Positions 1-64,000 are shown, counted from the stretch's first letter. The stretch is DNA of 64,000 nt from the human T2T-CHM13v2.0 reference genome, Homo sapiens (GCA_009914755.4 CP068257.2:15456001-15520000), one strand, 5' to 3'. A program made the numbers and translations. The notes: generated from the sequence alone by a model not told the origin.

Positions 1-1618
1 GGAATATATTGCTTTTATACATTAAGCTCCAATATCACTTTGTATCTCTCTCTGAACTTACATTTTGCCTTGATTTGCAGTTATTTGTGTATTTGTTTCA
101 TTTCACTAGTAGATTATAAACCCCATGAGGTCAAACATTCTTCTTTGTATCATACACATCTTCTAGTCATAGTTTATAATCAAATATGCTAAAATTAGGT
201 AACAGACCAAAATAAATTCCTATTTCCATCATCACTGTATTTTGAATTTTGTTTAAATGACCCAATGAAATTAATTTTAATTAACTCTATTAGACCAGGT
301 TAGTAAAAGTAACCTAGAAATAATCTATATGAGGACCATAATTATCCTATTAGTTTGTGCTAAGGTTTGTTTATTTGTCCCCTTCAAAATTTAACTTCCT
401 GAGATAAGGAGGAACTGACCAGAACAGCCTGGGACCTGTTCCTATTCTTTCTAGAACAAGATGTCCTACAATACTTTAAGCCCAGTAACTCAAATTCATG
501 AAGGATAAAGCCCAGGACAGGCTGCTTTTCCAGAACCCTCAGCTACAGTGCAACATGGGCCACACACAGATGAGATTCCACACTAGGTAGCTTTCCTGAG
601 CCTTGGATGAACTCCATGAAGCCCAGGCTTCTACTGTCCCTTGCTGCCGATATGTGAGGAATAAAGTTGCTTCATTCACTGTGTTGTGTGTGTGTTCTTT
701 CTCCTCAGATTCATGTATGCAGCAGAAACTGCATTCCAAGATGCAGTGGACTGAAGCAGTAACCAGTGTAGAGTGATCTGCTTTGCAACAGGTTCCAAGG
801 ATTAGAATATGGACATTTTTGGATGACCTTATCAAGCCTACAAAAGGTTAATCCAAAAAGTATTACAATCTAAAATCTTGAGAAAACACAAAGTTTAATC
901 ACAACCACTAGAGCCATATGTCTAGAGGATCACTGTGTTCTCTAGGTGATGAAAAATCTCTAAACAGGATGGAAAAACCTAAATATGACTAAGTGGTAAG
1001 TTTCACAAAAAGACAAAACAGAAAGGTAGGAGGATGGAAAGTGGTATTTCTGGGAAAGCTGCATTTACCACCTCCTAAATGTCTTCTTCTCCCATTGATT
1101 CTGATCTCTTGTTTTACCAGTAAGTCAACTAGGAGGAGAAACACTGGACATGATGAATAAAATAGGTAGTGCTGAGAAGAAGAGAAACAGAAGGCATGGA
1201 CAATGTGCCCAAGAAGAGAAATATCTGAGGACATGGCCAATCCAAGGTGGAGGAATTCTATAAACAAACAATAACAACAATAATTATAATAACTACTTAG
1301 ATCCCTTTGCCATTTGCAAAATGGCCCTGAGCAGAGAATTCTGGTGTACTCACAATGTACAGGAGTTCAGCAAAATTTAAAGAGAGTACAAGATAAGCTC
1401 GTTACCTATATGACTGAATAAATGTGGATGTTGATAGCTCAGACAGGCCACCCTTCCAGTTCAAACAAGAACTTGTTTCAAATACAGAAAGAAGGCAATA
1501 TAAGAGATAGAAATTACACAGCAAATCCTACCATATCTTTTCTTACTTACATTGCTTTCCTATGTTAACCAGCCACTCATGTTGAAAATGATAATATAGA
1601 AGGAAAGGGAAAGAAAGG

Positions 1619-1969
1619 TGATATGGTTGGCTGTGTCCCCACCCAAATCTCAAGTCAAATTATATCTCCCAGAACTCCCACGTGTTGTGGGAGGGACCCA
1701 GGAGGAGGTCATTGAACCATGGGGGCCAGTCTTTCCATCCTAGTTTCATGACAGTGAATAAGTCTCACGAGATCCAATGGGTTTATCAGGTGTTTCCACT
1801 TTTGCTTCTTCCTCATTTTCTCTTGCCGCCACCATGTAAGAAGTGCCTTTCACCTCCTGCCATGATTCTGAAGCCTCCTCAGCCATGTGGAACTGTAAGT
1901 CCAATTAAACCTCTTTTTGTTCCCAGTCTTGGGTATGTCTTTATCAGCAAGTGAAAATGGACTAATTCA
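1619..1969 (+). mobile_element. Solo LTR of a THE1/MST-type MaLR (ERVL-MaLR) retrotransposon
   Basis: Starts TGATATGGTTGGCTGTGTCCCCACCCAAATCTCA. Contains CCCACGTGTTGTGGGAGGGACCCAGGAGGAGGTCATTGAACCATGGGGGCC and ...GCCGCCACCATGTAAGAAGTGCCTTT...CCTCCTCAGCCATGTGGAACTGTAAGTCCAATTAAACCTCTT. Ends GGGTATGTCTTTATCAGCAAGTGAAAATGGACTAATTCA. This is the canonical THE1/MST LTR architecture, with no flanking internal sequence. TSD not recognisable. Confidence 0.75.
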
Positions 1970-4079
1970 ATAGAGCAACCAGGGTTCTTTTTCCTTTCAG
2001 TCCTTCCTTAATTATCAGTAGGCTGAAAGTAGAAAGTATTAGAATGTGTGCATATCAAAAAGTGATATGAATACAGTTGCATTAGTTTAGGGTAGTGTTT
2101 GCACTGTTTCAGAAAATATATTTGCATATACATTCTACCAAATCTGAATTATGTGATATTGTTGATTCACAATTAGATTCTCTGAAATTTGTATTAAAAC
2201 TGTCATTGTATGAGACAAAGATTAACAGTAAAAATTATGTTAATGATTTAAAATTTTATTTTATTTTTACTTTGACATTAAATAGCAAATAAAAATAAAT
2301 AACTCACAGAGAAACATGAAGTGAAGAAAAAAAACAAATTTTAACACATTTAGCAGGATTTTTTTCCTGAATTTTGAACAAGAGGCCTCACATTTTCATT
2401 TTTACTGGGCCTCACGAATTACATAAGACCGTGTACCCCTACCATCTGACTGGTTTGAGCATAAGATAATTGATGCAGAATTGGTTTTCATTAAGATCAA
2501 AACCTGTGAGGAATTCAGTTACATTTTGCTGTCCTTTCCTGAGCATAGCTTAGTTCTAAATGTTCAATGTTTCTTGTAATAACTGCATGGTGCAAGTCTC
2601 AAAGCTTCCTTTGTCTTGCCAGGACTTAAAACACTAGATAATCTGCCTGTTTCCATAAATTAAAAAAAAAAAAAAGTCTCCTATTTCTCATCTTACCTGT
2701 ACTCCGTAAGCTTGGTTCCTTGATACCAAACCACAGATTATTTTTTCTCACATTAAAATAAGAAACTCTGTGTGTAAGTGCCCAAATAAATCTTTCATGA
2801 CCTTAATTATAGGTAATACTATGTTAAATTTGCCTCCAACAGATGAGAGTACAATCATCTTACTGGAAATGTTGAAATTAAAATATTTTCTTGATAGAAA
2901 TTATAAACCCCTGAAAGCTGACCATAGTAAGCTTATAGATTTTTAGTGAAGTTTTTAAAGTGGTAGTGGTCAGTTGGATGATATATGGATTTACTTCTGA
3001 GAGCAATGCTGTGTTGCTTTATACTTCAAATCAGTGGTTAAAACCAGATTCTCGTAGAGGCCAGGAGGGCTCTAAAGTTGTATTAAGGCCCAACAAGATC
3101 CAAGATTGGATCAAGGATGCCAATCAGATAGCAGTCCAGATCTTTTTCCTATACCATTGCTCCAACTGTTGAAATTCCATGCAATAAGCTAGACCTCTAG
3201 ATAAGCTTTCATTGGGAGAAACCATTGTGGGGTTTAAAGGAAAACACAGCAACAAATCTCTCCCCATCACTTTACCAAATAACCTGATCTTTATAAGACA
3301 AAAAATAATGAAAGATAAAGAGAACATAAAGAATTTTCTAGGAGTTGGCCATAAGATGGCTGATTAGAAGAATATGCAGTCCATGGCACTCACAAAGAGG
3401 AACAAAAGGGGTGAGTGAATACAGCACCTTCAACTGAAATATCCAGATTCTTGCATTGGGACTGATTAGGCAAACAACTCGGCCCATGGAGAATGAAGAA
3501 AAGCAAGGTGGGGCAAAGGCCCACCAGGGAGCAACACAGTGCCAAGGGAACCCCCACCCCCAGCAAAGGGAAGTGATGAGTGATTGTGTGACCCAACTTG
3601 GGAAACCATGCTTCTCCCACAGATCTTTGCAACCTTCAGATCAGGAGATCCCCTCGTGAGCCCACACTACCAGGACCTTGGGTCTGACACATAGAACTGT
3701 GTAGTCTCAGCAGAGCAGCTGCTCAGTCACACACAGAGACCCAGGAGCTTTCCATACTCTGGCCCTGGGATTTCCAACAAACATGTCTGCAACTCAGGCA
3801 AAACAGGAGGTCTGTACAGACCCCTAGGAAGGGGAATGAATCCAAGGAGCCAAGCAGTGTCATTCTGCAGGCCCCACTTCCATGGCACCTCACAAGATAA
3901 GACTCACTGGTTTGGAATTCCAGTGAGCCAATGGCAACAGGGTAGAGCCTGCCTGAGACAGGACAGAGTTCCAGTCCTCCAGGGGAGGAGTGGCTGCCAT
4001 GTCTATAGTCCAGTCAACTCAGCTGTTCCAGCCTGCCAGTTTTGGAGAGTGCAAATGGCCCGGTCAAGGAAGGGTCCCT

Positions 4080-4500
4080 GCCAAGGCAGCACAGCTGCTT
4101 TACCAGATCATGGCCAGACTACTTCTTCAAATGGGACCCTGATCCATTCCTCCTCACTGGGCAGGACCTCCCTGCCAGGGCTTCAACTATCCCAGCCAGT
4201 TTCCTATGAACACAGCTCTGATCTCTCCATGGGGTGGAGCCCCTGGAGGAGGAGCAAGCCATGATCACCACTCTTTGGTTGACTCAGCCATTTCAACTGG
4301 CTTTGGAAAGTCCAAACAATCCAGCCAAGAAAGGCTACCCCCAGAGCAGCACAGCCACTTTGCCAGATCACGGACAGATATCTTCTTTAAGCAGAACTTT
4401 AATCCATTCCTCCTCATGGTTCAGGTCTTCCCAGCTGGGGGCCTTGAGCCACCCCTTTCCATATTCTATGGCCAACAGAGCTCTAATTTTCTTCTGGGAC
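4080..4500 (+). repeat. Tandem duplication (about 2 x 180 bp) inside the L1 5'UTR
   Basis: The block CCAAGGCAGCACAGCTGCTTTACCAGATCATGGCCAGACTACTTCTTCAAATGGGACCCTGATCCATTCCTCCTCACTGGGCAGGACCTCCC... recurs as CCCCAGAGCAGCACAGCCACTTTGCCAGATCACGGACAGATATCTTCTTTAAGCAGAACTTTAATCCATTCCTCCTCATGGTTCAGGTCTTCCC... Overlapping ORFs in the track (3836-4601) read the same diverged peptide twice. Confidence 0.7.
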
Positions 4501-5178
4501 AAAGTGTCCCATGGGTGGGGCAGTCTGCCATGGTGGCTGTTCGGGCATCTCAGTCAATCCAGCCTGTGGGCCCTGAAGAGCCCATAGTGAACAGAGTCTG
4601 AAAGGATCACTAACACAGCATACCTGCTCTACCAAAAAGCACCCAGACTGCTCCTTTAAGTGAGCACCTGATCCTGTTCCTCCTGACAGGGTGAGACCTC
4701 CAAACGGGTCTCCAGCTACCTCCTACTGGCACATTTGGGCTGGCAACTGGTCAATACCCCGCTGGGTGAAGCTTCCAGAGGAAGGAGCAGGCTGTCATCT
4801 TTTCTGTTTCCCAAGCTTCACTGGTGATACCTCTAGATATGGGAAAAACCAAGGCAATTAGGGTCCAGAGTGGACCCCAAGCAAGCTTCAGCAGCCCTAC
4901 AGAAGAGTGGCATATTTAAAGAAAAATAAGCAAACAGAAAACAACAGCAACAAAAAAGACCCCACAAAACTCCATTAAAAGGTTAGCATCCCCAAAGATC
5001 AAAGGTAGATAAGCCCATAAAGATAAGAAAGAATCAGCACAAAAACACCAAAAACTCAAAAATCCAGAGGGCCCCTTCTCTTCCAGATGACTGCAACACC
5101 TCTGAAGCAAGGGCTCAGAACTGGGCTGAGGCTGAGATGGCTGAAATGATAGAAGTAGAATTCAGAGGGTGAGTAATA

Positions 5179-5754
5179 ATGAACTTGGCTGAGCTAAAGC
5201 AGCATGTTGTAATCCAATGCAAAGAAGATAAGAATCATAATAAAACAATACAGGAGCTGACAGTCAAAATAGCCAGTTTAGAGAGAAACACCAACCTGTT
5301 AGACCTGAGAAACACACTACAGGAACTTCACAATGCAATCACAAATATTCATAGCAGAATAGCCCAAGTGAAGGAAAGAATTTCAGAGCTTGAAGACTAT
5401 CTTTCTGAAATAAGACAAGCAGGCAAGAATAGAGAAAAAAAGAATGAAAAGGAATGAAAGAAAACCTCTGAGAAATATGGAATTATATAAAGAGACTGAA
5501 CCTATGACTGACGGGGATACCTGAAAGAGACAGAGAATGGAACCAATTTGAAAAAAATACTTCAGGATATCATCCATGAGAACTTCCCCAACCTGGCTAG
5601 ACAGGCCAACATTCAAATTCAGGAAATGCAGAGAACTTCAGTAAGATACTCCACAAGAAGATCATCTCCAAAACACGTAATAATCAGACGCTCCAAGGTC
5701 AAAATGGAAGAAAAAATGTTAATGGCTGCCAGAAAGAAAGGCCAGGCCACTTAA
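5179..5754 (+). pseudogene. LINE-1 ORF1 remnant (ORF1p coiled-coil and RRM/CTD region), C-terminally deleted
   Basis: ORFs 5179-5457 (MNLAELKQ...ELHNAITNIHSRIAQVKERISELEDYLSEIRQAGKNREKKNEKE) and 5548-5754 (...IIHENFPNLARQANIQIQEMQRT...HVIIRRSKVKMEEKMLMAARKKGQAT) match L1 ORF1p. The reading frame is broken between them. Confidence 0.85.
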
Positions 5755-5789
5755 AAAGGGTCCCATCTCACAAGAGACCCATCTCACAA

Positions 5790-8700
5790 GCAATGATACA
5801 CATAGGCTCAAAGTAAAGGAATGGAGAAAAATTTACCAAGCAAATGGAAAACAGAAAAAAGCAGAGGTTGCAATCCTAGTTTTTGACAAAACACACTTTA
5901 AACCAACAACGATCAAAAAAGACAAAGAAGGGCATTACACAATGGTAAAGGGGTCATTTCAACAAGAAGAGCTAACTAGCCTGAAAATACATGCACCCAA
6001 TACAGGAACAACCAGATTCAAAAAGCAGGTTCTTAGAGACTTTCAAAGAGGCTTAGACTCACACACAGTTAAGAATGGGAGACTTTAACACCCCACTGAC
6101 AATATTAAACTCATTATAGAGACAGAAAATTAACAAAGATATTCAGTGCCTTACTCAGCTCTGAATCAAGTGGACCTGACAGATATCTGTAGAACTCTTC
6201 ACCCAAAAGCAACAGAATGTACATTGTTCTCATCTCCACATGGCACTTACTCTAAAATTGATCACAGAATTGGAAGTAAAACATTCTTCAGCAACTGCAA
6301 AAGAACTGAAGTCATAACAAACAGGCTCTCAGACCACAGCACAATCAAATTAGAACCCAATATTAAGAAACTCACTCAAAACCACACAACTACATAAAAA
6401 TCAAACAACCTGCTCCTGAATGACTCTTAGGTGAAAAATGAAATTAAGGTAGAAACCAAGAAGTTCTTTGAAACCAGTGAGAACAAAGATACAATGTACC
6501 AGAATTCCTGGGACACAGCTAAAGCATGATAAATAGGGAAATTTGTAGCACTAAATGCCTATATCAAAAAGCTAGAAAGATCTTAAGTTAAAAATCTAAC
6601 ATCACAACTAAAAGAACTAGAGAACCTAGACCAAATGAATTCCAAAGCTAGCAGAAGACAAGAAATAACCAAGATTAGAGTGGAACTGAAGAAGATAAAG
6701 ACACAAAAACCCTTCAAAAAATCAACAAATTCAGGAACAGATTTTTTGAAAAAATTAATAAAATAGACTGCTAGCTACACTAATAAAGAAAAAATGAAGG
6801 AAGAATCAAACACAATCAGAAATGATCAGGAGTGTTTTACCACTTACCCCACAGAAATACAAACAACCATCAGAGAATAATACAAACACTTCTATGCACG
6901 TAAACTAGAAAATATATATTAAAAAGGATACATTTCTAGACACATACACCCTCCCAAGACTGAACCAGGAAGAAATTGAATCCCTGAGTAGACCAATAAT
7001 GAGCTCTGAAACTGAGGCAGTAATAAATAGCCTACCAACCATAAAAAGCCCAGGACCAGATGAATTCACAGCTGAATTCTACCACAGGTACAAAGAAGAG
7101 CTGGTACCATTTCTACTGAAACTATACCAAAGAAATTGAAAAGGAGAGACTCCTCCCTAACTTATTTCATGAGGGTACCATCATACTGATACAAAAGCCT
7201 GACAGACATACAGAAAAAAAAAGAAAGAAAAAAATAAACTTCACGCCAATATCCTCGATGAACATTGATGCAAAAATCTTCAATAAAATACTGGAAAACC
7301 AAATCCAGCAGCACATCAAAAAGCTTATCCATCACAATCAAGTAGGCTTTCTCCCTGGGATGCAAGGTTGGTTCAACATATGCAAATCAATAAATGTGAT
7401 TCATCACATATAAACAGAAGTAAGACAAAAACCACTAATTATTTCAACAGATGCAGAAAAGGCTTTTGATCTGATTCAGTATTCTTTCATGTTAAAAACT
7501 CTCAACAGACTAGGTATTGAAGGAAAATACCTCAAAATCATAAGAGCCATATATGACAAATATGACAAACCCATAGCCAATATCATACCAAGTGGGCAAA
7601 AGATGGAAGCATTCCCCTTGAAAACCAGCACAAGACAAGTATGTCCTCTCTCACCACTCCTATTCAACATAGGAAACATAGGAAAGTTCTGCCTAGGGCA
7701 ATCAGGCAAGAGAAAGAAATAAAGAGCATTCAAATAGAAAGAGAGGAAGTCTGTTTGCAGATGACATAATCCTACATCTAGAAAACCCCATCATTTCACC
7801 CCAAAAGCTTCTTAAGCTGATAAGCAACTTTAGCAAAGTCTCAGGGTACAAACTCAAATGCAAAAATCACTGGCATTCCTATATACCAACAACAAGCAAG
7901 CAGAGAGACAAATCATGAATGAACTCCCTTTCACAATTGCCACAAAAAGAAAAAAAGTACCTAGGAATACAGCTAACAAGGGAAGTGAAGGACCTTTTCA
8001 AGGAGAACTACAAACCACTGCTCAAGGAAATCAGAGAGGACACAAGCAGAGAAAAACATTCCATGCTGATTGTATTAGTTCGTTTTCACGCTACTGATAA
8101 AGACATACGTAAGACTGGGAACAAAAATAGGTTTAATTGGAATTACAGTTCCACATGGCTGGGGAGTCCTCAGAATCATGGTGGGAGGTGAAAGGCACTT
8201 CTTACATGGCAACGGCAAGAGAAAAATGAGGAAGAAGCAAAAGCAGAAACCCCTGATAAACCCATCAGAGCTTGTGAGACTTATTCACTATCACGAGAAT
8301 AATACAGGAAAGACCAGACCCCATGATTCCACTATCTCCTCCTGGGTCCCTCCCACAACACATGGGAATTCTGGGAGATACAATCTGAGTTGAGATTGGG
8401 GCAGGGGGAGGTGACACAGCCAAACCATATCATCATGTCCTCACATGTCAAAACCAATTATGAATTCCCAACAGTCCCCCAAATTCTTAACTCACTTCAG
8501 CATTAACCCAAAAGTACACAAGTCCAAAGTCTCATCTGAGACAAGGCAAGTCCCTTCCACTTATGATCCTGTAAAATCAAAAGCAAGCTAGTTATTTTCT
8601 AGATACAATGGAGGTACAGGTATTGGGTAAATTCAGTCATTCCAAATGGGAGAAATTGGCCAAAACAAAGAAGTTACAGGGCCCATACAGGTCCAAAATC

Positions 8701-11700
8701 CAGCAGGGCAGTCAAATTTTAAAGCTCCAAAATGATCTCCTTTGATTCTATGTCTCAAATCCAGATTACACCGATGCAAGAAGTGAATTCCCATAGTCTG
8801 GGGCAGCTCCACCCCTGTGGCTTCACAGGGTACAGACTCCCTCCTGGCTCCTTTCACAAGCTGGCATTGAGTGTCTGCAGCTTTTCCAGATGCACGGTTC
8901 AAGCTACCAGTGGATCTACCATTCTGGGGTCTGGAAGATGGTGGCCCTCTTCTCATGGCTCCACTAGGCAGTGCCCCAGTAGTGACTCTGTGTAGGGGCT
9001 CTGATCACACACTTCCCTTCTGTGCTGCTCTAGCAGAGGCTCTCCATGAGGACCCCACCCCTGCAGCCAACTTTTGCCTGGGCATCCAGGCATTTCCATA
9101 CACTTTCTAAAATCTAGGTGGAGGTCCCAAACCTCAATTCTTGACTTCTGTGTACCCGCAGGCTGAATACCACATGGAAACTTCTGAGGCTTGGGACTTC
9201 CACCCTCTGAAGCCACAGCCTGAGCTCTATGTTGGCTCCTTTCAGCCACAGCTAGAGTGGCTGGAACACAGGGCACCAACTCCCTAGGCGGCACACAGCA
9301 TGGGGACCCTGGGTCTGGCCCACAAAACCACTTTTTCCTCCTGGGCATCCAGGCCTCTGATGAGAAGAGCTGCCATGAAGGTCTCTGACATGGCCTGGAG
9401 AAATTTTCACCATGGTCTTGGGGATTAACATTAGTCTCCTTGTTACTTATGTAGATTTCTGCAGCCAGCTTGAATTTCTCCCCAGAAAATTGGTTTTTCT
9501 TTTCTATCACATTGTCAGGCTACAAATTTTCTGAACTTTTACACTCTGCACCTGTTATAAAATTGAATGCCTTTAACAGTACTCAAGTCACCTCTTGAAT
9601 GACTTGCTGCTTAAGAAATTTATTCCACCAGATACCCTAAATCATCTCTCTGAAGTTCAAAGTTTCACAAATCTCTAGGGCAGAGGTAAAATGCTGCCAG
9701 TCTCTTTGCTAAAACATAACAAGAGTCATCTTTGCTCCAGTTCCCAACAAGTTCCTCATCTCCATCTGACACCACCTCGGCCTGAACCTTAATGTCCATA
9801 TCGCTATCAGCATTTTGGGCAAAGCCATTCAAGAAGTCTCTAGGAAGTTCCAAACTTTCCCATATTTTCCTGTCTTCTTCTTAGCCCTCCAAACTGTTCC
9901 AACCTCTGCCTGTTACCCAGTTCCAAAGTCACTTCCACATTTTCAGGTATCTTTTCAGCAACTCCCCACTCTACTTGTACCAACTTACTGTATTAGTTCG
10001 TTACACACTGCTTATAAAGACATGCCCAAAACTGAGAACAAAAAGGGGTTTAATTGGACTAACAGTTCCACATGGCTGGGGAGGCCTCAGAATCATGGTG
10101 GGAGGCAAAAGTCACTTCTTACATGGCAGCGGCAAGAGAAAATTGTGGGAGAAACAAAAGCGGATACCCCTGATAAACTCATCAGATCTTGTGAGGCTTA
10201 TTCACCATAATGAGAATAGCACAGGAAAGACCAGCCCCCATGATTCAATTACCTCCTCCTGTATGCCTCCCACAACACATGGGAATTCTGGGAGACACAA
10301 TTCAAGTTGAGATTTGGGCAGGGACACAGCCAAACCATATCACTCATGGATAGAAGGAATCAATATCATTGAAATGGCCATACTTCCCAAAGTAATTTAT
10401 AGGTTCAATGCTATTCCCATTAAACTACCATTGACATTCTTCACAGAATTAGAAAAAAAAAAACTGTTTTAAAATTCATATGGAACCAAAAAAGAGCCCA
10501 AATAGCAAAGACAATCCTAAGAAAAAAGAACAAAGCTGGAGTCATCACACTACCTGACTTCAAACTATACTACAAGGCTACAGTGACCAAAATAGCATGG
10601 CACTGGTACAGAAACAGACACATAGACCAATGGAACAGAATAGAGAACTCAGAAATAAGATCACACACCTACAACCATCTGATCTTCAACAAACCTGACA
10701 AAAACAAGCAATGGGAAAAGGATTTTCTATTAAATAAATGGTGCTGGGAGAACTGGCTGGCCAGATGCAAAAAAAAATTTTGAACCCAAACCCCTTCCTT
10801 ATACCTTATTCAAAAATTAACTCAAGATGGATTAAAGACTTAAACGTGAAACCCAAAACTATAAAAATTCTACAAGACAATCTAGGCAATACCATTCAGG
10901 ACATAGGCACAGACAAAGATTTTATGACAAAAATGCCTAAAGCAATTGCAACAAAAGCTAAAATTGACAAATGGGATCTAATTGAACTAAAGAGCTTCTC
11001 CACAGCAAAAGAAACTATCATCAAAGTGGACAGACAACCTATAGAATAGGAGAAAATTTTTACAATCTATTCATCTGACAAAGGTCTAACATCCAGCATC
11101 TACAGCGAACTTAAGCAAATTTACAGGAAAAAAAAAAAAAAAAACAACAACAACCACCTCATTAAAAAGTGGGCAATGGACATAAGTGGACACTTCCCAA
11201 AAGAAGACATATATATGGACAAAAAAACATTGAAAAAAAAAGTTCAACGTCACTAATCATTAGAGAAATGCAAATAAAAACCACAGTGAGATATCATTTC
11301 TCACCAATCAGAATGGCTATTATTAAAAAGTCAAAAAATTACAGATGCTCATGAGGTTGTCAGAAAAAGGAATGCTTATGTACTGTTGGTAGGACAGGAA
11401 ATTAGTTCAAACATTATGGAAGACAATTCCTCAAAGATCTAGAAGCAGAAATACCATTTGACCCAGCAATCCCATTACTGTATATATACCCAAAGGAATA
11501 TAAATAATTCTATTATAAAGATACATGCATGTGTATGTTCATTGCAGCACTATTCACAATAGCAAAGACCTAGAACCAATCTAAACACCCTCCAGTGATA
11601 GACTGGATAAAGAACACACCATGGAATACTATGCAGCCATAAAAAGAAACAAGATCATGTCCTTTGCAGGGACATGGGTGGAGCTGGAAGCCATTATCCT

Positions 11701-11761
11701 CAGGAAACTAATGCAGGAACACAAAACCAAATATGTGTTCTCATTTATAAGTTGGAGCTGA
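5790..11761 (+). pseudogene. LINE-1 ORF2 remnant (EN, RT and C-terminal domains), split by MaLR insertion and lacking its first ~40 codons
   Basis: Translations match L1 ORF2p: ...ETHLTxxDTHRLKVKGW..., DLTDICRTLHP...[11 protein letters not shown] motifs (...[19 protein letters not shown]...), ...KWKNIPCS | MaLR | ...[27 protein letters not shown]...WCWENWLA... Final degenerate stop at 11759-11761. Confidence 0.85.
8071..10342 (-). mobile_element. Full-length THE1/MST-class MaLR element (LTR - internal - LTR), nested in L1 ORF2
   Basis: Two LTR copies, 8071-8432 and 9989-10342. Both run TGTATTAGTTCG...CACATGGCTGGGGAG.CCTCAGAATCATGGTGGGAGG...CCTCCCACAACACATGGGAATTCTGGGAGA...GACACAGCCAAACCATATCA, which is the reverse complement of the THE1/MST LTR. 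They flank about 1.56 kb of THE1-type internal sequence. On the minus strand the internal region encodes ...KKNQFSGEKFKLAAEIYISNKETNVNPQDHGENFSRPCQRP..., matching the THE1 internal consensus as I recall it. Flanked by 5-bp direct repeats CTGAT (8066-8070) and CTCAT (10343-10347). Confidence 0.8.
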
Positions 11762-12415
11762 ATAATGAGAACACATGGACACATGGGAGAGAGAGACAAA
11801 GCACACTGGGCCCTGTTGGAGGGTCGGAGGTTGGAGGAGGGAGAGCATCCGGAAGAATAGCTAATGGATGCTGGGCTTAATACCTAGGTAATGGGATGAT
11901 CTGTGAGGCAAACTGCCATGGCACATCTTTATCTATGTAATGAACCTGCACATCCTACACAGGTACCCCTGAACTTAAAAGTGGGGAAAAAAAGAACCAT
12001 ACTTTGAGCAGCCAGATTTTAAATTTTCCCAGAGCTCTTTCAACATTACCTATAGTGTCTTAGGATGGGTGAAGATTTTTGCATGTAATAGTTCTAGTTT
12101 TTCTTCTGTTTTTATTTGGCCTGCTTTGTAAATGTCATTTTAGGTGCTTGCTTCATAACAGAATAGCAGAATTGATGCAACTACATTAAAACAGAAAGGG
12201 AGACACAGTGTCCGGCTGCCTTGGGCATTTCTGTTAACAGAAATGGAAGTCTTTCAGAGGACTTAATTTTTAATAGCTATGCTATCAGATTCTCAGTCTT
12301 GGCATTAGGGCTAGGTGTTGGAACTTCCCATAAAGTGTTCTCATTATGGACTCTCTGCTCCATACCATAAAATGAAGATAAATAAATAAATATTTTTTAA
12401 AAGCATTTTCTAAAT

Positions 12416-12578
12416 AAACACACTGGAGACTTTCGGAGAATGGAAGGTGGGAGGAGGGAGAGCATCAGTTAAAATGACCAATAGGTACTAGGCTTAATAC
12501 TGGGGTGATGAAATAATCTGTAGAACAAACCTGTACTTGTAACAAATCTGCACTTGTACCCCTGAACTTAAAAGTTTT
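12416..12578 (+). mobile_element. Severely 5'-truncated LINE-1 3'-end fragment with A-tail and target-site duplication
   Basis: CACTGGAGACTTTCGGAGAATGGAAGGTGGGAGGAGGGAGAGCATCAGTTAAAATGACCAATAGGTACTAGGCTTAATACTGGGGTGATGAAATAATCTGTA...CTGCACTTGTACCCCTGAACTTAAAAG matches the L1 3' terminus. Flanked by AAAAGCATTTTCTAAATAAA (left) and AAAAAAATTTCTAAATAAA (right). Confidence 0.75.
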
Positions 12579-13683
12579 TTAAAAAAATTTCTAAATAAAT
12601 GAAGTTTCTTTTTTCAGCAAATATTTTTTAATAAGATCACCACTGATAGACCCATTAAAATCATGCAATTTATACTCCTCTCTTCCTAGACTCTTAACTT
12701 ACCTTGAAAATTAAGGCCACTGGAATGAAATAAAACCTATTAATGCCCCAGGAATCATTGCGCTTTGTAAGCCATTTGCCCCTCCGCTAACAGGTCCCAC
12801 AATAGTGTAATCTGTGATATTGGAGTTTGTTTCTGCTTTCTGCCTTCTCCTCCTGTCTATTCAGAATAGCATCATACTTATATTAACTTTATTATATATT
12901 TGCTATTTACTTAGTTTACCAATCTAAAACTACATTCATTTGACATTTAAGGGGGGAAAATAATTTGCACAGTCCCTACAATTCCATCCAAACGTTTCAC
13001 TTAATTAGCCTGTGCCCCAGGTATTAGATGTAGCAGTCAAGTCTGAAAAAAAATCAAATCAAGTAGGCTAAATGGAATGAATGTGTGAATTAACTTTAAA
13101 AATACCCTATTGCTGGAGGAGATGAAAAACAAAATGTATTGTTCTTTTGAATATACACGCCTTTTAAGAAAGTCGATGGCCTCTTTTAAAACAGCCTTAG
13201 AGAACTCTCAACCATCAGAGTCACAGGCATCCACATTTCTGGGATGGAAATCCATTCAGGGCTTCTGACATAGTATATGCAAGAAAAGCTCCTGCTTTCC
13301 AACTGTGATGCATCAAAGGAGGCTTTTCTACTCAGCTTGATGTTATAAATTCAAGTGAATAACAATAAACCAGAAGGTGGCTCTATGTTCCTTTTTTAAT
13401 TCTAATTGTTGGGAAAATAGTCTAGATTATTAAAATCCCCAGAGAATGACTATACATCCTCCCCATATCACAGGACGCTGGCAGTCTAAGCTCTGATTTA
13501 AAGGTATTCCAGTAGCATGCTTTTGGATGTTTTGATTAGTGTTATCCAAATTAATATTACTTAAGAATAAAAATCACCAATCCATTAACAACAATTTTAA
13601 AAGATCAAAATCTGTGTGTCAGAATTAACCTGTGCAAACTCTGGATGCATCCTATGCTATTATTTACTATCCCTTTGAGTTTA

Positions 13684-14165
<482 letters not shown>

Positions 14166-14274
14166 TCAGAAGGAACATGGCCAGTCTTTAACAGCAACTT
14201 CAGACAGCGACCTGAGCAAGGATAGTACCAGTGAATGGAGCAGATTACCAATTCCTTCCCACCTACCCTTTAAT

Positions 14275-15026
14275 TTTTTATTGTGATAAGAACATTTAAC
14301 TCAAGATCTATCTTCTTAACAAAGTTTTAAGGGCACAATATTGCTAATTACAGGAACAGTGTTATACAACAGATCTCTAGAATCTATTTATCTTGCATAA
14401 CTGACACCTTACACCCATTGATTAGCAGCTCCCTATTCCTTCCTCCTCTCGTCCCCTGGAAACCATCATTTTACTCTCTGCTTTGATGAATTTAACTATT
14501 TTATATGCCTCATGTAAGTAGAATCATGCAATATTTGTCCTTCTGCAGCTGGTTTATTCCACTTAGCATGATGTCAAAGTTCATCCCTGTTGTCACGTAT
14601 TGCAGGACTTCCTTCTTTTTTAAGGTGGAATAATATTTCATTGTATGTTCATGCCACATTTTCTTCATCCATTCATCAGTGATAAACATTTAACTTATTT
14701 CCACATCTTGGTTATTGTGAGCAGTGCTGTAGTGAACTTCGGAGTGTAAATATTTCCTCATCATCTCTATTCCAATTCTTTTAAATACCCAGAAGTGAAA
14801 TTGCTAGATCATATGGTAGTTCTACTTTTTTAATATTTAAAAAAGAAGTCTGTACTATTTTTCATAGAGGCTGCACCATTTTACATTTCCAACAACAGTG
14901 TAAAAGTGTTCCAATTACTCCACATCCTTGTCAACACTTATCTTTTATTTTGTTTTTATTATAGCTATTCTAACATATGTGAGGGGATATCTCATTGTGG
15001 TTTTTATTAATGTCTCCAAAGAAGTG
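14275..15026 (-). mobile_element. 3' end (ORF2 C-terminus plus 3'UTR) of an old L1M-type LINE-1, antisense
   Basis: Plus strand reads as the antisense of an L1M 3' region: ...GCATGATGTCAAAGTTCATCCCTGTTGTCACGTATTGCAGGACTTCCTTCTTTTTTAAGGTGGAATAATATTTCATTGTATG...CTGCACCATTTTACATTTCCAACAACAGTGTAAAAGTGTTCCAATTACTCCACATCCTTGTCAACACTT. The 3' terminus (reverse-complemented) TTTTTTATTGTGATAAGAACATTTAACTC is at 14275. Confidence 0.7.
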
Positions 15027-15241
15027 CAAGCCTGGGCATCATGAAGAAGCCATCTCTACAGAATATACAAAAATTAGTGAGGCATGGTGGTGTGTGCCTG
15101 TAGTCTGAGCTACTCATGAGGCTAAGGTGATAAGATCACTTGAGCCAAGGAGGCTCTGAGGCTGCAGTGAACCGTGATCATGCTACCACACTCCAGCCTA
15201 GGTGACAGAGTGATACCTTGTCTCAAAAAAAAAAAAAAAAA
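15027..15241 (+). mobile_element. 5'-truncated Alu (part of left monomer, full right monomer, poly-A)
   Basis: ...CCTGGGCATCATGAAGAAGCCATCTCTACAGAATATACAAAAATTAGTGAGGCATGGTGGTGTGTGCCTGTAGTCTGAGCTACTCATGAGGCTAAGGTGATAAGATCACTTGAGCCAAGGAGGCTCTGAGGCTGCAGTGAACCGTGATCATGCTACCACACTCCAGCCTAGGTGACAGAGTGATACCTTGTCTC(A)18. Immediately followed (15245-15330) by a short plus-strand L1 ORF2 scrap encoding ...SLIIREMQIKT... Confidence 0.85.
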
Positions 15242-16649
15242 ACAGTACAAGTGGCCAACAGATATATGAAAATATGCTCCTGCTCAACATTACTAATCAT
15301 CAGGGAAATGCAAATCAAACCCATCTGGTTTTTGAAAGCAGGATTTATGCTCCTGGATTGAGTAAACCTGAAGGGTTCTTGGACAATTTGGGATGAAGAA
15401 ATCTCAAGAAAAAAACATTTATTGGCACCAATAATAGCAGGTTGGAGGTCCCAAATAATTAACTGGAGAGAAAGAAAGGAATTCTAGCTACCTTATACTG
15501 GAGCATCAGTTCATAACAGCTAGATTATAGATTATGGTTTTTTTTTTTTTTTTTTTTTCAGAATTAGCCATTGATAATTCAGTTTCATAAATTGCCTGTT
15601 CTTATTCTTTGTCAGTTTTTAGCATACATTCTTTCCTAATTGTTGTGAAAGTTCCTTCATATATTTTGGCTCCTATTCTAATTTTTAACTCCTAATTGTT
15701 TTCCTTCCTTATAAAATCTAATCTCGTTTATTTTTTCTCACCATTTTTTGTCAGTTGCAAAGTGTATCCCTAGTCATTCTTCAATTCGTGGATTTACACA
15801 TTATTCACAGAAAGAAACCAAGGCCAAGGAGCAAGCTGAAATTCCACACATTTTAGCTCTTAAATCTATTATTTGACCCTAAAAGCTTGTTAATTCCTAT
15901 TAAGTGACCCAGAAACTTCTCAACAACCAGCATAGTTCAAAGCCAGTCTCTTAATTATTTATCTAGTTTCCCAGTCCTCTGAACTTGTGTTAGTTGAGTT
16001 CTTCAGGGCATTCTTTTTCTCATTTGGGCTTTTATTTTTTTGCTATGTCATAATAAAAATAATAAAATTGAGGAGCATATTGATTTGACTTGTGAGCTAA
16101 TGGGTCAGGAAAGGCACATCACTAAAAATAAGAGAAATTTCTGTTAGAATCATGTAAATTTCTCTTTTCCTATTTTAAAATACAAAAGTTCATTATTTTT
16201 AACTAGTTGAATGTTTCTTGTTAAGCTAGTTTCCAGTGTCTAGGTGGGTGCCAAGTCTATGAATTATTTGAATTAAAACCTGTGGAAGGATAGAAAATTA
16301 CACAAAAAGGGAATTGTTTATATATGTATATTATACCCTGTTGCTTTGGAGGCCTTGGCTTGACATTGCTCTTATTTTTCTATATAAATATGAGAAAGCC
16401 AATAAAATAATTAGAGCAAATTTTGAAAACACAGGATGGTGAAGTGCTCTTCTCTGCTCATATTTACCTGCCATTTTCTCAAGAGATTCAAGCCTTATTA
16501 CAATGCCAGATTTGCACACACAAAAGTAAAGTACAGTGAAAGTTGATTGTTATTTATCTTGGGATTCAGGGATTGGAAGACAGACAGTGGATGGGAGCGG
16601 GCAAGTTTGGCCAATTTAACCCACTTTTCTTCTGATGATCTGGAAAATA

Positions 16650-16765
16650 AAATAAATATGATCTTAGAACTTTAATCTCTTGTTACTCTACCCTTCCAGT
16701 GAGATGCCTTGCAAATCATAGACACTCAGTAAACATCTGTGTACTTATTCAATAAAAGGGGGCAC
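16650..16765. mobile_element. Possible MIR/ancient SINE tail fragment
   Basis: ...TGCCTTGCAAATCATAGACACTCAGTAAACATCTGTGTACTTATTCAATAAAAG resembles the conserved MIR 3' region (...GCACTCAATAAATGTT...). Weak and short. Confidence 0.25.
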
Positions 16766-18109
16766 TCACAATAGAATAATGGTAGTCTGTTTTTGTATGC
16801 ATGTCTTCCCTTTATCTATAATCCAACTCCTCTCACAAGTGTGGTTAAACACTCAGCACAGTACTCTCATCTCAGCTGTGATAAGTTTTCCTCAAAACTG
16901 AGAAAAAGAGACGATCAAATGTGGACTTCAGGTTTCATTTTGTCACCACAAAATTCTATTAACTTTCCCACCATCTGTACCAAATAACCTACTCTATCTT
17001 TTATAACTGATGAAACCTCCCTTATGAAATCTAGGACCAACCTCAATACTTGTGACTGTTCTTGACTACACAGACTTCAAACTTCCCCTTCCTGCATCAT
17101 CTTCTCCCTTTCTATGGGAATATTCTCAAGGCATACCAGCATGCCATAGTCGGTCCTTTCTGACAAATGCTCCCTCTAGTTACAACACAATTTCTCTCCT
17201 CCCCTTCACATATAATCTATCTCCTCAACCCATTCCAACTGGCATTTTCCCTGCCATGCCACTATACGTGATCTTGCCAAAGTCACCTCTGACTACTATC
17301 TCATAAAATCTAAGCACTCATTTTTCTCTGTTCTACTTGACATAAGTGACTACTCATCTTCATTCATTTTTTAACAAATATGTATTGATTATTTACTACC
17401 TGAGAATACTGAGAGTACTGGCCTAAGTGCTGGGGAGAAAGAAGTAAAAAAAAAAAAAAAAAATTGAAGAATACCCCTTCCTTGTAGAGTTTGCACTCCA
17501 AAAATAAGCAATGTAAATACATAAAATACGTGCTATACTAGAGAGTGATAAGTTCAAAGGTTCCTGAATCTGGTCTGGTGAGACAGAACACTCACACCAC
17601 AAGTCAAGCAAACCAACTTTAATATTCCCAGATAGGTAGCAAAGACAAACAGAAGCCAGGATGCATGGTAAGCCAGTCCCTCAAGGGTCAGGAAAACCTG
17701 CCCAGGACAAATGGAGTCTCCTCTGTAAATGCCCTTTATCACACCACAGCTGAGCAACCTTGAAAGCACTATGCTCTGGGTTTTGTACCCTGGGCATTTC
17801 TTGGCTCACTGACCCAAGCATTGCAGAATATCCTGTTCTGGGAAGAGGAAGACATAGCTCAAGTTGTTCCAGACATTTTCTCTTTATCTCAGGATATTGC
17901 ATTCTCAGTACATTCTGCCTAGTAATTGCCAATAAGAGGGAGATAAGCTGGCTTGGCCACGGTCATTTGGGACCTGTCTTTCAAGAGCAAAAGTTTACAA
18001 ATATAAAGTAGGAAAAGGGAATAAGAAGAATTGGGAAGAAGGTTTGACATTTTAGATAGTAAGATCAGGAAAGACCTTTCTAAAAGGTGACATTTTAGCA
18101 ATGATCAGA

Positions 18110-19110
18110 AGGAAGAAATTGACTTATCTAAGGAAACATAATTGCAGGCTTATGGGAGGAGCGAAGTAAGTGCAAAGGCCCAGAGGCGTAAGTGTGACTG
18201 GTGTACTAAAGAAAAAGCAAGAATACCACAGTGGAAAGGGTGGAGCAAGACGAACAGAGGGTGGCAAGAGATGAGGTCAGAGATGAAACTGAGGGCCAAC
18301 CCATAGTAAGCGCATTTTGGCTTTTATTCTACGTGAGATGAGAGACAAATTTTAAACAATGGAGAGATTCTATCTGTATTTAACAGAATAACTCCAGCTG
18401 CTTTGTTGTGACTAAACTGTAAAAGGGGTGAATGCAAAATTAGGGAGACCATGAAGTACTATTGCAATAATCCAGCAAAGTGCTGATGGTGGCATGAGGA
18501 GCATGGTATTGTGGGAGTGGCAAGAAGCGAAAGGGTTCTAGATGTATTTTTGAGGGTGCGCTGACAATATTTAATAAAAATCTGGATTGTGGGGGGCGAG
18601 AAAAAATGAGAGTTAAAGAATGACTACAAGATTTCCGACATGAAGAACAGATGATTCAATGAAGTAGAAAGCATTGCAAAATAGGCTTGGCAGGGAATTA
18701 TCTGGATCTCTGATTTGAATTTGTTAACTTTTAGAGGTCTATTAATTATCCTAGTGGAGATAGATAGAAGTCTGGAGTCTGGGAGAGAGGGTTGAGCTGA
18801 ACCTAATTTGGGGAAGATAAGGAGGAGCCAGCAACAAAGACAGAGAGCAGCCATTCAGGTAGGAGGAGAATAGGTGAATGTGGCCATTGAAATTCAAGTC
18901 AGTAAAGTGTTTCAGGAGAAGAGAGTAATCAACATGTCAAATGCTACAGTTATGTCAAAACAAATGAGGAGCACGCACTTTACAAGGATTTAGCAAAGTG
19001 AACTGATGGATTCCTGACTCTGGATAGGCTAGTGAAAGGCTGATTGGTGAGGAGTCAAGAGAGACCACTAGGGAGAAATTGGGTACAGAAAATGTAGACA
19101 ACTGTTCCCA
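18110..19110. mobile_element. Ancient LINE relic, probably LINE-2 (L2)-derived
   Basis: Stretch ...GTGCAAAGGCCCAGAGGCGTAAGTGTGACTGGTGTACTAAAGAAAAAGCAAGAATACCACAGTGGAAAGGGTGGAGCAAGA...GAGATGAGGTCAGAGATGAAACTGAGGGCCA...TATTGCAATAATCCAGCAAAGTGCTGATGGTGGCATGAGGA...GGATAGGCTAGTGAAAGGCTGATTGG resembles an L2 consensus region as I remember it (...CAAGGAGGCCAGTGTGGCTGGAGC...GGAGATGAGGTCAGAGAGGTAAC...GCTATTGCAATAATCCAGGCGAGAGATGATGGTGGCTTGGACCAGGG...). Identity is low. Confidence 0.4.
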
Positions 19111-19887
19111 GCAGTTTTGCTATAAAAAGAAAAAAAATGGAATAGTAGTAGGATGAGAGAGTACACTCAAGAGAAATAGTAGCATGTTCGTATGCTGATA
19201 AGATATTTCCCATCTCAGCCAATGGTAACCCCATCCTTCCAGTTGCTCTGGCCCAATTCTCAAAGCTATCGTTGATTCCTTTTTTTTTTTTCTGAGACTA
19301 CGCAGAAACAATGGAAAATTTTGATAGCTGTACTTTCAATATCCAGAAATAAAGAGAATTGAAAGAATTAGAAGACTCCCCATCTCTAATGAGTCTAAGA
19401 AATAATCATCAATGGCTGCTCAAAACCAAAGAGACTATAAGAATCACGTGCCTTCCAATAAGTATCCAACACCACCTCTGAAGAAAATCAAACCTGGATA
19501 CAATCAAGCCACTAGATATAACCACAAAGGCTCATAAATTATACGAGACAGAAGAACTTATGTGACCCAACAGGCACACAGTTAACATTATTCAGGGTGC
19601 GGCAAACTCCAGAGGACAAAGTGACCTAGTCTTCAGAAAATAAACTATAAGAGAAAAACAGAGAGAGAAGAGAGAGAGAAAGACAGCAAGCAAACCTAAA
19701 GGTTAAAAGACATAAAGGACATGGCAATATGCTTCTCCACAAAATGTGTGAATACTGTCTGAATAATGATTTAAACAAACCAATTTAAAAATTACAAGAC
19801 ATTTGGGGAAATTTGCACACTGAATGGATGTTTGATTATATTAAAGACACAATATTTTAGGTGTGACAATTCTGCTGTGGTTACACT

Positions 19888-20157
19888 TATTTATTTATTT
19901 GTTTGTTTATGTATTTATTTATCTATTTATTTTGAGACAGGGTCTCACTCTGTCACCCAGGCTGGCGTACAGTGGTGTGATCATGACTCACTGCAGCCTC
20001 AACTTCGTGGGCCAAGATAATCCTCCTGTCTCAGCCTTCCGAGCAGCTGGTTTTGCCATGTTGCCCGGGCTGGTCTCAGATTCCTGGGCTCAAGCAATCC
20101 TCCCGCCTCGGCTTCTCAAATTCCTGGGATTACAGGTGTGACCCACCACACCACGCC
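19888..20157 (-). mobile_element. Alu element (minus orientation) with degenerate T-rich tail and 14-bp TSD
   Basis: Plus strand reads the Alu reverse complement: TTTGAGACAGGGTCTCACTCTGTCACCCAGGCTGGCGTACAGTGGTGTGATCATGACTCACTGCAGCCTCAACTTC...GATTACAGGTGTGACCCACCACACCACGCCTG. The tail is the (TTTA/TTTG)n tract at 19888-19931. Flanked by CTGTGGTTACACTT (19874-19887) and CTGTGGTTACATTT (20158-20171). Confidence 0.9.
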
Positions 20158-20474
20158 TGTGGTTACATTTTTAAATTGCTTTTATCTTTTATACTAAAAT
20201 AATTACACAGTGAATAATATTATACCTGGTGATAGTTTCAAAACAATTCAATAGAGGGACGTAGAGGGGACAACTACAAATGCAAATGGATTGGCCATGA
20301 GTGGACCTTTGCAGGTAGATGGTTCGAATTCATGCTACTGTTCTCTCTCTCCACTTTTGTTTATGTCTCATGTTTCATCTAACAAGAAGCTTTTTTAACT
20401 CTATTAAAATTTGCTGTCATAATAACTAAAAAAGAGCAAAGAAAACAAATTGTTACAAAGGTGGCAAGAGAGGT

Positions 20475-20928
20475 GTCAGGCCTCTGAGCCCAAGCTAAGC
20501 CATCGCATCCCAGGTGACTTGCAGGTATATATGCCCAGATGGCCTGAAGTAACTGAAGAATCACAAAAGAAGTGAAAATGCCCTGCCCCACCTTAACTGA
20601 TGATATGCCACCACAAAAGAAGTGAAAATGGCTGGTCCTTGCCTTAAGTGATGACATTACCTTGTAAAAGTCCTTTTCCTGGCTCATCCTGGCTCAAAAA
20701 GCTCCCCTACTGAGCACCTTCCAACCCCCACTCCTGCCCATCAGAGAACAACCCCCTGTTGACTGTAATTTTCCTTTACCTACCCAAATCCTATAAAATG
20801 GCCCCACCCCTATCTCCCTTCGCTGACTCTCTTTTTGGACTCAGCCTGCCTGCACCCAGGTGATTAAAAGCTTTATTGCTCACACAAAGCCTGTTTGGTG
20901 GTCTCTTCACACGGACGCACATGAAATT
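20475..20928 (+). promoter_or_regulatory. HERV-H 5' LTR (LTR7) with TATA-like box (TATAAAA at 20792-20798) and U5
   Basis: Matches the LTR7 consensus throughout. It contains the characteristic internal direct repeat CACAAAAGAAGTGAAAATG twice. LTR7 is an established promoter in pluripotent cells. Confidence 0.8.
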
Positions 20929-20946
20929 TGGTGCCGTGACTCAGAT
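20929..20946 (+). other. Primer-binding site complementary to the tRNA-His 3' end
   Basis: TGGTGCCGTGACTCAGAT immediately 3' of the LTR. The canonical HERV-H PBS is TGGTGCCGTGACTCGGAT (one mismatch). Confidence 0.8.
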
Positions 20947-21439
20947 CGGGGGACCTCCCTTGGGAGATCAATCCCCTGTCCTCCTGCTCTTTGCTCCATG
21001 AAAAAGATCCACCTATGACCACGGGTCCTCAGACCCACCAGCCCAAGGAACATCTCACCAATTTTAAATCGGGTAAGCGGCCTCTTCTTACTCTCTTCTC
21101 CAACCTCTCTCACTATCCTTCAACCACTTTCTCCTTTCAATCTTGGTGCCACCCTTCAATCTCTCCCTTCTCTTAATTTCAATTCCTTTCATTTTCTGGT
21201 AGAGACAAAGGAGACACATTTTATCTGTGGACCCAAAACTCTGGCACCAGTCACAGACTCAAGAAGGCAGCCTTCCCTTGGTGTTTAATCATTGCAGGGA
21301 TGCCTCTCTGATTATTCACCCCCATTTCAGAGGTGTCCGACCACGCAGGGATGCCTGCCTTGGTCCTTTACCCTTAGCGGCAAGTACCGCTTTTCTGGGG
21401 GCAAGAACCCCCCAACCCCTTCTCTCTGTGTCTCTACCC

Positions 21440-21665
21440 TTTCTCTGCTTTTCTAGGGGCAAGAACCCCCTGATCCCTTATTTCTGTGCCCCAGGATCTT
21501 ATCTCTGCACCCTGATCCCTTATTTCCATGCCCCGACCTCTTATCTCTGTGCCCCGATCCCTTATTTCCATGGTCCAACCTCTTATCTCTGCACCCCTAC
21601 CCCTTATTTCTGCACCCTGACCTCTTATCTCTGTACCCCAACCCCTTATTTCCATGCCCCAACCC
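21440..21665 (+). repeat. Minisatellite (about 9 copies of a 21-24 bp unit) in the HERV-H leader/pre-gag region
   Basis: Alternating units CCCTTATTTCCATGCCCCGAC / CTCTTATCTCTGTGCCCCGAT repeated through 21440-21665. They produce the repetitive peptides seen in ORFs 21227-21883 (+; ...IPYFHAPTSYLCAP...) and 21434-21655 (-; ...EIRGRGAEIRGW...). Confidence 0.8.
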
Positions 21666-23067
21666 CTTTCCCGCTTTTCTGGAGGGTAAGAACTCCCAAA
21701 CCCCTTCCCTCCATGTCTCTAGTCTCTCTTTTCTCTGGGCTTGCCTCCTTCACTATGGGCAACCTTCCACCCTCCATTCCTCCTTCTTCTCCCTTAGCCT
21801 GTGTTCTCAAGAACTTAAAACCTCTTCAACTCACACCTGACCTAAAACCTAAATGCCTTATCTTCTTCTGCAATGCTGCTTGACCCCAATATAAACTCAA
21901 CAGTGGTTCCAAATAGCCAGAAAATGGCACTTTCCATTTATCCATCCTACAAGATCTAAATAACAATTGTCATAAAATGGGCAAACGGTCTGAGGTGCCT
22001 GATGTCCAGGCATTCTTTTATACTTTGTTGCCTCCCTAGTCTCTGTTCCCAATGTGACTCATCCCAGATCCTCCTTCTTTCCCTCCCACCTGTCCCCTCA
22101 GTCCCAACCCCAAGCGTTGCTGAGTCTTTCTAATCTTCCTTTTCTACAGACCCATCTGACCTCTCCCCTCATCGCCAGGCCGAGCCAGGTCCCAATTCTT
22201 CCTTAGCCTCTGCTCCCCAACCCTACAATCCTTTTATCACCTCGCCTCCTCACACCTGGTCCAGCTTACAGTTTCATTCAGCGACTAGCCTTCCCCCACC
22301 AGCCCAGCAATTTCCTCTTAAAAAGGTGGCTGGAGCTAAAGGCATAGTCAAGGTTAATGCTCCTTTTTCTTTATCTGACCTCTCCCAAAATCACTTCGCG
22401 TTTAGGATCTTTTTCATCAAATATAAAAACCCAGCCCAGTTCATAATTCGTTTGGCCGCAACCCTGAGACGCTTTACAGCCCCAGACCCTGAAAGGTCAG
22501 AAGGCTGTCTTATTCTCAATATGCATTTTATTTTATTACCCAGTCTGCTCCTGACATGAAATAAAGCTCCAAAAATTAAATTCTGGCCCTCAGACCCCAC
22601 AACAGGACTTAATTAACCTCACGTTCAAGGTGTACAATAATAGAGTAGAGGCAGCCAAGTAGCAATGTATTTCTGAGTTGCAATTCCTTGCCTCCACTGT
22701 GAGACAAACCCCAGCCACAACTCCAGCACACAAGAACTCCAAACACCTGAACCGCAGCTGCCAGGGGTTCCTCCAGAACCTCCTCCCCCAGGAGCTTGCT
22801 ACAAGGGCTGGAAATCTGGCCACTGGGCCAAGGAATGCCCACAGCCTGGGATTCCTCCTAAGCCATGTCCCATCTGTGTGGGATGCCACTGAAAATAGGA
22901 CTGTTCAACTCACCTGGCAGCCACTTCCAGAGCCCCTGGAACTCTGGCCCAAGGCTCCCTGACTGACTCCTTCCCTGATCTTCTCAGCTTAGCAGCTGAA
23001 GACTGACACTGCCTGATTGCCTCAGAAGCCTACAGGACCATCACAGATGCCCTAGATAACTCTCACA

Positions 23068-25750
23068 GTGGAGGGTAAGTCCATCCCCTTCTTAGTCAAT
23101 ACGGAGGCTACCCACTCCACATTACCTTCTTTTCAAGGGCCTGTTTCCCTTGCCTCCATAACTGTTGTGGGTATTGACAGCCAGGCTTCTAAACCTCTTA
23201 AAACTCCCCAACTCTGGTGCCAACTTAGAAAACATTCGTTTATGCACTCTTTTTTAGTTATCCCCACCTGCCCAGTTCCCTTATTAGGCCAAGACATTTT
23301 AACTAAGTTATCTGCTTCCCTGACTATTCCTGGACTACAGCTGCATCTCATTGCCACCCTTCTCCCCAACCCAAAGCCTCCTTTCCGTCTTCCTCTCATT
23401 TCCCCCCACCTTAACCCACACGTATGGGACATGTCTACTCCTTCCCTGGCAACTGATCACATGCCCCTTACCATCCCATTAAAACCTAATCACCCTTACC
23501 CCACTCAATGCCAATATCCCATCCCACAGCAAGCTTTAAAAGGATTAAAGCCTGTTATCACTCGCCTGCTACAGCATGGGCTTCTAAAACCTATAAACTC
23601 CCCTTACAATTCCCCCATTTCACCTGTCCTAAAACCAGACGTGGCTTACAGGTTAGTTCAAGATCTGCGCCTTATCAACAAAATTGTTTTGCCTATCCAC
23701 CCCGTGGTGCCAAACCCATATACTCTCCTATTCTCTATACATCCCTCCACAATCCATTAGTGTGTTCTAGATCTCAAACATGCTTTCTTTACTATTCCTT
23801 TGCACCCTTCATCCCAGCCTCTCTTCACTTTCTCTTGGACCGACCCTGACACCCATCAGGCTCAGCAAATGACCTGGGCTGTACTGATGCAAGTCTTCAC
23901 AGATGGCCCCTATTATTTCAGTCAAGCCCAAATTTCTTCCTCATCTGTTACCTCTCTTGACATCATAAAAACACATGTGCTCTCCCTGCTGACCATGTCC
24001 GGCTAATCTCCCAAACCCCAATCCCTTCTAAAACACAACAACTCCTTTCCTTCCTAGGCATGGTTAGTGTGGTCAGAATTCTTACACAAGAGCCGGGACC
24101 ACACCCTGTAGCCTTTCTGCCCAAACAACTTGACCTTACTCTTTTAGCCTAGCCCTCATGTCTGCGTGCAGTGGCTGCCACTGCTTTAATACTTTTAGAG
24201 GCCCTAAAAATCACAAACTATGCTCAACTCACTCTCTACAGTTCTCATAACTTCCAAAATCTATTCTCTTCCTCACACCTGATGCATATACTTTCTGCTC
24301 CCCGGCTCCTTCAGCCGTACTCACTCTTTGTTGAGTCTCCCACAATTACCATTGTTCCTGGCTCAGACTTCAATCTGGCCTCCCACATTATTCCGGATAC
24401 CACACCTGACCCTCATGACTGTATGTCTCTGATCCACCTGATGTTCACCCCATTTCCCCACATTTCCTTCTTCCCTGTTTCTCACCCTGATCACACTTGG
24501 TTTATTGATGGCAGTTCCACCAGGCCTAATCGCCACTCACCAGCAAAGGCAGGCTATGCAATAGTATCTTCCACATCTGTTATTGAGGCTACCACTCTGC
24601 CCCCCTCCACTACCTCTTAGCAAGCCAAACTAGTTGCCTTAACTCAGGCCCTTACTCACTGTTGCAAAAGGACAATGCGTCAATATTTATACTGACTCTA
24701 AATATGCCTTTCATATCCTGCACCACCATGCTATTATATAGGCTGAAAGAGGTTTCCTCACTAGCAAGGGTCCTCCATCATTAATGCCTCTTTAATAAAA
24801 ACTCTGCTCAAGGCCGCTTTACTTCCAAAGGAAGCTGAAGTCATTCACTGCAAAGGCCATCAAAAGGGGTTAGATCCCATTGCTCTAGGCAATGCTTATG
24901 CTGATAAGGTGGCTAGACAAGCAGCTAGCTTTCCACCTTCTGTCCCTCATGGCCAGTTTTTCTCCTTCACATCAGTCACTCCCACCTACTCTCCCGCTGA
25001 AACTTCCACCTATCAATCTCTTCCCACACAAGGCAAATGGTTCTTAGACCAAGGAAAATATCTCCTTCCAGCCCCACAGGCCCATTCTATTCTGTCGTCA
25101 TTTCATAACCTCTTCCATGTAGGTTACAAGCCGCTAACCCATCTTGTAGAACCTCTCATTTCCTTTCCATCCTGGAAATCTATCCTCAAGGAAATCACTT
25201 CTCAGTGTTCCATTTGCTATTCTACTACCCCTCAGGGATTGTTCAGGCCCCCTCTCTTTCCTACACATCAAGCTTGAGGATTTGCCCCTGCCCAAGACTG
25301 GCAAATTGACTTTACTCACATGCCCCAAGTCAGAAAACTAAAATATCTCTTAGCCTAGGTAGACACTTTCACTGGATAGGTAGAGGCCTTTCCTACAGGG
25401 TCTGAGAAGGCCACTGCGGTCATTTCTTCCCTTCTGTCAGACATAATTCCTCGGTTTGGCCTTCCCACCTCTATACAGTCCGATAGCACACCAGCCTTTA
25501 TTAGTCAAATCAGCCAAGCATTTTTTCAGACTCTTAGTATTCAGTGAAACCTTTATATCCCTTACAGTCCTCAGTCTTCAGGAAAAGTAGAACAGACTAA
25601 TAGTCTTTTAAAAACACCTCACCAAGCTCAGCCACCAACTTAAAAAGGACTAGACAATACTTTTACCACTTGCCCTTCTCAGAATTCAGGCCTGTCCTCA
25701 GAATGCTACAAGGTACAGACCATTTGAGCTCCCGTAGAGACGCTCCTTTA
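23068..25750 (+). pseudogene. HERV-H pro-pol remnant (protease, reverse transcriptase, RNase H, integrase fragments; multiple frameshifts/stops)
   Basis: ORFs 23068-23760, 23508-23849, 24171-24620 and 24909-25277 plus intervening frames carry gammaretrovirus-like PR/RT/RNaseH/IN motifs as listed for the provirus. No frame is intact across a whole domain set. Confidence 0.75.
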
Positions 25751-26374
25751 TATTAGGCCCCGGTCTCATTCCAGACACCGGACCAACTTGGACTGTGCCC
25801 CAAAAAACTTGTCATCCCTACTATCTTCTGTCTACTCATACTCCTATTCACCATTCTCAACTACTCATACATGCCCTGCTCTTGTTTACACTGCTGATTT
25901 ACACTGTTTCTCCAAGCCATCACAGCTGATATCTCCTGGTGCTATCCCCAAACCGCCACTCTTAACTCTTAAAGTAAATAAATAATCTTTGCTGGCAGGA
26001 CTATGCTGAATCCCCTTAGGCACTCTCTAATTAGATGTCCTAGGTCCTCCCAATTCTTAGACCTTTAATACCTGTTTTTCTCCTTCTCTTATTCCGTTTA
26101 GTTTTTCAATTCATACAAAACCACATCCAGACCATCACCAATAATTCTAAATGACAAATGTTTCTTCTAACAATCCCACAATGTCACCCCTTACCACAAA
26201 ATCTTCCTTCAGCTTCATCTCTCGCACTCTAGGTTCCCACGCCGCCCCTAATCCCGCTTGAAGCAACCCTGAGAGACATCACCCATTCTCTCTCTCCATA
26301 CCACCCCCAAAAATTTTCACCACCCCAACACTTCAACACTATTTTGTTTTATTTTTCTTATTAATATAAGAAGG

Positions 26375-26790
26375 CAGGAATGTCAGGCCTCTGAGCCCAA
26401 GCTAAGCCATCGCAGCCCCTGTGACTTGCAGGTATATATGCCCAGATGGCCTGAAGTAACTGAAGAATCACAAAAGAAGTGAAAATGCCCTGCCCGGCCT
26501 TAACTGATGACATTCCACCACAAAAGAAGTGAAAATGGCCAGTCCTTGCCTTAAGTGATGACATTACCTTGTAAAAATCCTTTTCCTGGCTCATCCTGGC
26601 TCAAAAAGCTCCCCTACTAAGCACCTTGCAACCCCCACTCCTGCCCACCAGAGAACAATCCCCCTTTGACTGTAATTTTCCTTTACCTACCCAAATCCTA
26701 TAAAGTGGCCCCACCCCTGTCTCCCTTCGCTAACTCTCTTTTTGGACTCAGCTTTGCTGATCTCAACTAATAAAAGTGTTTTTGTTGACA
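26375..26790 (+). mobile_element. HERV-H 3' LTR (LTR7), 3' portion (U5) truncated or replaced
   Basis: TGTCAGGCCTCTGAGCCCAAGCTAAGCCATCGCAGCCCC...CCTATAAAGTGGCCCCACCCCTGTCTCCCTTCGCTAACTCTCTTTTTGGACTCAGC matches the 5' LTR. By my manual count the two copies differ at about 20 positions in 375 bp. It then diverges to TTTGCTGATCTCAACTAATAAAAGTG..., where the 5' LTR continues CTGCCTGCACCCAGGTGATTAAAAGCTTTATTGCTCACAC... Confidence 0.75.
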
Positions 26791-28756
26791 TTTTTCTAAC
26801 AGAAAAACAATGCATTCTGAGAAACAGAATAATAACGTGGAACAACTGCTTCTTCCTGCCAAAACTTTATTTGAAGTTTGTTAAAAAAAAAAAAAGTTAA
26901 GACAAACAATTATAATGACTTTTCATTAGCAAAAAGCTCTACTTTAAAAATAAAACTCTAGGACAACTTTTTTCAGATTCAGCATACAGGTGAAATTCAA
27001 TTTATAACTCTCTGAAAACCTGTTGGAGCACTTTCCTGTTGCTTTTCTCATTTTATATCACATTCTGTGCTATTTTTAAAGAAACTCAATGTGCCAAGTG
27101 GAAAATGTTTTTACATGCTATGAAAGATAAAAAGTGCTTTTTCCCCCAAGGATGTTTTACACATTAACCTGTTTTCCTTTGCTTTCTATTTTTCACATGC
27201 CCCTTGCTCATATGTTTTGACTGGTTTTGCTCCAATGAAGGCAAAGCCACGCCCATCAGGAACTTCAAAGTCATTGAAACTCACCAAAGACCAACTCCTA
27301 TGATCAGCCCGTGGACAATACCGGTTATTTTCAAACCAGTCCTTAGTCACCAGGATTCTTGACAAGCTCCTGCAAAGCAGACACAGGTTTGTCTTGGTGG
27401 AAGCTGCTGACTGTCATCCCCTCAGTTTGAAACTCGAGGTCCTGCTTTGGTGTGGAAGCAGAGCTTTTCTTGGCAGGTGAAAGATTGCTTAGCAAAGGAA
27501 ACGGTGTCAAATGGAATATGTCAGAACCTATCTCAGAACAAGGTCACCCTGACCCTAAATGAATTCCACAAAAACTCATTGGAGACACTGTTTTGCAAAT
27601 CTGGACTTCAACCAAAAAGAAAGAAAAGTGGACCACAGTAACCAAAGCTTTCCTCATCCTTCAGGTTGAGGTCTGGAAAACAGAATCAAAGCCTCCCTTC
27701 AATTCCTCCTCACCACCTGCCTTACCCAGATGTACATTTTAAATTTAATCATAAATCACATAAAACAGGTAACACAGATGAATTCAAATGAGGTGGATTG
27801 CATGCATGGAAGGCCAGTGCAGTATAGTTTACCAATGATTACAAGTATACTTTCTGCTTAATGTACATCACAACCATGTTAAGTGAGTTACTACTAACCA
27901 CATTTCATGGGTGATGAAATGAGATATGCCATTTTGGGGGCCTGCCTGTGATAGGCCACACAGAAAATAAAGAGGAAAATGCATCCTTGGGCTAGGCTCT
28001 TTCCGATCTTTCTCTCAACATTCTTTCGATGGCAGCAGCTCAGAGACAATGAGGACCTATCAATCTGCCTTTCTCCAATTCTCCTACCCCAGTCACCTAA
28101 TGTTACCTAAACCCAAAAAGGAAATATATACAACTTCAAACTCTTCTCTAAACACTAATTCTCCTGGTCGAAGCTTCAGCAAGGATGCCTTCCACCTCTC
28201 AAGGGCACCCCACCGACTGATTCCTCTGTGTCCTGAAGATCCCTATTGTGGCTAGTGGATAATAACGCTCAGGAATGTACTTCTACCCCATGAACCAGAA
28301 CACTGTAAAACTGTTGTTCACATTTATCCAATAAAATCCAGACAATACATCTGGTTCTTTTTATATTTTTAATAGTGGAAATGTGTTTGTGATTTAAAAA
28401 CTTAGTTTCTGTCAAAAGAAGTATAATACATAGTATTCAACAGTTTCAGGATCTCTTGTCAAAAGAGATAATTGCAGAACTTTAACAGACTAACATGGTA
28501 CTATATAGAAAAATGACCTCTAAAATATAACACATGGTTTTAGCTTCTAGGGATGATATCTGAAAGTTAATCCGACATTTATAACCAACTGACCAGGATG
28601 TTCAAAAACTCATGGCCCTAAGGCGTCTAGGAGACAATTAAGAAGAATGGACATTACTCACAATGGGAACAATTTCCAGCTTTGCAGAGGAACACAGATT
28701 TGGGGGGCTTTGCAGCCGTCCCTCATAATGGGAACAATTCATATTTTCTTCCCTTA

Positions 28757-28963
<207 letters not shown>

Positions 28964-31900
28964 ACGAGGGAACTTTGCGAAAGTGTGGTTAGAAAACTAG
29001 AGTTGGATAGTTAGGCTTATTTTAAGAAGTTTAAATATTATTTAGAAGAGAAAAAGAAACTACTTCTTATCCCTGACTCATCCACTCTTTCTCATTTTCA
29101 TGTTTTTGCCTGACGTTGTTGCTCATCAATTTTGACTTAAGAAAATTCTAGCAACATTTATAGATTTTGCCAAAATTCAGCTTCTTCCCAAATCAATCTA
29201 TAAGAAGGCTCTTCCTTAAACATAATTTTTATATCTATGAACTGCACTAGCATTTACTATATATTTTTATCACTCTCACCATTACTGGATAATAAATAAA
29301 AGCTCATTAAAAGAGTTAACAAAACATATTTATTTTAGGCATCCTGAAAAAAAGATTCAATTTTATTATCATTTCTACAATAAGTATTGAAGAAAGGAGA
29401 ATTTAAATTACTTCATATACGTGATAAAGGAAAACATATACAAGGCAAATAAACATCTTAGATCATGACATATAAAATAATAGATTATTACTAAAGATTA
29501 AAATACTTTCTTAAGAATTAAAGCAATTCTAAAAGCAATAGTAAATAACATTCTTTCTAGTGATCAGACACTGGATACTATGTTTGAGATAGACAGTGAA
29601 TTGGGAATGTTGTTTTACAGAAGCTCCTACCTTGCAAGGACAGGCAAGTTTAAATGTCAGCTAGAAAACTATCTTGAGTTTTCAGTAATGTAAGATTTTC
29701 CTATTCAATTTCACACTTTAAATTTTATATATATATAAAAGTCATGATTCTATTGAAAAAATTTCTAAATTGGTACATTTAACTTTATATTCTATTATTA
29801 TAAAATACAAACAGATTATTAAGCACAGCTGCACAAAGTCGTCATTTCAAAAGAGTTTTAAGAACTGGATAAGCAAATAAGTGTAACCTTAGTCATGTTA
29901 GGAATAAGAGAATTCAGTGGAACAATAGTGTGTGAGTTTCCTTTCAATTTTTTCATCCTCACAATGGAGAATCAGCTGGGGAGCCAGATTTACGAATAAT
30001 ATTTATTCCACTTGTGTTACATAGAGTGTTCTTATGTTAAGAAAGTTGTCAGGATTTTAATTAACATTGCGAAAATTTATTTACATAAATATGCAAAGAA
30101 ATCACACTAATATTGAAGAGCCACAAAACAATAAAAAATTATTAAAGAAAGACAATCTCAGAGCACTAGCGACCTGTCCTTAGTGTGTTCCATACAAATT
30201 TGTTGTATTGCCTGTAAGCCATTTATCTCTTCCTTATCAATTCTTTCCTTTCTTTCCACAAAATTATCCCTAGCTAGTTCACAGGATTGTTATAAACATC
30301 AAATGAAATGATGAATATTCATGTACTTCATAAGTTATAAAATGCTTATCCAATATGAAACAGTGTTTTTATTGTGTGTGTTGAATAAGAAAGGAAAGTT
30401 TGAGGTTTCCAGCTAATTGTCTTTCAAATTTGAAACACGTGTCATAGTAATTATCCTTTTGTATCTCTTTTTTTAGAATTCTTGAGTGATGGGTGCTACA
30501 GATCTGAAAATCATTATGCTGGAATATTTCCACTCCTCCCAACCACAAATATGTGTCTATCAAGAGAGGCTGTATGTTGCTGTGAATCCCAAATGGTATT
30601 AATTGAATTAGAGGTTCTAAAATATCATTGTGAACATTTAAAAAGTTCTGCCATTTCTAATTGGTTCATGGTTGTGTAACAAAAATTGTGAATGTATTTT
30701 GAAGCAACTCAGAATGATAAAATGAGATTTTACTCAAACCCTTCATATAATTTCACCTTGATTCTAGAATCATTGGGTGAGTTACATCAAGTATTTCAAT
30801 AAGCAATAAAAAAGTTAGAATGGGGGGAAAGGACCAGATGGCCAACTAGATGCAGCTAGGAAATACCTCTCCCATTGAAAGAAAGCAGAATATGAAGTAA
30901 ACCATCATATTTTGAACAGATCTTTTGAGAGAAAATACTGAACATCAATAAAGGGGGGATGCAGAAACTGAGGTTGAAGACAGAGAAAGCTGGGAAGCCT
31001 ACACTGAGTCACCGAGTGTCAGACTGGCTCCTGGTCCTGAACAAGTCCTAAGGAAGGGTTAAGTGAAGGAAGTCCAGGGCACCACACTCCCATCATGGAC
31101 CTCTGGGATCCTAGCTACAAAAGATCCCATGACTCCATAGACATTTGAATTGGCAGGGGAAACTGCCTGGAAAGTAAGAAGAAGAAGAGCTCAAAACTGT
31201 GTGGAGCTCAGAAGGTGTTATAGCTCATGGTACAGCTGCAGCAAAACATCACCCAGGCATTCATCCCCCAAGGCTCCCCATCTGGATCCAAGTGACTATA
31301 ACAACTGCTGACTGTCAGGCCAGGAGAGAGCAGGATTGTCTTTCCTCTGGGACCGGAAAGCATCTGATCCCTGTGCTGCCCCTTGTCTGCCAGCCCCTTC
31401 CAAGGCCACGGGTCCGGCCACTCCCACAAGAGAGTGAACACAGAACAGCCTCCACTTCCCATCTGAGTGTTTTGCTGGCAACCTGGGATTAGTTCAGCAC
31501 CCCAAGTACAACTGGTGCTTGACCCTGAGGGGCCAGAGGAAAAAGCTGTGGCCCAATTCCCAAACCCCTAGGTTTGAGTATACCACCCACAGGTATTGAG
31601 CTGAGATCTGTGGCTAGAGCTTGAGCAGGGGAGGAGCCTCTACTCTCAGAACACAGAAAACAGTGAGGCACAGGTTTATGTTCAGGCATGGGAGCTGAGC
31701 ATCCCTCCCTCAGCAAGACTGGTGCAGGAAGTGTGTAGCCTGTTGGGCAGCCACAGCTTTTGCCCAAGGCAGCCCCATGGCATGGAACACCTGGAATAGC
31801 CCAGTGATCTGGGTGAAGAAGGCTTCAGACAAATCTAGCTGTTCAGGCCTACTCCTGGGGCAGACAGCAGAGGGAAACTGGGTCAGGGGAACACAAGCTG

Positions 31901-33795
31901 GGGAGGCCCCAAGGCCACCTGCTGGTTAAAAATCCCAGGCCATGCGCACCACACCAGCTGCACACCTGTGGCATCACAGTCTTGCCAGCGGATCCTTCAC
32001 CTTTGACCAACTGCATCACCAGATCACCCACAGACATATCCTACAACCTTCTCTGACTGCCCAGCTTAGACCAGTGGGTCTCTGGGGAGCTACAGATCTC
32101 TTAGTGACCTAATCTTCAGTTCAGGCCACCCCTAAGGGAGGAGGGAGTGCAACCTGCCAGGGTCCCCCCTTGAGGCTGAGGAAACACAGTCATGGTGCCA
32201 CTGATTGCAGAGGGCTCCCCTAAGGCCCAAGAATGACCTTGGTGAAACGGTCATTTCTTGCCCCTCTATCTCTCCTTCCCCAGAAGACTGCTCTATATGC
32301 ACTGAAATACAAAACAGGTGTATGGCAGAGCCTATCTGCTAGACCTTACTCTTAAGCACCATCTATTGTATCATAACCTGAATTACACCACCAAATAAAA
32401 ACAAATTCCTTCACTTTGCAATGCCTATGAAACCCAGTGCAGGAAACTAACCACAATTAAGGAACTCATGCAGAGCCTTGGCACTCTGAAAGCACAAAGA
32501 ACATCCAGAAATGAAGCCAACTAATGGTACACGACATATACCACAGTCAAACTCTCAAGGGAAAAAAGAATATAAAAACAAAAAACCCCATCCAAACAAT
32601 AGCAATTTAAAAGTAACAGGAAGCACCAGCCCCTCAGATGAGAAGAAATCAGTGCAAGAATTCTAGCAATTCAGAAGGTCAGAGTGTTTCCTTACCGCTA
32701 AAGGATTGCACTAGGTCCCTAGCAATGGATCCTAAGCAGATTGAGAGGTCTGAAATGACAGAAATATAATTTAGAACCTGGATGGCAAGGAAGCTCAGTG
32801 AGATTCCAGAGAAAGTTGAAATTCAGTTTAAGGAAACCAATGAAATAATCCAGGAGTTAAAAGGTAACACAGCCTTTTTATGAAAGAACCAAACTGAACT
32901 TCTGGAATTGAAAAATTCACTACAAGAATTTAAAAATATAACTGGAGACCTTAACACCAGGCTAGACCAAAGAAACAATTTGAGAGCTCAAAAACTGGTT
33001 ATTCAAATCAACCTAGACAAAAATCAAGAAAAGTGAATTTAAAAATAAAATCTTCAAGAAATATGAGATTATGTAAACAGAGAAAAACCTACGAGTCAGT
33101 GGCATTCCTGAGAGAGAAGGAGGGAGAGTAAGCAACTTGGAAAACATATTTTAGGATATAATTCATAAAAATTCCCCTAATCTCACCAGAGGGGTCAACA
33201 TGCAAAGTCAAGAAATTCAGGGAACCCTTGAAAGATACTTACAAGATGACTATCCCCAAGACACATAGTCATCAGACTCTCTAGGGTGAACATGAAAGAA
33301 AAAAATCTTGAAGGTAACTAGAGAAAAGTCAGGTCACTTACAAAGAAAACCCTATCAGGCTAACATCAGACTTCTCAGCTGAAATTTTACAAGCCTGAAG
33401 AGATTGGGGGCCTATTTTAAGCACTTTTTAAATGAAATTCTAATCAATTTTATATTCTTCCAAACTAAGCTTCATAAGCAAAGGAGAAATAAAATCTTCC
33501 AGACAAGCAGTCACTAAGGGAATCTATTACTGCTAGACCGGCCTTACAAGAGATTCTAAGGGAGTTCTAAACATGAAAACAAAAGAACACCTGCTACCAC
33601 AAAATTACATTTAAGTAATATAGCCCACCAATTATATAAAGAAACTACACAATTGAGATTACAAAGCAACCAGCTAACAACATCATGACAGGATGAAAAC
33701 CTCACATATCAATATTAACCTTGAATGCAAATGATCTCAACACCCCACTTAAAAGGCACAGAGTGGCAAGTTAGATTTTTAAAAAACCAAGACCT

Positions 33796-34109
<314 letters not shown>

Positions 34110-36361
34110 ACCAAGACCCAACAATCTGCAGTCTTCAAGATATCCTTCTCACATACAAGGATACCCATAGGCAAAAAAACATCAAGAAATGGAGAAAGAT
34201 CTATCATGCAAACAGAAAACAAAAACAACAAGGGCCAAGCATCACTATTCTTATATCAGATAAAACAGAATTTAAACAAAAAAAGAAAGAAAAAAAAAAG
34301 AACAAAGATAGGCATTACATCACATAAAGGGTTCAATTCAACAAGTCTTAATTATCCTAAGTATATAAATACCCAACATTGGAGCACCCAGATTCATAAA
34401 CAAGTACTTAAAGACCTACAAAAAAATTAGACAACCCCACAATAATAGCTGGGGGGCTTCTACACCCCATTAGCAGCGTTAGATCATCAAGGCAGAAAAC
34501 TCACAAAGAAATTCTGGACTTAAATTCAACACTTGGCCAATTGGACCTAATAGACATCTGCAGAACACTACACCCAACAACCACAGAATATACATTCTTC
34601 CCATTGACACACAGAACACACTCTAAAATAGAATACATGCTTGGCCATAAAACAAGTCTCAGTAAATTCAAAAAAATCAAAATTATATCAAGCACATTCT
34701 TGGAACACAGTGGAATAAAAATAGAAATCAATACCAGGAAGACACCTCAAAATCACACAATCACATGGAAATTAAACAGCTTGCTCATAAATGACTTTTG
34801 GATAAACAACAAATTTAAGGCAGAAATCAAAAAAATTATTGGAAATTAATGAAAACAGAAATGCAACATATCAAAATCTCCAGGATGTAACAAAAGCAGT
34901 GTTAAGAGGAAAGTTTATAGCAATAAATATCTAGATCAAGAAGTTAGAAAGATCTCAAATTAACAATCTAAATCACATCTAGAGGAACTAGGAAAACGAG
35001 AACAAACTAACTCCAAAGCTAGCATAAGAAAAGAAATAATTAAAATCAGAGCAGAACTGAACAAAATTGAGACCCAAAAATCCATACAAAGCATCAATGA
35101 AAACAAAACTTGATTCCTTGAAAGGATAAAGAAGATTGATTGATAGACCACTAGATAGATTTAAAAAGAAAAAAAGAGAGAAGATCAAAATAAGTATAAT
35201 CAGAAATGACAAAGATTACATCACAACTGATCCCGCAGAATTACAAAAGTGCCTTAGAAACTACTATGAATACTTCTATGCACACAAATTAGAAAATCTA
35301 CAGGAAATGGATAAACTTTGGACACACACAATCTTCCAAGATTGAATCAGGAAGAAGTTGAAATCCTAAACAGAACTATAATGAGTTCCAAAATTGAATC
35401 AGTAATAAAAAGAAAAACCTACCAACCAAAAAGAAGTCCTATACCAGATGGATTCACAGGCAAATTCTACAAGACGCACAAAGAAGAGCTTATACCAATC
35501 TTACTGTAATTCAAAAAATTGAGGAGAGACTCCTCCATAACTCATTCCATTAATCCAGCATCATCCTGACACCAAAATCTGGCAAGAAAAATACAATGAT
35601 AAAGGAAAACTACAGGCCAATATTTCTGAGGAACACAAATGCAAAAATCCACTACAAAATACTAGCAACCCAAATCCAGCTGCGCATCAAAAAGTTAATT
35701 CACCATGATCAGGTAGGCTTCTTTCTTGGGATGCAAGTTTGGTTCAATGCATACAAATTGATAAATGCAATTAACCACATAAAGAGAATTAAAAACAAAA
35801 ACCATATGATCATCTTAACAGATGCAGAAAATGCTTTTGATAAAATTCAACATCCCTTTATGATTAAAAAAAATCCCTCAACTAGGCATTGAAAAAACAC
35901 CTCAAAATAATAAGGGTCACCTATAACAAAGCCATAGCCAAAATTATACTGATTGGAACCATTTATCTTGAGAACTGGAACAAGACAAGTTTGCCTACTC
36001 TTACCACTCCTCTTCAATACAGTACTGGAAGGCCTACCCCAAGCAATCAAGTAAGAGAAATAAAAGGCATTCAAATAGCAATAGAAGAAGTCAAATTATT
36101 TCTCTTCACTGATTATATAATTCTATACTTGGAAAGCCCTAAAGGCTCGACCAAAAGGCTCCTAGAACTAAAAAATGACCTCAGTAAAGTTTCAAGATAT
36201 AAAACCAACGTACAAAAATCAGCAGTATCTCTCTACAGTAATAATGTTCAAGCTGAAAGACAAGTCATGAATGCAATCCCACTTATAGTAGCCACACAAA
36301 AATATAAAATACCTAGGAAATACAAATAAAAACCACGATGAGATACCATCTCACACCTATC

Positions 36362-36711
<350 letters not shown>

Positions 36712-37707
36712 TTAGTTCAGCCATTGTGGAAAGCCATTCAGAGATTTCTCAAAGAACTAAATACAGAACCACAATTCAACCCAGCAGTCACATTACTAGG
36801 TATATACCCAAAGGAAAATAAACCATCGTACCAAAAAGACACATGCCTTCATATATTTAACACAACACTATTCACAATGGCAAGAATATGGAATCAACCT
36901 AGGTGCCCATCATCAGTGGATTGGATAAAGAAGATGTGGTACATATCCACCATGGAATACTATGTAGCTATTAAAAAGTGAAATTATGTCCCTGGCAGCA
37001 ATGTGGATGCAAGTAGTCACCGTTATCCTAAGGAATTAACGCAGGAACAGAAAACCAAATACCATATGTTCTCACTTAGAAGTGGGAGCTAAATATTGAT
37101 TACTCATGGAAGTAAAGCTGATAACAATAAACACTGGGGACTACTAAAGGGAGGAGGAGGAAGGGGAGCAAAGTTTGTAAAACTACCTATGGGGTACTAT
37201 GCTCACTACCTGGGTGACAGGATCAATCATACCCCAAGCCTCAGCATCACACAATATACCCAGGTAACAAACCTGCACTTGTACCCTCTGAATCTAAATA
37301 AAATTTTAAATAAAACTAACAAGCAAACAAACAAAACAAAGAAGTGAGAAGAGGGTAATTATATGGGAATTTTCCTTATGACCTTAGGCATAGTATTCAT
37401 CAGAGTAAAAATTAACAATTAAAGTGTCAGTAGTAAAAGCACACCAGCTTATAAATAGAGTTATTTTTCTGCCAGTGGGCACCAAACTGGGGTACATGCA
37501 CCCCAGAATACATGCAAGAGGGGTCATGGGGATATGTGAAGAATGTATTAGAACTTCTAATAATTTTTATCCAAAATTTGGTGATTAAGCTTTATTAATA
37601 TTTAGACTAACAAGGTACATATTACTGATGTATAGATAATTATCTTTATATTGTGGGGTGCATGGTTGCTCAAATATACTTATTGATAGAAATACAAATT
37701 AAATTAT

Positions 37708-38068
37708 GGGCAGGTGTAGTGGCTCATGCCTACAATCCCAGCACTTTGGGATTGTAGTCTGAGACCAGCCTGGGGAATGTAGTAAGATGAAGAAAGAAGA
37801 AAGAAAAGAAAAGAGAAAGTTAGCCAGGTATAGTTGTGTGCAGAAGGAAGGAAGGAAGGAAGGAAGGAAGGAAGGAAGGAAGGAAGGAAGAAAGCAAGCC
37901 AGGTATAGTTGTGTGTACTTGTGTTCCTGGCTACTCGGGAGGCTGAGGCAGGAGGATCACCTGAGTCCAAGAGGTCGAAGCTACAGTGTGCAATGATCAT
38001 GCCACTGTACTCCAGCCTGGGTGATGGAGTCAGACCCTGTCTCAAAAAGAGAGAGAGAAAGAGAGAAA
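37708..38068 (+). mobile_element. Old Alu carrying an internal (GGAA)n microsatellite and a 19-bp segmental duplication in its middle region
   Basis: GGGCAGGTGTAGTGGCTCATGCCTACAATCCCAGCACTTTGGGA...AGTTAGCCAGGTATAGTTGTGTGCAG(AAGG)11AAGAAAGCAAGCCAGGTATAGTTGTGTGTACTTGTGTTCCTGGCTACTCGGGAGGCTGAGGCAGGAGGATCACCTGAGTCCAAGAGGTCGAAGCTACAGTGTGCAATGATCATGCCACTGTACTCCAGCCTGGGTGATGGAGTCAGACCCTGTCTC plus GA-rich tail. Flanks AAATTAAATTATG / AAATTTAAAATTTTG. Confidence 0.85.
37844..37890. repeat. (GGAA)n / (TTCC)n tetranucleotide microsatellite, about 11 units
   Basis: aaggaaggaagg... uninterrupted. It gives rise to the ORFs 37704-38045 (-) and 37787-37996 (+) with SFLP/KEGR repeats. Confidence 0.95.
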
Positions 38069-38409
38069 TTTAAAATTTTGAAAAGCACCAACCTAAACAA
38101 TAAGGGAAATTTTACATTAAGTTACATTGTCTCTAGACTACACTGTAGCAAATTATTAGAATAACAGGAGTCCACAGGAGCAAAGTCTTTGAAGAAAAAC
38201 AAAATTAAGCAACAATTTTAAACAAAGGAAACATGTTTTAAACATAAAGTTCAGTGTTTCTGAAAATGGATAATGCTAACTCACAACACACATAGCTGAC
38301 ATAGCTGCACAAGGAAAATGTGAGAGAGGAAGCAAGGAAGGAAAGGAGGGAGGGAGGGAGGGAGGGAATGTGAAGAGAAAGTAAATGCAGTGTAAAAGTA
38401 AAGACTAGT

Positions 38410-38745
<336 letters not shown>

Positions 38746-39949
38746 CTAAAGATTTTAGTGTCTAATATATTGTTTTAAAACCTCCTTGTCTTTAATAAAC
38801 CATAATTTTTTTTGTTTCCTCCGCTAAAGACACTGAAAAATTCAGGTGCAAATGAAAATGAAAGCAAAACTGCTCTACTCATATTTGTTTCCTTCATTCT
38901 CGATATTGTTCCTCTGCCTCCAGGTCTGTGCAGTCTCTCATCTGAAGGAGTAGACAACAAAGCCACTGTGCATTCTTCCTCCTGAGAACTGTAGATTGCA
39001 CAACCTGATACCAATCATAGCTCAAGACCGTTACACTAGAAATCAGAAAACTTAGACTCGAGAATTATTTCTTTCAGAGTATACAATCTTAACAACACAT
39101 TAACTTTGGAAGGGGTTGGGTTGAAATTTCCCTTCCGTGAAATCCTATGTTGCCCCTGTTTATTTCCAAAATCCTAGCTGTAATTGTCTATGATCCCATA
39201 TTATTTCATCATATCAATTTGAAATGTACTATAGGGGGAAAAATATACAACCTGTAAATTTCTCTGATCTATCACATAATTTCATCTGTGAATTGCAGTG
39301 TTCCAAATGTGATCATAAGATTCATTCATACATTTATTTAGGAAGCATTTATTAATTCCCCTATGATCTGTCAGATAATGTGCCAAATGCTTCACCTATG
39401 ACAGTAAACAGAGATTTCTCTTTTGTGTATTCACAGAGTTTAGGGGCTGCTGGAAAAGACAGATTAGCAAGCATTTACACAAGCAAGGTGCTAAGAACTA
39501 TGATGGGGGCATGTGAGGCATATAAGAACATAGATAAATATTTAATTCTGACTTAAAGGGTTAAAATTTCCTGGAGGAAGTGACATATAAGTCACCTAAA
39601 ATATAAATAAGAATTGACCAGGTGAAGGGGTGACAAAGTCCAGGTGAAGGGGTGACAAAGTCCAGATGAAGAAAAGTCATTAGCACCATACATATCAAAA
39701 AGAGACATTTTATGAAATCTAAAGTCTGGGCTGCTATACTGTACATCTCTGAGGACAGTACCAGAGCCCATGAGGTCCTCCCTTGAATTGTGCAGGCCAC
39801 AGTATTTGTGGCATAGGGTCATCCCTTCAAAACTTGCTTTATTATGGTTGAGGTCAGAAGTATGAATGAAGACATGAAGAGGTAAGAAGAGGTCAAATAT
39901 AACAGGGCATCGTTATCCAAGTGTGGAAGCTGGGTTAAAGTATTTGAAA

Positions 39950-40330
39950 CAGAGAAAACAAAAACAATCGTATCACCAATGTGTAAGGACTCTCAGTGGG
40001 TCAAGAGAGGCCTGACCTACTTCAGTTTCTTCAGATATGGTATTTTTCATTTCTAGAATTTCCATTTGGTTCTTTTTCAGAGTTTGCATTTTTCTAATGT
40101 AATCCTCCATCTTATTTTACTTATTATACTTATTTTCCTCTGAATTCTTCAACGTGTTTGTAATTATTATTTTAAATTTCTTGTTTGCTAAATCCAACAT
40201 CTGGGTCACCTGTAAGTCTCTTTTTATTGAGGTTTTCCTCTTGATTGTGAGTCTCATATTCCTGCTTTTGTGCCTGTCTCATGTTTAGTCAAATGATCTT
40301 AGACACTGGAGTAAGTAATATTTTCCTCTA
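39950..40330. mobile_element. Possible ancient L1 (L1M-type) 5'/ORF1-region relic
   Basis: ...TTTCTAGAATTTCCATTTGGTTCTTTTTCAGAGTTTGCATTTTTCTAATGTAATCCTCCATCTT...AAATCCAACATCTGGGTCACCTGTAAGTCTCTTTTTATTGAGGTTTTCCTCTTGATTGTGAGTCTCATATTCCTGCTTTTGTGCCTGTCTCATGTTTAG resembles the antisense of an old L1 5' region (ATTCCAACATCTGGGTCATC...-type). Low identity. I cannot confirm it. Confidence 0.3.
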
Positions 40331-42258
40331 TAAAGGGCTTGTTTTTTATCCTGTCAGAAATCCAGGATGAGGGAAGAGCTCTTTGATCTAACCAAGACTA
40401 AAGCTGGGTTAGGAATGAGTAGTTGCTTTAGATAGTTTTGCCTGGTTTCAAATGTCTTGAGTATGAGATCAAGACCCTTTCTCCAGCAGGACGTTGAGAT
40501 CTAAGCATTGCAAGACTGAGATTTCTCTTTGCTTTTCAGTCTAGTCCTTGGGCTCCCATGCCACCATTTATTCAGCAGAAGTCCTATGGAGAAGAATTGG
40601 TGGGCGGGAAGAATTCACTACACATCTGAAACTCCTGCATGTTTCTAGCCACCATCCCAGCCCATGTGCAGCCAATAAAAATCTGGCTGGATTTTCCTTC
40701 TCACAGAAGTGTTTCTGCCCATGTCAAGTGTGTTATTCTGACTGCCCAGGCGCCCAGACGCAATAAGTATGTTCAGAGGTGAATGTAGCTCCCACTCTCT
40801 GCTCATATCAGAAAGGGTAATCCCCTCGCTGCACTTTACTGCATGTAGACACTTTTGCATCCATAATTTTTGATAGTTTTAAGGAAAACATGACTTGTAT
40901 ATTTAGCCAACATTGTCTCATTGCCAGAGCAAGTGAAATGGTCTTTCCTTATCCGCCACAAATTAAGTGAAAGTGGAACTCTCTATTATTTTCTGTTTGG
41001 AGAGGTTTCCTATACTGCATACTTTACTTAGTAGAGCTCCAAGCAATGCCAGATTATTAAAGTGCTGATTATCTAATGAACATTTAATATTAAGTTTTAT
41101 ATTTGTAAAAATTCATAAATCCAGTACTGTGGGCAGTGTAGTCAATATTTTTCTCATTAGAGACCATCAAGTCATGCAAAGTAAGTACTTTCCAAGTTTA
41201 AATGACAATGGTCAATCTATTTACTCCTTTGACATTATGAAGAAGATCATGATCGTCACTAACACCTATGTAATAGATACCCATAGGGCCCCATCTCACA
41301 CTCTTACAACCCATCTTTTTACTGCAGACATTGCTATAAAATCAGGTCCATGCATTTGTAAACTGACAGCAGCTGCTTCAGCTGCCTCCTGTATCTCTCA
41401 TTTTCATCCCTGAGGCTTTTTTGCCACCACCTCATGGGACTCCTTTAAGAACCTGCTAAGCCATTCTGACTCACGCACAAATCAAAGGAGTGAGGAAGCT
41501 AACACTACAAGGACAATCCTTGACCAATGGAAAAAGAAGGAGAGTAGTGAATAAACACTACCCTCAGTCATCTCTAAGCTGGACAGTTCTGAGTTTCATT
41601 TGACACAGGACCCCAAGGGTATCTGGTAGGACTGAGCTCCAGTTGTCCACAGTAGTGATTAGATGAATAAAGCACCCTGGGATTGGTTTTCTCCCTTCCC
41701 CTGCTTCACTTTCCAGTCCCTAGTACTGTTTCTTGGGATCATTTCCCAAAATAAACTACCTGTATGCAAGCTGTCATATGGTGCTGTGCTTTAGGGAACA
41801 TCATGGATAAAACAGCTTGGAAAGATTGAACAACAATTACAGGAAAGACAGATAAAAGAAACTAGAGATGGGGGCACATTATGATTTCAGAGATATGAAA
41901 ATATCAGAAGAACTATCACCATGGTGTCATGCAAGTGTGTCTTTATTTTAAAAATCTCTAACAACCTCTTTTGTGCAACCATTTCCTAGAATGCCCACTC
42001 ATGTTAACAGTATATGAGTATTTTTAAAATAAAAAATTGCCAAAATTTTTCATAAAACTTGAGATATATTTTAAGTATTTCCATGTACACTATCAACACT
42101 TTAATGCACATACAAAAAGATCAATGGCATAAAATAGTGCTATGCTAAATATATTATAGAACACATGGAAAAATTCACAGGGCACCACAAGCCATTGCCT
42201 CTAGTAATAAAACACAAATATGACATAATTTAAAGTTGTGTCATAACATCTTTCATTC

Positions 42259-42279
42259 GTGTGTGTGTGTGTGTGTGTA
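42259..42279. repeat. (GT)n dinucleotide microsatellite (short)
   Basis: cgtgtgtgtgtgtgtgtgtgtat. Confidence 0.9.
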
Positions 42280-45200
42280 TGCATGTCATAGACAAAATGA
42301 CCTTTTTAGTCCAGTCTTCCCTAATCCCTCCACAAGCTCATAACTGAGGGATGAAGAATCAATGATGAGGATGAGTGTGAATATCCAAATGGCTGCTGGA
42401 AGACTGGGCAACCATAGTGATAACAAGTTGTTGGTTTTCATCAACTCTCACTCCCACTATTCACCTCAAACAAAGCTACTTCTACAATTACCTGTGTTAT
42501 TACTGCTATTACTATACTACCCGTAATAACAACCTTGGACAATTGTCAACAGACAATTGACATTCTCTTGATTCGTAAATTTTGGGTCAAAACCTTTATG
42601 AGAGCTCTATTTTTTTACCTTTAACTTAAAATACACATGAAAGTTTAAGCAAATGCAGTTTTAAGACAAGTCTCCTTGACATCTTTCCTTTTCCAATAAA
42701 TTTACCTGATTTTTGCATCCATATGAAAGTAACAGAGCCAACAAGTAGGATACCAATCTCAGTGAGACATGATGGTGGACTGAAACAGGGATGGAGTAAA
42801 GTCAAAAGATTTGAAAGATATTTAGGTAATAAAACTGCTAGAACTTGGTGATTAGATATGTGGAATGACAATCTAACACATACTACTAGAAATGGGTTTT
42901 CCATTCCCTTCTAATCTGTCTCTAACAGTAGCTATTAGTGAACAACTCCGTGCAGGTGATAGAGTTTTAATCAGGATGAAATATAGCTTGATGAAGAAAA
43001 CGTAGGTGATCCAGGGGAAAAACGGATGTGAAGAAAGCATAAAAATAAAAATATTCAATCCTGTGTAGAGGATAGAAGAGAGAAGAAGCATTTGCACCCT
43101 GATAAAGTCTGACCAAGAGAAGTAGAGTCAATTAACATCTAAATGAAATAAATACTGATTCTCTTAGACTAAACTTTCACTAAATGCTGAATTTCACCCT
43201 TTGTTCATGTAAGCCTCTGGTTGTAAATGAGGGGTGAATCATCCCCCTCCCTCTAGGGGCAGTTGACAATGTCTAAAGACATTTTTGCTGTGATAACACG
43301 GGTCAGGATGTTAGCACTACTGGAATCTCATACATAGAGACCAAGGGTGTTGCTAAATATCTTATAATGCACAAGATAGCCCCCTACAACAAATAATTAT
43401 CCAGCACAAATGTCAATGGTGCCATGTTTGAGAAACCCTAGAATTCACTGACATAAGAAATATCAAATTAGACACCCAGACACTGTCATGTTGTGGGAGG
43501 CACTAAGAAAAGAAAGTCATAGGTCCTGCCCATGAAGAAGAAATGGCTTAAATTTATTAATTTTCAATATAAGAGCAACTATTCAAATAATAGCACAGGT
43601 AGTAATAAGACATATGTCATAAATCAGTATGTCTGTGATTGCTACATAAATGGTATCTATGATAAGTGCTCAATCTATATTTTTATAGAGTGGAGAGCAA
43701 AAGTCAGCCTAGAAAAAAAAACCATACCTGTTTTGTGAACACAGCATTTCTGAGGTGTCTGGAGGAGAAATAACTTAGGATTTCGCTAAAAAAAAAAATA
43801 GTCATGTGAAACAGACAGAAAATATTCTATTTTGGGAAATTTTATGAGTTTTCCAGAGAAAAAAAGATATACTCCATTGCTTAAGGCCAGATTCAGGATG
43901 GTCTTATATTTTTTTTACCTAGAAGTGGAGTTTTGAGCAGTAAAGTGACAGAATGAAATTTATCTTTCAGTAAAAGCAATTAGGTGGCAGTAGGTGGAAC
44001 CAACTGTATATCAGAGGCACTGTGGACAAAGAGAGATCAAGAAGAAAAAATGTTTGAATAGTGACATAAAAGATTCTTGCAAAAAAATGGTGGCTCTGAG
44101 TAAGAAGACAAAACATATAGTAAGATCAACCTGAGAATCAGGAATGGACAGGATTATCCAAATGTCAATAAAAGCAAAGAGTGTATAACAGAAAGTAATT
44201 TGTTTTGTTAAAGGGAGTATTAAAGATCCTCATGCACGTGTAAAACTAATAAACTTCTTATGCCTTTCTTTTACTAAAAAACCTTACTTACACCAACTTG
44301 ACCATCATCTGCTGTGACTTTTTTTTTTTTTTGGAAATAATGGTAATCCCTGGTAACTAGAGGTAAAGAATGACTACATATGATTATAATGACAGGTATA
44401 GCAACTACTTTTAAGGCACCATGTAGAATTCTTTTAGCTTCATCTGGCTTTTATTCCAGCACCTGGACAACGGTCCTGCATAAGCTATGTCCAGCATCCT
44501 GTAGGTAACTTCTGACCACACTTTGTCTCAGGTCTGTGTTGTGTGCCTCCTCCCTCCTTACTCTGGACTTTTCCAGGTAGGATCCCACTGGGATCTGCTT
44601 GATGTCCATATTTTCACAACCTGAGGGTAAATAAGAGTTAACTCCCCATGTGGGCACACAGTAAGCAATCAAGGACAGAAGCCAGTAGATGTATGCTCCC
44701 CACCCAAACCTTGCCTACATGAGATTGCAAGGTGTAGATTATATTGTTTCTCAGGTAGTCCTATAAAATTTAAGAAACCAATCACCTCTATCAGTAGCCA
44801 ACTAAAGAAGACATCTTTGCATTGCCTCTTTCCTGTTTCTGCTTCCTTTCCCTGTCACTCTCGTTTAATCTCTGGGGTCAAACACTAGAATAAAGCATTT
44901 GTCCTTAACCCTGTGTTCCAGGTATGCTTTGTGAAGAACTTAGGTAAAGGCAATCATGATGACATTGATGATGATGACAATAACATCTAATATTGCGGAA
45001 ACATCATTCTCATTTTTACAGGTGAAGAAACTAAGGAAGATAAATGTTGCCTTCATTTCCTCTTAATAAGTTAAGTCACAATAAAGAAAAAACAAAACAA
45101 AAAATAAAATAAAATTAAGTTATAAGGTCTTGCTAATGAGGCTACATGTTTACTCATTGACATTTCCCCTCTTGAAATAAAACAAGATAAGCACAAGGGA

Positions 45201-45929
45201 AAAATAGGTGGCTACGTTAAGTAAACATTTCTAGTTTGTTTTGGTCACAGATGAAACACAGATTCAGTGAGCACATTACAAAGTAGACTTTAAATTACCC
45301 ATTATTTATTATCATTGCATTAATTCTAGTAGTGGAGTTATTTATTTATTTGTGGCTACTATTTGAGAAGTATTCTTCAATACCAGATTGACTTTTAAAA
45401 TTTGAGAAATAATGGCATTCTGGGGACAGAATAGCAAGCACCTTATTGGGTGATGAGTCATGTCTTCAGGGTATATATTAGCTGCTTCTGGCAGTCCTCA
45501 GCATTTGAGGAGTATCTTAATGATGCTTCTCCAAAGCATTTTTAAAAATAGAAAATTAATGAATAAACATAAAACATTATTTACATTTCTTCTTGAGATA
45601 CTTAATTTTTGTGTTTGTGACAGCTTTGGCATGCCAGGTAGGATTTTATGACTCTGCAAGAACTATAGCATTATTGGGCTTGGAGTGCCCTCTAATGCAG
45701 AAATGACTCCGGTGGCCGAAAACATAGATCAAGACGTTCAATTCCCATCAAAACACCTGGAAAGCTTTCCAAAGAAGGACTGGTACAGCAAAGACTACAA
45801 TAAATACTACTAACTCCCCAGACATTGATAGGCATCCAAAGGCATCAAGGCCGTTCGAGAAAATATGATCTCACCAAACAAACTAAATAAGGCAACCATC
45901 ACCAATTCTGGAGAGAGAGAGATATGTGA

Positions 45930-46285
<356 letters not shown>

Positions 46286-48915
46286 ATAATAGCTGCTTTG
46301 AGGAAACTCAATGATATCTAAAATAACACAGAGAAATAATTCAGAATCCTATCAGATAAATTTAACAATGAAATGGAAATAACTAATAAGAACCAAGCAA
46401 AGATTCTGAAGCTGAAAAATGTAATTGACATACTGAAGAATGCATCAAAGTCTCTCAAGAACAGAATTGATCAAGCAGAATAAAGAATTAGTGGTCTTGA
46501 AGATGGGCTATTTGGAAATGCACAGTCAGAGAAGACAAAAAAAAAAGAAGAATGAAACACAACTACATGATCTAGAAAACAGCCTCAAAAGGGCAAATGT
46601 AAAAGTTATTGGTCTTAAAGAGGAGATAGAGAGAGAGAGATCAGGGTAGAAAGTTTATTCAAAGGGATAATAACAGAAAACATCTCAAACCTAGAAAAAG
46701 ATATCAATATTAAAGTACAAGAAAGTTATAGAACACAAAGCAGATTTTACCAAAATAAGACTACATCAAGACATGTGATAATTAAACTCCCAGAGGTCAA
46801 GAATAAAGAAAAGATCCTAAAAGTAGCAAGATAAAAGAAACAACATACAAAGGAGATCCAATAAATCTACCAGCAGGCTTTTCAGTGGAAACTTTACATG
46901 CTGGGAGAGAGTGGTATGACATAGTTAAAGAGCTGAAGGAATTAAAAAACCTATCCTAGAATAGTACAACCAGCAAAAATATTCTTCAAACATGAAGGAG
47001 AAATAAAAACTCTCCCAGACAAAAACCTGAAGGATTTAATCAATGCCAGACCTGTTCTATAAGCAATGTTAAAGGGAATTCTTCATCCAGAAAAAAAAGG
47101 ATATTAATGAGCAATAAGAAATCATCTGAAGGTTCAAAACTCACTGGTAATAGAAAGTACACAAAAAACGAAGAATAACATAACACTGTAATTCTGGTGT
47201 GTAAACTACTTATATGTTGAGTAGAAAGACTAAAATGTGAACCAATCAAAAATAATAACTACAACAATGTTTCAAGGCATAGGCAGTACAATAAGATATA
47301 AATAGAAACAATCAAAAGTTTAAAAACCCAGGAGATAAAGCTGAAGTGTGGAGTTTTTATTTTTGTTAGTTTTTTTCTTTGTTTGTTTGTTCCTGTAATC
47401 AGTGTCATCATTAGTTTAAAATAATGAGTGATAAGATATTATTCACAAGTCTCAGGGTAATCTCAAATTAAAAAACATACAACAGATACACAAAATATAA
47501 AAAGCAAGACATTAAAACCACCAGCAAAAATCGCTTTCACTAACAGGAAGACAGAAAATAAGGAAAGAAGAAAGAAAAGATCACAAAGCAAGCAGAAAAC
47601 ATATAACAAAATGGCAGAGTTAAATTCTTACTTATAAATAATAATATTGAATGTAAATGGACTAAACTCTCCAATCAAAAGACTTAGAGTGGCTGAATGA
47701 ATTTTTTAAAAAAAATGCCTGATGATATGTTGGCAACAAGAAACAAACTTCACCTATAAAGACACACGTAGACTGAAAATAAACAGAAAAAGATATCACA
47801 TGCAAATGGAAACCAAAAAAGAGCAAGGGTCATTATACTTACATGGAACACAATATGTTTCAAGACAAAAACCATAAAAAGAGACAAAGAAGGTCATTAT
47901 ATAATGATAAGTGGCCAATTCAACAAGAATATATACAATTGTAAATATAATACGCACACAATACGGAAGCACCTAGATATATAATGCTAATTGGATTAGA
48001 GCTAAAGAGAGAGAGAGACCCAAATACAATAATAGCTAGAAGTTTCAACACCACACTTTCAACAATGGACAGATTATCCAGACAGAAAATCAACAAAGAA
48101 ATATTGGACCTAATCTGCACTGTAAACCAAATGGACCTCATAGATATGCACAGAACATTTCAACCAATGGCAGCAGAATACACATTCTTCTCCTCAGCAC
48201 ATTGATCATTCTTGAGGCTAGACCATAGGTTATGCCACAAAACAAGTCTTAAAAATTTCAAAAAAATTGAAGTTACATCAAGTATCTTCTTTGCCCACAA
48301 AAGAGTCAATCTAGAGGTCAATAACAAGGGGGATTTTGGAGACTATACCAAAATATAGAAATTACACAATATGTTTCTGAATGACCAGTGGGTTAATGAA
48401 TAAATAAACAGAAAATTTTAAAACGTTTTTAAGCAAATAACAATGGAAGCACAACATATCAAAATGTGTGGCATACAGCAACAGAAGTACAAAGAGTAAT
48501 TTTTTTTTATTATACTTTAAGTTTTAGGGTGCAAAGAGTAAATTTTAAGCCTATAAGTGCCTACATCAAAAAAGTATAAAAACTTCAAATTAACTATCTA
48601 ATGGTGCATCTTAAAGAACTAGAAAAGCAAGAGCAAATTAAACCCCAAATTTGTAGAAGAAAGCAAATAATAAAGATCAATCAGAAATAAATGAAATTGA
48701 AATGAAAAAACAATACAAAAGGCCAATGCAATAAAATATTGGTTTTTTGAAAAGATAAAACTGACAAGCCTTTAGCAGACAAATTAAGAACAGAGATGAC
48801 CCAAATAAATAAAGTCAGAGCAAAATACAGAGAATCTAGAATAGATAGAGAAATTCTTAGACATAGATGTCTGCCTACCAAGAGTAAGCCATGAAGAAAT
48901 TTGAAGCATAAATAG

Positions 48916-49230
48916 AGGCTGGGCACGGTGGCTCATGCCTGTAATCCCAGCACTTTTGCGAGACCAAGGTAGGTGGATCACTTGAGGGCCAGAGTTTGAG
49001 ACCAGCCTAGCCAACATAGTGAAACCCCATCTCTAGTAAAAACACACACAAAAAATTAGACAAGCATGGTGACATGCAATTGTAATCCCAGCTACTCAAG
49101 AGGCGGAGGCAGGAGAATCTCTTTCATGTAGGAGGCAGAGACTGTAGTGAGCTGAATTTGCACCACTGCACTCCAGCCTGGGCAACAGAGTAAAACTCCA
49201 TCTCAAAAAACAAAACAAAACAAAAAAAAC
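48916..49230 (+). mobile_element. Alu inserted in ORF2 of the old L1, with 10-11 bp TSD
   Basis: GGCTGGGCACGGTGGCTCATGCCTGTAATCCCAGCACTTTTGCGAGACCAAGGTAGGTGGATCACTTGAGGGCCAGAGTTTGAGACCAGCCTAGCCAACATAGTGAAACCCCATCTCTAGTAAAAACACACACAAAAAATTAGACAAGCATGGTGACATGCAATTGTAATCCCAGCTACTCAAGAGGCGGAGGCAGGAGAATC...CACTGCACTCCAGCCTGGGCAACAGAGTAAAACTCCATCTC plus A-rich tail. Flanks GCATAAATAG / ACATAAATAG. Confidence 0.9.
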
Positions 49231-49326
49231 ACATAAATAGACCAATAACAAATAACAGATTTAAACCATAAAAGACTGTATCACAGCAAAGAAAAGCCTG
49301 GGACCTGATGAATTCTTTGCTGAATT

Positions 49327-51960
49327 TTAGTTTGAAGTTGGGTAGAGTGATGCCTCCAGCTTTGTTCTTTTAGCTTAGGATGCTATATTAGTCTGTTTTC
49401 ATGCTGCTGATAAAGCCATACCTGAGACTGGGCAATTTTCAAAAGAAAGCAATTTAATGGACTTACAATTCCATGTAGCTGGGGAGGCCTCACAATCATG
49501 GTGGAGGGTGAAAGGCATGTCTCACATGGTGGCAGACAAGAGAAGAAGGTTGTGCAGGGAAACACCTCCTTATATAATTGTCAGATCTCATGAGACTTAT
49601 TCACTGTCATGAGAACAGCACAGGAAAGACCTGCCCCTGTGATTCAATTACCTCCCACCAGGTCCCTCCCACAATACGTGGGAATTCAAGGTGAGATTTT
49701 GGTGGGGACACAGCCAAACCATATCAGATGCATTGGCTATTCAGGCTCTCTTTTGGTTCCATATGAATTTTAAAATAGTTTTTTTCTAGTTCTGTGAAGA
49801 CTGTCAATGGTAGTTTAATGGAAGTACCATTGAACGTATAAATTGCTTTGGATAGTATGGTCATTTTAATACTATTGATTCTTCCCATGCATGAGCATGG
49901 AATGTTTTTCCATTTGTTTGTATCGTCTCTGATTTCTTCAAGCAGTGGTTTGTAGTTCACCTCTCCTGTTCACTGTATTCCTAAGTATTTTATTATTTTT
50001 GTGGCAATTGTGAATGCGAGTTTGTTCGTGATTTGGCTCTTGGCTTAACTGTTGTTGGTGTATAGGAATGTTAGTGATTTTGCACATTGATTTTGTATCT
50101 TGAGATTTTGCTGAAGTTGTTTATCACCTTAAGAGGCTTTTGGGCCAAGACTACAGGGTTTTCTACATATAGGATTATGTCATCTGCAAACAGAAATAAT
50201 TTGACTGCCTCTCTTCCTGTTTGACTGCCTTTTATTTCTTTCTCTTGCTGACTGCCTGGCCAGAAGTTCCAATACTATGTTGAATAGGAGTGGTAAAAGA
50301 GGGCATCCTTGTCTTGTGCTGGCTTTCAAGGGGAGTTCTTCCAGCATTTGCCCAGTCAGTATGGTGCTGGTTGTGGGTTTGTCACAGATGACTCTCATTA
50401 TTTTGAGGTATGATCCATCACTACCTAGTTTATTGAGAGTTTTTAAAATGAAGGAATGTTAAATTTTATCAAAACACTTTTCTGCATCTATTGAGATAAT
50501 CATGTGGTTTTTGTCTTAGTTTTTTGCCTTTGTTTACGTGATGAATCACATTTATTGATTTGCATATGATGAACCAACCTAGCATCTAGGGGATGAATCC
50601 TACTTACTCATAGTGAATACACTTTTTGATGCTGAATTTGGTTTGCCAGTATTTTTTTGGATTTTTTGAATTGATGTTCATCAAGGATATTGGCCTGAAG
50701 TTTTCTTATTTTGTTGTATCTCTGCCAGGTTGGTACCAGGATGATGCTGATCTCATAGAATGAGTTATGGATGAGTCCTCTTCTTCACTTCTTTGGAATA
50801 GTTTCAGTAGAGATGGTATCAGCTCTTCTTTGCACTTCTGGTAAATTTCAGCTGTGAATCTGTCTTACCCTGAGCTTTTTAAGGTTAGTAGGCTATTTAT
50901 TACTACCTCAATTTGAAAACACACTTTTGGTCTGTTCAGGAATTCCATTTCTACCTGGTTCAGTATTGGGAAGGTGTATGTGCCCGTGAATTTATTCATT
51001 TCTTCTAGATTTTCTAGTTTGTGTGTATAGAGGTATTTATAATATTCTCCGATGGTTGTTTGTATTTCTGTGGGGTCAGTAGCAATATCTCCCTTATCAT
51101 TTCTGATTGTGTTTATTTGAATCTTCCCCTCTTCTTTATTAGTCTAGCTGGTGGTCTAACTCTTTCACTTATTTATTCAAAAAAAAAGAAAACACCTCCT
51201 GAATTTGTTGGGGTTTTGAATGGTCTTTCATGTCTCTATCTCCTCCAGTTCAGCTCTGATTTTGGTTACTTCTTGTCTTCTGCTAAGTTTGAAATTTGTT
51301 TACTCTTTGTTCTCTAGTTCTTTTAGATATGATGTTGGGTTGTTAAGATCTTTCTAATTTTTTGATGTGGGCACTTAATGCTATAAATTTTCATCTTAAC
51401 ACTGCCTTAGCTGTGTCCCAGAGATTCTGGTAGGTTGTATCTTTTTTTCTCATTAGTTTCAAATAACTTCTTGCTTTCTGCCTTAATTTCATTATTTTCC
51501 CAAACGTTATTCAGGAGCAGGTTATTCAATTTCCATGTAATCATACGGTTTTGAGTTAATGTCTTAGTCTTAAGTACTAATTTAATTGTGCTGTGGTCTG
51601 AAAGACTGTCTGTTGTGATTTCAGCTCTTTTGCATTTGCTGAGTAATGGTGTAATTCTCATTATGCGATTAATTTTAGAGTAAGTAATATGTGGCAATGA
51701 GAAAAATGTATTTTCAGTTGTTCTGGGGTGGAGAGTTTGGTAGATATTTATCAGGTTTATTTTAATCCAAAGCTGAGTTCAGGTCCTGAATATCTTTCTT
51801 ACATTTCTGTCTCAATGATCTAATATTGACAGTGGGGTGTTAAATTCACCCACTTTTATTGTGTGAGTCTAAGTCTCTCTGAAGATCTCCAAGAAATTGA
51901 TTTACCAATATGGGTGCTCCTATGTTGGGTGCATATATATTTAAGATAGTTAGCTCTTCT
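49327..51960 (-). mobile_element. Inverted LINE-1 ORF2 segment (L1PB-like; L1HS-equivalent positions about 4940 down to about 2210), split by a solo THE1 LTR
   Basis: Minus-strand ORFs 49724-49960 (...[73 protein letters not shown]), 50180-50398 (RT: ...[27 protein letters not shown]...) and 51407-51697 (EN end: ...[66 protein letters not shown]...). The reverse complement of 49329-49380 gives [17 protein letters not shown]. No poly-A or poly-T at either end. Confidence 0.85.
49381..49726 (-). mobile_element. Solo THE1/MST-type MaLR LTR nested in the inverted L1 ORF2 segment
   Basis: TGCTATATTAGTCTGTTTTCATGCTGCTGATAAAGCCATACCTGAGACTGGGCAATTTTCAAAAGAAAGCAATTTAATGGACTTACAATTCCATGTAGCTGGGGAGGCCTCACAATCATGGTGGAGGGTGAAAGGCATGTCTCACATGGTGGCAGACAAGAGAAGAAG...CCTCCCACAATACGTGGGAATTCAAGGTGAGATTTTGGTGGGGACACAGCCAAACCATATCA is the reverse complement of the THE1 LTR. 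L1 ORF2 sequence (KRA.IAKS | [10 protein letters not shown] equivalent) continues on both sides. TSD not clearly resolvable (GGAT / GATG). Confidence 0.8.
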
Positions 51961-51961
51961 T

Positions 51962-56988
<5,027 letters not shown>

Positions 56989-59900
56989 TGTATAAGAGAA
57001 GTATGGAAATAAATTCCTGTAGGAGAAAAGGTATTGTGTAAACTAACTGAATTATATTGTGCAACCTAGCTGAATTAAACATTAATTTTTTGACTAACTG
57101 TTACTCTAACTATTGTAGCTCACATATTACAATAATTTCTGGCTGCTTTTAAACTACATATATGATTCTGATAGAAGGAGAAACTTTCTGACATAAATAC
57201 AGGTTACCCTTAAGCAACATGGGTTTTAACTGGGTGCGTCCAATTAGACATGGAATTTTTTTTCAACCAAACACAGATGGAAAATACAGCCTTCGTGGGA
57301 TGTAAAACCTGCGCATACAGAAAGCCAACTTTTTATATATACAGATTCCACAGGGCCAAGTGTGAGGCTTCACCATGCATAGGTTTGGGTATTTGTGGAC
57401 GTCCTGGTACCACTGCCCTGCGTATACTGAAGGTCGACTGTACTATGCATGAGAGACTTCCACTTTAAAATGGCATCTGGTGATATCCAAATTCCCCACA
57501 AAAGCATTTGTAAATACTCTGAAAAATGCAAAAATGTACAATGCTACAAAAATTTGGTCTGCAAGAATGTATTTACTTACTTACCTAAGGAAACCAAATT
57601 GAAAAATGAAATAAGTAGCCTTCCATGCCCTATTTGCCTGAAAATATGTCTTTGGTTCTCCTCAAACTTCACCCAAGTGCCATGGGAAACAGCACAGGAC
57701 AACAGCTAAGAGTAAAGACTCTGGAGTGAGGCTGTGCTTGTAAGCATGAATCAGGTGCATTCGAGGTTGACATCCTGGTTTTATGGCAACTTGGTGCAAA
57801 CACCAATGATACTATTTTTACAGAAGGTTAGAGAGGGGAGAAAAGAGAATTCATAGGCCCTTGAATATTTTCTACATATGGAAACAAATGACACATATTG
57901 TCTGGCTAACCAAAAGCCAAAAGTTAAAAACAAAATATACATCTTTAAGGGTTAGAGAAAAGGAAACAGATAGGAATAGCCTTAGGAATTCAAAATTGGA
58001 GGAACAATGTAGATCATTGTGAGGTGGCTTCTTTTTTAGCAGTTAATTTGGATACATTAATCATAATCAACTCTCTTTAATCAGAAATTGGGATTTCCTG
58101 AGGACTTTTCATTAATTGCAAACCAGAGCAGTAGGCAAATTATTCTTCACTGCAGATCAGAGTATTCCTTTGTGGGTTATGTTCGTATCCCACAGAATGA
58201 AGTTCAAATAGAATTTTTACTGAATTTTGCTATCATATTACCACACATCCCCCATTAATTCATTACTGCTAATAGAATACATGTGTGTTCCTCAAATGGT
58301 AGACCATGAAATGACTGAGCTAATGAGTAAAACTGAGCTTCTACAGGTATAGCTGGGAGCATGCAGGGGAATGGTATAAGGGCTGTTGTTCTATTCAGCA
58401 CAGAAGCAGTTAAGTCAGCTTCATATTCTCCTCCATTTTGCACTGGCTTTTAATGACATTAAATCAAATTATATTTTCTTAGAAGATTTAATGTTTAGCT
58501 TTTCTAATTTTACCTTCATAATGAAATTGTAGTAGGGCTGTGTGCAGTCATTTGGATAAAATTGAAAGTGCCATCAGTTATACACTCTAAACGAAATAGC
58601 AGCCTTTTTGTTTAACTTTAGTTAATGGTCTCATAGTTTCACATAAAAACTTTCTACCTCCTCTGTTGGAATTTGACTACAAGCTTTGAAACTACAAGCA
58701 AAGTTGCTTATCACAAATGGAGAATTCCCAGAAACAAAAGCTTATCTTAATGCAATTATTCAAATTAAAATGTTTGCATTTGATGACACACATATTTGAG
58801 GACAATCGCCCACCTTTTTTATGTTTACATTTAGTAATTCATGTCCTTTCTGTTTCAAGGCAGCTTCACTGGTACAGTGGTTTCCAGAATCACTTCTCAC
58901 TTCCATTATGAACTTCTTAAAAACTCAGTAAGAGGAGCAGCCTTACGCAGAGAAAGGCACCAGTGTGAAAGTCACTGACCAAAATGTTTTTCAGGTTCTG
59001 AAGCTACTAAGCAGACATCATTGCCCAAATTCTTAAGTTCTCCAAGGCTCTTGTTTCTTCAACTATGAGACTAAGTACCAATAGTAATTATTAGTGATGT
59101 TGTTACTGTCATTCTGAAAATAATAGTAAGTAGCTAATATTTACTGGGTATTTGCCATGTGTCACATTGTGAGCTGGGCACTTGTCTCTGTAAGATCTCA
59201 TTTCATTACCGTGAGAGCTTTATATACAGTCAATGATTTCTTCATTTTACTGATGAAGATATTGAGGTTCAGAGAGGTTTGGAAATTTATGTAAGCTCTC
59301 ACAGCTAGCAAAGGTCATAACCAGAAAACTAAATAAGGTCTGAATTAAGAATAAAAGACATTGAAAGACGCTTTAAGTCCTAAAATTCAGAGTAAAATAG
59401 GAGTCACTGACTGAATTTTAACTTTACGTAAAATATGAAAATTATACTTATGAAACATCCATATTTCTAAAAATAATTTCCTGTTGGAACATCTTTATAA
59501 TTATATACAACATAGTTTAATTTATAAACTTATTTTAGATGTACAGCTACCATTTGAAAGGAGAACGACCTCTAATTTTTATATGAAATACCATGCAGTA
59601 TAATATTACTTCTTGTTAATTTTCAATTAACAATTTTCCTTTTTTAAATCATGTCTCCAATTATTGTCTGTGCCCTTTTTCGGCTGTGCAACTGAAATCT
59701 TTGACTGAAGTGTAATTTCATTATTTGTAAAGGCAGAAACAATGGAACTGTCTGTGCTCATATTAATTTTAGTAGAGCGTGCACTCTAAAATATTTAGCC
59801 AGAGCAACAAAGTTTATGTCAATCCTAGTTATTATCAGCCTAGAAATCTCTTGGAACTAGAATCCATTGTAAAGTCAAATTAAAGGTTTCTGTCTCTTGG

Positions 59901-62589
59901 TAAAGCAGGACTCTCTCACTTATTACATTTCAAAGAACAATAAACTGCTTATATAATTTTCTTCACACCATGTTGGAACTTATCCTTATGCCTTTGCTCA
60001 CACTGAGTTGGGCTTAAAATATTTCCTCCTCCTTTGTAAAGTCTTAGATATCCTTTCATTTATTCTTTAAGACTCATCTTTGTGTCACCTTCTAAGACAT
60101 CTTCTTTATTGCCCTACTAAAAACCACATATACCTACTCCCAGGCAAAATGATGCCCCTTTATAAAGATCTTTATTGCTGCACATATGGTATTACGGTAC
60201 AATTAACAGTTTATATGTCATTCTTCCTTACAAGACAGAATATTGTTTCAGGAAGGTTTTTTGTTTTTTAAGTGACAGCCTCTCTATGCACCTAGGCTGG
60301 ACTGCAGTGGTTACTCATGGGGACAATTATGGGACATTATATTCTTCACATCCTGAGCAAACTGATGCTCCTGCCTTGGCCTCTGGAGTAGCTAGAACTG
60401 CAGACATGGATCACCATGACTGGTTTCAGGTAGCTTTTGAGTGTAGAAGAATAACCCAATAGTTGCCTGATCTAGGCTGCCTTTTGGCCTATTCTTCATC
60501 AAGCTGTGGGTCAGAGTGGGCATGAGTCCTTGCTTAGATCTCTATGTGTATTACTTCTGGGGCACAGTTCTACTTATGGTGACGGAGGAACAATCAATAA
60601 ATCAACCTGCACTGCACAAGCACATTTTGTACAACTGCTTTCATCACATCTGCTAACATTGTTTTGGCAAAGCAAATCATATGAACAAACACAACATCAG
60701 GGTGCAGCCCCAGAGGAGGCTGTGAGTGCATATTATCATGACAAGGAAGTGAAGAGTTGTGACCAATAGGTCAAATACTATAGAATAACAACCAGTTCTC
60801 ATTTATCTTTATGTGTATATCCAGTGCCTGGGACTATACTTGACCATTGTGAGTCCTCAAGACATGTATGAAGAATGAATGCTCTGACACTGCTGATAGT
60901 GTTCCCACACTCATTCGTTCTGTGAGGCATACTCCAAACCACATCAAACTACCAAAGATTTGAAACACAGGATGTTGAACTCCCCAATTATATTTATCGA
61001 GACATTCAACAGCTTCCAAACAGAAATACAAAGATAGAGATTTTCATACAGTAAACTGTTAGGTTATAATTTGGGCAGAAGAACATAAAGTTGTAGCCTT
61101 AGACATGGAATTTATTCATTTCCGTTTGTGGTATATTGTTTTCCAAAATGCCTACAACGATATCTCCTTTCCCATGTGTGCCTTTGCAATAGGACCATGC
61201 CACCCATCCCAGCAAGGGGTACAGTCTGTTTCTACCTTCCTTCAATCTAGGATATCCTTGCGACTTGCTTGACCAGTAGAATGTGGTGGAAGTGACCCTA
61301 TGCAGTTATGGGTCTACGTCTTAAGAGGTCTTGCAATATTTTTCTAAGAGGTCTTGCAATATTTTTCTTAGTTTCTGCAGAATTTTATCTTTTACATAAA
61401 GAAACACAGGCAAGACAACTGAATAATGAGCAACCATGTGAAGAGAGCCAAGACACATGGAGGAGGACCAAAAGACCCTACCAGCATTCACCACCAGTAG
61501 ACCATCTTGGATCCCTTGGCCCCAGTTGAACTTTTTCAGCCAATACCAGGTGAAACAGAGACAAGCCGTCCCCTCTGAGCACTGCCTGAATTCCTCACCC
61601 ACAGAATCATGAGTAATAAAACAGTTATTTTAAGTTTCTAAGTTTTGGAGTGGTTTATAATACAGCAATAGGTAACTAAAAGAGCTCAAAACTACTCCTA
61701 AAAGAACAGAGAAAATTGATACTGAGAACTCTGACATAAACCAGCTGGAATCATTTTAAAAATAACTGTTACAGAATTGCCACATCTGAAATAATGAACA
61801 TTTTGAATTGATTCCTAAAAAAATAAGCACAGAAAATTTCAGACTAAAAGATAGCCAACCTCCAAGTATTTCTTGTCTAAACATGAATATATGGATATAA
61901 ATATTGTTCACTTAGACTTTTTTAGAAAAATCATCAAAATGTCAAAGCATTTTAAACATTAATAAATATGATATAAATAATATATTTAAGTATATTATAA
62001 TTTAAAGTGTTTTCACTTTTGTATAATCTTTGTTCCATTAAAAAAAACCTTCAATTTCTATAAACATTTAAACTCATATAAAAATAGTTATTAGTAAGTA
62101 AGTCAACTAGGAGATGGATTCCCAGCAAAATTCAACTAGCTATTTCTGGGACAGTCCACTGATAATATGAACTTAAGATCAACTGATCTTCTGAAAGGTA
62201 CAATTTCAAATCAAGCAGAAGAGGTAACAGTTTTTAGGAATTCTTTTTTTTCCAATTTAGTGAGATAAAAATGCGCTCATTTAGATGCCAAAATCATTTA
62301 AAGCTTGTGTAATGAATGTAAAAATAAATACACTCTAAGACTGAATTCAATTCCACCTGAATATATTACAGGGAGAATATGTCACATCCAATATTGAGGG
62401 AAACACGAAGCTTCTTAGGAAATGTAAATATTTCTACTTTAGCAAGTCTAATCTCATTCATCATCATCAGTGTGTCCCCTCCACCCCAACCAAAAAAGAA
62501 GAAGAAGAAGAAATAGTTTGGAAAGAGTCCAAAGATCATTAAAAGTGAACCAAAAAAAATCCTATTAATTTTGCATTTTGGAAAAAGGA

Positions 62590-64000
62590 GGGAAGAGCCA
62601 AGATGGCCGAATAGGAACAGCTCCGGTCTACAGTTCTCAGTGTGAGCGACGCAGAAGACGGGTGATTTCTGCATTTCCATCTGAGCTTTGAAGAGAGCAG
62701 TGGTTCTCCCAGCACGCAGCTGGAGATCTGAGAACGGGCAGACTGCCTCCTCAAGTGGGTCCCTGACCCCTGACCCCCGAGCAGCCTAACTGGGAGGCAC
62801 CCCCCAGTAGGGGCAGACTGACACCTCACACGGCCGGGTACTCCAACAGACCTGCAGCTGAGGGTCCTGTCTGTTAGAAGGAAAACTAACAAACAGAAAG
62901 GACATCCACACCAAAAACCCATCTGTATATCACCATCATCAAAGACCAAAAGTAGATAAAACCACCAAGATGGGGAAAAAACAAAGCAGAAAAACTGGAA
63001 ACTTTAAAAAGCAGAGCGCCTCTCCTCCTCCAAAGGAACACAGCTCCTCACCAGCAACGGAACAAAGCTGGATGGAGAATGACTTTGACGAGCTGAGAGA
63101 AGAAGACTTCAGACGATCAAATTACTCCGAGCTATGGGAGGACATTCAAACCAAAGGCAAAGAAGTTGAAAACTTTGAAAAAAATTTAGAAGAATGTATA
63201 ACTAGAATAACCAATACAGAGAAGTGCTTAAAGGAGCTGATGGAGCTGAAAACCAAGGCTCGAGAACTACGTGAAGAATGCAGAAGCCTCAGGAGCTGAT
63301 GCAACCAACTGGAAGAAAGGGTATCAGCGGTGGAAGATGAAATGAATGAAATGAAGCGAGAAGGAAGTTTAGAGAAAAAAGAATAAAAAGAAATGAGCAA
63401 AGCCTCCAAGAAATATGGGACTATGTGAAAAGACCAAATCTACGTCTGATTGGTGTACCTGAAAGTGACGGGGAGAATGGAACCAAGTTGGAAAACACTC
63501 TGTAGGATATTATCCAGGAGAACTTCCCCAACCTATCAAGACAGGCCAACGTTCAGATTCAGGAAATACAGAGAACGCCACAAAGATATTCCTCAAGAAG
63601 AGCAACTCCAAGACACATAATTGTCAGATTCACCAAAGTTGAAATGAAGGAAAAAATGTTAAGGACAGCCAGAGAGAAAGGTCGGGTTACCCTCAAAGGA
63701 AAGCCCATCAGACTAACAGTGGATCTCTCGGCAGAAACCCTACAAGCCAGAAGAGAGTGGGGGCCAATATTCAACATTCTTAAAGGAAAGAATTTTCAAC
63801 CCAGAATTTCATATCCAGCCAAACTAAGCTTCATAAGTGAAGGAGAAATAAAATACTTTACAGATAAGCAAATGCTGAGAGATTTTCTCACCACCAGGCC
63901 TGCCCTAAAAGAGCTCCTGAAGGAAGAGCTAAACATGGAAAGGAACCACCGGTACCAGCCACTGCAAAAACATGCCAAACTGTAAATACCACCAATGCTA
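62590..64000 (+). mobile_element. 5' end of a younger LINE-1 (L1PA subfamily, not L1HS), running off the window. 5'UTR internally deleted and ORF1 inactivated
   Basis: GGAGGGAAGAGCCAAGATGGCCGAATAGGAACAGCTCCGGTCTACAGTTCTCAGTGTGAGCGACGCAGAAGACGGGTGATTTCTGCATTTCCATCTGAG | CTTTGAAGAGAGCAGTGGTTCTCCCAGCACGCAGCTGGAGATCTGAGAACGGGCAGACTGCCTCCTCAAGTGGGTCCCTGACCCCTGACCCCCGAGCAGCCTAACTGGGAGGCACCCCCCAG...ACCACCAAGATGGGGAAAAAACAAAGCAG is a near-exact match to the L1PA 5'UTR start and end. The middle, roughly 540 bp, is absent. Confidence 0.9.
62970..63985 (+). pseudogene. L1PA ORF1 (ORF1p), inactivated by a nonsense mutation and a 1-bp deletion
   Basis: MGKKQSRKTGNFKKQSASPPPKEHSSSPATEQSWMENDFDELREEDFRRSNYSELWEDIQTKGKEVENFEKNLEECITRITNTEKCLKELMELKTKARELREECRSLRS, then TGA (63297-63299) where L1 has CGA (Arg). 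Downstream GAAGGAAGTTT (63357-63370) shows a 1-bp loss relative to GAAGGGAAGTTT. The C-terminal half (MKEKMLRTAREKGRVTLKGKPIRLTVDLSAETLQARREWGPIFNILKGKNFQPRISYPAKLSFISEGEIKYFTDKQMLRDFLTTRPALKELLKEELNMERNHRYQPLQKHAKL) reads in another frame. Confidence 0.9.

What the first reader, a model, noticed from the sequence alone, without database searches (positions are those of the whole stretch)
20475..26790. HERV-H provirus with intact-looking LTR7 5' LTR, tRNA-His PBS and a truncated 3' LTR
Seen in sequence: the LTR7 5' LTR retains its TATA-like box (TATAAAA, 20792) and U5. It is followed immediately by TGGTGCCGTGACTCAGAT, which is the tRNA-His PBS with one mismatch. A leader minisatellite and decayed PR-RT-RNaseH-IN frames follow, with env missing, and then a second LTR7. 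The second LTR7 matches the first up to ...TTTTTGGACTCAGC and then diverges, so the 3' U5 is lost or replaced and the 3' TSD cannot be read. By my manual count the two LTRs differ at about 20 of 375 aligned positions. Established knowledge: LTR7/HERV-H units are among the most transcriptionally active TEs in human pluripotent cells and seed lncRNAs and chimeric transcripts. This is the one element in the window with plausible regulatory activity. None of the pol-derived ORFs (the longest is 230 aa) is intact.
Basis: partly seen in the sequence, partly recalled or inferred. Interest (0 to 1): 0.5.

Follow-up and report, generated by a model that had tools for sequence, protein, structure and literature searches.

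The report
Decayed HERV-H provirus, LTR7u1 type
This is an ordinary, long-dead copy of the human endogenous retrovirus HERV-H. Its LTRs belong to the LTR7u1 subfamily, which is reported as not transcribed in embryonic stem cells, so it is a routine genome fossil and not a likely active stem-cell promoter.

Summary
A full 5' LTR (20474-20926) is followed by TT and a tRNA-His primer binding site (20929-20946, 17/18). Next come a 21/42-bp leader minisatellite, gag remnants and stop-riddled PR, partial RT, RNase H and IN. No env domain is detectable. A polypurine tract precedes a second LTR (26381-26752).

The two LTRs align without indels and differ at 19 of 372 positions (5.1%). Homology ends after ...GGACTCAGC, so the last 81 bp (rest of R plus U5) and the target-site duplication are missing.

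Against published subfamily consensi, both LTRs are closest to LTR7u1 (about 95%). All four sites that separate 7u1 from the stem-cell-active 7up carry the 7u1 state. The internal part is HERVH-int: 41 of 44 published HERVH FISH probes hit in order. RT lacks YXDD.

By annotated length alone, the locus probably is hg38 chr21:17121442-17127757. That locus is listed as 7u1 with no RNA-seq or GRO-seq signal in H1 cells. It is KAP1/ZNF534/ZNF90/H3K9me3 positive and also NANOG/H3K4me3/H3K27ac positive.

Verdict: a known, annotated, non-coding provirus of the common deleted form, and a weak regulatory candidate at best. Low interest.

The parts
20474..20926 (+). 5' LTR, full length (453 bp), LTR7u1 subfamily. 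TATAAAA at 20792-20798, ATTAAA poly(A) signal at 20863-20868, and the 8-bp AAAAGAAG SOX2/3 insertion within 20608-20624.
   Evidence: 95.0% identical to the LTR7u1 consensus, against 93.8% for 7up2 and 92.9% for 7up1. All 4 diagnostic sites carry the 7u1 state. Signal positions. Only 4 of the 12 consensus CpGs are left.
20929..20946 (+). Primer binding site complementary to the 3' end of tRNA-His. It matches 17 of 18 positions; the mismatch is G to A at a CpG. It is preceded by the spacer TT (20927-20928).
   Evidence: Unique in the window. The reference sequence is both the HERV-H PBS primer (PMC3253121) and the reverse primer for human tRNA-His-GTG-1-7 (PMC11662652). Other tRNA 3' ends recalled from memory match at 12 of 18 or fewer.
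21073..21078 (+). Candidate leader 5' splice site, CGG|GTAAGC. This is inferred, not tested.
   Evidence: Read directly from the sequence. No transcript data are available.
21468..21668 (+). Leader minisatellite with a 21/42-bp period, about 4.8 x 42 bp.
21802..23043 (+). Decayed gag, including a nucleocapsid zinc-knuckle remnant CYKGWKSGHWAKEC at 22797-22838 in which the second Cys is lost.
   Evidence: 41 of 44 HERVH Stellaris probes map in order to 21817-23149. The region is 89.5% identical to 399 nt of a HERVH gag consensus. qPCR gag primers match with 1-2 mismatches. No Pfam gag hit.
23044..23322 (+). Protease remnant, inside the 230-aa ORF 23068-23760.
   Evidence: Pfam RVP, E 7.7e-10. 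shHERVH#1 and #2 target sequences match exactly at 23104 and 23180.
23629..23922 (+). Reverse transcriptase, N-terminal part only. The YXDD catalytic motif is absent.
   Evidence: Pfam RVT_1 covers profile positions 2-131 of 205, E 9e-06, below the curated cut-off. No Y[VMIL]DD in any frame.
24492..24926 (+). RNase H remnant, in a different frame from PR and RT.
   Evidence: Pfam RNase_H, E 9.4e-08
25068..25571 (+). Integrase remnant: HHCC zinc finger at 25068-25223 and catalytic core at 25287-25571, interrupted by stops.
   Evidence: Pfam Integrase_H2C2 and rve, E 1.7e-13
25572..26367 (+). Post-pol region, about 0.8 kb, where a full env of about 1.7 kb would lie. No env domain is detectable.
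   Evidence: No TLV_coat or other Pfam hit in any frame, even at E up to 10
26368..26380 (+). Polypurine tract AAGAAGGCAGGAA, abutting the 3' LTR.
   Evidence: Read directly from the sequence
26381..26752 (+). 3' LTR, truncated. U3 plus at least the first 21 nt of R are present (372 of 453 bp). Its TATA box is mutated to TATAAAG, and the rest of R, the poly(A) signal and U5 are lost.
   Evidence: 19 of 372 differences from the 5' LTR with no indels. 94.8% identical to the 7u1 consensus. All consensus alignments stop at 26752. The published R-region primer site ends exactly at 26752.
26753..26790 (+). Flank that keeps a weak in-register resemblance (about 25 of 40) to the lost R segment. It carries AATAAA (26769-26774) followed by a GT/T-rich stretch. 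This is probably why repeat annotation would run the LTR to 26790.
   Evidence: An anchored alignment scores higher than all but 0.1% of random window segments, but an unanchored local alignment is not significant (p 0.15). RepeatMasker-like Smith-Waterman with the 7u1, 7up2 and 7d1 consensi extends to 26790.

Best explanation
The region is a fixed, degenerate HERV-H (HERVH-int flanked by LTR7) provirus of the common internally deleted type, with LTRs of the LTR7u1 subfamily. A gammaretrovirus-like element that used tRNA-His as its primer integrated here. The 5.1% LTR-LTR divergence and the published 7u1 amplification window of about 14-20 Mya together place integration in the great-ape or hominoid ancestor.

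Since then the element has accumulated dozens of stops and frameshifts. It carries the family-typical deletions: the RT catalytic centre is gone and env is almost entirely gone. A later deletion, or less likely an aberrant integration, removed the last 81 bp of the 3' LTR and the 3' target-site duplication.

It encodes nothing functional and cannot replicate. Any present-day role could only be as cis-regulatory DNA or as a non-coding transcript template. For that role it belongs to a subfamily that is typically NANOG-bound but not transcribed in primed human ESC, so weak or no promoter activity is expected.

Shown here: the anatomy, family and subfamily assignment, coding decay and the truncation point. 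Inferred: the age, the deletion mechanism, the genomic placement and the transcriptional state.
For: - **LTRs:** 95.0% and 94.8% identical to the LTR7u1 consensus, and 4 of 4 sites that separate 7u1 from 7up carry the 7u1 state.
- **PBS:** 17 of 18 to tRNA-His, unique in the window.
- **Internal region:** collinear with HERVH-int, with 41 of 44 FISH probes in order, exact shRNA targets and 89.5% identity to a gag consensus.
- **Domain order:** PR, RT, RNase H, IN by Pfam, with no env.
- **Coding decay:** no YXDD motif and 52-82 stops per frame.
- **LTR comparison:** the LTRs are collinear with 19 of 372 differences, Jukes-Cantor distance 0.053.
- **Truncation:** homology ends at 26752, with no R-U5 remnant and no TSD.
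- **Literature:** 7u1 amplified 14-20 Mya, is 'untranscribed' in ESC, and 85% of its loci are NANOG-bound.
- **Candidate locus:** the only listed 7u1 element of matching span (6316 bp) is chr21:17121442-17127757. It is flagged RNA 0, GRO 0, KAP1/ZNF534/ZNF90/H3K9me3 1 and NANOG/H3K4me3/H3K27ac 1.
Against: - Subfamily assignment rests on a margin of 1-2% identity plus four sites, in LTRs that are themselves 5% diverged from the consensus.
- Genomic placement rests only on annotated length (6316 bp against 6316-6317 bp here). It was not confirmed by sequence.
- No expression or chromatin data could be examined for this exact sequence.
- The 5' LTR does keep its TATA box, the 8-bp SOX2/3 insertion needed for 7up activity, a poly(A) signal and a leader splice-donor-like site. 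Activity in some cell state, such as naive pluripotency, embryo stages or tumours, is therefore not excluded.
- The species (human or another ape) was not established.
Confidence: 0.87

Rival explanations
1. The 5' LTR is an active pluripotency-specific promoter that drives a HERV-H lncRNA or chimeric transcript, as the well-known LTR7up loci do.
For: The 5' LTR is full length with TATAAAA and the intact 8-bp AAAAGAAG SOX2/3 insertion, and there is a GTAAGC donor-like site in the leader. The candidate chr21 locus is flagged NANOG, H3K4me3 and H3K27ac positive.
Against: Both LTRs carry the 7u1 state at all four sites that separate 7u1 from 7up. Only 2% of non-7up LTR7 loci are highly expressed, and 7u1 is described as untranscribed even though it has the same SOX motif. 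The candidate locus is flagged RNA 0, GRO-seq 0, chimeric 0, KLF4 0 and SOX2 0, and is KAP1/ZNF534/ZNF90/H3K9me3 positive. Eight of 12 consensus CpGs are lost.
Confidence: 0.1
2. The 3' LTR is not simply truncated. Its R region was replaced by a related but divergent sequence, through a hybrid LTR, gene conversion or recombination with an old LTR-like remnant. This would explain the in-register similarity and the AATAAA at nearly the original poly(A)-signal position.
For: The 38-40 nt after the break keep about 62% in-register identity to R. The anchored alignment is beaten by only 0.1% of random window segments. RepeatMasker-like scoring extends the LTR alignment to 26790.
Against: An unanchored local alignment is not significant (p 0.15). 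Similarity stops after 38 nt with nothing resembling U5 in either orientation. AATAAA occurs about twice per kb in this AT-rich window. No second LTR7-like copy exists nearby.
Confidence: 0.06
3. The element is an L1-mediated processed pseudogene of a HERV-H transcript, or belongs to a different gammaretrovirus-like family such as HERV-F or HERVH48.
For: A 3' end without U5 and without a TSD is atypical for a canonical integration.
Against: A complete U3 is present at the 5' end, whereas a processed copy would start at R. There is no poly(A) tail at the 3' end. The LTRs are 95% LTR7u1, the PBS is tRNA-His and the HERVH-int probes are collinear.
Confidence: 0.01

Closest known systems
HERV-H / RTVL-H provirus of the common deleted form (HERVH-int flanked by LTR7), about 800-900 copies in the human genome
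   Same: It shares the LTR7 LTRs, the tRNA-His PBS, the leader minisatellite, the gag-PR-RT-RNase H-IN order, near-total loss of env, the pol-internal deletion that removes the RT active site, and a total size of about 6.3 kb.
   Different: The 3' LTR lacks its last 81 bp (part of R plus U5), so there is no 3' TSD. Otherwise nothing is unusual.
LTR7u1 subfamily (Carter et al. 2022, eLife 11:e76257)
   Same: It is the best consensus match for both LTRs. All four sites that separate 7u1 from 7up carry the 7u1 state. It has the block 2a/2b 50-bp tandem duplication and the 8-bp AAAAGAAG insertion. The LTR divergence fits the 14-20 Mya wave.
   Different: It is about 5% diverged from the consensus. 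Eleven changes are shared by both LTRs, including a GG insertion at 20524-20525, and so were mostly present in the integrating virus or arose in parallel at CpGs.
LTR7up1/7up2-driven HERV-H loci (e.g. the ESC-expressed HERV-H lncRNAs)
   Same: The overall LTR architecture is the same, including the SOX2/3 8-bp motif, at 93% identity.
   Different: It lacks the 7up-specific substitutions: GAATATGCCC, GTGTAAATGG, AAAAAGCAC and CCACCCTTATC are all in the 7u1 state. The candidate locus shows no RNA or GRO signal and no KLF4 or SOX2 peak.

Membership tests
HERV-H (HERVH-int/LTR7) provirus | LTRs homologous to the LTR7 group consensus | tested here: met
   95.0% and 94.8% identity to LTR7u1, and 74-91% to the other LTR7, 7B, 7C and 7Y consensi
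HERV-H (HERVH-int/LTR7) provirus | Primer binding site complementary to the 3' end of tRNA-His, immediately after the 5' LTR | tested here: met
   17 of 18 at 20929-20946, 2 nt after the LTR. Reference sequence from PMC3253121 and PMC11662652.
HERV-H (HERVH-int/LTR7) provirus | Internal sequence homologous to HERVH-int | tested here: met
   41 of 44 HERVH FISH probes in order, exact shRNA targets, and 89.5% identity to a 399-nt gag consensus. Only the gag-PR part could be compared with reference DNA. Pol is supported by the Pfam domain order.
HERV-H (HERVH-int/LTR7) provirus | Two LTRs in direct orientation, with a polypurine tract before the 3' LTR | tested here: met
   LTRs at 20474-20926 and 26381-26752, collinear. 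AAGAAGGCAGGAA at 26368-26380.
HERV-H (HERVH-int/LTR7) provirus | Short target-site duplication flanking the provirus | tested here: not met
   The 3' LTR end is missing, and no copy of the 5' flank 4-6-mer lies within 350 nt after the break. This is expected after a deletion and does not argue against membership.
Common deleted (RTVL-H2-like) HERV-H form | env almost entirely absent and an internal pol deletion | tested here: met
   No env Pfam domain in any frame. Only about 0.8 kb lies between IN and the 3' LTR. RVT_1 covers profile positions 2-131 of 205 and there is no YXDD.
LTR7u1 subfamily | Best match to the 7u1 consensus, with the 7u1 state at sites that distinguish it from 7up1/7up2 | tested here: met
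   Ranked first for both LTRs. 4 of 4 diagnostic sites. The margin over 7up2 is only 1-2%.
LTR7up (ESC-active) subfamily | 7up-specific substitutions in blocks 2a, 2b and downstream | tested here: not met
   All four sites are in the non-7up state in both LTRs
LTR7up (ESC-active) subfamily | 8-bp AAAAGAAG SOX2/3 insertion in block 2b (shared with 7u1) | tested here: met
   CCACCACAAAAGAAGTG at 20608-20624 and 26515-26531
LTR7up (ESC-active) subfamily | LTR-initiated transcription and KLF4/SOX2 binding in hESC | tested here: inconclusive
   No expression tool was available. The locus matching by length (chr21:17121442-17127757) is flagged RNA 0, GRO 0, KLF4 0 and SOX2 0, but the placement is unproven.

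The most novel reading that the evidence does not exclude
The loss of the 3' LTR poly(A) region may be functionally compensated by the flank. The flank supplies a canonical AATAAA plus a GT-rich element 17 nt past the break, in near register with the lost ATTAAA. Under this reading the locus still produces a properly terminated HERV-H non-coding RNA in some state not covered by H1 data, such as naive pluripotency, pre-implantation stages or tumours. The residual in-register similarity would then reflect a hybrid or converted R region and not chance.
Probability: 0.04. Interest if true: 0.25.

Novelty: already known. Interest (0 to 1): 0.08.

Why it matters
It matters little. HERV-H proviruses of this form number in the hundreds and are fully catalogued. 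This copy is very probably already listed as LTR7u1_chr21_2ltr_int_fr_1314.

The useful outcome is a correction of expectation. 'LTR7' alone does not imply stem-cell promoter activity. The subfamily here (7u1) and the flags of the probable locus point to a KZFP/KAP1-targeted element with no detectable transcription, even though it keeps the SOX2/3 motif.

It could serve as one more natural negative control for working out what, beyond the 8-bp SOX motif, makes 7up LTRs active.

Tried and rejected
1. **Finding this LTR in the Carter et al. alignments.** I searched the stored alignment supplements for locus-specific k-mers. Nothing was found, because the stored files are cut at 400k characters.
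2. **Exact-protein look-ups.** I looked up the 230-aa pol ORF and a flanking 68-aa ORF in public assemblies to obtain orthologous or identical contigs. Neither is on record.
3. **Metagenome scan.** An exact 39-mer from the 3' flank gave 0 hits.
4. **Possible minus-strand terminal exon at about 27215-27390.** It has an acceptor-like site, a 58-aa ORF and a downstream AATAAA. There was no Pfam hit. The only PDB hit was a dihydropteridine reductase at E 0.48, and tblastn with a remembered human QDPR sequence found nothing there. I treat it as chance.
5. **Searches for the missing R-U5.** I looked for a displaced or inverted R-U5, for a TSD, and for other LTR7 fragments in the window. None were found.
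6. **Rfam scan of the window.** No family reached its gathering score.
7. **Pfam on the post-pol region.** I looked for an env transmembrane-tail remnant and found none. A resemblance of ...RLVFQFIQNHIQTIT... to the gammaretroviral TM cytoplasmic tail is only a recollection and is not claimed.
8. **Processed-pseudogene and other-family readings.** Both were rejected (see rival explanations).

The large protein-database searches were not used, because no open question here depended on them.


Full report
**Context.** The window is AT-rich, strongly CpG-depleted DNA (CpG observed/expected 0.05-0.35). It contains Alu-like repeats and L1 ORF1 and ORF2 remnants, so it looks like primate genomic sequence. 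Rfam finds nothing at gathering thresholds. The species was not determined.

**Checking the observation.** Two direct repeats about 5.9 kb apart frame the region.
- The 5' copy begins with TGTCAGG at 20474 and runs to ...CATGAAA at 20926. It is followed by TT and then TGGTGCCGTGACTCAGAT at 20929-20946.
- That 18-mer differs at one position, a CpG to CpA change, from TGGTGCCGTGACTCGGAT. It is the only such site in 64 kb, with 0.01 expected by chance.
- The reference 18-mer is both the published HERV-H PBS-tRNA-His primer (PMC3253121) and the start of the reverse primer used to amplify human tRNA-His-GTG-1-7, meaning the complement of its 3' end including CCA (PMC11662652).
- 3' ends of other tRNAs, recalled from memory, match at 12 of 18 or fewer.
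- TATAAAA sits at 20792-20798 and ATTAAA at 20863-20868.

The second LTR runs from 26381 to 26752 and is preceded by the purine tract AAGAAGGCAGGAA. It is collinear with the first LTR without any indel and differs at 19 of 372 positions (5.1%, Jukes-Cantor 0.053). Identity stops abruptly after ...TTTTTGGACTCAGC. The remaining 81 bp of the LTR are absent: the rest of R with the poly(A) signal, plus U5. They are not found elsewhere in the window in either orientation, and the 5' flank tetra- to hexamer is not repeated downstream. The only corrections are the start (20474) and the true end of homology (26752, not 26790).

**Internal anatomy.**
- TRF finds the leader minisatellite at 21468-21668 with a 21/42-bp period.
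- Pfam scans of the three forward frames, with stops masked, give RVP (23044-23322), a partial RVT_1 (23629-23922, profile positions 2-131 of 205 only), RNase_H (24492-24926), the integrase zinc finger (25068-25223) and the integrase core (25287-25571). These are split between two frames.
- No YXDD motif exists in any frame, so the RT active site is deleted. Each frame has 52-82 stops.
- A nucleocapsid zinc-knuckle remnant, CYKGWKSGHWAKEC, lies at 22797-22838.
- Only about 0.8 kb separates integrase from the 3' LTR. No env domain is detectable there even at permissive thresholds.
- The longest pol ORF is 230 aa.

**Family membership of the internal part.** I tested this against published reagents. 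Of 44 Stellaris FISH probes designed on another HERV-H copy, 41 hit 21817-23149 in strict order with 4 or fewer mismatches. Two HERVH shRNA targets match exactly. The qPCR gag primers match with 1-2 mismatches. A 399-nt HERVH gag consensus aligns at 89.5% identity. Taken together, this is a HERV-H provirus of the common deleted form. The literature describes 800-900 such copies lacking almost all of env.

**LTR subfamily.** I took the subfamily consensus sequences from Supplementary file 7 of Carter et al. 2022.
- Both LTRs are closest to LTR7u1 (95.0% and 94.8%). Next come 7up2 and 7up1 (about 93%), then 7o and 7d (about 90%). 7Y, 7C and 7B are far behind. blastn gives the same ranking.
- At the four positions that separate 7u1 from 7up, both LTRs carry the 7u1 state.
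- The 50-bp block 2a/2b duplication and the 8-bp AAAAGAAG SOX2/3 insertion shared by 7up and 7u1 are intact in both LTRs.
- Eleven differences from the consensus are shared by both LTRs. Nine are private to the 5' LTR and seven to the 3' LTR.
- Only 4 of 12 consensus CpGs survive in the 5' LTR.
- With commonly used rates the LTR divergence gives roughly 11-26 My. This is compatible with the 14-20 Mya amplification reported for 7u1.

**What this means for activity.** In Carter et al., robust transcription in H1 ESC and iPSC is essentially restricted to 7up1 and 7up2. About 33% of those are highly expressed, against 2% of all other LTR7 loci. 7u1 is explicitly called untranscribed despite carrying the same SOX2/3 motif, although 85% of 7u1 loci overlap NANOG peaks.

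The paper's locus tables list all 7u1 elements. Among the proviral ones, only chr21:17121442-17127757 (+, 'LTR7u1_chr21_2ltr_int_fr_1314') has a span of 6316 bp. That fits this element if the annotation runs the 3' LTR through a 38-nt stretch of weak in-register similarity to 26790. A RepeatMasker-like Smith-Waterman alignment with the 7u1, 7up2 or 7d1 consensus does exactly that. The resulting span here is 20474 or 20475 to 26790, which is 6316-6317 bp.

That locus is flagged as follows:
- RNA 0, GRO-seq 0, chimeric transcript 0, KLF4 0, SOX2 0.
- KAP1 1, ZNF534 1, ZNF90 1, H3K9me3 1.
- NANOG 1, H3K4me3 1, H3K27ac 1.

This placement rests on length alone. I consider it probable, not proven. 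I could not retrieve the locus sequence because the stored alignments are truncated.

**The 3' truncation.** The break lies at least 21 nt into R. The published R-region primer site ends exactly at 26752. The simplest reading is a post-integration deletion that removed the rest of the LTR and an unknown length of flank. An aberrant integration of a 3'-truncated DNA cannot be excluded without orthologous loci.

The 38-40 nt after the break retain about 62% in-register identity with the lost R segment, and they include AATAAA at 26769-26774. An anchored test puts this in the top 0.1% of random window segments. I treat it as most likely chance and record it as a minor unexplained point.

**Rivals.**
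- The active-promoter reading is disfavoured by the subfamily and by the candidate-locus flags, but it was not directly tested.
- A hybrid or converted R region is weakly suggested and unlikely.
- A processed pseudogene or a different ERV family is excluded by the U3-containing 5' LTR, the absence of a poly(A) tail, and the family-specific matches.

**Verdict.** The element is an already catalogued, non-coding, replication-dead HERV-H provirus of the LTR7u1 subfamily with a truncated 3' LTR. It is at most a NANOG-bound, KZFP/KAP1-targeted piece of chromatin, with no evidence of transcription. It is ordinary, and interest is low.

Noticed in passing
window 26753-26790: Immediately after the 3' LTR break, the flank keeps about 25 of 40 in-register matches to the lost R segment. 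It carries AATAAA (26769-26774) followed by GTGTTTTTGTTG, close to where the LTR's own ATTAAA would lie. The anchored test gives p about 0.001 and the local alignment p 0.15.
   Followed up: partly
window 27215-27390 (- strand): A 58-aa ORF (..ILVTKDWFENNRYCPRADHRSWSLVSF..) is preceded by an acceptor-like ctgctttgcag and followed by AATAAA on the minus strand at about 26871-26866. It could be a terminal exon or just chance. There was no Pfam hit, and the only PDB hit (a dihydropteridine reductase, E 0.48) was not supported by tblastn.
   Followed up: partly
window 21227-21883 (+): A 218-aa ORF runs through the leader minisatellite and encodes a repetitive P-Y-F-x-A-P / S-Y-L-C peptide. It is probably an accident of the repeat.
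   Followed up: no
window 26469-26565 and 20562-20658: A 50-bp tandem duplication in U3 (TRF: 1.9 copies, 87% matches). It corresponds to the block 2a/2b duplication that Carter et al. describe for 7up and 7u1.
   Followed up: yes
window 28821-28964: A short Alu-like fragment (about 145 bp, matching other Alu-like copies in the window) ends in A17. It is flanked by a 9-bp direct repeat GGAACTTTG at 28810-28818 and 28969-28977.
   Followed up: no
window 19919-20153: Alu-like sequence about 320 bp upstream of the provirus. It matches other copies at 13.8, 15.2, 38.0, 46.2 and 49.0 kb.
   Followed up: no
window 62000-64000: The 5' part of a LINE-1 element. The segment is relatively CpG-rich (observed/expected 0.34), followed by an ORF1 C-terminal region at 63644-63985 (Pfam Tnp_22_dsRBD, E 3e-46). 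The element runs off the window end.
   Followed up: partly
window 54688-56384: A string of LINE-1 ORF2 fragments on the + strand (RVT_1, E 2.5e-18 for 54688-55065), belonging to a separate, decayed L1 copy.
   Followed up: partly
window 3836-4601 and 8953-9510: Several 117-185-aa ORFs lie in somewhat GC-richer segments (GC 0.45-0.46). They have no Pfam match and are likely old repeat-derived sequence.
   Followed up: partly
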